Assembly: GCA_000092065.1 (NCBI GenBank)
Contig: CP000593.1
Strand: one strand, 5' to 3'
DNA from: Ostreococcus lucimarinus
Lineage: Eukaryota
Length of the DNA: 64,000 nt
The notes beneath the pieces were generated by a model that worked only from the letters and a program-made list of their open reading frames with translations, made no database searches and was not told where the DNA came from. Below are positions 1 to 64,000 of the stretch, piece after piece (the stretch's first letter is position 1; each line of letters begins with the position of its first letter). The position numbers were made by a program, and so were the translations under genes.

Positions 1-989
1 GGGTCGTCGCGGGCGTGGAACGGGTGAAAATGGACGTCGTATTCGCGCAGACGCTAGGGGTGATCGTGGTGGTCGGATTGGCGACGGCGGTGGCGCAGTC
101 CGGGGGGTTCGCGCTCGCGAGTCGGTTGCCGCCCGAGTTCGCGCAGGGCGCGATGAGCGGGCAGGCGGTGAGTGGGGTGGTGGTTTCTTTGGTGGCGCTG
201 GCGACGACTGCGTATGGTGGGGGATCAGTTTCGTCCTCGTCGTCCGCGAAAGGCGCACAGGCGTATTTTTACGTCGCCGCGGCGGTGGTGCTGGGTTGCG
301 CGGCGACGGCGGCGCGATTGGACAAGACGCCCGCATTCGAAGAGCTCACTGGGGTCGAGCGGCATCGAGATGGGCGCCGGTCGGAGATGAACGCGCTCCT
401 ACGGGATGATGACGTCGATGAGTACGACAGCGACGTCGAGGGCGCGCCGTTGAGAGCTTCCACAGGCGTGGAGGATTTCGGCGACGAGAGTCGCGATTAT
501 AGACTCGCCGTCGCGTTGACGTTTATCGCCAGCCTCTGCGCGTTTCCGGCAATCACGAGCTCAATCGAGAGCTCGCACGGCGCAATGGGAGCGTTTTGGT
601 CGCCGGTATTATTCTTACTCTTCAACTTGGGCGATTTTCTCGGCCGACATCTGGCTGGAATGTATCCCAAGACGCCGCCGAGAGGCGCGTCGTTGCGGCG
701 CGCGGCGACGCTTCGATTCGCCTTCATCCCGTTTCTCGCCGCCTGCAACGTCACCACGCCGAACTGGCGCGTGCCCACCGTGTTTGCGTCCGACTTCTTC
801 CCCTTCCTCTTCATATCCGCCCTCGCGGTGACGAATGGTTGGCTCGCGAGCGTCGCCATGATGCACGGCGCCAGCCGCGCGCCGCTCTCAAAACGTCAAG
901 CCGAGGGCGTCGTCCTCAGCTTTGCCCTCGTCGCCGGTATATTCCTCGGCACTGCATTGTCTCTGTTCATTGTATTCATATTATCTTAG
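1..989 (+). CDS. Equilibrative nucleoside transporter (ENT/SLC29 family), 5'-truncated at the window edge; C-terminal ~325 aa present
   Basis: Frame open from window start (codons from nt 3) to TAG at 987-989. Translated C-terminus matches ENT hallmarks recalled from human ENT1 (FNLGDFLGRHL vs FNIFDWLGRSL; LRFAFIPFLAACN vs ARLVFVPLLLLCN; TNGWLASVAMMHG vs SNGYLASLCMCFG) and has several hydrophobic helices. Confidence 0.75.
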   Translation, partial: VVAGVERVKMDVVFAQTLGVIVVVGLATAVAQSGGFALASRLPPEFAQGAMSGQAVSGVVVSLVALATTAYGGGSVSSSSSAKGAQAYFYVAAAVVLGCAATAARLDKTPAFEELTGVERHRDGRRSEMNALLRDDDVDEYDSDVEGAPLRASTGVEDFGDESRDYRLAVALTFIASLCAFPAITSSIESSHGAMGAFWSPVLFLLFNLGDFLGRHLAGMYPKTPPRGASLRRAATLRFAFIPFLAACNVTTPNWRVPTVFASDFFPFLFISALAVTNGWLASVAMMHGASRAPLSKRQAEGVVLSFALVAGIFLGTALSLFIVFILS

Positions 990-1006
990 CGCGGTTGCGG
1001 CCAAAT

Positions 1007-1011
1007 TGTAA
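1007..1011 (+). promoter_or_regulatory. TGTAA putative polyadenylation signal (chlorophyte UGUAA type) 18 nt after the ENT stop
   Basis: Motif ttgTGTAAtaaattgta immediately 3' of the stop. The same pentamer recurs just 3' of many other stops in this window. Confidence 0.45.
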
Positions 1012-1121
1012 TAAATTGTATTCGCGATGATTGTCAGAGACTTTTTGACCTCACGGCCGCCAAAGCAATCGCGATCGAGTCGCCGCCGCACTCGCGCGCG
1101 CGCGACGGAACTTCCCTCGAA

Positions 1122-3338
1122 ATGGGTCGGGGTCGATTTAACAAGCGTCGAGGAGGCGGTGGTCGCGGGAACGGTCCTCAAAGCGGCGCCTTCGCGCGCG
1201 ACTTCAAGCGACAAAAACGCGACGGCGGCGGCGGCATGGATGCGCGAGGTGAACGAGGGAACGCGCACGACGGCTATCACGACATCCAGAAGACGAACAA
1301 AGCGTTTGAGACGTACTACAAAGCCCAGAATATCGTCCCGGAGAGCGAGTGGGAGACGTTTTTGGACTGCATGCGGTCGCCGTTGCCGATGACGTTTAGA
1401 ATCAATGGAAGTGGAAAGTTCGCGACGGATATGCGAGACCAATTGGAGGGGACACTGTTCGCGGAATTGCTCAAAGAGGAATTGAAAGATGAGGAACAAA
1501 ATGAATTACCGCCGCCGAAGCCGTTGGCGTGGTATCCCGAGCGATTGGCGTGGCAGTGTAGTTATACGCGAGCGCAGTTGCGACGGTTGCCGGCGCTGCA
1601 AGGAATTTTCGACTTCATCAAGAACGCTAACGAGCTCGGGTCGATCTCTAGGCAAGAGGCAGTATCGATGATTCCTCCGTTTTTCTTGGATGCGCAACCG
1701 CATCATCGAATTTTGGACATGTGCGCGTCGCCGGGAAGCAAGACGTTTCAGATTTTGGAACGCATGCACGGTGATTTTGACGGCAACACCAAGCTTCCCA
1801 CCGGAATCGTCGTCGCCAATGACGTCGATTTGAAGCGTTGCAACTTACTGACGCATCAAACGAAGCGAGCGAACTCACCGACGTTACTCGTGACCAATCA
1901 TGAAGCGCAAAACTATCCCATCATCAAAGGCCCAAAGGGTGAACTCTTCGACTTTGACGCCATCCTGTGCGACGTACCGTGCTCGGGCGACGCGACGATG
2001 CGCAAGGCACCGGATATCTGGAACAGATGGACTCCTGGTAATGGTAACGGTTTGCATACCTTACAGCTTAGAATCGCTGCTCGCGGTGCTCAGCTCCTCA
2101 AGGTGGGCGGTCGTCTCGTGTACAGCACGTGCTCGCTGAATCCGATTGAAAACGAAGCTGTCGTGGCGGCGTTGTTGAAGGAATGCGATGGTGCTTTGGA
2201 GCTTCTCGATGTGAGTGACGAATTGCCAGACTTGAAGCGTAGCCCTGGATTGCGCGATTGGCAAGTGTGGGATAAGTTTGGCTATCACCCAAGCTTTCGA
2301 GGCGAGGAGCAAATGTTCAAGCTCTGCGAGACGATGTTCTCCGACGAAGAGACGAAGAAACTGCCGTTGGAGCGATGTCTGCGACTTTTGCCTCATCATC
2401 AAGACACTGGTGGATTCTTTGTCGCCGTATTCCAGAAAGTTAAGCCCATGGAGATCAAAGAAGACGTGAACGCAAAGAAGCAAACTGTGAAGGAGCGTGT
2501 TCGCCTTTCGCTCAACGTGAACGCGAAGAACGAGATCGAGATGTCACATGAGGTGATCACGTTGGCCCGCAAGGGTCAGACTGCGTCTATACCTCCGGAA
2601 GTCGACGACAAAGGCGAGTATTTGCTCCCACACAGAGGCGCGACGGGTCCGAACGGGGGCAGTCGATGGCTCGGCATCGATCCTGTGCTTCCGGTGAACG
2701 ATCCGAAGGTGATCAATAGCATCTACAGTGTCTACGGTATCGAAAGCGATGACATTGCGTTACACAAAAATTGTGTCACACGCACTGCGGACACTTCACG
2801 ACCGAAGCGTGTGTACACCATCACCGACTCCTTGCGCCAGTACTTAGCGTGCGACGTCAACGAAAGTCTTCGCGTGACGTCGTGCGGGCTCAAGGCGTTC
2901 GAGCGCCAGGAAATCAAGGATGAAGTCAAAGAACAAGAAGAAACTTCTGGTGCGATGTGTGATTTCCGTCTCACGCAAGACGGAATACCGATGATGTTCC
3001 CGTTCGTGAGAAAGCGCATCATTCGCCCGACTTTTGACGACTTTAAAGCCATCCTTGAACGTCGCACGTTGGCGTTTGAGTACAGCGCAGAGGCGCCGCA
3101 ACGCGCCGTCATCTCTTGCGCCGAAACCAAAAAAGCCTTGCTCGATCTCACTTTGGGATGCTGCATTCTCGTTCCTCGCGATGAAGATCTGGCCGCCATC
3201 AACGTCAGCAAGGCGGACCTCGCCATCGCGTGCTGGCGCGGTCGCACGTCATGCAACTTGTTGGTCTCCAAAGCCGAAACAATTCACTTCATCGATAAAA
3301 TCAAAGTCAACGCGGCGGTGAAGATGGACACGTCGTGA
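1122..3338 (+). CDS. NSUN2: NOL1/NOP2/Sun-family RNA (cytosine-5)-methyltransferase, NSUN2/Trm4-like
   Basis: 738-aa intronless ORF with an ATG start. Contains the SAM-binding motif DMCASPGSKT, the catalytic region DAILCDVPCSGDATMRK and LVYSTCSLNPIENEAVV (TC catalytic Cys), plus an N-terminal RGG-rich tail. Confidence 0.85.
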   Translation: MGRGRFNKRRGGGGRGNGPQSGAFARDFKRQKRDGGGGMDARGERGNAHDGYHDIQKTNKAFETYYKAQNIVPESEWETFLDCMRSPLPMTFRINGSGKFATDMRDQLEGTLFAELLKEELKDEEQNELPPPKPLAWYPERLAWQCSYTRAQLRRLPALQGIFDFIKNANELGSISRQEAVSMIPPFFLDAQPHHRILDMCASPGSKTFQILERMHGDFDGNTKLPTGIVVANDVDLKRCNLLTHQTKRANSPTLLVTNHEAQNYPIIKGPKGELFDFDAILCDVPCSGDATMRKAPDIWNRWTPGNGNGLHTLQLRIAARGAQLLKVGGRLVYSTCSLNPIENEAVVAALLKECDGALELLDVSDELPDLKRSPGLRDWQVWDKFGYHPSFRGEEQMFKLCETMFSDEETKKLPLERCLRLLPHHQDTGGFFVAVFQKVKPMEIKEDVNAKKQTVKERVRLSLNVNAKNEIEMSHEVITLARKGQTASIPPEVDDKGEYLLPHRGATGPNGGSRWLGIDPVLPVNDPKVINSIYSVYGIESDDIALHKNCVTRTADTSRPKRVYTITDSLRQYLACDVNESLRVTSCGLKAFERQEIKDEVKEQEETSGAMCDFRLTQDGIPMMFPFVRKRIIRPTFDDFKAILERRTLAFEYSAEAPQRAVISCAETKKALLDLTLGCCILVPRDEDLAAINVSKADLAIACWRGRTSCNLLVSKAETIHFIDKIKVNAAVKMDTS

Positions 3339-3592
3339 TCACAGCGCAGTCACGCCTAGTAGCGCCTCCGATGTGTGGGTGTCGTAATAAGTAGCTCTGT
3401 ATACTCGACGTGTGAATAGCGCCGCCCCGCACACGCGCGCGCGCACCGTCATCGCGGACGATGTCTCGCGTCCACGCGTGGCCGAAGCACACAGTGTCGT
3501 CATGCGCGTCTCCACGCGCGCGCGCGTCGACGAGCGCGCGCGCGCGGGCGTCGACGAGCGCGAAGGCGTCGACGAGCTCAAAGGACGACGAA

Positions 3593-4411
3593 ATGACTCC
3601 CGAGCGCGCGTTTCGCAGGATGTGGACCAAGGCGGACAAGTATCACACGCACGCGGTGTCGGGAACGTTATATACCGCGCTAGGGGCGGGAATGATGGGC
3701 CAGTGGGCGCTGGACGACGCGACGGCGCTGACGAGCGGTGGCGGCGCGACTCCGGGGCTGGACCCCGCGTTGACCGGCGTCGCGCTCACGCTGGCGACGG
3801 TGTGCGCGTTGAGTGGACTACCACTTTCAAAGAGCCGCGGTTGGCGGAAAACCGAGCTCAGCGCGCGATCGATCGCGTTTCAGTTCGTGTTGACGTGGGA
3901 GTGCGTTCGCTTCGCGGGCGTCGTCGATCCCGCGCTCAGAGTCCCCGGATTGGACACCCTTTGGTTGGCGTGGTTGCCATTCGTGTGGCAAACGATGACG
4001 TCGGCATACATCGTCCTGTTCACGAAGGACGACAAGCGCGCCGCGCTCGCGGTGTGGCTCGGCACGCTCGGTTTCGGAGCTCAAATTTTCCCGGCGCAGC
4101 GCGTCCTCGACGTCGCCTCCGTCGCCGCGCTCGAAGCCGCGAGACCCGGTCTCCCCACGATATGGGCTCACGGCACGTTTGGTTTGATTTGGCTCCTGAA
4201 CTGGTCCACGTTCGGCGCCTCACTTCGCGCGCGCGACGTCGTCTCGTCGGACGCCGACTACGTCCGCGCCTTTTTGACGCGTCCCAGCGCGTTTTGGTTC
4301 GCCTTATTCGCCCTCGACCTCGCCGTCGCGCGTCCGTTCGCGTCGATCGGCGATTATCTCGCCTCCGCCCTCGGCTCCGACGTCGCCGCCGCCCTCGCCT
4401 CGAGCGCGTGA
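3593..4411 (+). CDS. Hypothetical multi-pass membrane protein
   Basis: ORF 3461-4411. The first ATG that gives a balanced amino-acid composition is at 3593 (MTPERAFRRMW...). Several hydrophobic segments follow (GVALTLATVCALSGL, WLGTLGFGAQIF, FGLIWLLNW). TGTAA lies at about 4540 downstream. No family recognised. Confidence 0.4.
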   Translation: MTPERAFRRMWTKADKYHTHAVSGTLYTALGAGMMGQWALDDATALTSGGGATPGLDPALTGVALTLATVCALSGLPLSKSRGWRKTELSARSIAFQFVLTWECVRFAGVVDPALRVPGLDTLWLAWLPFVWQTMTSAYIVLFTKDDKRAALAVWLGTLGFGAQIFPAQRVLDVASVAALEAARPGLPTIWAHGTFGLIWLLNWSTFGASLRARDVVSSDADYVRAFLTRPSAFWFALFALDLAVARPFASIGDYLASALGSDVAAALASSA

Positions 4412-4479
4412 GTCCGCCTTCCCGTCCCGGCCCGGCGTCGCCGAGCGACCGACCGCCCACCGCGCCGCCGTCGGCTCGA

Positions 4480-4487
4480 AGATATTT
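4480..4487 (-). promoter_or_regulatory. Evening Element (AAATATCT) on the minus strand, about 350 bp upstream of the TOC1-like PRR start
   Basis: The plus strand reads gaAGATATTTtcaacg, and AGATATTT is the reverse complement of AAATATCT. It lies in the 425-bp spacer between the upstream gene's stop (4411) and the PRR ATG (4836). Confidence 0.45.
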
Positions 4488-4539
4488 TCAACGGGACGCA
4501 TCATTGCGGGAGATCCCTTTTGCATACCCTTCAACACGC

Positions 4540-4544
4540 GTGTA
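4540..4544 (+). promoter_or_regulatory. TGTAA putative poly(A) signal for the 3593-4411 gene; adjacent ACACGCGTGT palindrome
   Basis: The sequence caacACGCGTgTAAtacgtacattta contains a TGTAA pentamer and an MluI/MCB-like ACGCGT core in an inverted repeat. Confidence 0.35.
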
Positions 4545-4835
4545 ATACGTACATTTATCACACGTCTGCGAATATCCCGCGTTTCGCTTTTTCGCGGCGA
4601 AAAAGCGTCGTCGAAAAGATTCGCTCGAGCCCCCCCGCGCCGGGTCGCGACTCGTCGATCGCGCGTCGCGCGCGCCCCGCATTCTCAGGCACACGACGCG
4701 CGCGACGATCGACGCGGCGGCGCGATCGACGCGCGGCGCGGCGCGGCGCGGCGCGGCGCGAAAACCAGCGTCCGTCGCGTCGTCCGGACCGCGCTCGACG
4801 ACGCGACGGAGGCGCGGCGACGGGCGCGAGCGACG

Positions 4836-6590
4836 ATGCGGGACGACGACGCGATGGGCGCGACGCGACTCGCGGACGCGCTCGCGGACGCGGTCGAGGA
4901 CGCGAGCGCGAGAAACGCGGGCGGGGGGGGGGGACGCGCGGGACGCGCGCGCGCGAAGACGAATGGGAAGAGCGCGCGACCGAGGTTGAACGACGCGGGC
5001 GCGCACTTGAGAGTGCTGCTGGCGACGGACGACGCGCACACGCGAAAGATGGTGGAATCGATGCTGCGCGAGCTCGGGGTGGAGGTGGTGGCGGCGACGA
5101 ATGGGAACGAAGTCTTGGACGTCTTGCGGGGGGCGCCGAAGAGCGCGAGGGAGGACACGTCGGTGGATATGATTTTGCTCGACGTGTTGATGCCCGAACT
5201 CGACGGGGAAGTCGAACTGGTGGAGGCGTGTAAGGCGAACGAAACCCTGCGCGGGGTGCCGATCGTCATCATGTCCACCGTGGACGAGCGCAAGGCGTGC
5301 AAGACGCGATTTGAAAATTCGGGCGCCGCCGGTTTCTTGACGAAACCGGTGAACCGCATCGAGTTGAAGGAGAGCTTGGCGCACACGCGGGCGTTAAAAA
5401 GCCACGAAAGTGGTAGCGTTGAAGGTGAGGGTTCGGGTTCGGGGAACTGCATGGATCCAAACGACAACGTCGGCGGGAGCGCAAAGTCGTCGCTCACCAA
5501 GCTCACGAGCAGGGAAAAAGTCGCGGGGGGCTCGGGCGGTGGGCAAAACGATTCGGGGAGCGATAATCAATACAACGAAAAACCGCTCACGAGACGCGCC
5601 GAAGCCGAAGCGATCGATCGATGGGCCAGTCGCGAGGGTGGGTCGGGAGACTGCGGCTCGGGCGGCTCGGGTCAAGGCACGGGAAGCGGTAGCGGCTCCC
5701 ACGAAGGCTCGGGGTCGGGCCAGCGTGATCCAAACGACGGCGAAAAGTTCCGCGGCTTGAGCGTGCAACTCATCAAGGCGCACGGTGGGGCAACGACTAT
5801 GCTCGAACTCTCTTTACCAGAGCACGCGTCTGAGCACGTCGTCGTTCGACGATCAAACTCGCGTTCGGCGTTCAAGGGGTTTCAAAACTACCTTAAGAAC
5901 GAAAACAAGGATACCGCGGTGCAAATGATGAGCGTTGACTTGACGCAGCAGCATCACTCGTTTTATGAAGCGTCTTCCATGATGCCACCGTCAGATTTCG
6001 CCAAATTTTACGGACCGATTATGCCGAAGATGGAAATGCCCGTGCCGCCGCCGATGCCGCCGTACGCCGATATGAACCAATTCTCCGCCGCCGCCGCCGC
6101 CGCCGCCGCGGTGGCGGCGTCTTCGGTCGACGCTTCAGTGATGGATCAATCGTATATGGCGAATCCGTTTTTCAACGTTTTACAAACTGCGGCCGATCAC
6201 ACCCAGCAGACGAGCTCGAGCCAAGCCGCCGAGCATCGCGCCGCGGCGATTCGACGCTTTTTGAAGAAGCGCAAGGAAAGGAACTTCGAAAAGAAAGTTC
6301 TTTACCCTTCGCGACAAAAGCTCTCGGAATCCCGTCCTCGCGTTCGCGGACAGTTCACTCGAAACAACGATGAAACGACGACGACGACGACGACGACTGA
6401 AAACGTCTCAAACGGATCGGACAACAAACCAAAGTCGAACGAAACCAACGCGAGCGAGGCGAACAAGGTCGGCGAAGTCGAAGGCAAGGGAGTGGACGAG
6501 TACGGTCACGGCTCGAACGAAGGTTCGAACGAAGGTTCGAAAGAAGGCTCCCGAAGTTCTTCCGGCGCCGAAGGCGAAGGCTCCAAGTAA
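4836..6590 (+). CDS. TOC1: Pseudo-response regulator: N-terminal receiver-like domain plus C-terminal CCT motif; TOC1-like circadian clock component
   Basis: 584-aa ORF with an ATG at 4836. The receiver-like region is LRVLLATDD...MILLDVLMPELDG...TKPV. The C-terminal CCT motif RAAAIRRFLKKRKERNFEKKVLYPSRQKLSESRPRVRGQFTR is typical of PRR/CO/TOC1 proteins. Gly/Ser-rich repeats and poly-Ala and poly-Thr tracts lie between the two. Confidence 0.85.
   Translation: MRDDDAMGATRLADALADAVEDASARNAGGGGGRAGRARAKTNGKSARPRLNDAGAHLRVLLATDDAHTRKMVESMLRELGVEVVAATNGNEVLDVLRGAPKSAREDTSVDMILLDVLMPELDGEVELVEACKANETLRGVPIVIMSTVDERKACKTRFENSGAAGFLTKPVNRIELKESLAHTRALKSHESGSVEGEGSGSGNCMDPNDNVGGSAKSSLTKLTSREKVAGGSGGGQNDSGSDNQYNEKPLTRRAEAEAIDRWASREGGSGDCGSGGSGQGTGSGSGSHEGSGSGQRDPNDGEKFRGLSVQLIKAHGGATTMLELSLPEHASEHVVVRRSNSRSAFKGFQNYLKNENKDTAVQMMSVDLTQQHHSFYEASSMMPPSDFAKFYGPIMPKMEMPVPPPMPPYADMNQFSAAAAAAAAVAASSVDASVMDQSYMANPFFNVLQTAADHTQQTSSSQAAEHRAAAIRRFLKKRKERNFEKKVLYPSRQKLSESRPRVRGQFTRNNDETTTTTTTTENVSNGSDNKPKSNETNASEANKVGEVEGKGVDEYGHGSNEGSNEGSKEGSRSSSGAEGEGSK
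6085..6108 (+). repeat. (CCG)8 trinucleotide repeat encoding poly-Ala inside the PRR gene
   Basis: The stretch ccgccgccgccgccgccgccgccg translates to AAAAAAAA. Confidence 0.8.
6375..6398 (+). repeat. (ACG)7-8 trinucleotide repeat encoding poly-Thr inside the PRR gene
   Basis: The stretch acgacgacgacgacgacgacgact translates to TTTTTTTT. Confidence 0.8.
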
Positions 6591-6737
6591 AGGACACAAT
6601 TTTCTCAATACGTCTCAAGATAACAGATTAATTGTACCACACACCACACACCACCTTCCACTGGACAATTTCACATTGGCGAGATTCTACTTTTTAATAA
6701 TATGTACGAGTACACAAGCTATACACTATTTCCTACG

Positions 6738-7814
6738 CTACGCTACGAATTTCAAATACTTGTCGTCGGGGTACAAGACGATGGTGAACACGGCGCCCAT
6801 CTTTGGCGCGCATGAGTCGCGCTCAATTTTCTTTCTCGGCTCACCTGTGAGTTCGCTCGGCATGTGTGCGAAAGCCCAAACAGTGACGACGGCCCACGGT
6901 GCGAGCCCATCGTTCACGATCCTTCGCGCGATATCAATCACGCGTCGAGTATCTGGATACAACATCAAACCTCGCCAGCGACGCGTCTCGACGATGTCGC
7001 CTCGGTCGTCCTCGGCGCCCTCCATGTAGGCGTCTCCTAGACTTATGCGCCCACAAAATTCTAAAATCCGATCTAAATCATCAACATCGATGTCCTTTTC
7101 CTCGCCTCTCATCGGTGGACTCGCAGACGCGAGTAACACGGCACTTTGACTCACCAAATTGACGCGAACTTGCGACGAAGTCTTGACGCTCTCTGCGCGC
7201 CTCGCCGCCGTCACTGTGCGTGGAAACTTGACCTCCTCGTGCGCACCACTCACCATGTACGCGCACAATACCTTTGACTTTCCCGTTCGCTGCTCAAACG
7301 CCCGCGCACACGCCCCGATTCGATCGTGAAACCAATTCCCCACCTTGAACTCTTCTCGCGTCAAATTCACGCTCGCGAGCGCCTTCCCGCGCGCGTCCTC
7401 CGTCGTTTGCATCCCCAAACTTTCCTTTGCGTCCGCCATGAGCGACGCAACGAATCGTCCCTTCGGCGTCACGCAAAAACAATCGTCCGAATCTACCTCG
7501 GCGTCGATCGTCGTCAGCCCAAACGTCGCGCCCGCGTCGCGCGTCTTCGTCTTCGCCGCCGTCCACCGTCGCACGTGTTCGTGCACGAAGTGCGGGTCCA
7601 GCGCGTCCGCGATCGACATCTCCGCCTCGAAATGTGTCCCGACGATCGCATTCGCGTCGTCGTCGAGCGCGCGCGCGATCGCGTCCTCGTCGTCGCGCCG
7701 TCCTCGCGGCACCGCCACCTCGACCGATTTCGCGAGCGCGAACGTCGTCGCGAGGGCGTCGTCGACGTCGCACTTCGCGTGCGCGAACGACCGCCACTGC
7801 GCGCGCCTCGCCAT
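6738..7814 (-). CDS. Conserved hypothetical protein (about 359 aa); family not recognised
   Basis: Minus-strand ORF 6738-8150. The N-terminal 112 codons are Arg-rich low-complexity, so the start is placed at the internal ATG at 7814 (MARRAQWRSF...). The C-terminal two-thirds has balanced composition (…DLDRILEFCGRISLGDAYMEG…LYPDDKYLKFVA). The overlapping plus-strand ORFs (7326-8063, 7345-8124) are Arg/Ser-rich and judged spurious. Confidence 0.5.
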   Translation of the reverse strand: MARRAQWRSFAHAKCDVDDALATTFALAKSVEVAVPRGRRDDEDAIARALDDDANAIVGTHFEAEMSIADALDPHFVHEHVRRWTAAKTKTRDAGATFGLTTIDAEVDSDDCFCVTPKGRFVASLMADAKESLGMQTTEDARGKALASVNLTREEFKVGNWFHDRIGACARAFEQRTGKSKVLCAYMVSGAHEEVKFPRTVTAARRAESVKTSSQVRVNLVSQSAVLLASASPPMRGEEKDIDVDDLDRILEFCGRISLGDAYMEGAEDDRGDIVETRRWRGLMLYPDTRRVIDIARRIVNDGLAPWAVVTVWAFAHMPSELTGEPRKKIERDSCAPKMGAVFTIVLYPDDKYLKFVA

Positions 7815-8191
7815 CGGTGCTCGCGCCTCGCGTCCGCGTCCGCGTCGGCGTCGGCGTGTGTCGTCGCGTCGCGTCACTTCAAGCCGACGGCACAATCGAT
7901 CGAATCGTTCAATCATGACGACGCGCGAGCCGTTCGGCGAGGGCGTGCCTTTCGGCGACGTGCGTGCGATGCGACGCGACGCGACGCGATCGGGCGCGCG
8001 GACGACGCGGACGCGCGCGACGAGACTGCCGCGAATCGATGGAATTCCGAGGACGGTTACTAACCCGACGGAACGAATGAATCGACGCGACGCGACGCGC
8101 GGACGACGCGACGCGGAGGACTGACGACGGTACGAATCGATGGTCATCACAGCCGTCGTGGTACACGACGTTTAATTCGCCGTATTACACG

Positions 8192-9397
8192 ATGTCGCAC
8201 GCGAAGTTTCGAGACAAGGTGCGAGCGTTCGTGGAGCGGGACATCGCGCCGTACGTGCACGAGTGGGACGAGACGAAAACCATACCTCCAGAAGTGTACA
8301 GAGCGACGTACGCGGCTGGGATATTACCCGCGGTGGTTGGAAAACCGTGGCCGAAGGATTTGGTCCCCGAGTGCGAGGAACCGGAGCATTTTGATTACTT
8401 TCATGAGTTGATCGTCTTTGACGAATTCGCGCGGTGCGGGAGCGGCGGCGTACTTTGGGGACTACTGGAGGGCATACACATCGGTTTGCCACCAGTTTTG
8501 AACTTTGGGAGCGAAGATTTGCGACGAAGGGTAGGAGCTCCGTGCTTGCGAGGGGAAGGGATCATATGTCTGGCGATCACGGAGCCGTACGCCGGCAGCG
8601 ACGTGGCGAACATTCGGTGCGAGGCAAAGTTGGATCCGAGCGGGAAGTTTTATCGAGTGACGGGGGAGAAGAAATGGATCACGAATGGGATTTGGGCAGA
8701 TTATTTCACCGTCGCGGTGCGCACGGGTGGGCCGGGCATGGGTGGGATTTCGCTCCTAGTCATCGAGCGTTCGATGCCTGGCGTGGATTGTCGCCGCATG
8801 GACTGCATGGGCGTTTGGGCGAGCGGCACCACGTTCATCACCTTTGAAGACGTGAAAGTGCCAGTCGAGAATTTGATCGGCAAAGAAAACGAAGGCTTCA
8901 AGTATATCATGCACAACTTCAATCACGAACGTTGGGGGTTTGTGATTCAGGCGAATAGGTTTGCACGCGTGTGCTATGAGGAATCGTTCAAGTACGCGCA
9001 CCGTCGAAGAACGTTTGGTAAGAAACTCATCGAGCACCCAGTGATTCGACACAAACTCGCTGAGATGATTCGACAAGTCGAGGCGACGCATTACTTGCTA
9101 GAGACCATCACCTATCAAATGAATACCATGACGAAGGAAGAATCTTCGAAAGCGCTTGCGGGTATCACCGCGTTGGCCAAAGTGCAGAGCACCAAAGTGT
9201 TTGAATTTTGCGCCAGAGAAGCGGCTCAGGTGTTTGGTGGGGCCTCTTACGTCCGGGGAGGTCAAGGTGAAAAGATCGAGCGGCTCTACCGCGATGTTCG
9301 CGCTTATGCGATCCCGGGCGGGAGCGAGGAGATTATGCTCGATTTAGGTGTTAGACAGGCGATGAAGCAGTGGCAAGTTGCGCAATCGCGTCTCTAG
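8192..9397 (+). CDS. Acyl-CoA dehydrogenase family protein
   Basis: 401 aa with an ATG at 8192. ACAD fold signatures are present (EPYAGSDVANIRCEA, KKWITNG, and the C-terminal QVFGGASYVRGGQGEKIERLYRDVRAYAIPGGSEEIM). TGTAA lies about 10 nt after the stop. Confidence 0.85.
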   Translation: MSHAKFRDKVRAFVERDIAPYVHEWDETKTIPPEVYRATYAAGILPAVVGKPWPKDLVPECEEPEHFDYFHELIVFDEFARCGSGGVLWGLLEGIHIGLPPVLNFGSEDLRRRVGAPCLRGEGIICLAITEPYAGSDVANIRCEAKLDPSGKFYRVTGEKKWITNGIWADYFTVAVRTGGPGMGGISLLVIERSMPGVDCRRMDCMGVWASGTTFITFEDVKVPVENLIGKENEGFKYIMHNFNHERWGFVIQANRFARVCYEESFKYAHRRRTFGKKLIEHPVIRHKLAEMIRQVEATHYLLETITYQMNTMTKEESSKALAGITALAKVQSTKVFEFCAREAAQVFGGASYVRGGQGEKIERLYRDVRAYAIPGGSEEIMLDLGVRQAMKQWQVAQSRL

Positions 9398-9406
9398 CGC
9401 TGCGCT

Positions 9407-9411
9407 TGTAA
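9407..9411 (+). promoter_or_regulatory. TGTAA putative poly(A) signal after the ACAD gene
   Basis: The sequence gcgcTTGTAAtttac lies 10 nt after the TAG at 9395-9397. Confidence 0.4.
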
Positions 9412-9444
9412 TTTACTATCTTTGCTATTCCTAACATTGCTATT

Positions 9445-10788
9445 CTACAATTCGCGCGCGGCTGAGATGAGCTCGCTTGACGACGGAATTTTGTTCTCTA
9501 CTTCTTCGTCGTTGGCTGCGTTTTGCTCGAGAAACGAAATCCACAAGTCTGCGACTGGTACTGGTTTGTTCTCGCCCGTAGCGCCCGTAACTTCGAGTGC
9601 GACGCCTATCGCACCAGCTGCAATGCTCACGGGCGCGCGCGCGATCGTTCCGAGCACACCTCGCTTTTTCTGTCGTCTCTTTAGAGCTTCCATCCGTGCC
9701 TTTTGTTTGTCGGTGAAGCCGAGCATTTTTGCGAGCAAATCGAGCACGTCCTCCGCTCGTTCGCGTTCGAGATAAGCGATGAATAAATCGCTCACTATGC
9801 GCTTATCCAACAATTTCTCACTCTCTACCATCATATCGCTGCTCTTTTGAAGGGCGTGATGGAGCGCTTTCCTGAGCTTACTCGCGTCGCTCGTGGCCTT
9901 GATGCATTCCTCCTTGGCGATTTTCAAGTGAGCCTCAAACTTAGTCAACCTTTCCTCCGCTTCCTTCGCCTTTTCTTTGGCTTCCATGCATGCTGCTCTA
10001 TCAGCAGTCGCCTGCGAGGTGAGTGCGGCTAGCTTTTGTCGTAGATTCGCCGACTCAATGCGCTGCGCGTCCGCGCTCTCGATTTCAGCGTAATATGCCC
10101 CGAGCGCCTTTTGTAAATTTTCCACCTCTTCGTCTCGAGCCTTTATCACCTCCCGCAACCTCGTGACCTCGGCATCGTTTCCACTCATGTTCTTCTTCAA
10201 GTCGCTTAAACGCCGTTCGTATTCTCGCCTTTCCTCCTCTCTCGCCTCGTCTATTTCTCGTTCCTGTTCCTCCGCCACCTCGTCCTCTTCGTCCTCCAGC
10301 GCCAACAAATGTGCCCTCAATTTCTTCAATTCCGTCGCCATCTTGTCGCGCTCACTCCTCAACGTCGCGATCTCTTTCTTGTGTTCGTCCTCCCTCGACG
10401 CATTCCTCGCTAGATCCATCCCCCGCATTCGTTCCGCCTCGCTCGCGCGCTCCGTCAACGCCGCCACCCTTTGCCGCAGTGCCCGCGCATCGTCTCCATC
10501 CGCGCCTTCCGTCGCCCCGCTTCCCTCGTTCATCGCTTCCACGATCGCCGCTGTCTTCGCTTGTTCTTTTTCGACCGCTCGCGCGACGGCCTCGCGCAGC
10601 TTCGCGTCGGCGTCGGCGCGAAACTCGGCGAGTTTTCGTTCAAAATCTATGGAAGCATCCGCGACCGTTTCCGCTTCTGTGGACGACCGCGCGGACGAGG
10701 ACGCGATTTGCGAGGTCTCGCGCGCTTTTTCTCGCTCGCTCACGACTTTCGCGCGAAGTGCGGCGATGCGATCCGCCGCCGACGCCAT
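9445..10788 (-). CDS. Long coiled-coil protein with a possible C-terminal GRIP-like domain (golgin-like)
   Basis: 447 aa with an ATG at 10788. The sequence is E/K/R/A-rich with a heptad character over about 330 aa. The C-terminus IVSDLFIAYLERERAEDVLDLLAKMLGFTDKQK resembles the GRIP consensus (Y..L...E.....L.LL...L.F). Confidence 0.5.
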   Translation of the reverse strand: MASAADRIAALRAKVVSEREKARETSQIASSSARSSTEAETVADASIDFERKLAEFRADADAKLREAVARAVEKEQAKTAAIVEAMNEGSGATEGADGDDARALRQRVAALTERASEAERMRGMDLARNASREDEHKKEIATLRSERDKMATELKKLRAHLLALEDEEDEVAEEQEREIDEAREEERREYERRLSDLKKNMSGNDAEVTRLREVIKARDEEVENLQKALGAYYAEIESADAQRIESANLRQKLAALTSQATADRAACMEAKEKAKEAEERLTKFEAHLKIAKEECIKATSDASKLRKALHHALQKSSDMMVESEKLLDKRIVSDLFIAYLERERAEDVLDLLAKMLGFTDKQKARMEALKRRQKKRGVLGTIARAPVSIAAGAIGVALEVTGATGENKPVPVADLWISFLEQNAANDEEVENKIPSSSELISAAREL

Positions 10789-10901
10789 GGCGCCGAGTTA
10801 TGGCGCCGCGCGCGCCACGCGGCGCGGACGACTTTGGGGATTTCGTGATCCAGGGATGCGAATCGCCTAACACTAATGGGTCTTACATGAAACTTTGTCC
10901 G

Positions 10902-11705
10902 CTACGACGGACGCGGCGCGGACGCCAACACGTCCTCGCTCGAAAGACGCACGACGCGCTCGTCCAAAACAAACTCAAACGTGCCGCCGTCGATGAGCAC
11001 TTTGATCGGTTTCTCGCGCTTGCGCGCGACGAGCCAGAGACATCGCGACGAGATAAAAGCAACGACACCTTCGCGACCGACGAGATCGGGCGCGCGCGCG
11101 TGACGCACGACTTTGAGCACGCAACCGTGTAAGTCGAGCCCGCGCGTCAGTCGCGCCTCAGCCTCGCCGCGCTTCGCGTCCTTCACCAGCGCCCGCGCGT
11201 ACTTTTCCCACAGCCCGCGCAATTTCGAAAACGCGCTCCACGTACACTGTTCCGGCCTCAATCCGTACAATCCTTCCCTCTTTAATCGCGTTTTGCTCAT
11301 CATCGCTCTGCGCGCCTCGGCGAAGCGCTTCTCCCGCTCCCGCGCTCGCGCCTCCCCCGCGTCCACCACCCTCTCCCAATCATTCACGAGCACCAGCGCT
11401 TTATCCGCGCTCAGCTTCGCTCGCAAATCGTCCTCCGCGTCCGCGCTCGTCCCTCGTCGACGCGTCGCCAGCATTCGCCGCGCGTACGCCTCCGCGTACG
11501 CCCTCCGCGCCGCCGCCTCCTCGCGCGCCGTCGCCCGCGCGCCCGCGAACGTCTCCTCGTCCTCCCCGATCGACGGCGCGTAATACGACGTCGTCGGATC
11601 CGCGTCCGCGTCCCGCGCCGTCGTCGTCGCCGCGCTCGACGCCGTCTCGCGCGAAGCGCGCCCGCGCATTCGCGCCTCCAAATCCGCGATTCGCGACGCC
11701 TTCAT
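10902..11705 (-). CDS. POP4: RNase P/MRP protein subunit Rpp29/POP4
   Basis: The C-terminal LDLHGCVLKVVRHARAPDLVGREGVVAFISSRCLWLVARKREKPIKVLIDGGTFEFVL matches the Rpp29 core (LHG..L.VV.S..P.LVG.EGIVV.ET..TF.I.....K.IPK....F.F). The ORF stays open to 11993 but would then overlap the divergent ribokinase gene, so the start is placed at the internal ATG at 11705. The start remains uncertain. Confidence 0.65.
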   Translation of the reverse strand: MKASRIADLEARMRGRASRETASSAATTTARDADADPTTSYYAPSIGEDEETFAGARATAREEAAARRAYAEAYARRMLATRRRGTSADAEDDLRAKLSADKALVLVNDWERVVDAGEARAREREKRFAEARRAMMSKTRLKREGLYGLRPEQCTWSAFSKLRGLWEKYARALVKDAKRGEAEARLTRGLDLHGCVLKVVRHARAPDLVGREGVVAFISSRCLWLVARKREKPIKVLIDGGTFEFVLDERVVRLSSEDVLASAPRPS

Positions 11706-11865
11706 CGCGCGCCTCGTCCTCGCCGTCGCCCCGTCGCTCGCCCGACCGCGCGTCGCGTCGCGTTCGTCGTCGTCGCCGCTCGAGCGTCGTCGAAGCCGCC
11801 GCACGCCGCGCTCTGCGGCGTCGATTCGATTCCATTCCAATCCGCTCGCCGCATTCGTCGTCGCG

Positions 11866-13977
11866 ATGCGTCGCGCGCGTCGCGCGCGGCGCCTCGCGCT
11901 CGGCGCCGCGCTGACCGCGCTCGCGCGCGTCGCGCTCGCGCGCGCCGACCGCGCGTCGATCGCCGTCGTGGGGAGCGTGAACGCCGACGTCATCGCGCGC
12001 GTCGGAACATCGGTCCCGCGCCGCGGAGAAACGCGCGCGGCGACGGCGGCGCGCGTCGAGCGCGCGTGCGGAGGGAAGGGAGCGAATCAAGCGGTCGCGG
12101 CGTCGCGATTGACGTGCGAGCGCGGCGGGAAGGCGGCGTTCGTGGGACGATTCGGGGAGGACGAGGCGGGGACGACGCTGCGACGCGCGCTGCGGCGAGA
12201 GACGGATGTGTCCGGGAGCGTCACGATGGCGCGAGGGAGCGGAATCGAGACGGGAATGGGGTTCGTGATGCTGACGGACGATGGATCGCCGAGCGCGGTG
12301 GTCGTGGGGGGGGCGAACGCGCTCGGATGGAACGCGGACGACGAGGCGCTGGCGAGCGAGTTTCGCGAGGCGCTGCGAGGCGCGAAGACGGTGATGCTGC
12401 AGCGGGAGGTGCCGGAACGCGTGAACGTGATAGCGGCGACGGTTGCGAGGGAAATCGGTGTGCGAACGATCGTGCTGGACGCGGGAGGCTCGTTTCACGC
12501 GGCGGATGAGGCGTTGTTGGCGCTCGTGGATTACGTCGCGCCGAACGAGAGCGAACTCGCGGGAATGGCGGGAATGCGCGTGGAGGAGGTTTCTTCTGGG
12601 GACGAAGCGGTCGTTAAGGCGGCGAGAATCGTCGCAGGAACGTCGCGCGTCGCCGTTCTGTGCACGCTGGGGAGTCGAGGATCGTTGCTCGTGAGAGGCG
12701 AAGACGTCACGAGAGTCGAATCGATGGAACTTCCGGCCGGCGCCAAAGAAGTGGACGCCACCGCGGCTGGTGATGCGTTTCGCGCCGCGTTCGCGGTGGC
12801 GATGGCTGAAAATAAAAACGAGCGCGACGCCATGAAGTTCGCCAGCGCCGCGGGGGCTTTGGCGGTGACGAAGTTGGGTGCGATGCCAAGCCTTCCATTT
12901 CGGAGCGACGTGGATGAATTTCTTGGCGTTTCAGATCCGTGCCGAACGTCCCCTATCTCGTCGTCTTCGTCGTCCAGTGAGGCGGCGATCGAGGCACTTC
13001 GATTTGCCAGTAGATTGAATAGCATGAAATCTCGCGCAGACTTATTCACGGATGCCGAACCGGACGTTCCGGAAGTCTTCAACCTCATAAAGCGCATGGG
13101 ACGCGTTCAGGGCGTGCATTCGGTGTTTCTCAACTACCCCGAACATTTCATCGGACCAGACGGCAACGAGCTCGCGGCAGTGGAATTGCGAGACAAGATT
13201 CTTGCCGCGAAGTTGCGCCCTGGCGCCGTATGCGTGCGATTTCCCGAGGAGCCGTTTCGATTGGGCGCGTTCTCGAATCCCGATGGCGTGATTCGCGAAC
13301 ACGCGGCGACTTTGGCACGCAAGGCGTGCGCGACTGCGACCGCACTCGACGCAGACGAAGTCGTCATATGGCCTCGCTACGATGGATACGATTACAATCT
13401 CCAAGCGGATTACGCCACGGCGTGGGAGGACATGATTGTCGGTTACAAAGCAGTGGCCTCGAGCGAAGAGTGTCGCTCGCTCAAGTTGAGCGTCGAATTC
13501 AAGCCGACGGACGAAAAGAGCCGTTTCAGCTTCATCCCCACCACAGGTGCCGCACTCCTACTCGTCGACGCCGTGGGCGAGCCCAACTTCGGCCTGACAC
13601 TGGACGTCGGCCACGCGCTCGCCGCGGGCGAGAATCCAGCCCAGTCCATCGCGATGGCGGCTTCGAGAAACGCTCTGTTCGGCGTCCAACTCGGCGACGG
13701 TCACACCCGTCTCGGCGCCGAAGACGGTTTGATGTTCGCCTCCGTCCATCCTCACGCCGCCATGGAATTAGTCCGCGCGCTACGTCGCATATCCTACGCC
13801 GGCGTGCTCTACTTTGACACCTTCCCTCTCAACGAAGATCCGGTGGCGGAAGCCGAGCGAAACGCCCGCGTCTTCCGCGACTTCTACGCCCGCATCGTCG
13901 ACGTCGAGGTCGAAATCGAAGATGCCATCGCCAGTCGAGACGCCATTCGAGCTCTCGACGCCGCATCACGGATGTGA
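11866..13977 (+). CDS. Bifunctional-looking protein: ribokinase (pfkB family) N-terminal domain fused to a xylose-isomerase-like TIM-barrel (sugar-phosphate isomerase/epimerase) C-terminal domain
   Basis: 703-aa continuous ORF. The ribokinase signatures are IAVVGSVNADV, GGKGANQA and DATAAGDAF. The C-terminal half (…LTLDVGHALAAGENP…GVQLGDGH…VLYFDTFP…) is typical of the xylose-isomerase-like TIM barrel family. A Ser-rich linker joins the two. Confidence 0.8.
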   Translation: MRRARRARRLALGAALTALARVALARADRASIAVVGSVNADVIARVGTSVPRRGETRAATAARVERACGGKGANQAVAASRLTCERGGKAAFVGRFGEDEAGTTLRRALRRETDVSGSVTMARGSGIETGMGFVMLTDDGSPSAVVVGGANALGWNADDEALASEFREALRGAKTVMLQREVPERVNVIAATVAREIGVRTIVLDAGGSFHAADEALLALVDYVAPNESELAGMAGMRVEEVSSGDEAVVKAARIVAGTSRVAVLCTLGSRGSLLVRGEDVTRVESMELPAGAKEVDATAAGDAFRAAFAVAMAENKNERDAMKFASAAGALAVTKLGAMPSLPFRSDVDEFLGVSDPCRTSPISSSSSSSEAAIEALRFASRLNSMKSRADLFTDAEPDVPEVFNLIKRMGRVQGVHSVFLNYPEHFIGPDGNELAAVELRDKILAAKLRPGAVCVRFPEEPFRLGAFSNPDGVIREHAATLARKACATATALDADEVVIWPRYDGYDYNLQADYATAWEDMIVGYKAVASSEECRSLKLSVEFKPTDEKSRFSFIPTTGAALLLVDAVGEPNFGLTLDVGHALAAGENPAQSIAMAASRNALFGVQLGDGHTRLGAEDGLMFASVHPHAAMELVRALRRISYAGVLYFDTFPLNEDPVAEAERNARVFRDFYARIVDVEVEIEDAIASRDAIRALDAASRM

Positions 13978-14151
13978 TCGATGTAATAACGACGCGCGCC
14001 GCGACGCGCTCGCCGTCCCGTCCCTCGCGCAGTTCCACAGGCGCGGCGCGCCCGGCGTCGTCAGTCGCAGACGCGCGTCCGTCGTCGCGCCCCTCGCGCG
14101 CGACGAAGCGACGCGCTCGCGCGCGTCGCTCGCGCGCGTCTGTCGCGCGCG

Positions 14152-15876
14152 ATGTCGCTCGACGACGACGCCGCGCTCGTTCGGACGCCGCGCCGCAGTT
14201 TCGACACGACGACGGAATCGACGCCGACGGACGCGGGAAAGGGCGCGGACGACCGCGCGACGAGTCCGATGAGCGCGCTATCCGCGCGATCGTCAGCGCA
14301 GAGCTCTCGCGAGGGTCTCGGGCAGGCGGGACAGGAGGCGTCGGAGGGCGCAAAGCTCGCCTGGACGGCGACGCTGATCGGCGACGCGCGCGCGAGTCGG
14401 AGGTTGACGCCGAGTGAGCTGAGAGCGAATGGAAAAGAGGATGGAACGTGGATAGGGAGTTCGCTCGATGCGGACGACGACCGGGACGACGATGCGACGA
14501 GGTCGGGACGGTTGTCGGAGACGAGCGCGTCGAGCTCGCAGAGCGGGACGTTTAGGAGCGCGTTGGGGGCGGTCCCGGAGGAATGGGACGCAGATCCCGA
14601 CCCGCTGGGAATGGCGAAACCAGAGGACGTGTTGAATGCGTCGATGTTCGGGTGGAGATTTCGCCTGGAGGATTTTCAGCTCGTCAACGTCATCGGTCGC
14701 GGGCGATATTCCGTGGTATACAAGGCGTTTTATCGCAGGATGAACTTTGAAGTGGCGCTGAAGTGCTACATCAAGGCAAAGTTGAAACTGCACGTGTACG
14801 AACAGATTGCGCACGAAATTGCGGTGCATCATAGCATGGAACACTCGGCCATCGTGGGATTTTTTGGTTCGTTCATCGACACTTCGACTGGGAACTATTA
14901 TTTAATACACGAGCTTCACAACCGGGGCGACGTTTTCAACGCTTTGGCGCGAGTTGGAGGAAAGTTTAGTGAAAGCCGAGCAGTGACGGGAGTTATGAAA
15001 TGGGTCATCAAAGCCGTCGCGCACATGCACGCGATGAACGTCATACACCGAGATATCAAGCCTGAAAATGTCGTACTCACCGATGACGGCAGAGCGAAGC
15101 TGACGGATTTCGGCTTTGCGTTACATTTGGAGTGGTTCAAACCGCTCGGGCGTTTGGGAACGACGGATTACATGGCGCCGGAGGTTGTACGCTGCGATAA
15201 AGAGTTTCGAGAACGATACCTCCGATTGAATCGCGCTGGGTACGGCAAGGCTGTGGATTTATGGGCCATCGGCGCTTTGGCGTTTGAGCTCGTCGTCGGG
15301 TTTCCGCCGTTTCAGTCGACGAGTCGACAGCAAGCGTACGATATGATTCTCCAAGGTTCGTTCAAGATCCCTGCATTCGTCAGCGAACACGGCGCCGATT
15401 TCATCCGCAAATGCCTCGTTCTCGACCCGAGCGCGAGATTGAAGCCGGAAGAAATGTTAGAGCATCCTTGGATTGTCTCGCTCGGTTCGTCTGGGGAACC
15501 GCGCGCGAACGCGCCGAGAAGCGTTCTCGATTTCGACGCTAACTTCATGAAAAGAGCGCTGTCAGCCGCGCCGGCGACAAAACGCGCGCCAAACAGCCTG
15601 TCATCTAAATTTGCTGCGGCAAATATTTCGCGAGAAGCGCTCGATTCGATCAAGGACGAATTAGATTGGCAGTATGCGGCGAACAACGTTGAGCTCATCA
15701 GCAGTGGACGAGCCGAGACGACGGTGAACCGATCTGCCACCGCCTTTGCGGTTTCAACGGACGTGAACGCGCCTGATTCTACCGCAGTCGTTTTAAGCAC
15801 GCGCTCTTTCAGTCTCAGTCATAGAATTCGAAGGATGGGATCGAATTTTGTGCGTCGCTTCCGAACGCGAGATTAG
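14152..15876 (+). CDS. Ser/Thr protein kinase with a long disordered N-terminus
   Basis: 574 aa. The kinase domain carries IGRGRYSVVYKA (G-loop), ALK, HRDIKPENVVL, DFGFA, APE and a final HPW. A TGTAA motif follows about 60 nt after the stop. Confidence 0.8.
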   Translation: MSLDDDAALVRTPRRSFDTTTESTPTDAGKGADDRATSPMSALSARSSAQSSREGLGQAGQEASEGAKLAWTATLIGDARASRRLTPSELRANGKEDGTWIGSSLDADDDRDDDATRSGRLSETSASSSQSGTFRSALGAVPEEWDADPDPLGMAKPEDVLNASMFGWRFRLEDFQLVNVIGRGRYSVVYKAFYRRMNFEVALKCYIKAKLKLHVYEQIAHEIAVHHSMEHSAIVGFFGSFIDTSTGNYYLIHELHNRGDVFNALARVGGKFSESRAVTGVMKWVIKAVAHMHAMNVIHRDIKPENVVLTDDGRAKLTDFGFALHLEWFKPLGRLGTTDYMAPEVVRCDKEFRERYLRLNRAGYGKAVDLWAIGALAFELVVGFPPFQSTSRQQAYDMILQGSFKIPAFVSEHGADFIRKCLVLDPSARLKPEEMLEHPWIVSLGSSGEPRANAPRSVLDFDANFMKRALSAAPATKRAPNSLSSKFAAANISREALDSIKDELDWQYAANNVELISSGRAETTVNRSATAFAVSTDVNAPDSTAVVLSTRSFSLSHRIRRMGSNFVRRFRTRD

Positions 15877-15933
15877 TTCGCGAACCGCCTCGCTCTTGTA
15901 CACTTCTTGTATATTCATTCTTTCTTGTTTTCT

Positions 15934-15938
15934 TGTAA
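15934..15938 (+). promoter_or_regulatory. TGTAA putative poly(A) signal in the AT-richer convergent 3' region 15877-16299
   Basis: The sequence ttttcTTGTAAttcg occurs in the lower-GC spacer that lies between two convergent genes. Confidence 0.35.
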
Positions 15939-16299
15939 TTCGAGGTACAACTGGTGCGAAAGTAACATTAAAAGAACATCAAAGAATCGTCTCGAAGCTA
16001 CTCATGGTCTTGAGATGCGCGCGAGCGCTCACGAATTCTTGCCGGACTCAACAGCCGCGACACCGCGCGACTTCGCCCCAAACTCCGGTGGGAACGTATT
16101 TACACCACTCGGCGCACTGCCCTAGGGTAGATAACACGATCAGCGCGATGTAAGCGAAGCGTTGATTGTGTTGATTGACGATAAAAGCCATGATTTGGTT
16201 TGAAGCGTGAAGCGAGCGTGCGTGCGTCAAAATGAGGTCACATGGTTCGTACACCGTTGCATCGTCTTCCGATGCTCTCCTACAAACATTGCCTATGCG

Positions 16300-17340
16300 C
16301 TACGCGAGTTCTTGGCAACGTGCGAGCACGCGCGCAAACTTCTCGCCCTCTTCTATGTCTACAATTAATTCACCACAATCTTCTCCTCGCCAAGGCGTGG
16401 CGCTCGGCGGAAGCACGATACCAGTGGCCCACAGAAACAAGCCGTCCTCGTGAGCGCGCGACGCGTAATCGTACTTGACGTCGCCGAGGATGGGAGCGCA
16501 GAGCGCTTTGGCGTGGCGCCGAAGCTGATGCGTGCGCCCAGTTTTCGGGAAAAAATCAATCAACGTCAAGATACCGCCGTATTCCTCGCTTTCGTACTCG
16601 CGCACGACGCTATATTCGGTGAGCGCCTCCAGACCGCCGAGCGGGACGTCGACCACCCCCTTCTTCGATTCGACGCGTCCTCGCAGCACCGCCCGATACC
16701 TTTTCCGCACTTCTCGCTTCTCGAACGCCGCCGACAGCGCCGTCATCGCCATCCGCGTCTTCGCGCACACCAGCAATCCTCCCGTGAGTTCGTCCAACCG
16801 ATGCACCGGCCGAGGCCTCGACAACGCGCCTTCGACGCCCTCCGGCGTCGGCGTCAGCGCCGTCGCGCACAGCCGCTCCGCGCTCCACTTCATCGGATCG
16901 CTTCCCTTCCCCACGCTCACGCAGTCATCCGGCTTCACCATGATCGCAAAGTGTGGGTCGTCCCGCGCCAGCGCGACGGCTCTCTCGCCCGCTCTGTGCG
17001 CCGCCGCAACCGGCGAGGACGGTCGAATCCGCGCCAGCACCTCGACCACGTCCCCGTCCGCGACCGCGTCCCCGACCGAGCGCACCGTTCCGTTCACGAG
17101 CACATTCTTCCGTCGTATCTCTCGCTTCGCGCTCGTCGCGCTCGCGTATTCGCTCGGCAGGTGCGCGCGCAGCGCGTCGCTCAGCGCGACCGTCGCCCCG
17201 CGCTCGCCCGCGCCGGCGTCCACGCGCGCGACGAACGTCCGCGCGACGCCGTACGCGCTTCGCGAGGGCGCGCGCGCGCGCGCGTTCGTCGCGTTCGTCG
17301 CGCGCGTCGCGTTCGTCGCGGCGCGCGCGCCGCGAAGCAT
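16300..17340 (-). CDS. RluA-family pseudouridine synthase with an N-terminal S4-like domain
   Basis: 346 aa. The catalytic motif is HRLDELTGGLLVCAKT (HRLD…SG.L). An S4-like segment (KREIRRKNVLVNGTVRSVGDAVADGDVVEV) is present. The basic, Ala/Thr-rich N-terminus could be an organelle presequence. Confidence 0.8.
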   Translation of the reverse strand: MLRGARAATNATRATNATNARARAPSRSAYGVARTFVARVDAGAGERGATVALSDALRAHLPSEYASATSAKREIRRKNVLVNGTVRSVGDAVADGDVVEVLARIRPSSPVAAAHRAGERAVALARDDPHFAIMVKPDDCVSVGKGSDPMKWSAERLCATALTPTPEGVEGALSRPRPVHRLDELTGGLLVCAKTRMAMTALSAAFEKREVRKRYRAVLRGRVESKKGVVDVPLGGLEALTEYSVVREYESEEYGGILTLIDFFPKTGRTHQLRRHAKALCAPILGDVKYDYASRAHEDGLFLWATGIVLPPSATPWRGEDCGELIVDIEEGEKFARVLARCQELA

Positions 17341-17456
17341 CGGCGCGACGCGCGCGAGAGTGCGGCGTCGTCACGACTCGGCGCGCGCGCGGCGCGGCGC
17401 GCGGCGAGCGAATCGACGTCGGCGCGCGAATCGACGTCGCGCGCGGGACGCGAGGC

Positions 17457-19577
17457 ATGCCGTTCGCGCGGCTGAGGAGCGCGGCGACGGCGGCGACGAC
17501 GGCGACGACGGGGACGATCGGGAATTCTGCATCGGCGCGAGCGATGGCGAAGCGCGCGGCGATGGAAGCGACGAAAGGCGCGGCGACGATGACGGTGGAC
17601 GCGAAGACGAGCGTGACGTCGAACGCGACGGTGCGCGCGCTGGAATTCGTCGTGAAAGCGGTGCGGTGGTTGATTCGGGCGACGACGACGCAAATCGCGG
17701 TGGCGACGGCGACGACGGCGATCGGATTCGTCCTCGGGGCGATGCTCACGGTGTGGAGTAAGCGCACGAGGGATAAAGACTACGTGAGACGAGTGCTGAT
17801 AAGTCGTCGCAGGCGAAAGGATGCGGATGCATCGCCCTCGTTGACGTGGTTGGAGAGCGTGCGAGCGAAGAAGGAGTTGGAGACGAACGAACAGGATCAG
17901 ATACACTTTAAGGATGAATTTAAGACGTTATTCAACACGTATTCGCCGAAATGGACGGAAGACGCGTCGTTCAATCGCGTGCATTGGCTCAATCGAGTGA
18001 TCGACGCGGCTTGGCCGAACATTGACACCGGGGTGAGCAAGACGGTGAAGGAGAGTGTCGAGCCGATTTTACGCGACATGCTTCCCGAGAGCGTGACTTG
18101 GATTGGTTTTGAGAAATTTACACTCGGTCCGCGCGCACCGACGCTTTGTGGGATTCGCTCGCACTCGTCTCACATGGAGAATTCCATCTTGGACATCGAG
18201 CTCACGTGGGCTTCGTCGTGCGAAATCATCGTCACGTTGTACGCGTTTGGGATACGATTTCCGGTGTCTTTACGCCAGCTTCAGCTGAAGTGCTTGGTGC
18301 AAGTGACTTTTGATCCGTTGGTAGATATCATTCCATGTCTCGGTGCGATCGAAGCTTGCTTGATGGGTATGCCTGAGATTTTGGACTTTGGATTGTTCCT
18401 TCCGGGCGGAATCGATCTCATGGCGCTCCCCTTCATGCACGGTTTCGTCAAGCGCACCGTGAAATCGTCCATCGAGAAGATGCTCTTATATCCTTATAAA
18501 CTGCACATACCCATAATGGAGGCCAGCGGTATCGAGGAGTCTTCGACGGGGATGATGCGAATTAGATTCCTGAAGGGAAATGCGTTCTACAAGCGACGCA
18601 ACTATAGCCGCCTCTCGCGCAAGAAAGGCAAGGCTTCTTCGCTGATGCGAAACATGCTCAAATCGGACAATTACTTTATCAAGTATTGGACTCGCGAGCA
18701 GCGCCAGCTGAGTACACCACCGCGTTTAGGAGACGCACCGAGCTGGGATGGCGTCGAAGACTCGTTTGTGTTGTGCGATCGAGAAACTCCCTTGACGTTC
18801 CGCCTCCTTAAACAGGGCGCCGAGCGTATCTCCAACTATGGCGAGGCATCGATCACGTGCGGAGAAATCGCCGATCGCGGGCCAGGTCCGATTGTTCTCG
18901 AACTCCCTTTCATCGATCCAACGTACTACAAGAAAGAGTGCCCACTCGAGTATTTCGCCGCCGCCGACGGCTACACGCACGAACAAATCATGACTCGCAG
19001 CAACGAAATCACCGAGTGGCACAAAAAAAGCGAAGAAGAAGCGGATGAGGCGCGCATGAAATACTTTTACCGATGCATCGAGGAACAGAACAAGACGAAA
19101 ACACCTGGTGGGAAAAAGTTCATGCACCCGACGATGACAGTCGAGCTCGAGTACATCGACACCGGCGCTCCGGATGAATTCGATGAGGATTACGAGCAAG
19201 GTTTGCTCACCGTCGAACTTCTCGAAGGTCGCAATTTGCTTCGTGTCAAGGACTTGCCGCCGAATCCCATGGCTCACGTGTCTTGTGCAAAGCAAACGTA
19301 CACGAGTGCGCGCAAATTGAAGACTTCGCAGCCCAAGTTCAACGAACGTTTCGTCTTTTACAACGTCATTCCAGACGTCGACCCGCTCAGAATCGAAATC
19401 AGAGGTTTTGAAGTCTCGCTCGGCTTTGTGGAGATCGACGTCTCACTCGTCCGCCAAAACGTCATAATGAAGGACGTTTTCAAGCTTCAAGGCGTAGCCA
19501 AGGGTGAGATCGAACTTTTGCTCCAGTACGCTCCGATGTCCACGAAAAACGCGGTCCACCGCATCCCGGTCTTGTAA
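17457..19577 (+). CDS. Extended-synaptotagmin/tricalbin-like lipid-transfer protein: N-terminal TM segment, SMP domain and C2 domain(s)
   Basis: ORF 16953-19577. Its first 168 codons are Arg/Pro/Ser-rich and overlap the divergent RluA gene, so the start is placed at ATG 17457 (MPFARLRS…). The SMP-like region is HWLNRVIDAAWPNIDTG…PEILDFGLFLPGG. The C2 region is LLTVELLEGRNLLRVKD…PKFNERFVFYNV. The stop codon TAA is embedded in TTGTAA. Confidence 0.8.
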   Translation: MPFARLRSAATAATTATTGTIGNSASARAMAKRAAMEATKGAATMTVDAKTSVTSNATVRALEFVVKAVRWLIRATTTQIAVATATTAIGFVLGAMLTVWSKRTRDKDYVRRVLISRRRRKDADASPSLTWLESVRAKKELETNEQDQIHFKDEFKTLFNTYSPKWTEDASFNRVHWLNRVIDAAWPNIDTGVSKTVKESVEPILRDMLPESVTWIGFEKFTLGPRAPTLCGIRSHSSHMENSILDIELTWASSCEIIVTLYAFGIRFPVSLRQLQLKCLVQVTFDPLVDIIPCLGAIEACLMGMPEILDFGLFLPGGIDLMALPFMHGFVKRTVKSSIEKMLLYPYKLHIPIMEASGIEESSTGMMRIRFLKGNAFYKRRNYSRLSRKKGKASSLMRNMLKSDNYFIKYWTREQRQLSTPPRLGDAPSWDGVEDSFVLCDRETPLTFRLLKQGAERISNYGEASITCGEIADRGPGPIVLELPFIDPTYYKKECPLEYFAAADGYTHEQIMTRSNEITEWHKKSEEEADEARMKYFYRCIEEQNKTKTPGGKKFMHPTMTVELEYIDTGAPDEFDEDYEQGLLTVELLEGRNLLRVKDLPPNPMAHVSCAKQTYTSARKLKTSQPKFNERFVFYNVIPDVDPLRIEIRGFEVSLGFVEIDVSLVRQNVIMKDVFKLQGVAKGEIELLLQYAPMSTKNAVHRIPVL

Positions 19578-19649
19578 ATCACCATAATCGCGTCATTCCG
19601 CGCCTCCTCGACGACGCTCGCGCTCGTCGCGCCCCGCTAGCCGCGCGTC

Positions 19650-20693
19650 ATGCCTCCGACGATGCGTTTCGAGCACTCGAGCCCGACCGCGCGGCTATTT
19701 CACTCTCCCGCGACGGTGAAACCGAGCACGTGGTCGACGGGGGAAAGAACGCTTGACGATTCATCTTCAACCGCCGTCGACGAACTCGACGCCGCGTCCT
19801 ACGCCCGCGTGCTCGAACGAAGAATCGCGGAGCTGGAAGAAATCGTGGAAAAAACGCGAAATACCACCGGTGATGGGAAGTACGCGGCGATGGAGGCGAA
19901 GTGCGCGGCGTTGCGGGCGGAGAATGCGAGGCTCAAGGCGACGACGTCGACCGCGGCGCCGCTCCGAGACGTGACGAACGGCTCGCGAGCGCGGGAATCG
20001 ACGCCGATGCGAGCGTTGAAGAGTCGATTGAGTGAATCCACGGCGGCGATGGCGGTCGAGAACGAACTGCGGGTGGAGTTGGCGAAGGCGAAATCGACGG
20101 CGGCGGCGGAGAGCGCCCGCGCGGAGAAGCGGTTTAATAAAGCTTTGGAGACGGCGTCTGAAAACGAAGAGTGGCTGGCGAGCGCGCTTCGAGCAAAATG
20201 TGATGAAGTTGAAAAGAGTGAGGCGAAGAGGCGAGGCATGGACGCGAGAATGGGCGAATTACAAGACGCCTTGCGCGTCAGCGAATCGCGTCTTCGCGAG
20301 GCGTTGAACAACCTCGATGAATATCGCGCAGAGGTCAAATCGTCCATCAAACGCGAGAAAAAGCACGCAAAAATCATGCACGACAAGTATAAGGCGTGTA
20401 AGCGTGAAAGAGCGCAGCTTGAAGCGGAAGTTGACGCGCTGCGTGAACTCGCGTCGACGCCTCCGCCGGATGCGACGCCCGGGTCGGTTTCCTACACCCG
20501 CGCCGCGGAATCCGCCGTCAAAATCGCATCATTCGCGATGGAATTCGCGATGGAGTACCCTTCCCCATTCGCCGCTTTCGCCGTGGCTTTATTCCACGCC
20601 TTATCTTGGCTCTTTCTTCGCCGCGGACCTTCCAGTGTCCTCGCGCCCCCCGAGCGCTTCGACGTCTCCGGCTTCCTCACCGTTTTCCCTTAG
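19650..20693 (+). CDS. Coiled-coil protein with a C-terminal hydrophobic segment (possibly tail-anchored)
   Basis: 347 aa with an ATG at 19650. The central region is heptad-like (RIAELEEIVEK…RLKATT…). The C-terminal PFAAFAVALFHALSWLFLRRG is hydrophobic. No family recognised. Confidence 0.45.
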   Translation: MPPTMRFEHSSPTARLFHSPATVKPSTWSTGERTLDDSSSTAVDELDAASYARVLERRIAELEEIVEKTRNTTGDGKYAAMEAKCAALRAENARLKATTSTAAPLRDVTNGSRARESTPMRALKSRLSESTAAMAVENELRVELAKAKSTAAAESARAEKRFNKALETASENEEWLASALRAKCDEVEKSEAKRRGMDARMGELQDALRVSESRLREALNNLDEYRAEVKSSIKREKKHAKIMHDKYKACKRERAQLEAEVDALRELASTPPPDATPGSVSYTRAAESAVKIASFAMEFAMEYPSPFAAFAVALFHALSWLFLRRGPSSVLAPPERFDVSGFLTVFP

Positions 20694-20908
20694 TCTCTCT
20701 CTTCCTATCTCCCTCGTGTCGTCGCATTCATTATTAATTTATATCCTTTCGAACGCGCGTCGTCGTCCCTCGCGCGTCGTCGTCCCTCGCGACGTCCCGC
20801 TCGCGCGGCCTCGCCTCGCGTCCCGAGGGCTGACGTCAGCCGACGTCACGCATCCACCGCGCGCTTCACAATCCGTCGCGCGCCGCGAACGCGCCCGACG
20901 CCGATCGA

Positions 20909-21877
20909 ATGCACGCCGCGATGACGCACGCGATGACGCGCGCGATGCCGCCCGCGCGCGCGGCGCCCGCGCGTCGCGCGACGACGACGACGACGACGGC
21001 GCGTCGCGTCTTATCCGCTCGGTCCGCCGTCCGCGCGCGCGCGAGCGCGGCGATCGCGAGCCCGGACGCGCGCGCGAAGGAGGCGCAGGCGTGGATCGAC
21101 GCGTGGAAGAGCGGCGCGAGCGCGGGCGCGGCGGGCGCGGCGGGCGCGGCGGCGGCGGCGACGACGACGACGTTTGAGCTGCGCCGCGGGTCTCGAAAGG
21201 TGTCCGACGAAAAGGAAGCCGCGCTGCTGAGCACGACGTCGTTCGGCACGATCGGTCTGAGCGTTGGATTGCCTCTGCTGCTGTACGGGTTCTGCGCGTA
21301 CTTTTCGTTCCTGCCGGGGGCGGACATCTCGGCGTTGATGTTGATTTACGGCTTTCCGATTTCGCTCATCGGCTTCGCGCTGAAGTACGCCGAGTTGGAA
21401 CCGTTGAAGCTCGTGACGTACGAGGACGCTTTGAAAGTGCGGGAGGAACAAACGACGCCGATCTTGACTCAAGTGCGAGGGGACGTGACGCGATACAGAT
21501 ACGGAGATGAGCAACATTTGGAGGAGGCGCTGAAGATTATTTTCCGCTTCAACCGACCGGGCGGTTTGCGAAGAAACCAAGCCCCCGAGCTCGTGGGGTT
21601 GTCCGAACAGATCATCAACGATCGTTACGCGTTGTGCCTCGAGTTCGATTCGCCCAAGATGGACTTCACCGAGTGGACCGATCGCGTGAGCAAGATTACG
21701 ACGTTTTTCGGTCCGGGCGTCATCGCCGCGGCGACGCGCATCGACGGCGACGAGCACAAGGTTGAGATCGCGTTGATCACCACCGGCGAGGGCGGCGGGG
21801 AGATGCAAGACATGGAAGTCTTACCTCCGCTCGCCCCTGGACAACCCGCTCGATACGTCAAGCGCGGTACCGCGTAA
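20909..21877 (+). CDS. Hypothetical membrane protein with an organelle (plastid-like) presequence
   Basis: 322 aa. The N-terminus is Ala/Arg/Thr-rich without acidic residues. Two hydrophobic helices follow (FGTIGLSVGLPLLLYGFCAYFSF, LMLIYGFPISLIGFAL), and then a balanced soluble domain. Confidence 0.5.
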   Translation: MHAAMTHAMTRAMPPARAAPARRATTTTTTARRVLSARSAVRARASAAIASPDARAKEAQAWIDAWKSGASAGAAGAAGAAAAATTTTFELRRGSRKVSDEKEAALLSTTSFGTIGLSVGLPLLLYGFCAYFSFLPGADISALMLIYGFPISLIGFALKYAELEPLKLVTYEDALKVREEQTTPILTQVRGDVTRYRYGDEQHLEEALKIIFRFNRPGGLRRNQAPELVGLSEQIINDRYALCLEFDSPKMDFTEWTDRVSKITTFFGPGVIAAATRIDGDEHKVEIALITTGEGGGEMQDMEVLPPLAPGQPARYVKRGTA

Positions 21878-21944
21878 TAAAATCCTTTGTAGTACACGAC
21901 ACCGATTCGCCTCGACTCGCCGCAGACGCCGCCTCGCGCGCGCG

Positions 21945-23546
21945 ATGACCGCGCCCGATCTCTCCCGCTTCGACGAAGGCTCGAGCGATGAGGACGATTT
22001 CATCGCTCGCGTGCGCGCGCGCGAGCTCGCCGAGGGCGCCGACGACGCGAGCGCCGCCGCCGACGCGTCGCCGCCGACGACGAGCGGCGGCGGCGGCGAC
22101 GATAAAACCGACGCCGACGCGCGCGTGAGCGCGAATCGCGCGTCCAAGCTCGAACGCGCGCGAGAAAAGAAGCGCAAGGCCAAGCAAGCGCGCGCAAAAC
22201 GGCGTAAACTGGAAGAGGGACGACCGCGAGGAACGGACGAGACGGAAGGCGGCGGCGACGCGGCGAACGCCGACGACGAAGACAAGGTGTTCCACGGCAC
22301 GTTTAACGTCGAGGGCGTGGTGATGAACGACGAATTAGTGCTCGTGGATAAAAAGTCTAAAGCCGTGTACTCGAGCACGGAGCGTACGGCGAATGGGGAA
22401 CACGTCAGGATCGGGACGTGGGACGACGCGACGCAGAGCTATACGTATTGGAAACCGGCGGAGAAGAAAAAGGATGAGAGAAAAGAGAAAGGGGCGGTTT
22501 TGAACGAGCGTGGGGAGACGATACCGGCGATCTTTAAGGGGAACGCGAAGTTAGCGGAAGAATTTAAGGCGCCGGCGGAGGTAGAGCATCCGTTCGAGAC
22601 GGACGCGGACGACCACTGCGAGACGTCGCCTGAGGCGCACGAAAACGTAGCGAATTTCTTAAAGGCGGCGTGCGGGCGCTTGAATAAAACGCCCGCCGAC
22701 CTGGTGATTTATGACCCTTACTACTGCGCCGGAGGTACGCGAAGGAACTTGGCTTTGATTGGATTCACGAACGTCATCAATCGCAACGAAGATTTTTACA
22801 AAGTCATCGAAGAGGGGCGCGTGCCCGAGCACGACGTCTTCCTGACAAATCCACCGTACTCTGCTGACCACATAGAGAAGTGCGTGACGTTTGCGGCAGA
22901 AAATCTTGCTGCACACGGCCGTCCGTACATGCTGCTCTTGCCCTCGTACGTCATTCACAAGGATTACTACCTGCCCGCGTTGCTCACGGGCGGCTCGCGA
23001 GGGAAGGAAAAGGCGAAATCGCTCGAGCTTCAGCGCAAAGACGAGGAAAACAACGAAGATGACGTCGAGGAGAATGACGATGGTATCAAGCGTCACGGTG
23101 GTGGTGCCGCTCGAGCGCAAATCTTGCCATTCTACATCGCGCCGAAGAAGCGTTATTATTATTGGACACCCAAGGCGATGGTGAAGGCGCGCGCCGCCAA
23201 AGGTCAAAGCGAAGAAAGCGCCAAGGCGCGTCGCAAGCGAACGCACATAGGCGCCCTGGGTGAACGTACCTCACCGTTTCTGTCGTTCTGGTACTGCTGT
23301 TTCGGGTCGATGCAGCGCGATGTGTTGGCGTGGCACAAAAAGTTGCCTCGTAGCGAAGTTTGGGGGTACGTGGTGGCGCGACACCCGAACGATTTGCCGC
23401 TCGCCGTGCTAGACGAATGGGATCCGCGCAGGATCGCCGCCATGGAAAAAGCCAAGGCTGATGGAGTGGAAATCCCGCAGCTTAGTTCGTACGCCGGTTT
23501 TACCGGCGCCGCGCAATCCCCAGCCAAGAAGAAATTCTACAAATGA
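21945..23546 (+). CDS. Putative gamma-class amino-methyltransferase-like protein with an NPPY catalytic motif (N6-adenine/HemK-like fold); function unknown
   Basis: 533 aa. LVIYDPYYCAGG (motif I-like, x-D-P-x-x-C-x-G) is followed about 55 aa later by VFLTNPPY (motif IV). The N-terminal 120 aa are acidic/basic and low-complexity. The C-terminal Lys-rich region contains ILPFYIAPKKRYYYWTP. Confidence 0.6.
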   Translation: MTAPDLSRFDEGSSDEDDFIARVRARELAEGADDASAAADASPPTTSGGGGDDKTDADARVSANRASKLERAREKKRKAKQARAKRRKLEEGRPRGTDETEGGGDAANADDEDKVFHGTFNVEGVVMNDELVLVDKKSKAVYSSTERTANGEHVRIGTWDDATQSYTYWKPAEKKKDERKEKGAVLNERGETIPAIFKGNAKLAEEFKAPAEVEHPFETDADDHCETSPEAHENVANFLKAACGRLNKTPADLVIYDPYYCAGGTRRNLALIGFTNVINRNEDFYKVIEEGRVPEHDVFLTNPPYSADHIEKCVTFAAENLAAHGRPYMLLLPSYVIHKDYYLPALLTGGSRGKEKAKSLELQRKDEENNEDDVEENDDGIKRHGGGAARAQILPFYIAPKKRYYYWTPKAMVKARAAKGQSEESAKARRKRTHIGALGERTSPFLSFWYCCFGSMQRDVLAWHKKLPRSEVWGYVVARHPNDLPLAVLDEWDPRRIAAMEKAKADGVEIPQLSSYAGFTGAAQSPAKKKFYK

Positions 23547-23701
23547 AATCGTTTTACAAGCCTGCGTTTTATAATGCACAAATGCCTATAGATAGAATAC
23601 AACACGAACACATTATCACTCGTTCTCCATGCCACACGCGTACACGAGCATCGCTGCGCGCGTAGAGCGTGGAAAACCACCGGAGGTGAGTCTATGAACC
23701 G

Positions 23702-24461
23702 TTAAGCTTTGAACCTTCGAGTCGCGAAAACGAGCGCCTCTACACGCGAAGAATGGTTAGAAACAAACGCCGTTCGACGACGAACGCGCGCGCGCGCGAC
23801 GACAACACACGCACCTTGCACCGACATCGGAAGCTCTGAAATATCGACCGAGATATCTTCCGCGAAGATCGGCAAATCGCACAGCGTGAAGAGCAAATTT
23901 GGTTCCTCTGAGATCGCGTAAATCGTATCCTCGTCGCTCTCCGAAGCCCAAATCCGCGTGATGCACGCTTGCGTGCGCCGTATGCGATCTTCCAAATCGT
24001 CACACATCAACAGTTTCGGACAATCCATCACCATGGCGCTAATCTTTCCCACCTTAAACGCCCCTCGCAGCGTCAACAAGTTCGCCGTCGCCCTCGCGAT
24101 GTCGCACGTCGCCACCTCCGTGCACCGCCCCACGAGCGCGCCCACGTTCATTCCCGGCACCCCTCCCAGCGCGCGCTCCAACCGATCGAACTGCACCATC
24201 AACTTTTCGACGTCTTGAAAGTACGCGTCCCCGATGTACAGCTCCCTCGCCGCGCGCTCCGCGTCGAGCGTTCGCGCGCCCTTCCCCTTCAAAAACTCCT
24301 CCACCCGCACGCACTCGAACGCCGCGCCGCGTCCGTCGCCCGCGTCGAACGTTCGCGCGAGCTCCGCGCGCGCCTGTTCGTTCGCCATTCGCGCGGCCTC
24401 GGCGAGGATCTCTCTCGCTTCGTCGATCGCCGCGCGCAGTTCGTCCTCTCGCATGCGTCCA

Positions 24462-24493
<32 letters not shown>

Positions 24494-24604
24494 CGCGCGC
24501 GCGCGCGCGACGCGCGTCGCTCGACGACCGCCCTTTCGCGCGCGTCGCCTCGCGCGCGCGCGCGTCGGCGCCGCCGCGGCCGCGCGTCCGCGCGCGCGCG
24601 ACAT
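23702..24604 (-). CDS. mTERF-like (mitochondrial transcription termination factor family) protein, tentative
   Basis: ORF 23702-24739. Repeated P.LL-containing helical units are present (ISAMVMDCPKLLMCDDLEDRI, ISEEPNLLFTLCDLPIF). The ORF start at 24739 would overlap the divergent kinase, so ATG 24604 (MSRARGRAAAAAPTRARARRRARK… presequence-like) is used. An alternative start is ATG 24454, just 3' of the (GAC)n run. Confidence 0.4.
24462..24493 (-). repeat. (GAC)10-11 microsatellite (poly-Asp if translated) at the 5' end of the mTERF-like gene
   Basis: The plus strand reads tcgtcgtcgtcgtcgtcgtcgtcgtcgtcgtc. Confidence 0.8.
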
Positions 24605-24677
24605 CGTGCGGCGTCGCGCTTCGCGGCGTCGCACTTCGCGGCGCGCGCGCGGACGATCGACGCGCGCGACGCGCGCC

Positions 24678-26388
24678 ATGGCGAGCGACGCGAGCGAGGG
24701 CGCGAGCGACGCGCCGGGCGCGCCGTCGGCGTACCCCACGAACGCGTCGGCGTACGAGCTGCTCGAGGAGATCGGGCACGGCGTGAGCGCGACGGTGCGC
24801 GCGAGGCGAACGACGCGACGCGACGCGACGCGACGCGACGACGACGCGCGAGACGACGCGCGCGCGATGACGCGAGACGGACGCGGGACTGACGGGCGAG
24901 CGATGGTGTCGGCGCGCGACGCAGGTGTGGCGAGCGCGATGCGCGACGAACGACGAAGTCGTCGCGGTGAAGGTTTTGGATCTCGAGGAACACGAGCCGG
25001 AACACCTGGACGAGATCCGACGCGAGGCGCAGACGATGAGCATGCTGAGTCATCCGAATTTGGTGAAATATTATAGCTCGTTCGTGAACGAGGCGTCGCT
25101 TTGGGTGGTGATGCCGTATCTCGCGGGGGGATCGGCGCTGAATTTGATGAAGTGGTCGCATCCGGGAGGTTTCGAGGAACCCGTCATCGCGTGCATCGTC
25201 AAGGCGGCGCTCAAGGCGCTGGATTACTTTCATCGTAATGGGAATATTCATCGAGACATCAAGGCTGGGAACATTTTGGTGGATGAGAACGGGGCGGTGA
25301 AGCTGGCCGATTTCGGCGTGAGCGCTTCGTGTTGGGGTTCGGGAGGCCGACCGCGGTCGCACCAGACTTTTGTCGGCACGCCGTGCTGGATGGCGCCAGA
25401 GGTGATGGAGCAAGAGAACGGGTACGATTTTCACGCCGACATTTGGTCGCTCGGGATCACGGTGCTGGAGTTGTGCCACGGGCACGCGCCGTTTTCCAAG
25501 TTTCCGCCGATGAAGGTGCTCTTGATGACGCTTCAAAACCCAGCGCCGACGCTCGAAGAGCAACCCGAAGACGGTCGGCATTTCTCTCGCGCCCTTCGCG
25601 AGTTCGTCAGTCTTTGCCTGCAAAAGGATCCGTCCAAGCGCCCGCCGGCGAGCAAGCTTTTGGAGCACAAATTTTTGAAGGAGGCGAAGAAAGCCGATTG
25701 GCTCGCGAAGACGTTGCTCGAAAACATCCCTTCTCTGGGCGATCGCACGCGCATGCTCGCCGAACGCGAGGCGAAACGGCGCGCGGAATCGAACGCCGTG
25801 GGTGAGGCGCAAGCGGAAGCCGCTTCGAACGAAGCTTACAAGCACGGGGTGTCTAATTGGAATTTTGACGTCGACGAATTGAAGGCGCAGGCGGCGGCGA
25901 TGGACGATCCCGCGGTGGCTGAATCCAACGCCATCGCCGCGGCGAACGCGCTCGAAAACATGCACATGGGCGAAAAGAGGAGCATCGAGAAGAAAGGCCG
26001 ATTCGAAATCATCACCGAAGACGCGCCCGAGTCGTCGGCGACGTCGCAAACGGTGCAGCGACGAGGACGGTTTGACATCATCGAGGACAACCAGCGCGGC
26101 AGCCGAAGCACGTCTCCCACGCCCGCGAGCTCACCCGCGCCGGGCGTTTCGCGCACAAAGAAGGCGGTACAAAAAGGTCGATTCACCGTGCACTCCGAAG
26201 CCGGCGCGGACGACATGGGCGTGGATCTACGCTACTTTTCCGAAGTCGCGCAATCCGCCGCCTCCGTCTCCGCCGCCCTCCGCGATCTCTACGCCCAAGC
26301 CCAAGCCCAAGCGACCGCCATCGCCGAGCTTCGCGACGAGAACGCCCGTCTCCGCGCCCGCGTCGCCGAGCTCTCCGAACGCGCCTAG
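24678..26388 (+). CDS. STE20-family Ser/Thr kinase, OSR1/SPAK-like; two exons (24678-24794 and 24925-26388)
   Basis: Exon 1 (ATG 24678) ends …YELLEEIGHGVSAT. Exon 2 (the ORF-track ORF begins with GTG at 24925, right after a CAG) reads VWRARCATNDEVVAVKV…HRDIKAGNILV…DFGVSA…GTPCWMAPE. Joining them gives GHGVSATVWRARCATNDEVVAVK, which is co-linear residue for residue with human OSR1 GSGATAVVQAAYCAPKKEKVAIK. A frame change of +1 is required and is supplied by a 130-nt intron. Confidence 0.8.
24795..24924 (+). other. Spliceosomal intron (130 nt, GTGCGC…CAG, phase 0) in the STE20-like kinase gene
   Basis: The donor is gtgcgc at 24795. The putative branch point is gggACTGACgg about 33 nt before the acceptor cag at 24922-24924. 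The intron contains a (GACGC)n-like tandem repeat. It is the only arrangement that restores the kinase subdomain I-II spacing. Confidence 0.7.
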
Positions 26389-26453
26389 ACGCGCGCTTCA
26401 CATCGACTCTGTAACATCACCCGACGCCGCCTCGCGTCCCGAACCCGTCGTCC

Positions 26454-26735
26454 TCACTCCCCCGGAATCATCTCGTACGACCACCCGCGCGCGCCTCGCG
26501 CCGTCATCCACATCACCGTCGTCGCGTACCCTCCCGCCAGCGCGCACATCCCTCCCACCACCGTCAGCGCCGTCGTCGTCCCTCGCGCCGCGTGCGCGTC
26601 CGCCTCGATCGCGCCCAGCGCGAAGAGCGCGCGCGTCCCGAGCATCGCCGTCCCCAGCGCGAGCAGCGTCGGTCCCAGGCACTTCGTCTTCGTCGGCAGT
26701 CGCGCCCACGCCCGCGCCCGCGCCCGCGCGTCCAT
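26454..26735 (-). CDS. Small hypothetical membrane protein (about 93 aa), low confidence
   Basis: The C-terminal part of minus ORF 26454-27320, starting at ATG 26735, is MDARARARAWARLPTKTKCLGPTLLALGTAMLGTRALFALGAIEADAHAARGTTTALTVVGGMCALAGGYATTVMWMTARGARGWSYEMIPGE, which has two hydrophobic helices. It lies in an otherwise gene-free ~900-bp gap. The Ala/Gly richness could also be a GC artefact. Confidence 0.25.
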   Translation of the reverse strand: MDARARARAWARLPTKTKCLGPTLLALGTAMLGTRALFALGAIEADAHAARGTTTALTVVGGMCALAGGYATTVMWMTARGARGWSYEMIPGE

Positions 26736-27298
26736 CTCGTCGTCGTCGTCGTCGTCGTCCTCGTCCTCGCGCGCGGGATCGCGGAACTGGTCGGCGTGCA
26801 TCGCGCGCGCGCGTCGCTCGACGATCCTGTGCCGCATGCGTCGCGCGCGCGTCGACGACGACGCGCGAATGCGCGGCGCGCGCGCGGGACGGTCGAGCGA
26901 CGCGCGACGCCGCGTCGATCGCGACGCGTCGTCGTCGACGCGCGCGCGAGGCGGTCGTCGACGCGCGGCGCGGTGACGGCCGCGTCGAACGACGTAACAG
27001 CGTTCGTTGTTACGGGCGCGCTTCCCGCGCGCGCGTCGTCGGGGAGGCGAAGCGCCGAAAATAGAAGTCGGCGAAGCGACGCATCGCGACGCATCGCGAC
27101 GCATCGCGACGCGCGGAGAGCGGTGAACGAACGCGATGGAGGGCGAAACGAACGCGAGGACGCGGCGCGCGGTGGAGTGCGTGACTCTGGCGAATCTTCC
27201 GGGGATGATTGGAACGCCGACGGTGCGTCGTCGCGCGCGGATGGCGGCCGTCGCGCGCGCGCGAAGACTCGACTCGAACGACTCACGACGGAGCGTCG

Positions 27299-28741
27299 AT
27301 GCGTCGTCGCGCGCAGGCATCGATGAAACCGAAGACGCAATCGCTGAGTTTTGTGAATGGCTACGCGATTCCTCGAGACTCGGACGGCGAGGTCGATGTG
27401 TTCGACGCGAACGCGTTCGCGGACGCGCCCGCGCGCGGCGAGGCGAAGGCGTACGCGCCCGAGTACGTTAAATTGCACGGGCTCGTCTTGCGATTTAACG
27501 CGTATTTTGATGAAACCGTCGAAAACGGTCAAAAGGAGAGCGCGAGATGCCGGAAATGCGTCATTTACTTTTTCCTCGAGGACGGATCGATCAAAATCAC
27601 GGAACCGCGCGTGGAGAACAGCGGCATGCCCCAAGGCGCGTTTCTCAAGCGTCACGTCGTGCGCGGCGTGACTTTGGGAGATTTAAACGTTGGCAAAGCG
27701 GTAACGATCTACGGGTTCGAGTTTAAAATTTATCGCTGCGATGGATTCACGCGCGATTACCTCGGACGCGTCGGCGTCGATGTCCCGAATGATGAGCGCG
27801 AACCCGACGGCGTCGGTCCGTCGTGGGAGGAGGTTCGGCTCGCGCGTCGCGCCGCGCGTTCTACGAAGAAGGATGCTCGAGGGAAATTTCTCACGCACGA
27901 CAAGCAAGTGCTTCGCTTCTACTGCGTTTGGGACGACAGGTCGAAATTCGGCGACAGGCGAAGATTTGTTCTGACGTTCTTTCTCATCGACGACACCGTC
28001 GCCATCACCGAAGTCGAAGCGAACAAATCGGGGCGAGGAAGCGGGATGTCTTCGACGCTTCTGCACAGGTCCAGATTACCTCTGCGCGATGAAGATGCGA
28101 ACGCCAGAGGTCTAGCGAACGATGATTTCGATTATGTCACCGCGGAAGACTTGCACGTCGGGGACACGATTCGAGTGTACAAGAGAGATTTCTTCATCTA
28201 CGACTGCGACGAATTCACGAAGTCGTGGTACCTGACGAAATTCCCGGGCGAGTTGACGGAGGCTGCTTTCGAGCCGCACGACGTCACCGAGCCCGAGGAT
28301 ACTGTTCCAGCGCATCGCATACCTGAGCACACAGGTCTCGCCATCGGGAGCGAAGAGGACAGCTTGCAAAACTGCATTTCGCTCATTCCCAAGCCGCCGC
28401 GCAAGGACGTCGCGAAGGATGACGAAATCGTTTTGCAGTTTCGCGCCGAAATGGTCCCGATCAGCGACGCTGATGAAGTGTGCGAATTCGATGCTTCGCG
28501 TCGTTTTGTGGTCTCGTTCCACGTCGGTGACAAGACGTTGTCAATTTTCGAACAAGCGTCAAAGGACAGTTGCTCGAGCAAGTTTCTGGAGCGCGCCAGA
28601 GTCAGGAAGCGCGACGAGACGGGCGCGTTTTACGACTTGCGCGACATGCGCGTGGGTTCGGTGCTCGAAATTCACTCTCGCGCTTTCAAGCTCGGCGAGA
28701 GCGACGAATTCACGCGCAAGTACCTCGAAAACGCGGTGTGA
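27299..28741 (+). CDS. EFHC1/EFHC2/Rib72-like protein with three DM10 domains (ciliary microtubule inner protein)
   Basis: Conserved blocks recalled from human EFHC1 are present: LSFVNGYAIPRDS (LSYRNGYAIVRRP), NSGMPQGAFLKRHVV (NSGILQGKLIKRQRL), FKIYRCDGFTRDYL (FRVVDCDQFTQVFL), QNCISLIPKPPRKDV (QNCFALIPKAPKKDV). DM10 domains 1-3 are evident. The ATG is at 27299 (alternative 27323). Confidence 0.85.
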   Translation: MRRRAQASMKPKTQSLSFVNGYAIPRDSDGEVDVFDANAFADAPARGEAKAYAPEYVKLHGLVLRFNAYFDETVENGQKESARCRKCVIYFFLEDGSIKITEPRVENSGMPQGAFLKRHVVRGVTLGDLNVGKAVTIYGFEFKIYRCDGFTRDYLGRVGVDVPNDEREPDGVGPSWEEVRLARRAARSTKKDARGKFLTHDKQVLRFYCVWDDRSKFGDRRRFVLTFFLIDDTVAITEVEANKSGRGSGMSSTLLHRSRLPLRDEDANARGLANDDFDYVTAEDLHVGDTIRVYKRDFFIYDCDEFTKSWYLTKFPGELTEAAFEPHDVTEPEDTVPAHRIPEHTGLAIGSEEDSLQNCISLIPKPPRKDVAKDDEIVLQFRAEMVPISDADEVCEFDASRRFVVSFHVGDKTLSIFEQASKDSCSSKFLERARVRKRDETGAFYDLRDMRVGSVLEIHSRAFKLGESDEFTRKYLENAV

Positions 28742-28784
28742 GCGCGTGATTGCTGACGCGTGAATATATGTAATGCATTGCTCG

Positions 28785-29798
28785 CTATTGATACGTTTCC
28801 ACGAGGGGTATGTGTTCGGCGCCAAACATCGTCTGGAAATCCGTGATGCAATCACCGCGCTTGAGGTGATGTCCCGCACCACTGCTAATTCCAGCGACGC
28901 CAACTCCACCCAACTTAGCCTTGGTGTAATACATCAAACTTGCCGGCACGTACACGGGCGCCTCGCGCGTAATCGAGGAGATTAAAAATTGCATCGCGAT
29001 GTCCTCGCAATTCCCCCCCCCCTTGTCGATGTATTCCCGCACACCGTCGGGTAAATGCTCCTTATACAGTTTTAAATATTTTTGATCCATGAACGCCGCC
29101 TTGGTGAGGATGATACTGTACTTCCCACTCCACCAAAGTTGAAACTCGTTCGCGACGTATCTCCACGAGCACCCGTCGCTCGGCTTCTTCGCCGGCGCAT
29201 AATTCCTCGCGTAATACCCCACCAACGCGTCAGGGTGCTTCTGCCACGCCTTAAATCCTCTATATAAAGTCTCACACGGAATTCTCACGTCCTCATCCAC
29301 GTTAAACACCGCCCTGGTGCGCAAATCATCCAACGGTTCAAATCTATTCTGTATGCTCGTCGATTCCGCGTGCGCGTCGTATCGCACCAATCCCGGCTTC
29401 TTCTTCACAAAGTATCCATCCTCCGCCGTCCCCTCTCGCGGTGCGTCGCGTTTTTCGCTCCACACCACGCGTATCTCCTCCACGCCTCGGCATTTCCCGT
29501 AGTGTCTCAGCGCCGTCTTCAACAAATCCGGTCTTTCAAACGTATTCAGCAGCACCGCGAACCCATCCGCGCGCATCGCCTCGCTCTCTGCCGTCAGCGC
29601 CCGCGCCCGCGCTCGCGCCGCGTCGACGTCCCACTTCCCCGGCGTCTCCTCGCACCGTCCGCTTCGATCGCGGTGCGCGTTGAGCGTCGGCGCGAACGCG
29701 CGAGACGTCGCGCGCGCCAAGTGCGCCATCGCCCAAATCCCCAAAACCGTCCCCGCGACGCGCGCGACGACGCGCGGCGCCCCTCCTCGCGCGCGCAT
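28785..29798 (-). CDS. Glycosyltransferase family 64 (exostosin C-terminal domain-like, type II membrane protein)
   Basis: FAVLLNTFERPDLL…EEIRVVWSEKRDAP and NCEDIAMQFLIS match the GT64 EXT/EXTL core (NCEDIAMNFL). A signal-anchor VVARVAGTVLGIWAMAHLA follows a short basic tail. The ORF is open to 29891; ATG 29798 is chosen to leave a promoter for the divergent RING gene. Confidence 0.8.
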   Translation of the reverse strand: MRARGGAPRVVARVAGTVLGIWAMAHLARATSRAFAPTLNAHRDRSGRCEETPGKWDVDAARARARALTAESEAMRADGFAVLLNTFERPDLLKTALRHYGKCRGVEEIRVVWSEKRDAPREGTAEDGYFVKKKPGLVRYDAHAESTSIQNRFEPLDDLRTRAVFNVDEDVRIPCETLYRGFKAWQKHPDALVGYYARNYAPAKKPSDGCSWRYVANEFQLWWSGKYSIILTKAAFMDQKYLKLYKEHLPDGVREYIDKGGGNCEDIAMQFLISSITREAPVYVPASLMYYTKAKLGGVGVAGISSGAGHHLKRGDCITDFQTMFGAEHIPLVETYQ

Positions 29799-29911
29799 CG
29801 CGTGCGTCGATCCGCGCCGCGCCGCCGCGGACGCGTGCGTCGCCGCGCGCGCGCTCGACGCCGTCGCCATCGCGGACGGGCGAACGCGCATGCGTCACAC
29901 AGTGCCGCGTC

Positions 29912-30676
29912 ATGTCGCGCGCCGACGACGACGCGCGCGCGCGCGCGCTCGACGGCGCGATCGAGGCGTTGGGAAAGCGGTCGACGTTCAGCGACGGCGC
30001 GCGCGCGATCGAGCGCGCGGCGAGGGCGCGAGACGAAGGCGACGCGCGCGTGAGCGTCGCGCTGGCTCGCGCGGGACGGCGCGTCGCGACGACGCTGAAG
30101 AGTCGATACGGCGATGCGCGCGCGGAGGCGTGGGACGTCGGCGTGCGCGCGATCGAGGCGTGTCGCGACGCGGTCGGTGGGAGCGATCGGGAGGCGCTGG
30201 TGGCGGCGTTGGCGACGTTGGCCGAGACGCGCGAGGCGACGGCGACGGCGCCGCGCGAGGACGAGACGGCACCGAAGACGAAGACGAAGACGAAGGACGA
30301 GACGATGGATGAGAACGTCGATGGTGTCGTGAACGAGGCGCTGCGTTTGATTTTAGCCGCGCGCCGACGATCTCTTGAAAGTCTCGTCGACGGTTTAGAA
30401 CGAGACTTTGACGAGAGCGAAGGTTCGCGCGCGGCGGCGTCCACGGTGAGCGTGGAAGCGCTGAGATATCGTAAACCACGCGATGACGAAGTAGGGATGA
30501 AGTGTTCAATTTGTTTCGATTGCTACGCGACGGATGAAGTGGTCGTGGCGATGCCGTGCAGCGCTTCGCACGTGTTTCACGAGCGCTGCGTGAAGGAGTG
30601 GCTGGCGCGAGACGATTCGTGTCCGTTGTGTCGCAGTTCGTTGCCGGTGTGGCTCGGTCGGCCTCAGTATTCGTAG
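29912..30676 (+). CDS. RING-H2 finger protein (putative E3 ubiquitin ligase)
   Basis: The C-terminal CSICFDCYATDEVVVAMPCSASHVFHERCVKEWLARDDSCPLCRSS has C3H2C3 spacing. TGTAA lies about 50 nt after the stop. Confidence 0.8.
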   Translation: MSRADDDARARALDGAIEALGKRSTFSDGARAIERAARARDEGDARVSVALARAGRRVATTLKSRYGDARAEAWDVGVRAIEACRDAVGGSDREALVAALATLAETREATATAPREDETAPKTKTKTKDETMDENVDGVVNEALRLILAARRRSLESLVDGLERDFDESEGSRAAASTVSVEALRYRKPRDDEVGMKCSICFDCYATDEVVVAMPCSASHVFHERCVKEWLARDDSCPLCRSSLPVWLGRPQYS

Positions 30677-30726
30677 TCTTTAGTATTCGTAGTCGGTATT
30701 TGTAGATTCGTTGTGATGTTATTGCA

Positions 30727-30731
30727 TGTAA
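30727..30731 (+). promoter_or_regulatory. TGTAA putative poly(A) signal after the RING gene
   Basis: The sequence attgcaTGTAAaagtag. Confidence 0.35.
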
Positions 30732-30748
30732 AAGTAGTTGGAACTAGT

Positions 30749-31630
30749 CTAGGCGCCCGCCGTGGCCGTGGCGGCGTACCCAACGCGGAATGTCTTCACC
30801 GCCTGAGCCGCTTCGTCCTCGGAACGGAAATAACCCAACTGTTTCGATTTACCCTCAACCTTAACTTCGGCACGCCATTTGACAGTCTTCTTACCGCTCT
30901 TCCAGGTGTGTTCGTACTTGCGTACACCCTCGTGCTTGCTCGTACAACGGGATCGAGAGGTACCTTGTCTTCGAATCTTGATGTGTAAGCTCGCTCTATA
31001 TTTGTCTAAATCACCCGCAAAATGGTCTAAATGCGCGAGTTGGTACTCCTGCCGATCGAAGTTCGTCACGGCCAATCCGCCGAGACACACTATAGCCGCT
31101 TGATCGTACGTCCTCGCGGCGTCCTCCTCCTTTGCGTGCACTCCCAAGCTAAACTTTTTACCGTTGTGTTCAATCTCGCTCCGATATCGTCCCGTTCGCG
31201 AGCACCGGTGCACGCCTCTATACACGCTCATACTCTTCGACTTATCCGGCGCCCTATCGCTCGTCATCCTTCGCAACGCTTGTATGTTCCCGTTCAACTT
31301 TGAGAGCTCGTCCAACTCAAATTCATACCGATTCGACGTCGCGAAATTCTTCGGTTGCCTCCCGAGCACGATGCTCGCCCGGTCGAACGCCATCGCCGCC
31401 GCCTCGACGTCGCTAAACACGCCCAGCCCGTACGTCTTGCCCTCGCTATTGATCATCGCGCGGTATTTTCCATTTTTCCACTTGTACACGCCTCGGTACT
31501 TGCCGAGCGATTCGCCGCTCACTTCCTTTGTTTTCTTCGCGCGCGGTTGCGTGCCGGGCAAGCCATCGACCGCGTGCGCGCTTTCGCTCGTCGGCGTTCG
31601 CGCGCGGCTCGCTCGGAGCGCGGTCGGCAT
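30749..31630 (-). CDS. AP2/ERF-domain transcription factor with three AP2 domains
   Basis: The three AP2 domains are YRGVYKWKNGKYRAMI…GKTYGLGVFSDVEAAAMAFDRASIVLG, YRGVHRCSRTGRYRSEI…GKKFSLGVHAKEEDAARTYDQAAIVCLG and HEGVRKYEHTWKSGKKTVKWRAEVKV…QLGYFRSEDEAAQAVKT. Confidence 0.85.
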   Translation of the reverse strand: MPTALRASRARTPTSESAHAVDGLPGTQPRAKKTKEVSGESLGKYRGVYKWKNGKYRAMINSEGKTYGLGVFSDVEAAAMAFDRASIVLGRQPKNFATSNRYEFELDELSKLNGNIQALRRMTSDRAPDKSKSMSVYRGVHRCSRTGRYRSEIEHNGKKFSLGVHAKEEDAARTYDQAAIVCLGGLAVTNFDRQEYQLAHLDHFAGDLDKYRASLHIKIRRQGTSRSRCTSKHEGVRKYEHTWKSGKKTVKWRAEVKVEGKSKQLGYFRSEDEAAQAVKTFRVGYAATATAGA

Positions 31631-31807
31631 CGCGCACGAGTCGCGATTTGACCGATTGCGAATGCGCGATTCGAAAGAATTGCCCGGTGACTGTCCCCGC
31701 CGGGACGCGCGCGGGTAAAGTCTGTCGGCGATCGAGACGCGTGGGAGGGGTCGTGGAATTGTGCGCTAGCGGTAAATGAGATATACAATGAACGATTCGC
31801 GCGCGAG

Positions 31808-33862
31808 TTAGGCGTCGTTGACGTCTTCGTCGTCGGAATTCATGGCTTCGCGAACGCTGCGCAGGGCGAGCGCGGCGGCGCACAGGGCGAGCGAGACGCC
31901 CAGAGACGCGGCAAAGTTGGATGACTCCAACGCGTCGTCGGATTCGCGCACGGATTTGTGCCTGGAGTGACGCGATGGATGCACGAGGCGAGACGAAGCG
32001 GTCGGTGGTGGTGCCGCGCGCGGGACGTCGGTGACGCGGACGGAGAGCTCGTATTTGGGCTCTCTAGCGCGATCGATCGCGGGAAGGCGGTCGAGCAAAG
32101 ACCGCGAAGGGACGTACAGGACCTGGCCGGGGTCAATCTTGAGGAAGTGGCTCTCTGGATGCGGACGCAAGTTGTTGTAGCGCGCGAGATCCATGACGCT
32201 GATGCCAGCGATGCTGGCGATGTCGAACAGATTGTCCTCCGGCTGCACGACGACGCGCAGCGGCTTGGCGAGCAACTCGCCATCCGCCTCGCGAGAAAGC
32301 TTCGCCGCGCGCTCCACTTGTTTACTCAGCTCGTGGTGCCGCTCAATCTGTGCAGCGCTGTACTCGTCATCTCTCATAATCGCACGTCCGCTCGAACCAG
32401 GGTTTAAAAACGTCTTCAGTCGACTTTTTTGCGTCGCGCTCCTGTCGTGACGGAGGAGCGGAGATACGAGTCTACTCGTGCTCGCGATTCCACCAGCCAA
32501 AATACCGCGCGCGCCGGTGACACCATCCTCGACGCGTGTTTTTAAGCCCTTAGCGTGATGGACCAAGCTCGCACGCGCACCGCGTATGGTGTCGACGCCG
32601 CCTTCGGTGGACGAGTGCAGCTTGGCGACGACGACGCGTTGACGCTCCGCGAACGCTTCAACGAAGCCATCCACGCGTGGCTTCACCGCTTGCACCATTG
32701 GCCAACTTCCAACGGCATCCTCAAACCCTTTTAACTTTTCTTTAACCTTTTTAGACGTTTCTTCGCTCACGAGGCTTCGCAAAGGATCGACGCGCCTTTT
32801 CAGTTTCCCATCCTCCGTCGCGACCGACTTCTTCCGCCGCGGCTTCGCGTCGCCATTGGTCTTCGTCACATCGACCGACTTCTTCTTCGCGTTTTTCGAC
32901 TTCGACCCGGACGCTTCGCCACTCTTTTTCGACTTCGTCCCGTCCCCGCCTGGTTTATTTCGGTCATCGAAGAAAGATTTCACGCTCGCCAGCGCGGCCA
33001 GCTTGGCGTCGTCGAGCCCTCGCAACGCCTCTTTCGTCTTCTCCTTCGCCAACGAGGCCACCGACGACGGTTCAGACGCCTTCGACGCCTCCCCACGCGC
33101 TTCTTTGCGGTCGTTCCCGCCCTTGGCGATCGTCATCGTCTTCATCTTGACCTCGCGCGCGATTCTCGCGCTCGCCTCCCCCGCCGTCGACATCGTCCGT
33201 TCGCCCGCGCGTCGCGCCGCCCCCGCCCCCGCCCCCACCACGCGCACCGTCAGCGCGCACGACGCGAACATCGTCGCAAAGAATACATCCGCGAACGTCC
33301 GCACCTCGCACCTCGCGCCCTTCACCACCGATCGCACTCCCGGCGGCAGCTTATTCTCCACGCTCCGCACGTACACGTTTCCGCACACCGCCAACCCCGC
33401 CGTCGCGCTCTCCCTCGCCGCGTCCACGATCGACCCCCCCGTCGCTCCCACGCCGCCATCGCCTTCCCTCCCGCGCGTTTTCCCGCGCTCGTTCGCTTTC
33501 CTTCGCCCCTCGTCGTCGTTTTCCTTCGCCTCGTTCGTCCCGCGCGTCGCCTCGTCCCCGCGCGTCCGCGTCTTCGTCCCCTCCTCGTCCGCGCGCGTCG
33601 GCGGGAACAGTCGCGCGTCCGTTCGTTCGTCGTCACCGTCGGTCGCTCGCGCGTTCGTCGTCTCGTCGTCTGCGCCGTCGCGCGCGTCGTCGCTCGACCG
33701 TCGTCGTCGTTGATTTCGAACGCCATCGTCGTGATTGCGATGATTATTCGTCCCTCTCGCGTCCGCGCGCGCGCGCGACGCGCCCGCGCGCCGCGCGTCG
33801 TCGCCGTCGTCGCCGTCGTCGCGCCCTCGGCCGTCGTCGCCGTCGTCGCCGTCGCTCGACAT
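31808..33862 (-). CDS. LysM-domain protein with a long K/E/S/A-rich disordered N-terminal region
   Basis: The C-terminal VVVQPEDNLFDIASIAGISVMDLARYNNLRPHPESHFLKIDPGQVLYVP fits the LysM consensus. ATG at 33862 (MSSDGDDGDD…); the true start could be internal. A hydrophobic segment FFATMFASCALTVRVVGAG lies mid-protein. Confidence 0.5.
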   Translation of the reverse strand: MSSDGDDGDDGRGRDDGDDGDDARRAGASRARADARGTNNHRNHDDGVRNQRRRRSSDDARDGADDETTNARATDGDDERTDARLFPPTRADEEGTKTRTRGDEATRGTNEAKENDDEGRRKANERGKTRGREGDGGVGATGGSIVDAARESATAGLAVCGNVYVRSVENKLPPGVRSVVKGARCEVRTFADVFFATMFASCALTVRVVGAGAGAARRAGERTMSTAGEASARIAREVKMKTMTIAKGGNDRKEARGEASKASEPSSVASLAKEKTKEALRGLDDAKLAALASVKSFFDDRNKPGGDGTKSKKSGEASGSKSKNAKKKSVDVTKTNGDAKPRRKKSVATEDGKLKRRVDPLRSLVSEETSKKVKEKLKGFEDAVGSWPMVQAVKPRVDGFVEAFAERQRVVVAKLHSSTEGGVDTIRGARASLVHHAKGLKTRVEDGVTGARGILAGGIASTSRLVSPLLRHDRSATQKSRLKTFLNPGSSGRAIMRDDEYSAAQIERHHELSKQVERAAKLSREADGELLAKPLRVVVQPEDNLFDIASIAGISVMDLARYNNLRPHPESHFLKIDPGQVLYVPSRSLLDRLPAIDRAREPKYELSVRVTDVPRAAPPPTASSRLVHPSRHSRHKSVRESDDALESSNFAASLGVSLALCAAALALRSVREAMNSDDEDVNDA

Positions 33863-34125
33863 CGCGCGCGGCGCTGTGGCGACGCGCGCGTCGACCGACC
33901 GCGAACGAACGGTCGGGCGTCACGTCGACGCGCGCCATGGCGCCCGCGCGCTCGAACGCGCGCGACGTCGAGTCGCAGGAATCGTGCGCGGCGACGCACT
34001 GCGCCGGGAACGGGCACCCCGCGGTCGCGGCGCTCGTCGCGCCGTTCGTCCTCGCGTGGAACGCGATCGATGCGTATCTGACGCCGTGCCTCGGCGCGTA
34101 CGCGCGGCTGGGCGCGCGCGGCGCG

Positions 34126-35361
34126 ATGGGATCGCTGTGCTGTTGCCTGCTGGAATGCTTTCGGTACGAGGATAAGGTCTGGGCGGGCGACGCGGCGCTC
34201 GGGGTGGATTGCGAATTTCGCGGGTGCGATTGGGCGCGCGTCGACGACCTGAGCGCGGGGAGCGAGGACAAGCCGATGGTGCTGTATCAGGGAATCATCG
34301 AACCTCGGGACTGCGTGCAGGGCCAGCTCGGGGATTGTTGGTTGGTGAGCGCGCTGGCGTGCCTGGCGGAACACCCGGGAGCGATCAAACGGTTGATATT
34401 GAACGGGGAAAAGTCGCTTCGCGGCAAGTATCGCGTGCGGTTTTACGACGGCAAGGAGAAGAGGTGGGTCACCGTGACGGTGGACGATCTCATTCCTTGT
34501 TACAAGGGGACGAAGAATCCGATATTTATGCAACCGCACAACAACGAGTTTTGGCCTTTGATCGTGGAGAAGGCGATGGCTAAGTTTATGGGGAGCTACG
34601 CCGCGCTGGACGGCGGGTTCGGCACGTGGGCCACGCACGCGCTCACGGGCGATAACGTCTTCTTGCTCAAGAAGCGCATGGACGTCGAACGCACGTGGCG
34701 GCGACACAACATGAAGTTTATCGGTAAGCCCGGTGACGGCGGTAAGAAGGATCGCATCTATCACGAAGAAGTCGAGGAAAACATCGTGCGCGATAAATTG
34801 TTCAACATCCTGACCCAGTACGACAGCATCAAGTCCCTGATCGCCGTGTCGAGGATGACTAAAAATGGCGAGAGCAAAGACGAAACCACCGGCTTGGTGT
34901 CCGGTCACTTGTTCTCCGTCATCTCCGTGCGTTGGGCTGGACGCTCTTGGGGCGTCGGTGGAAAGCGTTTCATCAAGCTTCGCAATCCGTGGTCGACGTT
35001 TGAATGGAAGGGCGCTTGGGCTGATGGATCGAAAGAATGGGACAAACACCCGGCCATCGCGAAGGAGCTCGCGTACGTGAACGATCATCACGACGGCGTG
35101 TTTTGGATGGAGTTTGACGATTTTTGCGAGTACTTCAACCAAATCGCGGTGTGTGACCGAACGACAAAGCGCGACTTTTCGCTCCGGTACGATCACGACA
35201 ATAAATATTGTGGTCCATTGATGGGCTGCGTGAGCGGTTGTGCGTGCTTCTGGTGCGGATGCCAAGGTCCGTACAAACTTTATTGCGGACACCAATCGAC
35301 GACCGAAACGCGTCAGGCGACCAAGTGCTGCGGCACGATGAAAGTCGCGAACGACGCGTGA
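34126..35361 (+). CDS. Calpain-type cysteine protease (catalytic core), N-terminally acylatable
   Basis: The catalytic motifs are QGQLGDCWLVSALA (Cys), SGHLFSV (His) and LRNPWSTFEWKG (Asn). The start is taken at ATG 34126 (MGSLCCCLLECF…, a myristoylation/palmitoylation-like N-terminus) rather than the upstream GTG-initiated ORF at 33937. Confidence 0.85.
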   Translation: MGSLCCCLLECFRYEDKVWAGDAALGVDCEFRGCDWARVDDLSAGSEDKPMVLYQGIIEPRDCVQGQLGDCWLVSALACLAEHPGAIKRLILNGEKSLRGKYRVRFYDGKEKRWVTVTVDDLIPCYKGTKNPIFMQPHNNEFWPLIVEKAMAKFMGSYAALDGGFGTWATHALTGDNVFLLKKRMDVERTWRRHNMKFIGKPGDGGKKDRIYHEEVEENIVRDKLFNILTQYDSIKSLIAVSRMTKNGESKDETTGLVSGHLFSVISVRWAGRSWGVGGKRFIKLRNPWSTFEWKGAWADGSKEWDKHPAIAKELAYVNDHHDGVFWMEFDDFCEYFNQIAVCDRTTKRDFSLRYDHDNKYCGPLMGCVSGCACFWCGCQGPYKLYCGHQSTTETRQATKCCGTMKVANDA

Positions 35362-35393
35362 ATAAATTAACGACTACTTTACGCGAGTCGGCT

Positions 35394-35398
35394 TGTAA
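35394..35398 (+). promoter_or_regulatory. TGTAA putative poly(A) signal after the calpain gene
   Basis: The sequence gcTTGTAAtgaatttgag lies about 33 nt after the stop. Confidence 0.35.
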
Positions 35399-35691
35399 TG
35401 AATTTGAGAGCTCTGTCTCCGCGTTTCGCGACACTCCGTGCGTTATTTAAGCCACTATCGACAGAAGGTCGCCGGAAACGGGGCACATGACCATTTTGAA
35501 AATGTCCCACCTCACTTCGACGATGCCGCGCACGCCTCGAAGGCGATGGCCCAGCGCTGTCTCCCGCGAGCAACTGTAATAAAGTAATCACGTGCGTCCA
35601 CAAAGTATTCATTCGTGTTGTTATTTCAATTCAAATGGCGTGTTTTTGCGTCGCTGGTGGTTTTTACTAGGACGAGGGAGAAGAGAAACGC

Positions 35692-37635
35692 TTACGGGAG
35701 CGTGTACTTGCCAGGCTTGTCGAAGACGTACTCGGCCGTTTCGTTTTTCTTCACGACGAATCCCGCGAGCGCGTCGACTTCGGGCGCACCTTTGCCGGTC
35801 GGCTTCCACTGCCAACCCTTGTTCGTCACTTTCAAACCATCGACGATGACTTCCGCGCCCTCGCACGCCTTGATGACGAGCGCACCATCCACTTCGACGT
35901 TTTTCAAATTGACGCCAGAGCCTTCGACGACGAGCGCGCTCTTCGCGCCCAACTTGACGGCGCCGACTTTCGACTTGAGTTCATCAAAAGATGTGGCGAC
36001 ATCCGGACCGAGCACAACACGTGGACCCATGGGAAGCTTCATACCGTTGAATTCAGCGTCGACGGCGGCGGCGGGGACGTCGGCACCGGCCAAACGCAAC
36101 AAGTTTGCGCACGATTCGTAAAACTCAAACTCGCCGCTCGTCGCCGTGTGCGTCGGGCCGTTAGATTTGAACTTGGCCAAACCGTCCGCCGGAGAGTTCT
36201 TCACCGGGCTGTAGCCAATCCAGTTCGCAAAGACGGTGAAACCAACCTTAGCCTTCGATCCGAGGCTCTTGGGATAGTCTTGCATCATGCACTCCAATCG
36301 CGTCGGCGATTTGAAAGCCGTCTTTGTCTCATCCTTGTACTTGGGATTGACGAATTCTTCGATCGCGCCGCCAGTCTTCTTGAGTTGTTTTGCGTACTCT
36401 GGAAGACTCACGATGAGCTGATTGATGTTACCCGGGAATGGGGAGAAGCCCGTGGCATCGTTGACGTCGCCTTCGGGATTCGTAGTGGCTCGCAAAAGCG
36501 GATCGAGCTGGTTGTATTCGACGTTGATGGTCATCTTGCGTCCATCCTCGTGAGTTAGCAACGAAATCGCACCGACCGCTTCCTTGGCTTTTCGCGGAAC
36601 GCACAAAGAATTGAACTCAAGATTCATCGTCTTCGACACCCCGAGCGCACCAGGGATGACGCGGAACACGAGCGAGTTCGTGTCTTGAAAGAAGACGACC
36701 CACTTCTTGCCTTGGCTCATCCACTTTGATAACAACCCGCTCGTGTGCAGGAGAGAGTGCACGTCACCGTGGCCGTGCGGCTTGAGCGCGAGCTTGTAAG
36801 GATCGTCGTCTTTCACCGCCAAACGTGCATCGTTATCCATCAAGCACGGCACCTTTTCTTGCTTCATGAGCGTGATTTGATCGCGAGACGCGCCAAAGTA
36901 ATCGTTGCGTTCGAGCAAATCGAGCGTCAGCGCGTGCGTGTCCTCCGACGTCATGATCGCCAACGGAATCTTCGTGGACGATTTCGCCTTCGCGCCGCCA
37001 CCGCCGAAGCACCCGCACCCACCCGCGTTCGTCGCACCCTCCGCACCCTCCGCGCGTTTCTCCATCGCCAAGATATTCTTCACGTACAACTCCAAATAGC
37101 ACGCGTTCGTCGCCCGCTCCACCGGCAGCGCGACCTTGATCCCCGAGTACCCCAATCGCTCTCCCAACCCCCCCGCGACGAGCACGAAGCACGTCTCCGC
37201 CGTCTCCCGCATCCCAATCTTCTCCAGAATCTCGTGCGCCGCCGATCCGTACTCCACCGTCTTCCCCGTGGGCACGCTCGGCGTCCATCCCTCGAACGGA
37301 TTCTTCCCCTCCTTCGACGCCCTCAGCAGCTCGCGCGCGTTCGACACGTACTTCGCCACCCCCCCCGGGTACCCCCGATCCGCCCGTCGCACTTCCTCGA
37401 CGAACGCGCGCTTCCTCTCGTCGTCCACGCCCGGCGCCGGCCAATCCGCGATCAGATGCGCTTGTCCCAGCGCGATCGTTTCGCGCAGCGTCCGCGCGTC
37501 GTCCGTCGTCAGCGCGCCGCGCGCGACGTGCGCGTCGACGACGGCCGTCGCGCTCGCGCGCGCGTCGTCCATCGCGGCCATCGCGCGCGTCGTCGTCCGT
37601 CGTCGCGCGGCGTCGGCGCGCGCGCGCGCGTTCAT
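35692..37635 (-). CDS. USP: UDP-sugar pyrophosphorylase (plant USP type)
   Basis: About 648 aa. Conserved UDPGP-family blocks include LVAGGLGERLG, MKQEKVPCLMDNDARLAVK…KPHGHGDVHSLLHTSGLL and FFQDTNSL, and overall co-linearity with plant USP. The ORF-track start (TTG 37719) lies inside the promoter repeat, so ATG 37635 is used. Confidence 0.85.
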   Translation of the reverse strand: MNARARADAARRRTTTRAMAAMDDARASATAVVDAHVARGALTTDDARTLRETIALGQAHLIADWPAPGVDDERKRAFVEEVRRADRGYPGGVAKYVSNARELLRASKEGKNPFEGWTPSVPTGKTVEYGSAAHEILEKIGMRETAETCFVLVAGGLGERLGYSGIKVALPVERATNACYLELYVKNILAMEKRAEGAEGATNAGGCGCFGGGGAKAKSSTKIPLAIMTSEDTHALTLDLLERNDYFGASRDQITLMKQEKVPCLMDNDARLAVKDDDPYKLALKPHGHGDVHSLLHTSGLLSKWMSQGKKWVVFFQDTNSLVFRVIPGALGVSKTMNLEFNSLCVPRKAKEAVGAISLLTHEDGRKMTINVEYNQLDPLLRATTNPEGDVNDATGFSPFPGNINQLIVSLPEYAKQLKKTGGAIEEFVNPKYKDETKTAFKSPTRLECMMQDYPKSLGSKAKVGFTVFANWIGYSPVKNSPADGLAKFKSNGPTHTATSGEFEFYESCANLLRLAGADVPAAAVDAEFNGMKLPMGPRVVLGPDVATSFDELKSKVGAVKLGAKSALVVEGSGVNLKNVEVDGALVIKACEGAEVIVDGLKVTNKGWQWKPTGKGAPEVDALAGFVVKKNETAEYVFDKPGKYTLP

Positions 37636-37691
37636 TTCCGACACGTATGGGTAAACAGTCACAAGATTTCCGACACGTATGGGTAAACAGT
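37635..37691. repeat. Tandem direct repeat of 25 bp (TTTCCGACACGTATGGGTAAACAGT) x2 with a 7-bp spacer, in the bidirectional USP/primase promoter
   Basis: Copies at 37635-37659 and 37667-37691 are identical. Each contains an ACGT core (ACACGTAT) and an ATG that spuriously opens ORFs 37647 and 37679. Confidence 0.85.
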
Positions 37692-37733
37692 GCGAAGACA
37701 CACACGGGAGGATTTTCAAACGCCGCGACAGGT

Positions 37734-37744
37734 GGCGCGAAAAA
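37734..37744 (-). promoter_or_regulatory. E2F-type site (TTTTCGCGCC on the minus strand) about 200 bp upstream of the DNA primase start
   Basis: The plus strand reads ggtGGCGCGAAAAAttta, which is the reverse complement of TTTTTCGCGCC. Confidence 0.4.
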
Positions 37745-37943
37745 TTTAAAATTCCAGCGACGACCGCGCGACTGCGCGACGCGCGGCGCGACGCGACGCG
37801 ACGCGGGAGACGCGCGCGCGCGGCGAAGCTTTCGAGGCGTCGGACGCGCGAACGAACGCGAGAACAAACGCGAGACGACGCGAGAGACGACGCGGGAGAC
37901 GCGCCGACGCGGTGACGATCGACGCGGTGACGATCGACAAAGG

Positions 37944-39248
37944 ATGGCGACGGTCGAACCGGAGACGAAGCGATTGAAGACGGAGGATGGGGAGAAGGAA
38001 AACGTCGCGCTCAACACGGGGAACGTGGGGAAGGCGCGGGTGAAGAGCTTGATGTATAGGTATTATAAACAATTTTACCCGGCGGATCTGTTGTTCAAGT
38101 GGTTGGCGCACGGAAACGACGAACGACACGCGAGGGCGGAGAAGACGTACCCGAGCCGGCGGGAGTTTTGTTTCGTGCTGGATAAGGAACAAGAAGAGGG
38201 CGGGGGAGAGATTTTTGCGCGGTATCAGAGTTTCGTGGACGCGAAGGATTTTAAGACAAACGTGGAGCGGAAAAAGCCGGCGCGCATCGAATTCGGGCCG
38301 ATTTGTAACCGCAGACCGTCCGACAGGCACACGGTGGAGTTAAAACCGGAGGAGCGGGAGTTGGTTTTTGATATCGATATGACGGATTACGACGACGTGC
38401 GGACGTGCTGCAAGGAGGCTGGGATCTGTGGAAAGTGCTGGCCGTTGATGACGGTGGCGCTCAAGGTGCTCGACGTCGGCTTGCGCGAGGATTTCGGTTT
38501 CAAGCACTTGTTGTGGGTCTATTCCGGTCGTCGCGGTATTCACTGCTGGATCAGCGATGAGCGCGCGAGAAAGTTGAGCGACGAAGCTCGCTCTGCGGTT
38601 GCCGAGTATTTCGCCGTCGTCAAGGGCGAGGGTCAGGGGCGCCGCGTGTTGTCGTCGACGCCGATGCACCCTTCGGTGAAGCGCGCGTACGACGGCGTCT
38701 TGAAACAATATTGGATCGAGTCGTACTTGCCCACGCAGCGAATTCTCGAGGACAAAACCAAGCTCGAGCAACTCCTCAATCTGATTCCCGACGAAAACAT
38801 TAGAGAGGATCTCGCGTCGGAGTTTGCGACGAGTTCGCTCAACTCGGTCGACCGCTGGGGTGTCATCGAGCGCCGCGTGCAAGACTCTTTGAAGAAAAAT
38901 AATTACAAGCTTACCGGTGCGCTCGAAAAGATAATCCTCTGGCACATCTACCCTCGAGTCGATATCGAGGTGTCTAGACACATGAATCACTTGTTGAAGG
39001 GTCCGTTTTGCGTTCACCCAAAAACTGGGCGTGTGTGCGTGCCCATGGATCCCGCCACCGCGGATTCCTTCAATCCGGAACTCGTGCCCACCGTCGTCGA
39101 TCTGGATTCCGGTGCGCAAACCTTAGACGGGGCGATCAAAACTTTTAACGACACGTTCTGGAACGCGTGCGCGAGGGAAAACATCGAGCGGCTCACCGCA
39201 AAGACGCGTCAAGCCAAGGCGGAGCAACAGTCTGGGATGGAATTCTAA
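37944..39248 (+). CDS. PRIM1: DNA primase small (catalytic) subunit, PRIM1/Pri1
   Basis: About 434 aa from ATG 37944 (MATVEPETKRLK…). The eukaryotic PriS blocks are FKHLLWVYSGRRGIHCWISDERARKL, ELVFDIDMTDYDD and HLLKGPFCVHPKTGRVCVPMD. The upstream 99 codons of the ORF-track ORF are Arg-rich promoter sequence. Confidence 0.85.
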   Translation: MATVEPETKRLKTEDGEKENVALNTGNVGKARVKSLMYRYYKQFYPADLLFKWLAHGNDERHARAEKTYPSRREFCFVLDKEQEEGGGEIFARYQSFVDAKDFKTNVERKKPARIEFGPICNRRPSDRHTVELKPEERELVFDIDMTDYDDVRTCCKEAGICGKCWPLMTVALKVLDVGLREDFGFKHLLWVYSGRRGIHCWISDERARKLSDEARSAVAEYFAVVKGEGQGRRVLSSTPMHPSVKRAYDGVLKQYWIESYLPTQRILEDKTKLEQLLNLIPDENIREDLASEFATSSLNSVDRWGVIERRVQDSLKKNNYKLTGALEKIILWHIYPRVDIEVSRHMNHLLKGPFCVHPKTGRVCVPMDPATADSFNPELVPTVVDLDSGAQTLDGAIKTFNDTFWNACARENIERLTAKTRQAKAEQQSGMEF

Positions 39249-39260
39249 ATGATGAACTTG

Positions 39261-39265
39261 TGTAA
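39261..39265 (+). promoter_or_regulatory. TGTAA putative poly(A) signal after the primase gene
   Basis: The sequence gaactTGTGTAAttgaaag. Confidence 0.35.
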
Positions 39266-39308
39266 TTGAAAGAGAAAGATTTCGTTAAATTAATTGAATA
39301 GTACTTAA

Positions 39309-40445
39309 TTATGGCGCGTTTCTCGCGAGCGACCACTTATCGTCGTCGTCGTCGTCGTCTTGGCTCACAGGCGTCAATTCTATCGACATTAAGCGTTCGC
39401 TCGAACTCAACACCTCTTGCCACGTCGGCGGCTTGCTCTTGTCAAAGTACACGTTCTCGACCACGGTTGTGTCCCAACTCTCCCCCGTAGTGCTGTTCCC
39501 AAACTTTCGCACGCTACCATCGGGGGATAACACTTCTCCCCACGTCCGGCTGAACCGTTCGCCATCTTCACCGACGCGCCACGTCTCCCCGCTCTTGCGT
39601 CCGCTGCCAATCTTGCTTCGGCGCTCTTCCCATTTATCGCCCCATCGCATCCCCATGCCGTTCTCCGCCCACTTATCCGTCCACTTCAGCGTCGCGCCCT
39701 CGCCATCGTACTGCTCTCCCCACTTCTCCCACCACGCCTGTCGAACCTCTCGCCCGCTCTTTTCCACCCCTCGCTCGACGGCGCCGTTGGCGTAGTACCG
39801 CTCCCACCACTTCTCCTGCCACTCCTTACTCTGCGCGTCTCGCGCCCACTTATCGGCGCTCCTCTCGATGTGTTCGACGCCCGTAAAATCATCCCGGCAA
39901 TAGATCTCTCGCCACGTCTCCCACCACGTCTCACCCGTGTCGTTAAATCCGCTCTTCTCGAACCCGAGCTCCTTGTAACCGCTAAAATCGCACTTCGCCC
40001 ACCGCGTCTCGCTCGATCCGCTTCGCCCATCCGGGCAATCTCTCTTCGTCGTCCACCACCTCGACTGATACCCACCTTCTCCACGATCGAATCCTCGCTT
40101 TCGCGTCGTCTTCATTCCTCCCTTCTCCTCCACGGACGTCGACGTTTCCCGGTTTCCGCCTCGCGCGCCGTCCTCGCTCGCGCCCGCCGCGCCGTCGTCC
40201 TCGTCGTCCGCGTCCTCGAACGCCTCGTCCTCTTTCGCGATCCCCGTGTCGCGCTGCGGCGGTTTCGCGCGCGTTCGCACGTCTCCTCGCGGTGCGTCGC
40301 CGCCGCAGACGCGTCCGCGGCGCGCGCGCGCGTCGATCGCGCGCGTCGATCGCGCGCCGCGCGATCGCGTCGTCGTCGTCGTCGCGCGTTCACGGCGCGT
40401 CGCCGCGGCGCGCGGAGACGCGCGGCGGAGCGACGCGATCGTCAT
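39309..40445 (-). CDS. Tryptophan-rich repeat protein with a transit-peptide-like N-terminus (plastid-type; ESV1/LESV-like is a speculative assignment)
   Basis: ORF 39309-41168 overlaps the 3' end of the upstream helicase gene, so ATG 40445 is used (MTIASLRRASPRAAATRRERATTTTTRSRGARS…). The C-terminal about 230 aa contain a roughly 14-15-aa periodic motif G-x(3-5)-W-x(2)-K-W-x-E (WWETWREIY, WQEKWWERYY, AWWEKWGEQYDG, KWTDKWAENG, RWGDKWEERR, TWRVGEDG, RTWGEV). It ends in poly-Asp. Confidence 0.55.
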   Translation of the reverse strand: MTIASLRRASPRAAATRRERATTTTTRSRGARSTRAIDARARRGRVCGGDAPRGDVRTRAKPPQRDTGIAKEDEAFEDADDEDDGAAGASEDGARGGNRETSTSVEEKGGMKTTRKRGFDRGEGGYQSRWWTTKRDCPDGRSGSSETRWAKCDFSGYKELGFEKSGFNDTGETWWETWREIYCRDDFTGVEHIERSADKWARDAQSKEWQEKWWERYYANGAVERGVEKSGREVRQAWWEKWGEQYDGEGATLKWTDKWAENGMGMRWGDKWEERRSKIGSGRKSGETWRVGEDGERFSRTWGEVLSPDGSVRKFGNSTTGESWDTTVVENVYFDKSKPPTWQEVLSSSERLMSIELTPVSQDDDDDDDKWSLARNAP

Positions 40446-40639
40446 CTCGTCGCGCGACCGGGTCGCGCGATCGCGGCGCGCCGGGCTGTGCGGACGCGCG
40501 ATCGCGTCATCGTGTCGGTTGGGCGCGCGCGGGCGCCGGCGCGAGACGGATTCGCGGCGCGCCGACGAGGGGACGAAGCGACGAGACGAAGGCGCGGATG
40601 CGGACGAAATCGACGGAATGAGGGAGATGCGCGACAAAA

Positions 40640-43129
40640 CTACTTTCTGCGGTACTTGCTGGCGCTCTTGAACTTGCCGCGGGCGGTCTTGAAGGGCTTG
40701 GCGGGGGCGCCCGGGCTCGCGCCGCGAAATCCTCCGCGGAAATCGGCGCCGCGGCCGGAGGATTGGACGCGCGCGTCGTCGTCGTCGTGGACGTCGGCGC
40801 GCGCGGCGCGCTTGGCCTTGGCCTTGGGATCGCGCGCGTTTTTGACCATGCGGACGACTTTGGTGGCGACGCCGCCGGTCAAGCGGGCCTCGCGTTCGAT
40901 GGCTTTGACGGATTTGACGCCCTTGGTCACGCGAAAGCCGCCTCGAGGGGTGTCGTCGTCGCCGCGCTCCTTTTTGTATAGCGCCTGTTGCGCGAGTTTG
41001 CGTCGCGCGCGCTTGCTGTCGGGTAAACGATCGGGACCGGCCGCTTCCTGTCGGCGCTTGGCGCCCTTGCGGTGAGACTTTCGATCCATCAAGTCCATTT
41101 CGGCTGTTTCCATCGCCTTGAGCGCGTCTTTTTGCGCGTTGCGTTTGTCGCGTTCGCTCTGGAACCATGTCTTCGCCGGTCGCGATTTGATCTCAGCCGC
41201 GTGCTCGAGAATGTTCGAAGCCTTATTTGCCTCCATTTCGGCCTTTTGAAGCTGACGTTCGGTGCGCTCTTCGTAGTTGATTTGCACAATTTGCTCCTCC
41301 ATATCCTCGATTTTCTTGTGCCACTCGGCGACGATGTTCCCGGGCACGATTCGCGCTTTGAGGTTCGCCCCTCGTTTTGCTATGGTTTTGACTAGTTTAC
41401 GATCGGATTCTTCCATGAAGGTCAACGCCGTGCCTTTCTTCCCCGCGCGCGCTGTGCGCCCGACTCGGTGTAAATAGCTCGCCAAAGTCTTCGGCGCGTC
41501 GAACGAAATCACCGCGTCGACGGATGGAATATCCAAGCCTCTGGCGGCGACGTCTGTGGCGATCAAATGCGTGACTGTGCCCGTCCTAAATTCATCGAGC
41601 GCTGCTAAGCGCTGCGTCTGCGTCATGTCCCCGTGTAACTCACCCGCTTTGATGTCGCTTAAACCCATGATGATCTTCAAACGATGCGCCTCTTGCTTGG
41701 TTTGGGAAAATATAATGGTCGACTTGTCGTAAGAACGACTCACAATGGCCATCAAGAACGCCTCTTTCTGAGCACTTTGGTTAGGTTTGAGCTTTAACAC
41801 TTCCTCCACCAACCGCTTGGGCGTCGTGCCGAGCGTGTCCGCGGAAAGCCTCGCCGGATTCTTCATCGAAAGACTCGCCAGCGCCTCGACGCCGGCGGTG
41901 AGCGTGGCGCTGAATAATAACGTTTGGCGCTTCTTCGGGCATTGTCGAACAATTTCTTTGATCTCTTCCAAGAATCCCATCTCCAGCAAACGATCGGCTT
42001 CGTCTAAAATCAACGTCGCGAGATCTTCTAGCCCAAACGAGTGCGTGTTTCGCACGTGGTCGATGACGCGACCGGGCGTCGCCACGACAATTTCGGGTCG
42101 AGTGCGCAGCGCAGCTGCTTGCACGTTCGCCGACAATCCACCGACGACGAGCACGGCTCGAATTGTTGTAAACTGCGCGAGACTTTCCGTCATTTGATGC
42201 ACCTGAACCGCAAGTTCGCGCGTCGGCACCAAGACCAACACGTGCGTCGCCGCCGCCGGCCTCGGTCCTCGATGTAACATCCGCTCCAACTGCGGCAGCA
42301 TAAACGCCGCCGTCTTCCCGCTCCCCGTTACCGCTCGCCCGCAGACGTCGCGACCAGTCATCGCGATCGGAATCACCGCCGCCTGAATCGGTGTCGGTTT
42401 CTTATACCCGAGCGCCTCGCACGCTCGCGTCAGCGGCCGCGACAGGTGCAACTCGTCGAACGCCTTCGCGTCGAACGTCGTGTCCCCTTTCGCCCCCTTG
42501 ACGACCGCGCGCTCTTGAAACCCATCCTCCGACTCGGAATCACTCTCCGACGACGTCGCCGTCGCCGTGGGCGTCTTTGCTTTCTCGTCCTTCGCCGCGT
42601 CTTCCTCGCGCGCCTCGCGCTCTTCCTCGCCTTCGCTCGTCCCATCCTCCTCTTCCTCCTCGCGCTCGCGCTCGCGCTCGCGCTCGCTCTCGCTCTCGTC
42701 GTCGTCATCATCACCGCTCTCGCTCTCCTCACCACTCTCGCTGTCTCCACTGACGCTCGCGTCGTCATCCGTCTCGCCGTCGTCCTCGCCCGGCAGCGGC
42801 GCGTCCTCCGAGTCGCTCCCGTACTCGTCCTCCGACCCACCCGCGCTCGCGCTCCCTCGCCTCCCGCGCCCTCTCGCCCGCGCGATCTTCTCGTCCACGC
42901 TCGTCATCTTGTTCGCTCGCAGCTCGCGCGCGCGCGCCTCGCGCGCGTCGCCAAAGTTCCACGCCTCGGTCGCCGCGCGTCCGCCGCCGCCGCCGCCGCG
43001 TCCCTTCGTCGCTCGTCCCGCGCGCGTCCCGCGCCCGTCGTCGTCGTCCGACGCGTCGAACGTGAACGAGGGGTTAAACTCGACGTCGCTCCCGTCCGCG
43101 TCCGCGTCGGCGGTCGACGCGCGCGGCAT
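40640..43129 (-). CDS. DEAD-box ATP-dependent RNA helicase, DDX27/Drs1-like
   Basis: The motifs are Q (FDELHLSRPLTRA…PTPIQ), I (AVTGSGKT), Ia (PTRELA), II (DEAD), III (SAT) and VI (HRVGRTARAG). A long acidic N-terminal region and a basic C-terminal tail flank the core. The ORF opens at 43192 (GTG); the first ATG is at about 43129. Confidence 0.85.
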   Translation of the reverse strand: MPRASTADADADGSDVEFNPSFTFDASDDDDGRGTRAGRATKGRGGGGGGRAATEAWNFGDAREARARELRANKMTSVDEKIARARGRGRRGSASAGGSEDEYGSDSEDAPLPGEDDGETDDDASVSGDSESGEESESGDDDDDESESEREREREREEEEEDGTSEGEEEREAREEDAAKDEKAKTPTATATSSESDSESEDGFQERAVVKGAKGDTTFDAKAFDELHLSRPLTRACEALGYKKPTPIQAAVIPIAMTGRDVCGRAVTGSGKTAAFMLPQLERMLHRGPRPAAATHVLVLVPTRELAVQVHQMTESLAQFTTIRAVLVVGGLSANVQAAALRTRPEIVVATPGRVIDHVRNTHSFGLEDLATLILDEADRLLEMGFLEEIKEIVRQCPKKRQTLLFSATLTAGVEALASLSMKNPARLSADTLGTTPKRLVEEVLKLKPNQSAQKEAFLMAIVSRSYDKSTIIFSQTKQEAHRLKIIMGLSDIKAGELHGDMTQTQRLAALDEFRTGTVTHLIATDVAARGLDIPSVDAVISFDAPKTLASYLHRVGRTARAGKKGTALTFMEESDRKLVKTIAKRGANLKARIVPGNIVAEWHKKIEDMEEQIVQINYEERTERQLQKAEMEANKASNILEHAAEIKSRPAKTWFQSERDKRNAQKDALKAMETAEMDLMDRKSHRKGAKRRQEAAGPDRLPDSKRARRKLAQQALYKKERGDDDTPRGGFRVTKGVKSVKAIEREARLTGGVATKVVRMVKNARDPKAKAKRAARADVHDDDDARVQSSGRGADFRGGFRGASPGAPAKPFKTARGKFKSASKYRRK

Positions 43130-43209
43130 TTCGAGTTTTCGTCGCGTCGCCAAGTGTCGCGAGGGGGCGGCGCTCGCGGCGCGTCGCGACACTTCGCGAC
43201 GCGGCCGCG

Positions 43210-44331
43210 ATGGCGCGCGACGCGCCGAAGAGCGCGATCCCGGCGATGTGCGCGCACGTCGCGTTCGGCGTGTGTTACTTTCTCACGGCGCAGCGCGTGT
43301 TGGACGCGCGATTGGTGTCGCCGGAGGCGCAGCCGTTGACGGGCATGATTTACGCGAGCGACGCCGCGAGCGCGAGCGCGGGCGTCCTGATGGCGCGATT
43401 ACGCGCGAGAAGAGACGGGCGAGTGACGGCGACGGCGAGGCGCGCGGGAAAGTTCCCGCGCGCGGCGCTGTTGCTGCCGGTGTTTGATTTGTTTGGGCTG
43501 ACGTGCGCGTTCGAGGCGATGCGAGCGCTCGGGGGACCGCTGTACCAAACCATCTCTGGGTTGCTCATTCCGCTCTCGGCGTTGCTGTCGAAGGTGGTGC
43601 TGAAACGCACGTTCACTAAGGGGCAGATTGGGGCGATCGCGGTGGTGATTTGTGGGCTGGCGGTGAAGGCGAAGGACGTGGCGGACGAGGCGGCGAGGCG
43701 CGGGACGGCGATCGACGCGAGGGGGATCTTGATCGCGAACGCGGCGACGGTGAGTTATGGGTTTCGGGGATTGGTCATGGAATACCTGAGCGCGTCGAAA
43801 TCGAGTCTGAGCGGGAACGCGCAGACGATGCTGATGGGAACGTGCGGGTTGGCGGCGTTTGCGATTTACACGCTCGCGAGGACGGCGCGCGATATGGACG
43901 GGATGGTATGGGCGTATTACAACGCCTCGCCGCGAGATGTGTCATCGATTTTAAAGGTGCACCTAGGAAACATGCTCAGTCGGGCGTTCATGGTGAAGAT
44001 GATGATGGCTGTCGTCGCCAGAGCGGGCGCCACGCAGTTGGCGCTCTCGAACGCGATTCGCAGCGTCGGCGTCATCGCGTTTTCGCACGTCTTATTTTGC
44101 TCGGACGACGCGAGACAGTGTTTGAGTTACAATGGCGCCATCAGCGCCGTCATGGTTGTCACCGGCGGTCTCGCGTACGCGATGAGTGGGAAGCCGAAAA
44201 CCGCCGCCGCCGCCGCGCCCAAAACGGCTCGCGCGAGAAAAACCACAGTCGCCGTCGCGCGCGCCGACGCAAAACCGACAGCGTCACCCTCTTCGACCGT
44301 CCGTCGCCGCTCCGCGCGTCGAGGATCGTGA
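43210..44331 (+). CDS. Drug/metabolite-transporter (DMT) superfamily membrane protein (nucleotide-sugar/SLC35-like), tentative
   Basis: 373 aa with about 8-10 hydrophobic helices in two halves and a C-terminal Lys/Ala-rich tail. It is divergent from the helicase gene with an <100-bp spacer. Confidence 0.55.
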   Translation: MARDAPKSAIPAMCAHVAFGVCYFLTAQRVLDARLVSPEAQPLTGMIYASDAASASAGVLMARLRARRDGRVTATARRAGKFPRAALLLPVFDLFGLTCAFEAMRALGGPLYQTISGLLIPLSALLSKVVLKRTFTKGQIGAIAVVICGLAVKAKDVADEAARRGTAIDARGILIANAATVSYGFRGLVMEYLSASKSSLSGNAQTMLMGTCGLAAFAIYTLARTARDMDGMVWAYYNASPRDVSSILKVHLGNMLSRAFMVKMMMAVVARAGATQLALSNAIRSVGVIAFSHVLFCSDDARQCLSYNGAISAVMVVTGGLAYAMSGKPKTAAAAAPKTARARKTTVAVARADAKPTASPSSTVRRRSARRGS

Positions 44332-44508
44332 AATCTCGCTCGAAACATTCAATGCCACTAATCACGCACATTTCCTAACAATGTTCGTCGCGTCGCCCGA
44401 TCTCGCCGATGTCGTCGTTCTCGGTCTCGAACGAGCCTGGCACCAGCCTCACACCGCGCCGCACGTTCACGCCCGACTCGAAACGACCGCCGAGCGAAAC
44501 GAAACGAC

Positions 44509-45290
44509 ATGCCTCCCAATCGCGATTTCGCCACTCGCACCGCCCGTCGCGCGCCGCGCGCGTCCCGAACCACGCATCTTCTGGCGTTCGCGTTTGCGCT
44601 CGCCTCGTCGCGGCGCGGCGCCGCGCGCGCGGAAGACGGACTCGGTTGGCGCGAAGGCGGGACGGCCACGTGGTACGGCGGACCGAATGGTCCAGGCCCC
44701 GACGGCATGTCGATTTATACCGGGAGCTGTAAATACGGCTCGAACATTCCGAGTCACTACGTGGCCGCGTTGAATACCGACGGTACGTTGAACACCGACG
44801 CTGCTGCGTGGAATTTCAACTCTGAAAACATAAACTGCGCAGGTGGATACGATCACGGGCTCACGGACGAGTGCGGCGCGTGTTATGAAGTGATGTGCGT
44901 CGCGGGTCGGCAGCGAGGACTGGCCGACAGCGCGCTCGGCCCGTGGGCGGGCTGCGCGAACGGCGACGGCGAGAAATCGATCACAGTGCTAATCACAGAC
45001 AGTTGCCCGTGTGGCCATCCAAATCCGAGGTGAGGAAATTCGTCGGTGTCGCAATTTCTCGATCGATAAAAATTCGATCAATCTTTTGCGGCGCGCGCTC
45101 GAGACTGACGAACACGTGTTCACGCGTCAGTAATCAACGATGGTGCTGCGGTGGCGAACAAAACGCGCGCCACTTTGATTTGAGCTACGCGGCGTTCGAT
45201 TCCATCGCGATCAGGCACCGCGGCATCGTCGACGTCAAATATCGTAAAGTGAGTTGCGATGGGCTAGGACAAGAAAAGTATTATGCGTGA
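44509..45290 (+). CDS. Expansin/EG45-like double-psi beta-barrel (DPBB) secreted protein; two exons (44509-45029 and 45131-45290)
   Basis: Exon 1: signal-like LLAFAFALASS, then GTATWYGGPNGPGPDG…CGACYEVMC…ITDSCPCGHPNP. Exon 2: …NQRWCCGGEQNARHFDLSYAAFDSIAI…GIVDVKYRKVSCDG. Joined, they reproduce the expansin domain-1 pattern (ITD.CP…WC…HFDLS..AF..IA…G.V.V.Y.RV.C). The exon 1 ORF ends in TGA, which lies inside the intron. Confidence 0.75.
45030..45130 (+). other. Spliceosomal intron (101 nt, GTGAGG…CAG, phase 2) in the expansin-like gene
   Basis: The donor is ag|gtgagg. The branch-point-like motif GAGACTGACGAA lies about 24 nt before the acceptor cgcgtcag. The split codon ag|t encodes Ser. Confidence 0.7.
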
Positions 45291-45588
45291 CGTCGAGGAA
45301 TGCCCCGCGCGCCCTTTTGTATACTACGCCGCGCGCAAACGACGCGAGCAGCGTCCCGCTCAACGATACGCGTGAAATGATTTAGAGTGAAACGGCGCTG
45401 GGTTGCTTGCTCGCTCGCTTGTTTGATTTGTGTTGTTTCTTCTGTTTGTGATGATGATTTTGATTTTCGATGTAGATGCGCGTTGATTATTGGGCTTGGA
45501 ACGTTTCGCAGTCTCGCCGATTCGACGGTTGGGCTCGCGCGCCGCGTGATGGGCGTCAGAGTCCCGCGCGTGCGCGTCGGCGTGCGTC

Positions 45589-47151
45589 ATGTCGCGACTC
45601 GCGCGACGTCTCGCGACGTTCGCACGCGATGCACACGCGTCGTGCGCGCGCGTAGATCTTCCGCACGCGCTCGCGCTTCGCGCATCCTCATCCGCCGCCG
45701 GGCCGAGTCCGCGGCGATTCGCCGTCGTCGGCAGCGGTCCCGCGGGCATGTACGCCGTCTTGGCGCTCACGAAGACGTTCGATGGCGCAAAAGTAGACGT
45801 GTTCGAACGCTACCCCGCGCCATTCGGTTTGGTGCGCTACGGTGTCGCGCCCGACCACGCGGAGACGAAGCTCGTGACGAACAAGTTTCATGAAACGCTC
45901 ACGACGCGAGACGACGTCGCGTTTTACGGCAACGTCCAACTCGGGCGAGACGTGAGTTTAGGAGAACTTTATGATAGCTACCACGGCGTCGTGCTCGCGT
46001 GCGGGACGAGCGGAGACAGACGTTTGGAGGTACCGGGAGAGGGCGAACACCGAGGCGTGCTCGGAGCGAGAGAGTTCGTCGCGTGGTTCAACGGCGATCC
46101 CGAACACGGGCCGCAGAGCGCGACGCACGCGGCGGTAGTGGAGGCTTTGCGTAGTCGTGATGGTGATGCACACGTGGCGGTGATCGGGGTCGGGAACGTC
46201 GCCATCGATTGCGCGCGGGTGTTGTTACGAGACGCGGATGCGCTCGCGGGGACGGATATTTGCGAGCACGCGCTGGAGGTGCTGCGCGCCCATCCCGTGC
46301 GCGCCGTGTCCGTGATCGGGCGACGCGGGGTAGCGCAAGCTTCATTTTCACCGAAGGAGTTGCGCGAGCTGTTGAATTTGCGGAACGTAAGAGTGGTGAT
46401 TTCGGACGAGAACCTCACGCTGGAGCCCGAAGACGAAGCCGAGTTGGCGGAGAACAGACCGCGGCGGCGAGCGCACGAGGCGTTCGTCAAGAGAAAGACC
46501 GCAGGGGAGTGTGCGAGCGAGGATGGATGCACAAAAATACTCAATGTGCGATTTCTCGCAAGTCCACTAGCGTTCGGGGGTGAAAATGGTGTGTTGAGTT
46601 GGATGAAGCTCGGTAGGAACGAACTCGTCGGCGCCGCCGGCGCGCGAAAATCCATCGCATCTGGCGAAACGGAGATGGTTCCCACCGCCTTAGCGCTGCG
46701 TTCAGTGGGATATCGTGCAGAACCGATTCAAATGACCGTCAAAGACGAATCCTTGACTCAATTGCGACTGCCATTCGACGAAAAGAATCGCGTTGTGCCA
46801 AACGCGTACGGCGCCGTCGCCGTCTCGGCGGATTCCGCCGATACCATTCCTCGTCTCTACGTCACCGGCTGGCTCAAACGCGGACCAACAGGAATCATCG
46901 GCACCAATCTCACGTGTGCCGACGAAACTATCGCAAAAATGGCTGCCGATTTCGCCGTCGCCCCACCTCCCGATCCTGTCGAGGACGGCGTCGACCGCCT
47001 CCTCGAGAAGCGCGGCGTCCGCGTCGTGCGCGCCGCCGACTGGATTCAAATCGATCGCCTCGAGCGCGAGCGCGGCGCTGCGCGCGGAAAACCACGAGAA
47101 AAGTTTGTCTCCACAGCCGACGCTCTCAAGGCGATCGACCGTAGCTTGTAA
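45589..47151 (+). CDS. FDXR: NADPH:adrenodoxin oxidoreductase (mitochondrial ferredoxin-NADP+ reductase, ARH1/FDXR-like)
   Basis: The motifs are FAVVGSGPAGMYAVLAL (FAD GxGxxG), VFERYPAPFGLVRYGVAPDH and a second dinucleotide fold VAVIGVGNVAIDCARVL. An Arg/Ala-rich presequence precedes them. Confidence 0.85.
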   Translation: MSRLARRLATFARDAHASCARVDLPHALALRASSSAAGPSPRRFAVVGSGPAGMYAVLALTKTFDGAKVDVFERYPAPFGLVRYGVAPDHAETKLVTNKFHETLTTRDDVAFYGNVQLGRDVSLGELYDSYHGVVLACGTSGDRRLEVPGEGEHRGVLGAREFVAWFNGDPEHGPQSATHAAVVEALRSRDGDAHVAVIGVGNVAIDCARVLLRDADALAGTDICEHALEVLRAHPVRAVSVIGRRGVAQASFSPKELRELLNLRNVRVVISDENLTLEPEDEAELAENRPRRRAHEAFVKRKTAGECASEDGCTKILNVRFLASPLAFGGENGVLSWMKLGRNELVGAAGARKSIASGETEMVPTALALRSVGYRAEPIQMTVKDESLTQLRLPFDEKNRVVPNAYGAVAVSADSADTIPRLYVTGWLKRGPTGIIGTNLTCADETIAKMAADFAVAPPPDPVEDGVDRLLEKRGVRVVRAADWIQIDRLERERGAARGKPREKFVSTADALKAIDRSL

Positions 47152-47235
47152 CGCATTGATTGTTTAGTCTCGCGAGTCGTCGCGTCCCCGCGGCTGGTGA
47201 CGCCACAATCGCGCGACCTTCACGCCTCGGTGCGC

Positions 47236-48147
47236 ATGCGTCTCGCGTCGAGCGCTTCGTTCGCTTCGCGTCCGAGCGTTCGCGCGCGCTCGACGCGCAA
47301 CGCGAACGTTCGACGCGCAACGCGCCACAGCGCGCGCGCGAACGCCGCCGGCCGCTGGGCGCCGCCGTCGCGGTCGACGACGCAAACGTCGACGGCGTCG
47401 TCGCGTGCGGCGCCGAAACCGCCGCTCGTCGCCGTCGCCGGGCGCGACGTCACGTCGTTCGCATTTGCCGCCGCCGGCGCGGCGCTGCTGACGACGGTGG
47501 GCGCGGTGGCGCCGCTCGTGCGGTCGCTGCGGGAGCTGAGCGCGAGCGTCGACGCGGCGGCGACGGCGGCGGAAAGCGCGGCGAATGAAGTGGAGGCGTT
47601 AGCGAAAAACACTGCGAAGGAGCTACCGGAGACGCTGCAAGCGATGGAAGAGAGCGCGCGAGAGGTGGAGGCGTTGGCGGCGGAAACGCGGGAGGCGTTG
47701 TCGAAATTGGATGCGACGGAGTACGTCGAGTCGCTCGTAAACGATTTCACGGCAAAGATGAAAGATCCGACGAAGGATTTTCGGGATTTGGGAGACGATG
47801 CGACTGAGTACGTCAGGCGTTTGTCGCTTGAGCTCGGGCTAGTCATGCAGAGCGTGGGCATTTATTTAGACGATGGTGCGTTTGACGAAGACGCGAAGAA
47901 TTTGAGCGCGGCGGAAAAGGCGCGGCGGAAGAACGCCCTCACAGAGGCAATCTCAGCGGCGAAGGAAACGACGGAGAGCGCGGCAAAACTGTCGACGCAA
48001 CTGCAAGGCGCGGCCAACGGTGAATCTAAAGGACGAGATCTAGCAGAAATCGTGGGAAAGATTGCGCTCGCGAGCAAGCAGGTATCGACGGCGATGACAA
48101 GAGTCGTCGAGAGCACGTCGGAGAGTTTCCGTTCGACGGATGAATGA
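47236..48147 (+). CDS. Hypothetical alpha-helical protein with an organelle presequence
   Basis: The ORF-track ORF starts at GTG 47197; the first ATG is 47236 (MRLASSASFASRPSVRARSTRNANVRR…). The mature part is A/E/K-rich and helical (apolipoprotein/LEA-like). No family recognised. Confidence 0.4.
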   Translation: MRLASSASFASRPSVRARSTRNANVRRATRHSARANAAGRWAPPSRSTTQTSTASSRAAPKPPLVAVAGRDVTSFAFAAAGAALLTTVGAVAPLVRSLRELSASVDAAATAAESAANEVEALAKNTAKELPETLQAMEESAREVEALAAETREALSKLDATEYVESLVNDFTAKMKDPTKDFRDLGDDATEYVRRLSLELGLVMQSVGIYLDDGAFDEDAKNLSAAEKARRKNALTEAISAAKETTESAAKLSTQLQGAANGESKGRDLAEIVGKIALASKQVSTAMTRVVESTSESFRSTDE

Positions 48148-48190
48148 CGGATTCAGATTTTATGATTTTTTAACGCGCAAATATTATGTA

Positions 48191-50899
48191 CTATAAAATC
48201 CTACGCGGTTTCGGTGGACTCCAGAACACCTTTTCAGGCGTTCGCAAGGGCGTGTGGAATAGTTCCACCTCAGGATCGTCCACGCGAACTAAAGTCTGAT
48301 ACTCGTCTGTATCGTTGCCTTCGATGAGCCGTGTGAACTGCTCGCCGAACGTTTCCCAATACCAATCGAGGAACAAGTTATGAGTCACGCGCTTGCTAAC
48401 AACCATTCGTTGCATCTCTTCGCGCTGCCGAATCGCGTTCCGCCAACGTGTGAAGTAATGATTACGCGTGGCGAACTGGTGCGACGCGCGCATCTTGACG
48501 AGAGCGACCATTTGCGCCCGCCACATGCCGCGCCAAATCGCGAAACTTCGGCGCAGTCGAGACTGTCGTTGGCGGTTAAAGATGGCTAACGCGCTCACAG
48601 CGATCAACTTAGAGTGCTCTTGAGTGGCGAACTTCCATTGGTTCCACGAACTCAACAACACACGTTGACGCCATCTCGTTAGCGTCGCCGCTACGCTTCG
48701 TCTCTGCGTTCTCAACGTATGCGTGCGGTATCTCCAGCCTTGGAACGCTCTCAACAGTTCGTAACGACGTAGTTTGTTCATAAACTTTGAGACAGTGTGT
48801 TTACGGAACGCAGACTTGATCGTTTGTGATCGCCAAGCGTCGAAATTCGCTCGAATATATTTGAACCGCAACGACGCCATCGCGTGCACGACGCCTCTCT
48901 GATGTTGTTCCTCGCGCTGCCGTCGCGCACTCAGCATTTTCCAATTATGGAAGACGATTCGCGTTGTGTTATTTTTCATGCGTTCCCGCGTGACGGCATA
49001 CATCTTTTCGCGATGCACCCGTACGAATCGAGCAGTCGTTCTCCATGCGAAAAAGTGAAGCTTCGTCAGCGTCTTGCGTGAGTCCTTGTTCCAGCACAGT
49101 AACACGCCGTTGTACGTCTTCTTTGCATGACGTGAATCGTCCACGACTTCTTTCCACTTCAAAAACGCTGCGCATGCGGTGCGGTTATCCCAGCGCGCGA
49201 ACGTCCGCATCAGACGTTGAGTGAAACTTTTTCTCTCTTCCGCTCGGTTCTTCCAACACTCAAACGCGTCAAACATCAGACGCTCACGCATCTTGTGCAC
49301 CGCGAGACGCTGAATCTTTGCGACATGCTTCCCTCGTTTCGCGTACAAATACCACGATACGAACACTTTTTGCTTCAGCTCTCTGGATTTATCAGTCAAC
49401 GCACGTCTATGCGCCCTCGCGGCTATTCGACGCGTTTGATTTGATTCCGAAGCACACGACTTCCATCTATCAAAGAATTGTCGAGCAAGACTCTCGCGTC
49501 GCCTCGCGCTCAACAGCGCGTCCCTCTCGCGCTTCAACTTTCGAGTGTTCGCGTAATTCTTCCAAGCATCAAACGCCGCGCCGAGACCTCGTCTATCAGC
49601 CCGTAATAAGAACCGAACGACGCCGACGCGCTTTCGACGTTCCTTATCCGCAAACGCTCTCCACCTTTTAAAAGTTTCATCCCTGAACGCGCGTGCAGAC
49701 GTCCGCGTCATGCGCTCTATCGCTTTCACCTGAACCGCTTGAACGCGCTTTCGCATCTTTTGCTGCATCGTCTTGCGCATTGTCTTCAAAGCTTCATTGT
49801 TGATAGACTCAAACTCTAACTGTACCGTTTGTACCGAGTTCATCCAGCTCTTCTCCACTATTTTCAGCTCTTCTCGCAAACCTTCCAGCTCCCGCTCCAC
49901 ACCGCGACGGATTTCAATTTCGTCTTTGAATATGCGCGTCCACTTTTCTACTATGGCGGCGGAAAGCCAACTTGGTGCAGACTCGGCCGGTTTCGGTGGC
50001 TCGATCAACACGGGTTGCTGTTCGACTCGCTTCTGTTTCGATTTTGGCTTCGACGGCGACGCGTTTGCTGCGGCGCTCGGACTCGGTGGCGCCGCCAAAG
50101 GTTTTAGATTGAGCACCGACGATTCGGATTCCGTGTCACTGCCGTAGTACGACGTCCCATATTCCACGTACGCCAAATCATCGTCGTAGAGACTCATATC
50201 ATCCAACGCATACTTTGGCAAAAACTCCTTCGGCACCTCCACCACCGCGGCGTTGATCGTCACGTGCTCGAAGCGTCTATTCCTAAACAGCATCGCCCGT
50301 CCGTACGTCGCACGCTCGTGATCGACGCTCACCAGTTCCCATTGTTCGCACACTCCAAAGTTGTAGTTGTAAAAGCACAGCTCGCTCGCAGCCTTGCGTC
50401 TCGCTTGCAAAAGCTTCCCCCCCGCCGCGTGCGAACGAAACCCGTAGAATTCGCCAAATCTCAGCACCACCAACTGCGTCGACGCGTCTCTCGCCGTGAG
50501 CATCAACGAATCGATGTCCGCGCCACCCCCACTCGCCGACGTCGACGTTGAAACTCCGTCTCGCCGAAGCGTCGCGCACGAAAACTCCAGCGCGCGCTTC
50601 CCCTCCGTCGCCGCCGGCGCGTCGTTCGCGCGCGTCGACCGACCGCCGCCGTCCCGCGCCGCGTACATCCCTCGTCCTTCCCTCGCCCCGAGCGCGTACA
50701 TCGCCACGCAGCTTCCCGCGCGCAGCGGCGCGTTCGAGTCCTCTCGCGAAGCGTCGTCATCGTCCGCGGAAACGACGGCGGCGCCGACGACGTCCCAAAA
50801 ACTTCGCTCCGCGGTGGTGGCTCCAGAGCTCAACAATCCAATCTCTTTCGCGGCGACGTCGCGCGTCGTTCGCGCGACGTCTCTCGCGCGCGACGGCAT
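48191..50899 (-). CDS. Sfi1-like centrin-binding repeat protein (basal body/centrosome half-bridge type)
   Basis: The C-terminal about 550 aa consist of around 20 tandem repeats of roughly 23-33 aa, each ending in [FLW]-x2-W-[KR]. Examples are AFDAWKNY, FFDRWKSC, VFVSWYLY, AFECWKNR, AFLKWKEV, HFFAWRTT, VFHNWKML, NFDAWRSQ, AFQGWRYR, TLTRWRQR, SWNQWKFA, SFAIWRGM and YFTRWRNA, which is the Sfi1 centrin-binding repeat signature. The ORF is open to 51337 but overlaps the upstream gene, so ATG 50899 is used. The start is uncertain. Confidence 0.6.
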   Translation of the reverse strand: MPSRARDVARTTRDVAAKEIGLLSSGATTAERSFWDVVGAAVVSADDDDASREDSNAPLRAGSCVAMYALGAREGRGMYAARDGGGRSTRANDAPAATEGKRALEFSCATLRRDGVSTSTSASGGGADIDSLMLTARDASTQLVVLRFGEFYGFRSHAAGGKLLQARRKAASELCFYNYNFGVCEQWELVSVDHERATYGRAMLFRNRRFEHVTINAAVVEVPKEFLPKYALDDMSLYDDDLAYVEYGTSYYGSDTESESSVLNLKPLAAPPSPSAAANASPSKPKSKQKRVEQQPVLIEPPKPAESAPSWLSAAIVEKWTRIFKDEIEIRRGVERELEGLREELKIVEKSWMNSVQTVQLEFESINNEALKTMRKTMQQKMRKRVQAVQVKAIERMTRTSARAFRDETFKRWRAFADKERRKRVGVVRFLLRADRRGLGAAFDAWKNYANTRKLKRERDALLSARRRESLARQFFDRWKSCASESNQTRRIAARAHRRALTDKSRELKQKVFVSWYLYAKRGKHVAKIQRLAVHKMRERLMFDAFECWKNRAEERKSFTQRLMRTFARWDNRTACAAFLKWKEVVDDSRHAKKTYNGVLLCWNKDSRKTLTKLHFFAWRTTARFVRVHREKMYAVTRERMKNNTTRIVFHNWKMLSARRQREEQHQRGVVHAMASLRFKYIRANFDAWRSQTIKSAFRKHTVSKFMNKLRRYELLRAFQGWRYRTHTLRTQRRSVAATLTRWRQRVLLSSWNQWKFATQEHSKLIAVSALAIFNRQRQSRLRRSFAIWRGMWRAQMVALVKMRASHQFATRNHYFTRWRNAIRQREEMQRMVVSKRVTHNLFLDWYWETFGEQFTRLIEGNDTDEYQTLVRVDDPEVELFHTPLRTPEKVFWSPPKPRRIL

Positions 50900-51113
50900 G
50901 TGACGACGCCACGATGCGCTTTCTTTCGTTCGACGCGAGCCGCGTCGCGGACGCGCCGCGCGCGCGTCGGCGTCTGGCGATGTCCCGCGCACTGACCGTT
51001 GCCCAGAGCGCGAGACGGAACCGCGACGGTTCGCGCGTCGGTCGGGCGGTTCGCGCGGTCGGGCGGGAACGCGCGCGTCGAATGGAAACGTTTCAAATAC
51101 AGTCGATCGATCG

Positions 51114-53333
51114 TTATTTCGCGAGTCGTGAGCTTCGACGCCGAGGAGAGTCGGAGGGATCGCCGCGTTCGTCGCGCGTCGATGCACGCGCGGCGCGCTT
51201 GGGCGCGGGCGAGAGGAAGGATGGGAAGTCTCCGCCGGGAAGCGGCGTCGGACGCGCGCCGAACAGCAAAGACGCGGTGTGATCCTTCGGCGGCGGTGCG
51301 ACGGTGGGCTCGTCCAGTGATGGTCGACGACGCGCACCGAACGGTGAGGCGTACATGGTCGGTTCGGGAACCGTGTAGCTCGAAGTTCGCGCGCCCGACG
51401 GAGTCATCAGAGATTTGATGCCAGCGGGTGAGGACGACGGACCGCGTTCGAGCGCGCTGCGACGATCGGCCTTCGCGTCGTGCGGTCGAACGAACGTCAA
51501 AGGTTTGCCCGGGCTTACCAACATCGTCGTGGCCAACGCCGCCGTCGCGCTGTCGATCGACGGCTCTCGCCGCTCGCGCGCAAGTTCGATGGGTGGTTTG
51601 AGAAACGGCAAGATGCCGACGGCGGCGTCTTCGCTCTTCAACACGGCCTCGAATTCCTTGACTTCATCGATCAACAGTGCGCTCGCGGTGGTGGCCAAAG
51701 CGTCCTCCGATGCGTCCCGCACGACGAGCGAGCGAGCCAACAAGGCGTCGTCGTCGCCTCTTTGCCTCGCGGCTTCCGCCACGAGTACTTTTTGCGGCAC
51801 CGGCAAGCGTGACAAACTCTCCTGCATTCGCTTCACGAGTTTCGCGGCGTGCTCGTCTTCTAAACGCCCTTCACTTCTGGCTTTGGAGAACAACTCGGAC
51901 GCCTCGAGCGCGCGTCCTCGGTTGAGCAAGTACAAAATTCCAGTCTCCACGGGAACTTCCGAGCGTCGCGCCCACAAGAGGTCGAGCAGTAACTTCTCCA
52001 TCTCGCCGTAAAACGGAAGCTCGAGGACCTTGTCCAGGCAAAGCTTCTCGACGCCGTGATCTAACAACAGACTCACGAGGTATGCGCCTGATTTTGAATC
52101 GCCGCGCAATTCGGGAAACGTCTTGAACGCGTCTCTGACGGCGATAAACGCCTCGGCGATGAGACCGCACGCGAGACGGATTGAAACATCTAAACCTATG
52201 GCCTCGGTGTCCGAGGACGAAGGCGCGCGCGCGCGCGCCACCATTAACGCCGTCGTCGCGCGACCGCGTCGAGCTAAACTCGCGATAAACTTCACCGGCA
52301 ACAACGGATGCGCGACGCGAGGTAAGAGCGCGCACGCCTCGTCGAGCGACGCCTCGTTCTCTGAGTCATCGAGCAATACCGCTGCGCGCGTTTCTTGAAA
52401 CAACCTCGGATGAATACGCGCTTGTCGCGCGTACTCCATCGGCGACCCGTCGTGCGGCAAGCCGGAATCGAGCAAAAAGTACAGAAACAAACACTTCTTC
52501 GCCACGAGCGCCGCCGGCGACGCGCTCCCGTCCACGAACACGCACTTCGCCGCATCCGTCACCGTCTTGAACGGATACGCTGGCTGATGCTCGCCCACCC
52601 CCGCGAGTAAATCATCTAAAAACGTCGTCGCGTTTGCGCCTCCGAATCGCGCGTCCCCGTTCGCCGCCGCGCTCCTTCGCCGTTGCACCGCCCCCGCCCA
52701 CGCCGCCGGTCCACCGTATCGCGCCCCCACCGCATCACTCAATCCCTCTCTCGCCGCCCACAGCAGCGCCTCCGCCTGCAGCTGTCTCGTCACCACTTCA
52801 TCCGCCGTCGCTCGCAGCGCCTCTCGCTCCGCGTTCGCCTCGTCCCCGTCCTCTCTCCATCCTCCCAGCGCCTCCACCGTCCTTCGCGCCGCCTCCAGCG
52901 TTCGCATCGCGTCCTCCACCGCCGCCACTCTCGCCTCTCGCGGTCTTCCCGCGCTCGCGTGCACTCTTTCGCTCGCTCGTCTCGTCGCTCTTCGCGCCCA
53001 CGCGCTCGCGCACGCCCCGTCCCGCGCGTACGCCTCCGCGCCGTCGTCGCTCGAGAACCTTCCATCGTCGCTCAGGCACACTTCGTCGACGTAGTGCGCG
53101 ATCACCGACGCGCACCCCGCGCGCGCGCACGCGTCGAAGACGTCGTGGAGGCGGTCGACGTCGAGCTGTTCGGGCGCGTCGGCGACGTCGCGCGCGGGCG
53201 CGGCGGCGACGCCGGGACACTGGGACGACCGGAGCGCGGCGTGCGCGGCGCGCAGGGTGGGAACGTGCGCGAGCGACGCGGGAGGTAAGATGGCGAGCTC
53301 GTCCAGCGCGATCGCGAGCTCGGGGGCGTCCAT
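51114..53333 (-). CDS. Large alpha-helical hypothetical protein; weak resemblance to ELYS-domain nucleoporins (tentative)
   Basis: 739 aa with an ATG at 53333. The central helical region contains KCLFLYFLLDSGLP and GILYLLNRGRALE. The C-terminal Pro/Ser-rich tail has two FG dipeptides (SPFGARR, LLFGARP). The assignment is from memory of ELYS-domain motifs and is low confidence. Confidence 0.45.
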   Translation of the reverse strand: MDAPELAIALDELAILPPASLAHVPTLRAAHAALRSSQCPGVAAAPARDVADAPEQLDVDRLHDVFDACARAGCASVIAHYVDEVCLSDDGRFSSDDGAEAYARDGACASAWARRATRRASERVHASAGRPREARVAAVEDAMRTLEAARRTVEALGGWREDGDEANAEREALRATADEVVTRQLQAEALLWAAREGLSDAVGARYGGPAAWAGAVQRRRSAAANGDARFGGANATTFLDDLLAGVGEHQPAYPFKTVTDAAKCVFVDGSASPAALVAKKCLFLYFLLDSGLPHDGSPMEYARQARIHPRLFQETRAAVLLDDSENEASLDEACALLPRVAHPLLPVKFIASLARRGRATTALMVARARAPSSSDTEAIGLDVSIRLACGLIAEAFIAVRDAFKTFPELRGDSKSGAYLVSLLLDHGVEKLCLDKVLELPFYGEMEKLLLDLLWARRSEVPVETGILYLLNRGRALEASELFSKARSEGRLEDEHAAKLVKRMQESLSRLPVPQKVLVAEAARQRGDDDALLARSLVVRDASEDALATTASALLIDEVKEFEAVLKSEDAAVGILPFLKPPIELARERREPSIDSATAALATTMLVSPGKPLTFVRPHDAKADRRSALERGPSSSPAGIKSLMTPSGARTSSYTVPEPTMYASPFGARRRPSLDEPTVAPPPKDHTASLLFGARPTPLPGGDFPSFLSPAPKRAARASTRDERGDPSDSPRRRSSRLAK

Positions 53334-53436
53334 GACGGACGACCGGGCGCGATGTGACGCACATCCAGCGCGCGGGTTTGAACGGTCGTTCGCGACGCGG
53401 CGGGACGCGCGAGGCGCGTTTGGTTTTAATTACACC

Positions 53437-54948
53437 TCACAGATGGTCGATGACGTCCTTGAGAGACTTGCCGTCGATTTTGGTGGTTTCGAGCAAAAAG
53501 GTCTTCTTCTTAGCCTCCATGAGCTGGGCCTCGACGGCGCGAGATTGCTCCGTGTCGGGCGCGCGCGTCTTGGCGCGCTCGAGCTCGACGCGGTCGGTGT
53601 ACTTGAGCTGAGCGCCGAGGACGTGGTTGGTGATGCCGGGAAGATCGCCCTCCGACGCGGGTTCGATCGTGGGCTCGAAATCGTCGGGAGTATACCTGTG
53701 CTCCTCGTGCATGTACTCGCCCTCGGGGGTGAGACGATGGCCGTGGGGCTCGCTCGACGACGGGTGCCGCGAGACGAAGAGCGCGGCGTCGGCGGAGTAG
53801 CCGAAGAGTTCCAACGTCTTCTCGGCGATGCGGGTTTGGACTTCGATGATGGGGGAGTCGGTGCGGTAGACGAACTTTTCGCGGTGGATCGTGAACCGTC
53901 GGAGGTTTTGCTTCATGTGTTCGTGGCTTCCCAGCGTGTTGGAAAGTTTCGCCGGGAGCTTGAGGAGCGTCGTGAGCTCTTGCATGACTTTTTGCGCGGC
54001 TTGGTACTTTTCCGGTTTTTTCCCGGTGGCGTCGCGTCGGAAGTGATCCATGTCCGGTTGCACCAAATCCTCCGCCCGGAGCACCGTGGCGTAGTTCTTG
54101 AGCGGGCCCTTGATGAGCGCCCCGAGCTCAAAGTTGATGGACGTCCAGTACGCCGTCGTGCGCAATAAATCAATCACGTCGTCCTTCTTCACGCTCGTCA
54201 TCGACTGGTGCTGGGAGAGATGCGCCCACTCGGATTCAAATTTTGCCGTCAACTGCTCCCATCGCTCTTGACCAAAGTACGCCTTTTGTAAATCCCGCTC
54301 CTTGTCGTGCAAATTCCCGAGCGGCAGCGTCCGCGGATCCCGCACCAAGTGCACGTACGTCACCGACGGCCCGTACACGTCTCTCCAAATCGGCACCAAA
54401 TACATCGCCAACGGATCCTTCCATCCCCACCGCCCGACCTCTTGATCGTGTTGTATCCCATTCATCGTCAATCCCGGGTGCAACCACTTCTCCTGTCTCG
54501 CAAACATATCGCACAAATGTTTCGCTAAATCCGCTTGCAAATCCATCGGCAAATCATCCGGTTCGTACAGCAACCGCTTCGAAAACGCCATGACGTCCAC
54601 CACCATGTCATCCAACCCGCTCAACCGCTCCGCGTCGCTGTTCCCATCCTTATCCGTCGGTCCGAACGTCACCGCGTTCGAATCCCTCAGGAATTCCATC
54701 AGCGGCTTTCCCGCGCCGCCGCCGTCGCCGCCGACGATCACCGGCTTGCTCGGAATCTGCGTGCATCGCATCTCCGGGTGATCGCGCAGCAGGTGCGTCA
54801 TCCATCGCCGCGCCGGCCGCGACGCCGTCCCTCCCGCGCTTCCCGCGCCCGCGTCCATCGCCTGTAGCGGCGCGCGCCGCGCGCTCGCGCCGCGAAACGC
54901 GCCCGCGCGTCCCAACACCAAAAACGTCCCGAGCGTCACCGCCGCCAT
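53437..54948 (-). CDS. Sulfotransferase-domain-like type II membrane protein, tentative
   Basis: A signal-anchor MAAVTLGTFLVLGRAGAF is followed by a P-loop-like PVIVGGDGGGAGKP (5'-PSB-like) and LVRDPRT (an RDP motif as in carbohydrate sulfotransferases). ATG 54948 is chosen within ORF 53437-55008. Confidence 0.4.
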   Translation of the reverse strand: MAAVTLGTFLVLGRAGAFRGASARRAPLQAMDAGAGSAGGTASRPARRWMTHLLRDHPEMRCTQIPSKPVIVGGDGGGAGKPLMEFLRDSNAVTFGPTDKDGNSDAERLSGLDDMVVDVMAFSKRLLYEPDDLPMDLQADLAKHLCDMFARQEKWLHPGLTMNGIQHDQEVGRWGWKDPLAMYLVPIWRDVYGPSVTYVHLVRDPRTLPLGNLHDKERDLQKAYFGQERWEQLTAKFESEWAHLSQHQSMTSVKKDDVIDLLRTTAYWTSINFELGALIKGPLKNYATVLRAEDLVQPDMDHFRRDATGKKPEKYQAAQKVMQELTTLLKLPAKLSNTLGSHEHMKQNLRRFTIHREKFVYRTDSPIIEVQTRIAEKTLELFGYSADAALFVSRHPSSSEPHGHRLTPEGEYMHEEHRYTPDDFEPTIEPASEGDLPGITNHVLGAQLKYTDRVELERAKTRAPDTEQSRAVEAQLMEAKKKTFLLETTKIDGKSLKDVIDHL

Positions 54949-55106
54949 CGTCTCGCGCGCGCGCGCGCCCCGCGACCGCGCGGCGCGCGCGCGACGTTCG
55001 CGCGTCATCGCGCGCGCGTCGCGAGGACGCGACGCCGTTCGAGCGCGACGCGATTCGAATCGCCGCGCGACGCGATGTCGACACTTCGCGTCGCGCGGCG
55101 ATTCGA

Positions 55107-56333
55107 ATGGCGTCGACGCGCGCGATCGCGGGCGCGGGATCGCGAATCGACGCGAATCGACGCGACGCTCGCGAGCGCGCCGCGCGCGTCGCTCGACCGG
55201 CGACGCGACGCGCGCGCGACGACGACGCGGCGGAATCGGAATCGGTGTCGGAACCGGGGTCGCGCGCGCACGCCGGCCCGCACGACGTCGTCGTGAAGCG
55301 CACGACGCCGCGACCGACGCGCGCGGTGGCGCGCACGGGCGCGGTGGCGACGAAGAGCGCGAAGGCGCACCGAAGGCAGCGCGCGTGGGCGCCGGACGCG
55401 CTGGAGTTTCACGGGCTGGTGCGGGCGCGGCGGGAAGATTTGGGGACGCGCGCGAACGAGGACGAGAGGGAAAGATTCCCGTACGGCGATGGATTCGCGT
55501 TCGCGAGGGCGACGTGCGAGACGGAGACGATGGTGGCGCTCGCGACGGCGATGGTCGGGGAAGAGCGACGCATGCGGCTGGAAAACGTTTTGGAGCATAG
55601 AAGTTTTTCGTTGCTGCCGATTCTAGAGGGCGTCTACGACGTCGGCAATATCTTGGCGGTGTGTCGGACGACGGAGGCGCTGGGGATCGGGTGCGCGTCG
55701 ATCGTGAGCTCGAAGGGGCTGTCGTTCAAGGCGAGCGGGAGGACGTCGGGAGGGGCGCTGAAGTGGCAACACGTGGAGCAGTTTGAGACGTCGGAACGCG
55801 CGCTCAGAGTCGCGAAGGCGAAAGGATACCGCGTTCTTACGACTGAGTTTGACGGCGCGCAGCCGCTGTCGCATTACGATTGGACCGTGCCCACGGCGGT
55901 GGTGTTTGGGAACGAGCGCGAGGGGGTTTCGGACGAGGCGCGAGCGCTGCGGGATGGCGCCGTGTACATTCCGATGTTTGGCTTCACCGAGTCTTTGAAC
56001 ATTTCCGTCGCCGCCGCGCTCGTGATGTCGCACGCCGTGACGGACCGGATCAACCGCCGAGGGTTTCACGGCGATTTGACTGAGGAAGAAAAACGTATTT
56101 TGCGCGGCGTGTACATGTCTAGGTTGATACCGAACTACGCAAAGCAAGGATATCTCGAAGAACTCGTCGAGCGTCATAGAAAGGGTCAAAAGCTCGCGGT
56201 GACGGACGACATCGATGTGAGCGAGGAAACACTCGACGAAATTGAATTGTTGACCGAACTGGACGCGGCCAAGTTGGTCGGTAGGCGCAAGCCGAAACGA
56301 GACCTGGGATGGGACGAGCACCTGGACGGTTGA
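55107..56333 (+). CDS. SpoU/TrmH-family RNA 2'-O-ribose methyltransferase (rRNA Gm methyltransferase MRM1-like)
   Basis: The SPOUT blocks are FSLLPILEGVYDVGNILAVCRTTEALGIG, TAVVFGNEREGVSDEA and IPMFGFTESLNISVAAALVM. The Arg/Ala-rich N-terminus may be a presequence. TGTAA lies about 33 nt after the stop. Confidence 0.8.
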   Translation: MASTRAIAGAGSRIDANRRDARERAARVARPATRRARDDDAAESESVSEPGSRAHAGPHDVVVKRTTPRPTRAVARTGAVATKSAKAHRRQRAWAPDALEFHGLVRARREDLGTRANEDERERFPYGDGFAFARATCETETMVALATAMVGEERRMRLENVLEHRSFSLLPILEGVYDVGNILAVCRTTEALGIGCASIVSSKGLSFKASGRTSGGALKWQHVEQFETSERALRVAKAKGYRVLTTEFDGAQPLSHYDWTVPTAVVFGNEREGVSDEARALRDGAVYIPMFGFTESLNISVAAALVMSHAVTDRINRRGFHGDLTEEEKRILRGVYMSRLIPNYAKQGYLEELVERHRKGQKLAVTDDIDVSEETLDEIELLTELDAAKLVGRRKPKRDLGWDEHLDG

Positions 56334-56365
56334 ATTATTGAAGTTGTTGTTTATTGTGTCAAATG

Positions 56366-56370
56366 TTGTA
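56366..56370 (+). promoter_or_regulatory. TGTAA putative poly(A) signal after the SpoU methyltransferase gene
   Basis: The sequence aaatgtTGTAAatctag. Confidence 0.35.
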
Positions 56371-56381
56371 AATCTAGAGAA

Positions 56382-58244
56382 CTACTTTCGTCTTCTGCTG
56401 CGACTAGAGGTACTTTTATTAGCAGGCGGAGTCGGCTCCACCGTTTTTCGTTTCTTCTTGTTGTCCGCGACTTCCGGTTCTGGTTTAGCGGGCGGCTTCG
56501 CTTCTTCTTCCGTCTTTGGCGGCTCCGGAGCTTCTTCAGCCGGCGGAGGCGCGGCTCGCTCCGGCGCTTTGTCCGTGTCCTTCGGCGCTGGACGGAACGG
56601 AACGTACGGAATACCTTGCGCCGCGCAGCACTCTGGGCAGGCAAACTTGACGTTTTCGGCGTTTTCGTCTTCCTCGCCCGGCGCCGGCGACTGCATGCCG
56701 ATGCACTCGTAATGAAACCAACCATCGCATCGATCGCAGCAAATCATCGGCCTGAGAGCGTCGTACGCGCTTCGGCAAACGCAATACAGTTCGCATCGCT
56801 CTCCCAACTCCTCGAGCTCCTCCTTCAAGTATAAAGGCAAAGATCGACCCTCTTGAAGCAGCAACTGCGCCGCCTCGATAGGAATCGTTTTGTCTTGCAC
56901 GACGGCGGCGGCGCGTTCGAGCCAGATTTGTCCAGCAACCTCCAACGCGTGCGCGCGATCGGCCAAAGGATCAATGCCGGCACCAGGGCAAAGACCAGCA
57001 GCCATGGCAGATTCCTTGAGCTCGTGAAGCTTGATCAACCTCGGGAACGGCGCACCAGTCATGAGCCGCGTGGCTTGTTCTCTCCACGCCGGACCGCACA
57101 CTTCGCGCATCAACGCGAGCGTCTCCTCAACAGGTTCCAGCTCCATCGCCAGAGCACCCTTCATGCCCGCGTACACTTGCAGCGCTGGATCGACATTATC
57201 TTTTCGAGGAATGTCATACGTGTAATCCATCTCTTGCTTGGGCATTCCAGACGCGTCGCCGACAAGCGATGGCATGGCCGGTTGCAACATGAACTGCTGC
57301 GGAACCATCATCGGTTCGTTCGTCTTCAACTGAGCAGACATATCGCTTGGACTACCATGACCCGTGGATGTTGAAGGTTCTTTGCCGGTGTCTTGCGCCG
57401 TCGGCGGCGGCATCATGCCAGACATTCCAGATAGTTGCAGAGTCGCTTCCATGAGCCAGTTGCTAGCGCCAACATTTGCCAGCTCTTCCTCGTGCTCGTT
57501 TGTCATCTTTAGATGCTGTTGCTGCATCATCAAGACGTGGAGGATGTGGGGCCTAGACCGAACTGGAGCCATGTGAATTTGAGCTTGGCACATCGCGAGT
57601 TGCATGGCGAGCTGTTGAAGTTGCCCGAGCTGCTTTGTGACGACATCTGAAATCTCCTGCGAACACGGCGAAATGTTCAACGCGTGCGTGCGCTGCGTTG
57701 CGGCGAACGTGACAGCTTGACCCATCAGCATGACTTGCTGTAATGGCGTGAGAGAAGCTGGAGGATTGGGGTTCTCTGCAGTCGCCGCGAGCGACGCTTC
57801 GGCGATTCGTCGTGTGCGTTCCTCAGATTCTCTCATCGCTGCTTCTTGGGCAATCTTCGAAGCTTGACTGATGGCGTTGTCGTGTGCTTCCTTCATACTC
57901 TTTCTATGCAAAGTCTTTCGTACTTCCAATCGCCACGCGTCGTGAGTATTGATGACTTGATTCAACACGGCTTCTTCTGGCACTTCTCCAGGAAATCGCT
58001 GCGCTTCACCGAGGAGTTCTCGCAAAAGCATGACGTTTGGGCGATTGGTGCGATGCACCGAGCGATACGTATCCAACGAGAGTGCGCTCGCCTTGCCACT
58101 CTTCGCGATGCATGGCGGACAGATGTAATTGTGCATCGTCTTTGCCATAGTAGGCGTCACATTGATACATTTTAAGTGATACCAGTCACCGCAATCATCA
58201 CATCCAACCATTTGAATTCCTCCAGCTTGTCGACAAAGGCAGAA
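56382..58244 (-). CDS. In-frame continuation of the JARID/KDM5-like reading frame downstream of a TAG: PHD finger at the extreme N-terminus, Q/M-rich low-complexity middle, second PHD finger and a basic tail
   Basis: This is the same frame as ORF 58245-61904. Immediately after the TAG (58245-58247) the frame encodes FCLCRQAGGIQMVGCDDCGDWYHLKCINVTPTMAKTMHNYICPPC, a complete C4HC3 PHD finger of the YCICRQ…CDxCxxWFHxxC type. The ORF-track ORF starts only at the internal Met 58211, which would leave the finger without its first Cys pair. A second PHD is LYCVCRSAYDALRPMICCDRCDGWFHYECIG…KFACPECC. Whether this is translated as part of the upstream protein is unresolved. Confidence 0.5.
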   Translation of the reverse strand, partial: FCLCRQAGGIQMVGCDDCGDWYHLKCINVTPTMAKTMHNYICPPCIAKSGKASALSLDTYRSVHRTNRPNVMLLRELLGEAQRFPGEVPEEAVLNQVINTHDAWRLEVRKTLHRKSMKEAHDNAISQASKIAQEAAMRESEERTRRIAEASLAATAENPNPPASLTPLQQVMLMGQAVTFAATQRTHALNISPCSQEISDVVTKQLGQLQQLAMQLAMCQAQIHMAPVRSRPHILHVLMMQQQHLKMTNEHEEELANVGASNWLMEATLQLSGMSGMMPPPTAQDTGKEPSTSTGHGSPSDMSAQLKTNEPMMVPQQFMLQPAMPSLVGDASGMPKQEMDYTYDIPRKDNVDPALQVYAGMKGALAMELEPVEETLALMREVCGPAWREQATRLMTGAPFPRLIKLHELKESAMAAGLCPGAGIDPLADRAHALEVAGQIWLERAAAVVQDKTIPIEAAQLLLQEGRSLPLYLKEELEELGERCELYCVCRSAYDALRPMICCDRCDGWFHYECIGMQSPAPGEEDENAENVKFACPECCAAQGIPYVPFRPAPKDTDKAPERAAPPPAEEAPEPPKTEEEAKPPAKPEPEVADNKKKRKTVEPTPPANKSTSSRSRRRK

Positions 58245-58247
58245 CTA

Positions 58248-61200
58248 ACCCTCCTCCGTCTCCGGCGGTTCGCCAGTCCCGGTGATGTCTTCCACACCAG
58301 CTTTGATGGAATCAAGAACATTGCTCAACATTTCGATAAGCGTTTTTTCTTGTTTGACTTCACCCTGATCGTTTGCCCAGAGCAACGCGTTGAGCCTCTC
58401 CGTCCACGCCGTGGCGGCGTTGCACGCATTTGTGAGCGCTTGTCTCTCTGAGCACTTGAAGGTCAAATCTTCCACCTCCGCTAGAAGATCGTATAATTCG
58501 TCAATCGAAGGGCGAGATCGACCTTCAGCGACACTGTTCAAGCACTTACGAACGGTGTCGACCCACTGTGCGTGATCCGCCAACGACGCCTCGAGGTCTT
58601 CTACCTTCGAGACGTCAGCGGGAAGTGCCTTGCCTTCGGCGATGAGGGCGTCTATTTCCTCCGGTGATGCACTCGGAGCCAATCGACCGTCTTCAAGGAG
58701 AGGAGGATCGAGCAAACGATCCGCTTTCTTGCGCCATTCGTCCACAATCGTGTACCGTTTCATGATTTCAGCGACAAGATCCTCTTTCAAGTCTTGAAGC
58801 ACGTCGATTTCTTCCCTGAGCTCGTCCAAAACGGTGTCCTCGACGAGCTTCGCCTTGGGTGCAATGATCTTAGCGACGCGTTCTTCCCACTTGAGCGACT
58901 TTAAACGAATGCGAACTGTCTCCATGGCTGGTAATTCTAATCCAAAGTCTTCGTGCGAAAGTTCAAGCTCGGTCAACGTCACCTCGGCGCCGTCTTCTCG
59001 CCAGCGCTCGATGGCGTCCTTCGCGTCCACGTCCCACTCTTCTGCGGCTTCGACGCGTTCTTCCAAAGCTTCAACTTCCTTGACAAACAATTTCAAGTTC
59101 GAAGACTCTTTCATGAGCTCTTGCGCCTCGGAAAGCGGCGGAATCGGATTTGACACACCGCGACGAGTGAGCTGCTTTCCCTTCAAACAAGGTTGTGCAC
59201 GATCCAACCAAGACTTGGCTACATTGACCGCTTCTGAAAGCACGTCGAATCCATTCAGAAAGATTGGAATCGAGCTTCCTTCGCGGATGAGCGACGCGGC
59301 GTCTTCGAGTGACGGTCGGTCCTTACTATCGAGAGATTTGAGCATCACCGCCGCGCGCTCGTTCCACTTCTTCGCCGCGTTGATGTGGCTCTCGCACTGC
59401 GCCAGCAGCGCTTCTTCATCTGGGGCAACCTCTTTATCTTCGGAGTCGAGGAACTCGTTACCCGCCCGCACGGCCGCTTCGACTTCGGCGAGCGGATATT
59501 TCTTCGATGAAACCATGTCCTTCAATTTCTCTGCCAGCTCCCGGACGACGATACGGTTTCGCAACCACTCGACTTCGTCCACTCGCACGCTAAACTTTTC
59601 ACCCTCGACGAGAAGCATGTGCAAATCCGTCACTCTTGCTCCCGGATAATCACTCGCTCGAGCATGATCGGCCCACACTTTGACAGCTTTGATTTGATCG
59701 GCTAGTCTGTCGACCTCGTCGAGTTTTGTTGACAACGCCATGCCCTCCTTGAGAAGCGCCTCGGCTTCTTCCACGTCAACCTTGGCGACGAACAGCGACT
59801 CAGACTTTGCGCGCCAAAAATTCAACTCTTCTAAAGATTTGCGCAAAGTCAAGAGTTCGCTCTGCTGAACGGGTAATCCATGCGCCTCTTCGTATAACGC
59901 CTCGATCTCTCGAGCATTCGCTAGTTCCTCGCGCGGCGGGAGTTGTCGTCGTCCTGGAAGCGCGCCGCGCACCTTCGTGGACCACGCGCCTGCTCTAACG
60001 ATGACGTCCTTCAGCTTTTTATATGAAGGGACTTCCACACCAAACTTATTCGCTTCAGTTTGAAGCGTCGTACAAGCGCGAGGAGATGGATTCGGTACCT
60101 CGGCGAGAGCCGCCTTGATGCGTTCCTCCAATTTCAAGCCCGCCGCGAGCAAATCGCGGAAAGGTTGAGTATCAGCCTTAGGCATCGGTACCGGTGGGTT
60201 GTCAAGGAGCTCTTTTAGTCTGTTCAATCTCAATCGCGCTTCACCAGCGTCATCGTGCGCGGCCTCGGCACCAGCACTGGATCCAAGCCTTTGCTTCAGC
60301 GCCACAAGACTCGTCTGCCACGCGACGGCGTTCGTCACGCGAGTGTACGCTTCTCGAGCCGCCTTCATATCAGCACCACCCCAAATAAACTCTTCACCCG
60401 CAGCGAGTAAATTTCTCATCTTGTCCAGCGGCGGCAAAGGTGGTTTGACGAGCTCTTCGCCCACTCGTTTCACCCAAGCCTGAGCCTTCTTGACGAGATT
60501 CTTGTTCACTGTGACTGAGTCCAAGTCGCTGTGCTTGGATTTTAAGCTGGCTAGTTCCTTCTGAGAAAGCGCCTTCTCCGTCTTCTTCACCAGACTTTCT
60601 AAATCAGCCACTGTTTCTCTGTAAAACATCGTCTTCTTCGACATCGCACATTTGCACAAGTCGTTGACGTGTCGCAAGCACGCCTTGCGCGTCTCGTCGC
60701 ACGAGCACCCGACGCCAGACGAGTACAAAATGTGTCGACAAACAACGCACTCATCGGATCCAGAGTTCGATGCATCGTCAAACCTAGATCGTACTTTACG
60801 AGGCTTTTCGCAGCCATCGTCGTCGTCGTCGTCGTCTGCTGACGTCATTTGCGCGCTGCGCGTCACGCCAGACGCGAAAAGCTCGGCGCGACCGTTTGCC
60901 TCTTCAGCGTACAAGCGCGCAATCTCGGGCCACAAGTGCGGCGCTATGCTCGAACTAGGATTGTTTGCTACTCTGCAAACCAACTCGTCGTGACTAAACA
61001 ATGAACGCTTGGCGTACGATCGGTTTCTCTCCACGCTCGCCGAGCCCTCTGGGAGCCAGTCAGCGGGCACAAAGTTGACGCTCTCCGTGCAGTTCAATCC
61101 ACAGTTGAACGACGCGTAGTACGCCCCGGGATACGTCACCACGTATTCTCCTGGGAATTGCTCCAACGTGTGCACGGGCACTCCCGCGCTCATCAAGAAG

Positions 61201-61911
61201 CTCGGCGAGAGCATCGTAAAGACGCTTCCCAAATCGTTGACGTGCGCCTCGTAGACGTCGGGCATCACCTTCTGGAAGCATTCTTCCAACTTGTCCGCTG
61301 CACTCGCCGGCACGCAGTACCACAGTTTCGCGGCACCCCAGTGATTGTAAGTGATACTGTACATGTTATGCTCTTCTCGACGCCAAGTCGTGGAACTAAA
61401 CGTGCTTCCGACTTCTAAGAATGGCGTCGTCACGCCCGCCACGTCATCCTTCAACGCGCCCAGTAGCGACGACTTTTCCCCACTCGCGCGCGCGACGTTG
61501 TTGAGATTCCATTTCGACTCTGACCAGCGCTTGATAGATTCCGGGCTCACGCCGTCAATCTTTACCTGAAGCGCTTCGCCGTGTCTCGGGAACCCGCTTC
61601 CGTACTTTGTCGTGTCAATCGCCGTGCCGCATTTGACCTCGCAAACATCATCCACCGAGCTCGCATCTTCAACCATTCGCCAGAAACACTCCTCAATCAC
61701 CTGCATATCGATCCCAGTTCGCTTGGCGTCCTCGCCAAAGAACGCCGTATCAAATTCTATGCACGCCTCGTTGAAATCGCCGAGCGTAAACTGCGTCCCT
61801 TCATCCGCGCTCAATCGCTCCACCTCCGCGTCAATCTCTTCGCATCGTCCACAAAACCACTCTCCACTCGGCACTTCAGTCATCTTCGGCGTTAAGCAGT
61901 ACATATGTGAC
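58248..61911 (-). CDS. JARID/KDM5-architecture protein, main exon: second half of PHD1, JmjC domain with both Fe(II)-ligand histidines substituted, C5HC2 zinc finger, long PLU-1-like helical region
   Basis: The JmjC core is TTWRREEHNMYSITYNHWGAAKLWYCVP…FPGEYVVTYPGAYYASFNCGLNCTESVNF, compared with KDM5A [28 protein letters not shown]…[27 protein letters not shown] as recalled (His to Arg and His to Tyr at the two His ligands, Glu retained). The C5HC2 is CVVCRHILYSSGVGCSCDE…CLRHVNDLCKC. The frame ends at TAG 58245-58247. Confidence 0.75.
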
Positions 61912-62119
61912 CTACGCGCGCATCATTCGTCAGTCTCGTCGCTCCTTCGCGGCTCCTTCTCCCCCGCGCGCCTCTAAACCCCACGTCTAACCGTCGCCCA
62001 CGCGCGCGTTCGCCGCGCCCTCGCGCGCCGCGCGAGCGCTCTCTCTCCCCGAACGCGCGTCCGAACGATCGAGATAATTTTCACGCGCGCGTTCTCGCGT
62101 GGCATTGTCGTATACGCAC
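61912..62119 (-). other. Spliceosomal intron (208 nt, GTGCGT…GCGTAG) splitting PHD finger 1 of the JARID/KDM5-like gene
   Basis: The upstream exon ends …CDVCGASGNEDAMILCDGCDRG (gg|gtgcgt). The downstream exon begins G|SHMYCLTP…EWFCGRC. Joined they give CDVC-x11-CDGC-DRGS-H-MY-C-x15-C-x2-C, a canonical PHD. The branch-point-like GAGACTGACGAA lies about 20 nt before the AG. The unspliced upstream frame hits a stop at 61987. Confidence 0.7.
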
Positions 62120-63144
62120 CCTCGATCGCACCCATCGCACAGGATCATCGCGTCTTCGTTCCCGCTCGCGCCGCACACGTCGCAGTCGGCGTCGCCCTCG
62201 GGCGCGTCCGCGAGCTGCGAGGCGACGAGATCGAGGCCCTGCGTCGCGAAAACACGCGCCGTAAAAGTCAGTCGCACGTCATCGCGACGCCCATCATCGC
62301 GCGCGCGCGTCGCACGCGCCGCGAACGCGTGCGATTCGCCGTCATCCCGGTCCCGCGCGAAGAAGATATGGCACGAATTACGCACATTTTCCACCTTGAC
62401 TCGCCGTTCGGGCGCGCCCGACGCCCCAAATTCGAGCCCACACAGCGCATCGATCGCCAGCGCGTCATCTTGTTCGATCTCTCCCTTCACCGCGTCGAAC
62501 TGCGCGCTCTTCACCGCGTCTTCTCTTCGCTTGGCGTCGCGCGCGAACGCCTCCAGCCACGCCCCGTGCAGCGCTCTCGCCGCGTGTCCCGCCGCGCATC
62601 CGCGTCCGTGCGCCCCGATCGCCTCCGCGACCTCGCGCCAGCCTTGATTTCCATCGATCGCGTCCGCGCCACCGCGTCTTTTCACCTCCTCGTACAGCGC
62701 GCGCAGGTCGAAGCGCCATCCTCGCACTCGATGGATGCGCCAACTCGCCCCTCGCGGCGCGCGTTCGTCCGGTCGCGACGCCCTGTGTCGCTCGTATTCG
62801 TCCCTGAACGGCACGCGCATGTCGACGGACGCGTCTCGCGCGCACGCCCCGAGCGCGCGGACCGGCTGCGTGCGCGCGGTGAACGACCACGCGCGCAAAT
62901 CGAGGGCGAACGCGCCGCGGTCGCGATGGCGGAGACCTCGCGCGTCGTCGTCGTCGTCGTCGTGCGCGATCGTGAGCTTGCCGATGCCGCACGCGCGGGC
63001 GTCGACGGCGGCGAGATCATCGAGGGCGTCGACGACGCCGGCCTCCGGGCGCGCGGACGCGCACGGCGCGCGCGACGGGGCCCGCATCGACCGCCGTCGC
63101 GAAATGCGGTGCGCGCGCGACGCCCGCGCGAGACGCGCTCGCAC
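62120..63144 (-). CDS. JARID/KDM5-like gene, upstream exon: ARID domain and first half of PHD1; 5' end and start codon unresolved
   Basis: The ARID-like block is RFDLRALYEEVKRRGGADAIDGNQGWREVAEAIG…ALHGAWLEAF. This is followed by DADCDVCGASGNEDAMILCDGCDRG. The N-terminal about 100 codons of the ORF are Arg/Ala-rich and may be non-coding. No clear JmjN was found; further 5' exons cannot be excluded. Confidence 0.55.
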
Positions 63145-63360
63145 GACACGGCGTTCGCGCGCGTCGCAATGCGCGTTCGGTCGCGGCGATGATTATTTAT
63201 GCGCGCGTCATCGCGATCGCACATGGATCGAGACGGCGCCCGAACGCGCGTTTGACCGTCGTCGATCGGCGATAAACCGATGCGCGCGCGGGCGACGACG
63301 ACGTCGTCGCGGTGACGGTCGGGACGCGCGCGCGGTGCGCGCGCGAGACGCGCGCGCGCG

Positions 63361-64000
63361 ATGGCGCATCGAGACCTCGGTCGCGACGTGCGAGGGGCCG
63401 GAGGCGCGGCGTTCGGCGACGGCGTCAGCGCGGTGCGGTTCTGCGCGGTCAGCGCGGGAGAGGGTCGCGACGACGACGACGATGGGATGGCGCGACGGTT
63501 GACGCTCCTGGTGACGTCCTGGGACGGGACCGCGCGGCGGTACGCGTGCCGCGCGCGCGAGATCGGGGACGTGAAATCGTTGAACTCGATCGATTTGGGC
63601 GCGCCCGCGCTGTGCGGGACGTTCGTCGGGACGGATGAGGACGCGGCGTGCGTGGGATGCCTCGACGGGTCGGTGCGCCTCGTCGATTTTAAAACTGGCG
63701 CGTTTCGCGTCGTCGGCGCGCACGACGACGGCGCGGTGTCGGCGGTGGAGTACGATGATGCGACGAAGAAATTGTTTACGTTTGGCTGGGATCGAACGAT
63801 TAGGGCGTGGGATTTGACGAAGGACGAGCGAGGGCGCGCGGTGTCGACGACGAAGACGGCTGGGAAGTGCTACGCGGCGGATTTGAGAGACGGTAAGATT
63901 TTCGTGGCGACGAGCGATGGGCAAGTTTTGGCGTACGAGACGCGAGATTTAGTGCGCGGTGTGGATGGTGATGACGGACGACGCGCGTCGGAAGCGCCGC
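63361..64000 (+). CDS. BUB3: Bub3-like WD40-repeat mitotic checkpoint protein, 3'-truncated by the window edge (this ORF is absent from the supplied ORF track because it has no stop in the window)
   Basis: Translation from ATG 63361 is open to the end of the window (213 aa). Compared with human BUB3 as recalled: LLVTSWDGTARRY (LLVSSWDTSVRLYD), GAHDDGAVSAVEY (GTHDAPIRCVEY), TFGWDRTIRAWDL (TGSWDQTVKLWDP), KIFVATSDGQVLAYETRDL (RLIVGTAGRRVLVWDLRN). Confidence 0.65.
   Translation, partial: MAHRDLGRDVRGAGGAAFGDGVSAVRFCAVSAGEGRDDDDDGMARRLTLLVTSWDGTARRYACRAREIGDVKSLNSIDLGAPALCGTFVGTDEDAACVGCLDGSVRLVDFKTGAFRVVGAHDDGAVSAVEYDDATKKLFTFGWDRTIRAWDLTKDERGRAVSTTKTAGKCYAADLRDGKIFVATSDGQVLAYETRDLVRGVDGDDGRRASEAP

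Follow-up and report, generated by a model that had tools for sequence, protein, structure and literature searches.

The window, meaning the whole stretch of 64,000 nucleotides that was analysed, is gene-dense and has a GC content of about 60%. On the minus strand, positions 39309-40445 translate as an intact, intron-free reading frame of 378 codons followed by a stop codon. The genes and reading frames at this locus are the following.

37944-39248, plus strand: DNA primase small subunit gene (PF01896), convergent with the ESV1 gene
39309-40445, minus strand: complete single-exon coding sequence of the EARLY STARVATION 1 (ESV1) orthologue, 378 amino acids, TAA stop at 39309-39311, colinear with 39 homologues in the alignment
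39870-41075, plus strand: Arg/Ala-rich reading frame of 401 amino acids, antisense to the ESV1 N-terminus and the helicase C-terminus, with no family matches
40640-43192, minus strand: DEAD-box helicase gene with a long acidic N-terminal extension, upstream of the ESV1 gene

The ATG at 40445 is the first in-frame ATG past the helicase stop at 40640. The ESV1 reading frame remains open upstream to 41168, but this stretch overlaps the C-terminus of the helicase. The gene model is supported by the metagenome protein P0001, since that protein is 98% identical to the window protein and also has 378 amino acids; it carries a precomputed match to Pfam family PF28232. Lookup of the exact sequence of the window protein returned no record. 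The arrangement of the ESV1 gene with a convergent gene for the DNA primase small subunit is kept on the independent metagenome contig that carries P0001. The primase small subunit encoded in the window has 100% identity to a marine metagenome protein (P0336) and 65% identity to the O. tauri primase. The stop codons of the primase and ESV1 genes are 60 bp apart, a spacing typical of very compact picoalgal genomes. The 401-amino-acid frame on the opposite strand looks like a reading-frame artefact of GC-rich DNA.

A metagenome copy of the gene (L001:525-1661) was compared with 39309-40445 of the window. Six codons differ, all by non-synonymous changes, and the comparison of synonymous with non-synonymous differences (0 against 6) is uninformative. 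Five of the six are clustered at codons 257-263, all of them G-to-T and one causing W259L, and the contig has a coverage of 5.5x. The differences are therefore probably sequencing or assembly errors.

Family membership and parts of the protein

A search of 5.8 billion proteins gave 488 homologues, every one with a precomputed PF28232 match (488/488). Among them are land-plant proteins named "EARLY STARVATION 1, chloroplastic", which cover about 79% of the query at 45-47% identity, with E values of about 1e-65. In pairwise BLASTP the E value was 2e-81 against Malania ESV1 and 2e-42, at 37% identity, against Hevea LESV. When 1.84 billion representatives were searched exhaustively with HMMER, 312 matches were obtained at E up to 1e-3, including the Hevea protein 'LIKE EARLY STARVATION' (40% identity, E 6e-32). 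The homologue in Micromonas pusilla CCMP1545, XP_003061263.1, has about 50% identity to the window ESV1 and is recorded as 'uncharacterized protein'. Taken with the gene density, the GC content and the primase identities, this suggests that the source is a member of the Mamiellophyceae which resembles Ostreococcus but is not O. tauri. Based on the precomputed matches of P0001 and of all 488 homologues, the window protein is very likely a member of PF28232, a family that carries the name LESV in Pfam. A Pfam scan with a library lacking PF28232 found no family for the window protein, a null result without meaning because the genuine ESV1 of Malania also scores nothing there. When the threshold for the window protein was relaxed to E up to 1, the scan gave only a spurious match to DUF1180 on the poly-Asp tract. 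No match to MORN or WW was obtained, in agreement with the sequence-only reading, which had set both aside. A sequence search of the PDB with the window protein gave nothing at E up to 1, and there is therefore no solved structure of a family member.

Two database entries in the P0169 and P0492 clusters are probably due to contamination. One is a 45-amino-acid 'Propionibacteriaceae MAG' protein that falls in the Micromonas ESV1 cluster, with algal or photobiont DNA as the probable source. The other is a LESV-like protein filed under the lichen fungus Acarospora, where the assembly probably contains algal or photobiont sequence.

The protein contains 22 Trp in 378 amino acids (5.8%). From base composition, 2.1% of codons should be TGG, so that the excess has a binomial P of 2e-8. 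In five other proteins of the window, Trp makes up 0.15-2.7% of the residues. The parts of the protein are as follows, all on the minus strand.

40266-40445, minus strand: residues 1-60, disordered N-terminus rich in Arg, Ala, Thr and Ser, putative chloroplast transit peptide by composition
40236-40262, minus strand: residues 62-70, PPQRDTGIA, ESV1-specific N-terminal motif, from alignment conservation
40152-40235, minus strand: residues 71-98, acidic linker KEDEAFEDADDEDDGAAGASEDG..., modelled with low confidence (pLDDT 57-69)
39459-40151, minus strand: residues 99-329, Trp-rich domain with 16 antiparallel beta-strands in the AF2 model, putative glucan-binding sheet of the ESV1/LESV family (PF28232)
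39387-39422, minus strand: residues 342-353, conserved C-terminal helix (DSSP H342-348 and H350-353, pLDDT about 91-95)
39339-39359, minus strand: residues 363-369, poly-Asp tract in a lineage-specific acidic tail, from translation and alignment

The first 60 residues include 17 Arg, 12 Ala and 9 Thr and just four acidic residues. In an alignment of 40 sequences, ranging from prasinophytes (Mamiellophyceae) to angiosperms, the N-terminal sequence is poorly conserved while its composition is similar among the relatives. Composition and homology together point to a plastid presequence and to import into the chloroplast. In the motif that follows, conservation in the same alignment is 90% or higher at P62, P63, R65, T67, G68 and I69. 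The acidic linker varies in both length and sequence among the relatives.

Downstream of the linker Trp is concentrated. Residues 118-345 contain 21 Trp (9.2%) together with 44 Asp/Glu and 38 Lys/Arg, which bears out the earlier description of the C-terminal part, about 230 residues, as dominated by Trp and charged residues. All the motifs quoted in that description were located: WWETWREIY at residues 174-182, WQEKWWERYY at 209-218, AWWEKWGEQYDG at 237-248, KWTDKWAENG at 254-263 and RWGDKWEERR at 267-276. Pairs of the type W-x3-W are found at 174/178, 209/213, 238/242, 255/259 and 268/272. Trp is invariant in the 40-sequence alignment at 19 positions (W130, 149, 174, 175, 178, 209, 213, 214, 238, 239, 242, 255, 259, 268, 272, 289, 302, 324 and 342), 18 of them within residues 99-329 and the last, W342, in the C-terminal helix. 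Invariant columns of Gly, Glu, Asp and Lys are also numerous. At least 90% conservation in both ESV1 groups was found for 19 of the 21 domain Trp, and in a set of 25 LESV-like sequences, 14 of the 21 positions hold Trp in 80% of cases or more. The resemblance to ESV1/LESV had been put forward as a speculative guess, and it was correct: named ESV1 proteins are found at 45-47% identity and PF28232 is assigned to the 98% identical P0001. With an E value of about 1e-65 and 19 invariant Trp, the result is the opposite of missing similarity and unconserved Trp positions.

In the region of the C-terminal helix the conserved columns are W342, S349, L352 and I355. The protein had been said to end in poly-Asp; the tract is indeed near the end, but nine more residues, KWSLARNAP, come after it. 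Among the relatives in the alignment, an acidic tail followed by a 'DK[WF]xL' motif is found only in the Ostreococcus-like P0006 and P0007. No catalytic domain was found in the window protein.

The AF2 model, computed from the 40-sequence alignment, has a mean pLDDT of 80.6 and a pTM of 0.72, with 239 residues at a pLDDT of at least 90. It comprises 16 antiparallel strands, E99-106 through E323-329, followed by the helix 342-353. The long beta-sheet for which an AlphaFold model was to be inspected is thus present in the prediction, at residues 99-329. Means of pLDDT over blocks of 10 residues are 91-97 over residues 101-330. The 98 residues that precede the sheet are below 70, and most of residues 2-67 are below 50 and look disordered. 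All 20 Trp of residues 99-329 lie within modelled strands. The proposed periodicity of 14-15 amino acids is right as a strand period, because strand plus turn in the model measures 14.9 +/- 1.5 amino acids; it does not hold for the autocorrelation of Trp alone, which peaks at lags of 4, 13 and 30.

When the modelled strands are placed in a crude hairpin register, the Trp form two columns four residues apart. From sequence and strand register, the side chains of a W-x3-W pair would be on the same face, about 13-14 A apart, and the extra Trp of each WW doublet would be expected to face the opposite side of the sheet. The fold described for Arabidopsis ESV1 and LESV (AtESV1 and AtLESV) is a planar, twisted sheet with a length of about 70 A, in which 16 antiparallel strands carry aromatic stripes at a spacing of about 14 A; a conserved C-terminal helix lies against one of its faces (PMC10219597; bioRxiv 10.1101/2023.06.09.544376). 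The modelled architecture matches this published fold, and the two-column register is consistent with the published stripes. The helix at 342-353 corresponds to the one that packs on one sheet face in AtESV1/AtLESV (bioRxiv 10.1101/2023.06.09.544376).

Long spurious reading frames do occur in the window, the 401-amino-acid antisense frame at 39870-41075 (+) being an example, and the gene could on that account be taken for a chance reading frame or a compositional artefact of GC-rich DNA. The probability of this is negligible in view of the 488 homologues and the strong conservation across green plants, the high-confidence AF2 model, the synteny kept on the metagenome contig and the Trp excess.

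ESV1 and LESV in green algae

A neighbour-joining tree was constructed from 60 domain sequences with 300 bootstraps. An ESV1 clade, made up of 17 Mamiellophyceae sequences including that of the window, Cymbomonas and 17 streptophyte ESV1 sequences, had a bootstrap value of 100%, as had the Mamiellophyceae clade. The streptophyte LESV clade (97%) and a clade of the long form from core chlorophytes, the chlorophyte LESV-like sequences (98%), were separate. Domain identity of the window protein averages 48% with streptophyte ESV1 and 39-40% with the LESV groups.

The two family members are also distinguished by motifs. The window protein has all three of the WW doublets, formed by W175, W214 and W239. 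Among ESV1 sequences 94-100% have Trp at these positions, compared with 0-16% of the LESV-like ones. In a census of homologues covering at least 180 domain positions, the WWW signature was found in 184 proteins. PPxRDTGI occurs in 148 of these 184, compared with none of the 142 proteins without WW doublets. Conversely, the LESV N-terminal motif xFWxWxPP is found in 43 of the 142 non-WW proteins and in no ESV1-type protein. The window protein has neither xFWxWxPP nor a helical N-terminus of the LESV type, and the nine-residue insertion of the LESV sheet is absent, with seven residues instead of 16 between residues 229 and 236. The sequence from Cymbomonas tetramitiformis (P0550, KAK3249828.1) groups with ESV1, together with Mamiellophyceae at 91% bootstrap, and has only one of the three WW doublets (signature WST), so that membership of the ESV1 clade does not always come with the WW signature.

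By sequence, the window gene is an ESV1 orthologue and not LESV. If it were a LESV orthologue, its product would act early, on the phase transition of amylopectin, and interact with isoamylase. The name of the covering Pfam family fits such an assignment, as do the Trp-rich domain common to both proteins and the match to Hevea LESV at 37% identity and E 2e-42. It is nonetheless very improbable, given the position in the ESV1 clade at 100% bootstrap, the higher identity to ESV1 (48% against 39-40%), the presence of PPxRDTGI and all three of the doublets found in ESV1 only, the absence of the long helical N-terminus, of xFWxWxPP and of the nine-residue insertion, and the existence of a separate LESV-type gene in O. 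tauri and Bathycoccus.

This separate gene encodes a distinct, long PF28232 paralogue, XP_003082922.2 in O. tauri (P0569, 564 amino acids) and CAL6441868.1 in Bathycoccus (P0578). The long paralogue of Mamiellophyceae (P0569, P0578 and P0224) combines the N-terminal motif of LESV, PGSDFWTWTPPE, with the nine-residue sheet insertion, and both family members therefore exist in Mamiellophyceae. The gene is located outside the window; inside the window, tblastn with LESV proteins matches only 39369-40103. The O. tauri protein is labelled 'HAD-like domain' and looks like a misannotated LESV orthologue. Two further sequences, P0183 and P0187, were considered as LESV of Mamiellophyceae and rejected, being of Picochlorum/Chlorella type; the real one is the P0224/P0227 group.

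The occurrence of the ESV1/LESV family in green algae has been published (PMC8343138). Named core-chlorophyte homologues (Picochlorum, Chlorella, Micractinium, Trebouxia, Apatococcus, Volvox, Tetradesmus, Bryopsis and others) are all long and non-WW and are without the LESV insertion. The ESV1 signature was seen in no core chlorophyte among the homologues found. With the window gene as ESV1 and a separate LESV in Mamiellophyceae, the ESV1/LESV duplication would be older than the divergence of prasinophytes and streptophytes. A possible though rather doubtful history is that the duplication preceded the chlorophyte-streptophyte split, that prasinophytes (Mamiellophyceae and Cymbomonas) keep both ESV1 and LESV, and that the core chlorophytes (Trebouxiophyceae, Chlorophyceae and Ulvophyceae), apparently with the long non-WW form only, may have lost ESV1.

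Comparison with land plants and proposed function

Arabidopsis ESV1 (At1g42430) and its land-plant orthologues have the same Trp-rich domain as the window protein (about 47% identity), with WW doublets, and PPxRDTGIA upstream of the sheet. A short disordered N-terminus, the 16-strand sheet with its C-terminal helix and the lack of a catalytic domain are also common to At1g42430 and the window protein. LESV (At3g55760) shares with it the putative glucan-binding beta-sheet domain and the C-terminal helix. In addition LESV has an N-terminal region of roughly 250-300 amino acids, with conserved helices and xFWxWxPP, a nine-residue insertion in the sheet and a single Trp where ESV1 has WW; the window protein has none of these. 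The carbohydrate-binding modules CBM20, CBM45, CBM48 and CBM53 are likewise non-catalytic and recognise alpha-glucans by stacked aromatic side chains.

The window protein differs from land-plant ESV1 in several respects. It is shorter, 378 amino acids compared with about 420-450. In the first hairpin, KTTRKRG stands in the place of streptophyte STWYRESG and a single Trp in that of streptophyte EW...WW; in the alignment the aromatic residues of this hairpin are lost in the Ostreococcus-like clade. Residue 298 (39552-39554 of the window) is Phe, giving GERFSRTWGE instead of GERWSRTWGE, a position with Trp in 88-100% of other ESV1 sequences. The tail is acidic with seven Asp, ...SQDDDDDDDKWSLARNAP, whereas that of land-plant ESV1 is Pro-rich, ERPPGVYP..., a trait on which the definition of ESV1 does not depend. 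The host is also different from the land plants in which ESV1 has been characterised, being a unicellular picoalga, and Ostreococcus has a single starch granule per plastid.

The protein is very probably the ESV1 orthologue of an Ostreococcus-like prasinophyte (Mamiellophyceae) that is imported into the stroma, binds amylopectin through the Trp stripes of its sheet and slows granule degradation. The Arg/Ala/Thr-rich N-terminus would direct the protein to the chloroplast stroma and then be removed. According to the model, residues 99-329 would form one large, open, antiparallel sheet of 16 strands with one face capped by the C-terminal helix. The W-x3-W pairs of neighbouring strands would line up as aromatic stripes flanked by Asp and Glu, and these stripes, as homologues of those in Arabidopsis ESV1, may bind amylopectin double helices that run in parallel. 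In both ESV1 and LESV it is the Trp-rich domain that binds starch, and on its own this domain suffices for localisation to the granule (PMC10219597; bioRxiv 10.1101/2023.06.09.544376). Homology thus makes the window protein a predicted glucan-binding protein. In esv1 mutants starch is degraded too fast at night (PMC13017890; PMC10219597), and ESV1 stabilises the crystalline starch matrix (PMC10219597). By analogy the non-catalytic window protein would stabilise the semi-crystalline starch matrix and limit night-time degradation of the granule by glucan dikinases and amylases. The separate LESV, encoded elsewhere in the genomes of Mamiellophyceae, would promote the initial phase transition, as the published model proposes.

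Pacing of starch degradation is known from land plants only, and the role in a single-granule alga could differ. Instead of pacing degradation, the fold might have been repurposed in picoalgae to bind another polymer or partner, such as when the single granule is partitioned during plastid division, or in connection with pyrenoid-associated starch. The one granule per plastid in Ostreococcus would suit this, and so would the lineage-specific loss of aromatic residues in the first hairpin, W298F and the poly-Asp tail in place of the Pro-rich one. These changes are, however, confined to regions in which the family as a whole shows little conservation: the first hairpin, residue 298 and the tail all fall in regions that PMC10219597 calls poorly conserved, and the C-terminal tail region of ESV1 is described there as poorly conserved and disordered. 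The residues of the putative glucan-binding stripes, 19 Trp and flanking acidic residues, are invariant and the fold is kept, which argues for the same ligand. Repurposing is for these reasons considered improbable, and the ESV1 role described from land plants is preferred.

The window gene is an ordinary, well-supported member of the already known ESV1 family, and no new kind of system is involved. The value of the finding is mainly one of annotation: the labels 'hypothetical' or 'uncharacterized', which this gene and its nearest relatives bear in the records, can be replaced confidently by ESV1 and LESV. The non-enzymatic machinery of the Arabidopsis type for starch crystallisation and stabilisation exists as a gene pair in some of the smallest free-living eukaryotes. 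If the history outlined above is true, the Ostreococcus-type protein, whose first hairpin is trimmed and whose tail is poly-Asp, would represent a minimal form of ESV1, and the algae would offer a tractable single-granule system in which the 'stabilise' and 'nucleate' roles of ESV1 and LESV could be separated. One granule per plastid combined with homologous recombination could make functional tests simple in such algae, and the gene is perhaps useful as a minimal ESV1 in a single-granule alga.

Follow-up and report, generated by a model that had tools for sequence, protein, structure and literature searches.

What does a single in-frame TAG codon, standing directly before a well-formed PHD finger, mean for a KDM5/JARID1-like gene of Ostreococcus lucimarinus CCE9901? 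The question arose from an earlier reading of the stretch of DNA analyzed here (64,000 nucleotides of contig CP000593.1, hereafter the window), which was made without database searches and which left a nonsense mutation, stop codon readthrough, a sequencing or assembly error, and a 51-nt micro-intron as possible explanations. We conclude with high confidence that a true nonsense allele is at hand, a change of one nucleotide that turns CAG (Gln) into TAG, is private to CCE9901, and truncates its KDM5 homologue. The sequence-only reading had taken the source to be a Micromonas strain; ten ORFs of the window were looked up and gave exact matches to O. lucimarinus CCE9901 proteins, XP_001422834.1 and XP_001421121.1 among them.

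Gene structure and domain architecture

On the minus strand of the window, a 1219-aa ORF (61904..58245, counted from its first Met) has the C-terminus ...GTGEPPETEEG, and its end reads ...IKAGVEDITGTGEPPETEEG and then TAG. Directly after the TAG, the same frame continues as FCLCRQAGGIQMVGCDDCGDWYHLKCINVTPTMAKTMHNYICPPC, reads FCLCRQAGGIQMVGCDDCGDWYHLKC...YICPPC over a C4HC3 PHD finger, and stays open for 620 codons to a natural stop at 56384-56382. The ORF map and Pfam thus bear out the description that had raised the question, namely, that an in-frame TAG ends the 1219-codon frame, that a complete C4HC3 PHD finger follows straight after it, that a second PHD finger lies further along this frame, and that the first Cys pair falls between the TAG and the first downstream Met. 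The downstream frame is open, as had been stated, but its length had been given as 609 codons, which is the count from the first Met at 58211. The name "JARID-like" was also well chosen, as the Pfam JmjC, C5HC2, and PLU-1 domains show, but the gene begins further upstream than the 1219-codon ORF, with an exon that is joined to it through a 208-nt intron (Table 1).

Table 1. Features of the KDM5/JARID1-like locus, in window coordinates
Feature	Position	Strand	Remarks
Exon 1, KDM5/JARID1-like gene	63087..62120	-	ARID and first half of PHD1; GC 70.6%
Real intron, 208 nt	62119..61912	-	GT..AG, phase 2, donor GTGCGTA, branch GACTGACG 18 nt before AG
Exon 2 upstream of the stop	61911..58248	-	Second half of PHD1, JmjC, C5HC2 zinc finger, PLU-1; still encoded in CCE9901
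JmjC	~61418..61071	-	Pfam PF02373, E=2.8e-31, residues 163-278 of the 1219-aa ORF
C5HC2 zinc finger	~60749..60591	-	Pfam PF02928, E=5.6e-14
PLU-1	~59366..58383	-	Pfam PF08429, E=1.3e-61
Proposed 51-nt micro-intron	58295..58245	-	Encodes VEDITGTGEPPETEEG and the stop; rejected
Premature TAG	58247-58245	-	Codon 1545 of the spliced CDS, ~2165 codons in total
Cut-off C-terminus, 620 codons and natural stop	58244..56382	-	PHD2, helical PLU-1-like stretch, Q/M-rich region, PHD3
PHD2	58244..58110	-	Full-length Pfam PHD match (profile 1-47 of 47) to downstream-frame residues 2-45; E=4.6e-16
609-aa ORF	58211..56382	-	Starts at the first Met downstream of the TAG; "predicted protein" in GenBank/RefSeq
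PHD3 (second PHD after the TAG)	56786..56628	-	Pfam

Splicing of exon 1 to exon 2 rebuilds PHD1 across the junction (CDGCDRG/SHMYC, with the slash at the junction), and the spliced finger is recognized by Pfam with E=1.1e-12. The exon 1 ORF was also called in contig L003. In the protein encoded by the two joined exons, Pfam further finds an ARID domain (E=1.6e-6; score 28.9 bits, cut-off 24.1). KDM5_C-hel (PF21323, E=7.3e-7) is likewise found before the TAG. No JmjN match was obtained from Pfam at E<=1 within the first 438 aa, where the N-terminus is very GC-rich and divergent and the start codon is putative. Judged by its domains, which follow the order ARID-PHD1-JmjC-C5HC2-PLU1-PHD2-PHD3, the gene is a KDM5/JARID1-type H3K4 demethylase homologue, and from its membership in this family, H3K4me2/3 demethylase activity is predicted. 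Because the upstream exon is joined through the intron, the TAG becomes codon 1545 of a CDS of ~2165 codons. In CCE9901, the C-terminal PHD fingers are not contiguous with PLU-1, as the TAG stands between them, whereas in all wild conspecific and congeneric sequences examined they are.

The codon at the site in wild relatives

A protein homology search with the junction region and with the PLU-1 region yielded two fragmentary relatives, through which the first orthologous contigs were reached, but not the almost identical 1841-aa representative of the cluster. Metagenome contigs were scanned with the flanking sequence as the query and with the stop codon left free, and 12 contigs were returned. 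Two of these are conspecific and both carry CAG (L005, 99.85% identity over 12.6 kb; L013, 99.49% over >12 kb), while the other 10, which have 72 to 77% nucleotide identity over the gene, all carry CAA. Ten more conspecific contigs (L017-L026, 99.84 to 99.86% over exon 2) were reached through the fused 1841-aa ORF, and every one has CAG. Glutamine is therefore encoded by CAG in 12/12 wild O. lucimarinus-type contigs, which represent five haplotypes and are 99.6 to 99.9% identical over exon 2 at the DNA level. The changed base is 58247, where the coding strand has T in the window and C in all wild conspecific contigs, in a non-CpG context.

One haplotype of the fused 1841-aa ORF (P0047) is by itself indexed in 57 sample blocks, Tara Oceans included. 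Wild O. lucimarinus and the other Ostreococcus-like lineages have exon 2 as a single ORF of ~1840 codons. The distant Ostreococcus-like contigs share their gene neighborhood with the window and, where the locus is long enough, have the frame open for 1224 to 1230 codons upstream and 610 to 613 codons downstream of the CAA. One such protein (P0123, 1809 aa, 72% identity) is continuous across the site, where it reads ...ETEEGQFCLC... within ...GNGEPPETEEGQFCLCRQ..., and partial cluster proteins that span the site have Q in every case; among the 265 members of this protein cluster, 40 were examined, and a rare wild TAG allele may exist among the rest. In remote homologues of 1400 to 2300 aa, PHD2 lies deep within the protein and is preceded by an acidic linker, and the residue that stands where the TAG falls is variable (L, V, or N). 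Two contigs (L001 and L002) have single-base indels relative to other contigs of their own lineages, which are probably assembly errors, and they were used solely for the codon at the site.

Comparison with orthologues had been proposed in the sequence-only reading, which held that a sense codon at this position would point to an assembly error or a strain polymorphism. A sense codon was found, CAG in the conspecific wild contigs and CAA in other Ostreococcus-like lineages, and the site is a strain polymorphism, so that the option of a real nonsense mutation is the one we favor. The allele would have arisen by a C-to-T transition on the coding strand at 58247, converting CAG to TAG either in the sea or in culture.

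Downstream of the site, 7/7 polymorphisms among the 12 wild contigs are synonymous and none is nonsynonymous, which points to constraint on the C-terminal region in natural populations. The point changes in exon 2 that are private to CCE9901 are the stop, S1371, and I1624; none of the three is located before the stop, and there is no synonymous change among them. A poly-D run is one Asp shorter. Judged from outgroups, I1624 is the derived state. We considered whether these changes reflect decay or relaxed constraint of an orphaned C-terminus and set the idea aside, as so few changes do not allow the claim, wild sequences also vary at position 1371 (A or T), and other wild fragments have nonsynonymous variants as well.

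Evidence from a second read set and from reference records

A single base is all that separates the codon in the window from that in every wild contig, and draft genomes do contain single-base errors, so the strain might truly carry CAG and the T at 58247 might be an artefact of the reference. We consider this scarcely probable, for three reasons.

First, a Logan contig of 18.9 kb from run SRR1179203 (SRR1179203_456) shares 10,815 bp with the window at 100% identity, and it has the TAG together with the identical 1219-aa and 609-aa ORFs. The same run has a second allele, a 533-aa ORF ~35 kb away, for which the NCBI record and one more Logan run are the only other sources in the collection, and for this reason SRR1179203 is probably CCE9901 DNA. 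The 2007 O. lucimarinus assembly was presumably Sanger-based, and such traces are not SRA runs, which is why we take SRR1179203 to be independent of it. Since the TAG is reproduced in this contig, it is unlikely to be an artefact of the reference assembly alone. A literature search on SRR1179203, on resequencing of CCE9901, and on premature stop codons in O. lucimarinus found nothing relevant.

Second, several genes of the window have twin NCBI accessions. Chromosomes 9 and 13 are reported to have contributed duplicated parts that fused into CCE9901 chromosome 21 (PMC2367439), and the window probably lies in this chromosome 9/13-21 duplicated segment. The twin records ABO99414.1 and ABP01192.1 (XP_001421121.1 and XP_001422833.1 in RefSeq) agree exactly in their Met-started 609-aa model, and since no such model would have been predicted without the stop, both copies appear to carry the TAG.

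Third, CCE9901 has other private differences in the same gene, and S1371, I1624, and the loss of one Asp from the poly-D run show that the window carries a real, distinct natural haplotype. A sequencing or assembly error, one of the options raised at the outset, therefore recedes, and a nonsense allele that is present in the strain itself accounts better for these records.

Splicing and readthrough as ways around the stop codon

If the TAG is real, it could still be bypassed. Rescue splicing would do so if a short in-frame intron, either the 51-nt candidate (Table 1) or another, removed the stop from the mRNA. The in-frame GT..AG pair of the candidate does exist, just as had been described, and within it GACTGGCG matches the branch consensus of the species, GACTGACG, at 7/8 positions, but the sole mismatch is the branch adenosine itself. 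The pair is also uninformative on counting, because 76 in-frame GT..AG pairs of 30 to 400 nt span the TAG by chance, and CTRAY motif and GTGCG donor are both absent from all 76 candidates. Outside chromosome 2, O. lucimarinus introns confirmed by ESTs share the 5' consensus GTGCGTG, and 87% of them contain ACTGAC, often as GACTGACG (PMC2483917). In contrast to the real intron of this gene, with its GTGCGTA donor and GACTGACG branch site, the candidate has the donor GTGGAAG.

The 16 codons before the stop are conserved in three other lineages as I/V-E-D-I/V-T-G-T/N-G-E-P-P-E-T-E-E-G-Q, where the corresponding peptide is IEDVTGTGEPPETEEGQ, IEDITGTGEPPETEEGQ, or IEDITGNGEPPETEEGQ; changes within them are synonymous or conservative, and their conservation is above the average of the gene. 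Moreover, the codon is open in wild conspecifics, which implies that there is no intron at this place in the species. One class of Ostreococcus introns would accommodate the length of the candidate, as the short non-canonical introns in the low-GC region of chromosome 2, the "outlier chromosome" of the Mamiellales, measure 40 to 65 bp (PMC2367439, PMC2483917). Unlike these short introns, the candidate lies in conserved coding sequence and, as the twin accessions suggest, in the chromosome 9/13-21 duplicated segment, so an assignment to the chromosome 2 class was rejected. The sequence-only reading had itself rated the micro-intron as weak; with 16 codons conserved as protein and no splice signals of O. 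lucimarinus, we reject it and regard rescue splicing by any short intron as extremely improbable.

Readthrough of the TAG could in principle yield a useful amount of full-length protein, as the downstream frame is fully open and nearly unchanged and every stop codon leaks slightly. Neither the context of the stop nor the fold of the downstream sequence supports this option. UAG-UUC-UGC is not known to be a readthrough motif (known ones include UAG-CARYYA and UGA-CUAG), and the 121-nt stretch that begins at the stop has a fold no more stable than that of its shuffled versions (z=+1.27), with 184/200 shuffles at least as stable. A tRNA scan of the whole window for a suppressor tRNA found no tRNA gene. 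The stop is absent from every relative examined, and a stop confined to a single strain cannot have acquired an evolved readthrough signal. Readthrough at a useful level is very improbable, although leakage at a basal rate, a fraction of one percent, would suffice for some full-length protein.

The annotated downstream protein

GenBank annotates the sequence after the TAG as a gene of its own, and a gene fission, with the 609-aa ORF expressed alone from the Met at 58211, would agree with its listing as protein XP_001421121.1 / XP_001422833.1 and with the presence of an ATG only 11 codons past the stop. A protein begun at this Met, however, would have a C4HC3 finger without its first Cys pair and without the aromatic residue before that pair, which in PDB alignments corresponds to the Y of the H3K4me3-reader fingers of Spp1 and CFP1. 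Elsewhere, this sequence is internal to proteins of 1800 to 2300 aa. Reinitiation after an ORF of 1544 codons is not expected in eukaryotes, which likewise counts against expression from the downstream ATG. We therefore see very little chance that the gene has split in this manner. The 609-aa model is better explained as an annotation by-product of the stop, that is, as the orphaned C-terminus of the KDM5 homologue and not as an independent gene.

Predicted consequences of the nonsense allele

Under the nonsense allele that we favor, translation in CCE9901 would end at codon 1545 and give a protein of 1544 aa out of ~2165. This predicted product would keep ARID, PHD1, JmjC, the zinc finger, and PLU-1 and would lose PHD2 and PHD3. 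Among solved structures, both of the lost fingers come closest to PHD fingers that bind H3K4me3, namely, the entries for Spp1, CFP1, BPTF, ING4, TAF3, DIDO1, PHF2, and PHD3 of KDM5A/B, and by this resemblance, any targeting that depends on such readers would probably be lost along with them. The transcript may in addition face nonsense-mediated decay, which would lower the amount of mRNA. In KDM5 enzymes, the catalytic core can work without the C-terminal fingers, while those fingers help in targeting to chromatin, and for this reason, the CCE9901 allele is expected to be a hypomorph rather than a null.

More far-reaching consequences can be imagined. The truncation may not be neutral, in that it could alter H3K4 methylation in CCE9901 and be either a culture-selected or a naturally segregating regulatory variant, or the orphaned C-terminus could be expressed separately after all, in which case a gene fission would have been caught at its first step. 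We consider it improbable that either of these holds.

Our finding is an ordinary one, an annotation correction with a strain caveat, and it adds no new biological mechanism. In the reference annotation of CCE9901, one KDM5/JARID1 gene is split into two models, and the entry XP_001421121.1 / XP_001422833.1, which UniRef lists as "PHD-type domain-containing protein," contains the C-terminal part alone, one of its fingers crippled, and should not be counted as a member of the family. Work on chromatin or epigenetics in CCE9901 (CCMP2972) deals with a KDM5 homologue that is without the C-terminal PHD fingers found in wild populations, and for comparative studies, the 1841-aa exon 2 ORF of the environmental contigs is the wild-type sequence of the species to use.

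Relation to known systems

The gene has close parallels in the KDM5/JARID1 family. It shares with human KDM5A-D, Drosophila Lid, and Arabidopsis JMJ17 the domain order ARID-PHD1-JmjC-C5HC2-PLU-1-PHD2-PHD3, which Pfam recovers here, and JGI as a source labels the relatives "histone demethylase JARID1." It differs from these proteins in that exon 1 gives no Pfam JmjN at E<=1 and in that the CCE9901 protein ends after PLU-1. The allele, in turn, resembles the strain-private premature-stop alleles of reference and laboratory strains, with the same kind of single-base stop, its absence from the wild conspecifics examined, and two annotated models in place of one gene, and we find no feature that distinguishes the CCE9901 case from this class.

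Age of the stop and private alleles of the reference strain

Several genes across the window carry twin GenBank/RefSeq accessions, one in the ABO99xxx and one in the ABP01xxx series (examples in the table), and this pattern fits a location of the window in a duplicated segment of the CCE9901 genome, with one copy on chromosome 9/13 and the other on chromosome 21. The 609-aa model, which follows the in-frame TAG that splits exon 2 of the KDM5 homologue, is identical from both copies of the segment, and the stop is therefore probably older than the duplication.

The stop is not the only private allele of the reference strain, as is evident from the distribution of the 533-aa ORF. Outside NCBI, the reference allele of this ORF occurs only in the Logan-assembled runs SRR1179203 and SRR23274481, while a sister allele is found on 328 contigs; both runs probably derive from CCE9901 itself. 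Within exon 2 of KDM5, a poly-Asp run has seven Asp residues in CCE9901 versus eight in 12 of the 12 O. lucimarinus-type wild contigs, a 3-bp GAC indel. Downstream of the stop, we observed two more amino-acid differences private to CCE9901, at residue 1371 (S, with A or T in the wild) and at residue 1624 (I, with L in every wild contig and L or V in other Ostreococcus-like lineages).

Contigs L001 (ENA NODE_1698) and L002 (JGI Ga0494229_05909), from more distant Ostreococcus-like lineages, have fragmented gene calls because single-base indels, relative to other contigs of their own lineages, break the frame at 9907-10330 and 10330-10520, respectively. These indels are probably assembly errors.

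Base composition and neighboring gene models

GC content changes abruptly within the KDM5 gene, from 70.6% in exon 1 (GC3, 80%) and 66.8% in the intron to 54.9% in exon 2 (GC3, 62%), and the 2-kb bins adjoining exon 2, at 63 to 69%, lie far above it. Two further low-GC bins were seen in the window.

Features of the window discussed in the text
Feature	Position	Strand	Remarks
ORF	1122-3338		Twin accessions
Low-GC bin	8001-10000		GC 54%
533-aa ORF	21945-23546	+	Twin accessions
Adrenodoxin-reductase ORF	45589-47151	+	520 aa; 467-aa forms elsewhere
Low-GC bin	48001-50000		GC 52%
SpoU/TrmL-like ORF	55107-56333	+	408 aa; NCBI model, 216-aa partial; twin accessions
609-aa model	56382-58211	-	Twin accessions
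KDM5 gene	56382-63087	-	Abrupt GC change
Residue 1624	57035	-	Private difference
Residue 1371	57794	-	Private difference
Poly-Asp run	60837	-	Private difference

The reference models of the SpoU/TrmL-like and adrenodoxin-reductase genes do not match the full ORFs in metagenomes, and other annotations of the region may need revision.

Follow-up and report, generated by a model that had tools for sequence, protein, structure and literature searches.

The window, a stretch of 64,000 nucleotides of Ostreococcus lucimarinus CCE9901 (contig CP000593.1), carries on its minus strand a two-exon gene with the domain composition of the KDM5/JARID1 histone demethylases. Its features are as follows.

62120..63087, minus strand: exon 1, with the ATG at 63087 (from open reading frame and splice-site reading)
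62545-62730, minus strand: ARID domain in exon 1 (Pfam E=1.5e-06)
61842..62184, minus strand: PHD1, spanning the intron (Pfam PHD, E=1.1e-12)
61912..62119, minus strand: intron of 208 nt, GT..AG, interrupting PHD1 between CDGCDRG and SHMYCL
58248..61911, minus strand: exon 2, running from its splice acceptor (61911) to the codon that precedes the premature TAG
61629..61631, minus strand: Cys codon at the position of KDM5A Tyr409 (2OG contact)
61071..61418, minus strand: JmjC domain (PF02373, Pfam E=2.8e-31), with a substituted cofactor site
61380..61382, minus strand: Arg codon at the position of KDM5A H483 (first Fe(II)-binding His)
61350..61352, minus strand: Thr codon at the position of KDM5A Asn493 (2OG contact)
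61116..61118, minus strand: Tyr codon at the position of KDM5A H571 (second Fe(II)-binding His)
60591..60749, minus strand: C5HC2 zinc finger (Pfam zf-C5HC2, E=5.6e-14; pLDDT >90 in the structural model)
58383..59366, minus strand: best-scoring stretch of PLU-1 (Pfam E=1.3e-61)
58245..58247, minus strand: in-frame TAG, a CAG->TAG change at 58247 private to the CCE9901 reference
56382..58244, minus strand: rest of the ancestral coding region, in frame with exon 2; the ancestral stop codon is 56382-56384
58110..58241, minus strand: PHD2 (Pfam PHD), behind the stop codon in CCE9901
56619..56792, minus strand: PHD3 (PDB matches), behind the stop codon in CCE9901

The spliced gene gives Pfam matches in the order ARID, PHD1, JmjC, C5HC2, PLU-1, PHD2, and PHD3, in agreement with the KDM5/JARID1 order given in the original prediction. 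The segment to which that prediction was assigned, 58248-61911, is exactly exon 2, which encodes PHD1 (second half only), the JmjC core, the C-helical domain of KDM5 proteins (KDM5_C-hel, Pfam E=7e-07 in the exon 2 open reading frame), C5HC2, and PLU-1; the ARID domain, half of PHD1, and both PHD2 and PHD3 lie outside it. Exon 1 encodes a degenerate JmjN remnant, ARID, and the first half of PHD1. The intron junction is borne out by P0103, a full-length, MMETSP transcript-derived protein of a sister Ostreococcus species, and the same intron position is found in L006, a Mamiellaceae-like ortholog (this label and the label Bathycoccus-like were assigned by GC content, composition in amino acids, abundance, and position in the tree). 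The high GC content of exon 1 (0.69-0.74, compared with 0.54 elsewhere) was considered as an anomaly and rejected, because GC3 drops in the 5'-to-3' direction across genes of the window generally. Separately, an apparent segmental duplication was observed in O. lucimarinus.

Alignment to KDM5A (5ceh; phmmer, E=1.2e-68) places WRREEH against WHIEDH and AYYASFN against AYHSGFN. It agrees with the predicted change of the facial triad from H-x-E...H to R-x-E...Y, with the Glu (KDM5A E485) retained, and reveals damage to the 2OG pocket as well: the positions of the KDM5A contacts Y409, F480, N493, and K501 read C, T, T, and K, the Lys alone being retained. No alternative conserved His occurs near the triad positions in the alignment, and the adjacent H of WRREEH is itself Q in one Ostreococcus clade. 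Written in the order of KDM5A Y409, F480, H483, E485, N493, K501, and H571, the signature is C-T-R-E-T/S-K-Y in all five Ostreococcus clusters and Y-F-H-E-N/S-K-H in 112 of 120 matches and 134 of the 150 nearest cluster representatives. At the Y409 position of a 22-sequence alignment, Cys is found in all Ostreococcus, Ser in the Bathycoccus-like lineage, and Tyr in all others. The H483 position is Arg in every Ostreococcus cluster (5/5) and His in the Bathycoccus-like and Mamiellaceae-like lineages, as well as in the aligned plant, animal, and fungal homologs. The replacement of the second His by Tyr is not decisive by itself, because Tyr is tolerated there in PHF2, whose structure reportedly still permits metal binding; the argument for inactivity uses both His substitutions in combination with the lost 2OG contacts. 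With the triad and the 2OG contacts replaced and JmjN undetectable, catalysis would not be expected, and, judging from these residues, Fe(II)/2OG binding and demethylation have most likely been lost.

No Pfam match to JmjN at E<=1 was obtained in either O. lucimarinus or P0103; the Mamiellaceae-like ortholog has the domain (E=2.8e-13), and it is also recorded for the Bathycoccus-like ortholog. When the N-termini are aligned, the PVFxPTxEEFxDPLxYI half of JmjN is seen to be replaced and FALDLRAWSFTARTQPVRAL to be kept, the distal FALDL..F.F..R.Q being the only JmjN motif left; the JmjN segment is thus decayed. The AlphaFold2 model of the exon 2 protein has a pLDDT of 82.9 and a pTM of 0.81, and Foldseek matches it to KDM5B/C and JMJ14 (TM 0.72-0.75, E ~1e-35). 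Thus the JmjC core is still predicted to take the KDM5 fold. The best PDB matches of PHD1 are DPF2/3 PHD2, BAZ2A/B, PHD1 of Lid and KDM5A/B, CHD4, and AIRE; PHD2 matches the fingers of CFP1/Spp1, TAF3, ING4, ALFIN-like proteins, and KDM5B PHD3; PHD3 matches the PHD fingers of DIDO1, Pps, PHF2, BPTF, and PHF8 (E ~2e-09), and its LYC..M..W positions are conserved in the alignment. The nearest solved homologs suggest that PHD1 may be of the type that reads H3K4me0 or the H3 N-terminus, and that PHD2 and PHD3 may be of the H3K4me3-reader type.

The substituted triad is common to all five Ostreococcus clades and to 11 environmental contigs of O. lucimarinus, and distant positional orthologs keep both His, so that a strain-specific or sequencing change is not the explanation. 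On the refuting conditions that the original prediction set for itself, the outcome was thus in its favor. Identity of the JmjC domain among the five clades averages 77% (~74% for the whole protein), and reaches 81% in PLU-1 and 94% in PHD2. Estimates of dN/dS are ~0.07-0.08 for the JmjC core between clades and ~0.06 over 1809 codons at the genus level, values that are only approximate and resemble rough upper bounds because dS is saturated (2-3). Among 12 O. lucimarinus sequences, the JmjC region has zero polymorphism; they differ at 22 alignment columns (~18 events) in 7 kb, too few for a within-species pN/pS by domain. The open reading frame is unbroken (1840/1841 aa) in the environmental contigs, and P0103 represents a complete spliced transcript. 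Overall, these data indicate that the gene is held under strong purifying selection across the genus. Since the JmjC core is conserved and models as a KDM5 fold, the protein is a maintained pseudo-enzyme, neither an artefact nor a pseudogene.

The reference allele could be taken to mean that the gene is instead a relic in decay, having become a pseudogene throughout Ostreococcus or, at a minimum, in CCE9901. With the in-frame TAG, the protein ends after 1544 aa instead of 2165, losing 621 residues with PHD2 and PHD3, and all four private coding differences of CCE9901 are non-synonymous (K>R, L>I, one Asp lost, and the stop). All 11 environmental contigs have CAG at the codon in question, and Gln stands there in P0103 and every other Ostreococcus cluster; the TAG allele was found again only in Logan SRR1179203. 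A tiny intron excising the TAG was rejected, as the orthologs and the transcript read through with Gln. Against decay in CCE9901, private differences are about as dense in the gene (4 in 6.7 kb) as in its flanks (5 in 12.1 kb), and residues 1 to 1544 are intact, so that, apart from the stop codon, which alone hints at it, gene-specific decay was rejected. At the genus level, the low dN/dS, the near identity of PHD2, the intact reading frame in the 11 environmental contigs and four other clades, and the complete transcript in a sister species all contradict a relic, and we consider this explanation improbable. The CCE9901 allele itself is probably a partial loss of function, as the truncation precedes PHD2 and PHD3. 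It calls for practical caution: the strain used as the O. lucimarinus reference has a truncating allele not shared by wild populations.

The KDM5A sequence is the best PDB match of the protein, and its best named homologs are plant JMJ17 proteins. In the neighbor-joining tree, it is nested in the green-lineage KDM5/JMJ17 clade, the order of which matches the species tree. Microsynteny is conserved in the orthologs, with NFACT and WD40 genes upstream and a SpoU methylase downstream. The JmjC core is 41-43% identical to plant JMJ17 in Ostreococcus and 52-56% identical in the Mamiellaceae-like orthologs, and the stem lineage of the Ostreococcus protein appears to have been accelerated. The Mamiellaceae-like positional ortholog is fully canonical, and the Bathycoccus-like one retains the triad and JmjN with an already altered 2OG pocket; the triad loss is specific to Ostreococcus. 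This distribution indicates a stepwise erosion, in which the pocket changed first, at the stage seen in the Bathycoccus-like lineage, and the triad and JmjN were lost later, in Ostreococcus. An intact KDM5-type paralog was also looked for: among the matches listed by word-index and exhaustive searches (the latter down to ~200 bits, and none of them a search of a single genome), no second Ostreococcus-like cluster was found; the abundant marine matches that were inspected looked animal or fungal by eye. In the literature, O. lucimarinus is credited with nine JmjC genes and no KDM4, KDM5 not being counted per species.

By these comparisons, the gene is identified as an ortholog of KDM5/JMJ17 and not of JARID2, the animal protein to which it had been likened. 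The likeness holds insofar as both are Jumonji/ARID proteins with a JmjC domain devoid of cofactor-binding residues, and extends neither to descent nor to architecture. Were the likeness functional as well, the protein would be a PRC2 cofactor, recruiting the complex that methylates H3K27 or stimulating it. JARID2 touches PRC2 through its N-terminal region and not through JmjC, as seen in published PRC2-JARID2 structures; this region, which holds the PRC2 and H2AK119ub contacts and includes a PRC2-stimulating segment, an EED-binding methyl-lysine, and a ubiquitin-interaction motif, would have no counterpart in the Ostreococcus protein, the N-terminus of which is a decayed JmjN by alignment. 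JARID2 has the architecture JmjN-ARID-JmjC-C5HC2 and is not known to carry PLU-1 or PHD fingers, whereas PLU-1 and three PHD fingers are present here. JARID2 acts non-enzymatically on chromatin, and its inactivity is noted in the literature (PMC2938197). In favor of such a role, both proteins combine the JmjC domain with ARID and a C5HC2 finger, and a review tabulates PRC2 core subunits as reported from O. lucimarinus (PMC8788455). However, the phmmer score to JARID2 is half of that to KDM5A (120 versus 235 bits), the protein is nested among green-lineage orthologs, whereas JARID2 forms a separate animal branch, and the Ostreococcus loss arose independently and recently, inside Bathycoccaceae. 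Finally, the resemblance of the C-terminal PHD fingers to H3K4me3 readers points to chromatin with active marks rather than to Polycomb chromatin. A PRC2 cofactor is therefore highly improbable.

It could also be supposed that the protein is still an oxygenase, with a non-canonical metal site (e.g., Glu, Tyr, and another ligand) or a different co-substrate. The retention of the triad Glu and of the 2OG-binding Lys (KDM5A K501), the strong conservation of the cofactor pocket within Ostreococcus, and the precedent of PHF2 are in line with this supposition. At the same time, the first His is Arg in all clades, which puts a cationic side chain at the metal position, the equivalents of Y409, N493, and F480 are replaced, and R-x-E...Y is not a site known from any active JmjC enzyme. 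In addition, JmjN, which structurally extends the double-stranded beta-helix core (PMC2938197), is decayed in this protein. We give residual oxygenase activity very little credence. A sequencing, assembly, or alignment artefact was tested and rejected, its probability being negligible: no point in its support was found. Eleven independent metagenome assemblies and an SRA assembly all have an identical JmjC sequence, and four further Ostreococcus clusters, 72-76% identical, carry the same substitutions. Three independent alignment methods concur on these substitutions, and the structural match to KDM5B/C fits them.

A conserved, non-enzymatic chromatin protein, as originally predicted, is the best reading of the sequence. 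We propose, with a probability of roughly 75%, that the single positional KDM5/JARID1 (JMJ17) ortholog of Ostreococcus has been converted to a non-catalytic chromatin protein. In this proposal, ARID would contact DNA, PHD1 would recognize the H3 tail in its unmodified form, H3K4me3 would be the ligand of both PHD2 and PHD3, and the inert JmjC-C5HC2-PLU-1 body could serve as a platform for partner complexes. The role of a reader and scaffold is suggested by the resemblance of the PHD fingers to one H3K4me0 reader and two H3K4me3 readers, and would parallel JARID2, Ecm5, Msc1, and the demethylase-independent roles of KDM5 proteins.

Among known systems, the active H3K4me3/2 demethylases KDM5A-D/JARID1, Lid, and JMJ17 share the ARID-PHD1-JmjC-C5HC2-PLU-1-PHD-PHD architecture and the fold with the Ostreococcus protein, which differs from them by the R-x-E...Y site, the replaced 2OG contacts, and the undetectable JmjN. 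In the JmjC domains of PHF2 and Epe1, Tyr replaces the second His, and both the first His and the acidic ligand are kept. They belong to the KDM7/PHF branch, and share the substitution at the distal ligand with the Ostreococcus protein, which has lost the first His as well. The JmjC domains of the fungal proteins Ecm5 and Msc1 are not known to retain the catalytic residues. These two provide the closest functional analogy, a KDM5-like multi-PHD protein with an inactive JmjC domain, which in Ostreococcus is under selection; they differ in being fungal, in their independent origins, and in having known partners (an HDAC and SWR1). Both are subunits of complexes, Snt2-Ecm5-Rpd3 in S. cerevisiae and the Swr1 complex in S. 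pombe, respectively (PMC2614481). Plant proteins of the PKDM7A type (JMJ14-like), which belong to the KDM5 superfamily of the green lineage, have mutated cofactor residues and are still expressed (PMC2579438). We observed a comparable group (P0477, P0481, P0484, and P0520), in two members of which the first His is K and the last His is Y. These are paralogs existing beside active copies in large plant families, whereas the Ostreococcus protein is the JMJ17-type ortholog itself.

Dead Jumonji proteins are already known in animals, fungi, and plants (JARID2, Ecm5/Msc1, some JMJ14-like proteins). What is new is that the KDM5/JMJ17 ortholog itself appears dead throughout a genus of picoalgae that are ecologically dominant, that this inactivation is old and was followed by continued maintenance of the gene, and that intermediate stages are preserved in sister genera. 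Surveys of JmjC genes in the green lineage that included O. lucimarinus describe the cofactor residues of the KDM5/JARID group as conserved and leave this exception unmentioned (PMC9029850), and automated annotation names the protein 'histone demethylase JARID1'; both could mislead epigenetic inference for these model algae. Since O. tauri is genetically tractable, the protein offers a compact, natural model in which to study what KDM5 does independently of demethylation. A more far-reaching and rather doubtful suggestion is that Ostreococcus has no active KDM5-type H3K4me3 demethylase at all, its sole KDM5/JMJ17 ortholog having been made, step by step, into a reader-only scaffold that purifying selection maintains. 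If true, nature would have performed a separation-of-function experiment in a eukaryote that ranks among the smallest free-living ones, and the non-catalytic role of KDM5 would be the selectively essential one.

The KDM5-like gene occupies three long open reading frames of the same orientation. Its structure, with Pfam matches, is as follows.

Features of the KDM5-like gene (start codon, exon limits and final stop from reading of the junctions)
63144-61987, minus strand: long open reading frame
61904-58245, minus strand: long open reading frame
58211-56382, minus strand: long open reading frame
63087, minus strand: start codon
63087-62120, minus strand: exon 1
62119-61912, minus strand: intron of 208 nt (GT..AG), splitting a PHD finger between CDGCDRG and SHMYCL
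61911, minus strand: start of exon 2
58247-58245, minus strand: in-frame TAG ending the reference-strain reading frame
56384-56382, minus strand: stop reached when the same frame continues past the TAG
Exon 1, minus strand: ARID (E=1.5e-06)
Across the intron, minus strand: PHD1 (E=1.1e-12)
Exon 2, minus strand: JmjC (E=2.8e-31), KDM5 C-helical (E=7e-07), C5HC2 (E=5.6e-14) and PLU-1 (E=1.3e-61)
Past the TAG, minus strand: PHD2 and PHD3 (Pfam scan)

The segment originally singled out, 58248-61911, is precisely exon 2 as far as the TAG. An MMETSP transcript from a sister Ostreococcus yields P0103, a full-length protein of 2096 aa, in which the predicted exon junction is present and Gln stands at the position of the TAG. 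The KDM5-like gene and the divergent WD40 gene lie less than 300 nt apart, which leaves no space for a missed upstream exon. At the 3' end, a convergent SpoU/TrmL-type RNA 2'-O-methyltransferase gene (55107-56333, plus strand) lies so close to the KDM5-like gene that the two stop codons are only about 50 nt apart, a layout kept in all Mamiellophyceae-like contigs examined. GC3 in most genes of the window starts at about 0.8 over the first 200 codons and drops to about 0.6-0.7 further downstream (for example, 62120-63087 vs 56382-61904), and this drop accounts for the alternating GC profile (0.52-0.74). Elsewhere in the window, an open reading frame of 584 aa (4836-6590, plus strand), named pseudo-response regulator 1 / CheY-like by JGI, is probably a TOC1-type clock gene.

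The domain order of the original prediction (ARID, PHD1, JmjC, C5HC2, PLU-1 and PHD fingers) was recovered by Pfam, the last two PHD fingers lying past the TAG. For JmjN, no Pfam match at E<=1 was obtained in either the window protein or P0103. In the N-terminal alignment, the JmjN half PVFxPTxEEFxDPLxYI...GICKIvPP is replaced by unrelated sequence, and the FALDLxxFxFxxRxQ motif downstream of it is still present.

Among PDB sequences, the top phmmer match was KDM5A (5ceh, 235 bits, E=1.2e-68), followed by JMJ14, KDM5C and KDM5B. Residue equivalences were read from the KDM5A alignment after correction of the chain offset (+10).

Cofactor-binding residues of KDM5A and their counterparts in the Ostreococcus protein
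Y409, 2OG contact: C
F480, 2OG contact: T
H483, Fe(II) ligand: R
E485, Fe(II) ligand: E, kept
N493, 2OG contact: T
K501, 2OG contact: K, kept
H571, Fe(II) ligand: Y

Thus the formal alignment upholds the claimed R-x-E...Y in place of H-x-E...H. The initial 448 residues encoded by exon 2 were modeled confidently with AlphaFold2 (pLDDT 82.9, pTM 0.81), and the model has KDM5B, KDM5C, JMJ14 and KDM5A as top Foldseek matches (E ~1e-35, TM 0.72-0.75). As modeled, the JmjC region retains the KDM5 fold, and its cofactor chemistry is predicted to be lost.

By exact protein matches, the window belongs to Ostreococcus lucimarinus CCE9901. Eleven environmental contigs, 99.5-99.9% identical to the window, show zero differences within the JmjC region. 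The signature C-T-R-E-T/S-K-Y, in the order of the residues listed, also occurs in four more clusters (72-76% identical), presumably other Ostreococcus clades. A check for sister strains with both histidines found R and Y instead in all Ostreococcus clusters. Pairwise comparison of the five clades gives mean identities of 77% for JmjC, 81% for PLU-1 and 94% for PHD2, with a whole-protein average of about 74% and poor conservation in the linkers only. Codon-based comparison with the most distant clade yields dN/dS values of about 0.07 for the core and 0.06 overall, which are approximate because dS is saturated. We interpret the altered JmjC site as neither an artefact, nor a strain-specific change, nor decay. 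The reading of this protein as a putative pseudo-enzyme is well supported by the R-x-E...Y triad, the replaced 2OG contacts and the genus-wide conservation.

The order of the losses can be traced in three more distant contig groups, where the genes around the homologues are conserved (NFACT and WD40 upstream, the convergent SpoU-type methyltransferase downstream). In a neighbor-joining tree (1083 columns), the Mamiellaceae-like sequences branch first, then Bathycoccus-like and Ostreococcus together, which matches the expected species relationships; therefore the distant homologues are orthologues.

Catalytic signatures of the orthologues (the labels Mamiellaceae-like and Bathycoccus-like are our inference, not database names)
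Mamiellaceae-like: contig GC 0.60-0.67; Y-F-H-E-N-K-H; JmjN detected
Bathycoccus-like: contig GC 0.51; S-T-H-E-T-K-H; JmjN on record
Ostreococcus: contig GC –; C-T-R-E-T/S-K-Y; JmjN not detected

The Bathycoccus-like orthologue (contigs L020, 176-7672, and L021, 153-7535; proteins P0535 and P0533) is intronless and abundant in Tara samples. It retains JmjN and the H-x-E...H triad, with three 2OG-pocket residues replaced (Y to S, F to T, N to T) and QVD in place of GFN after the second histidine; it could represent an intermediate stage or, alternatively, an enzyme with an altered cofactor. Since the 2OG-pocket changes are found in this lineage too, they are older than the Bathycoccus/Ostreococcus split; the losses of metal ligands and of JmjN are Ostreococcus-specific. 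Identity to plant JMJ17 is 41-43% for the Ostreococcus core and 52-56% for the Mamiellaceae-like orthologues, consistent with a burst of change followed by stasis.

Of 120 further homologues, 112 carry the canonical signature, in which N493 may be matched by either N or S; C-T-R-type signatures among the 120 were confined to Ostreococcus fragments. When 1.84 billion cluster representatives were searched exhaustively with HMMER, the 150 nearest clusters included 134 with the canonical signature. About 10 of these 150 show independent losses of triad residues outside Ostreococcus, including a plant JMJ14-like group whose first His is replaced by Lys; thus loss of catalysis recurs in the KDM5 family. 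Ecm5 and Msc1 are further cases. This recurrent loss is paralleled by JARID2 (PMC2938197) and plant PKDM7A (PMC2579438), and the Ecm5 and Msc1 complexes have been described (PMC2614481). Among KDM5-like representatives with independent losses (P0401, P0408, P0463, P0475, P0493, P0477/P0481/P0484/P0520), the first His is changed to Q, G, R or K and the last to R, T or Y. A green-lineage JmjC survey that included O. lucimarinus reported the KDM5/JARID cofactor residues as highly conserved, leaving the Ostreococcus exception unmentioned (PMC9029850); JGI annotates the protein as 'histone demethylase JARID1'.

The reference strain carries an additional change. The TAG at 58245-58247 (minus strand) is CAG in 11/11 environmental O. 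lucimarinus sequences; the truncated ORF of 1219 aa is on record in a single contig (Logan SRR1179203, which matches the window at 100% identity across 7 kb), and an ORF of 1840/1841 aa in more than 60 contigs. The reference-strain product is therefore 1544 aa long, without both H3K4me3-type PHD fingers (PHD2 and PHD3). General decay of the gene in this strain was rejected, private differences being no denser than in the flanks, and we read the TAG as a single strain-specific lesion. An acidic run at ~60817-60836 is one Asp shorter in the reference strain (7 Asp) than in all environmental contigs (8 Asp), and two environmental contigs have a coding 3-nt deletion at 59940-59942. Four genes within ~1,100-56,300 each have two GenBank/RefSeq accessions, from two contigs, for one identical protein (ABO99253/ABP01293, ABO99255/ABP01291, ABO99262/ABP01284, ABO99272/ABP01274), so at least 55 kb appears to be present twice in the CCE9901 assembly.

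The proposed analogy with JARID2 as a PRC2 cofactor holds for the shared loss of catalysis; the rest is unsupported, as nothing specific to PRC2 was found and JARID2 scored only 120 bits in the phmmer search against 235 for KDM5A. The PHD fingers resemble readers of the H3 tail: PHD1 is closest to readers of the unmodified H3 N-terminus (DPF2/3, BAZ2A/B, PHD1 of KDM5A/B and Lid, CHD4, AIRE), PHD2 to the H3K4me3 readers CFP1/Spp1, TAF3, ING4 and ALFIN-like, and PHD3, with the Tyr/Met/Trp cage positions retained, to DIDO1, PHF2, BPTF and PHF8. This suggests that the ARID and PHD fingers would dock on H3K4-methylated promoter chromatin whose mark the protein could not erase, and that the inert JmjC-C5HC2-PLU-1 body may serve as a platform for partner proteins. 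Overall, the main value of this gene lies in its clean stepwise trajectory and in the possibility of a genus without H3K4me3 demethylation by KDM5.
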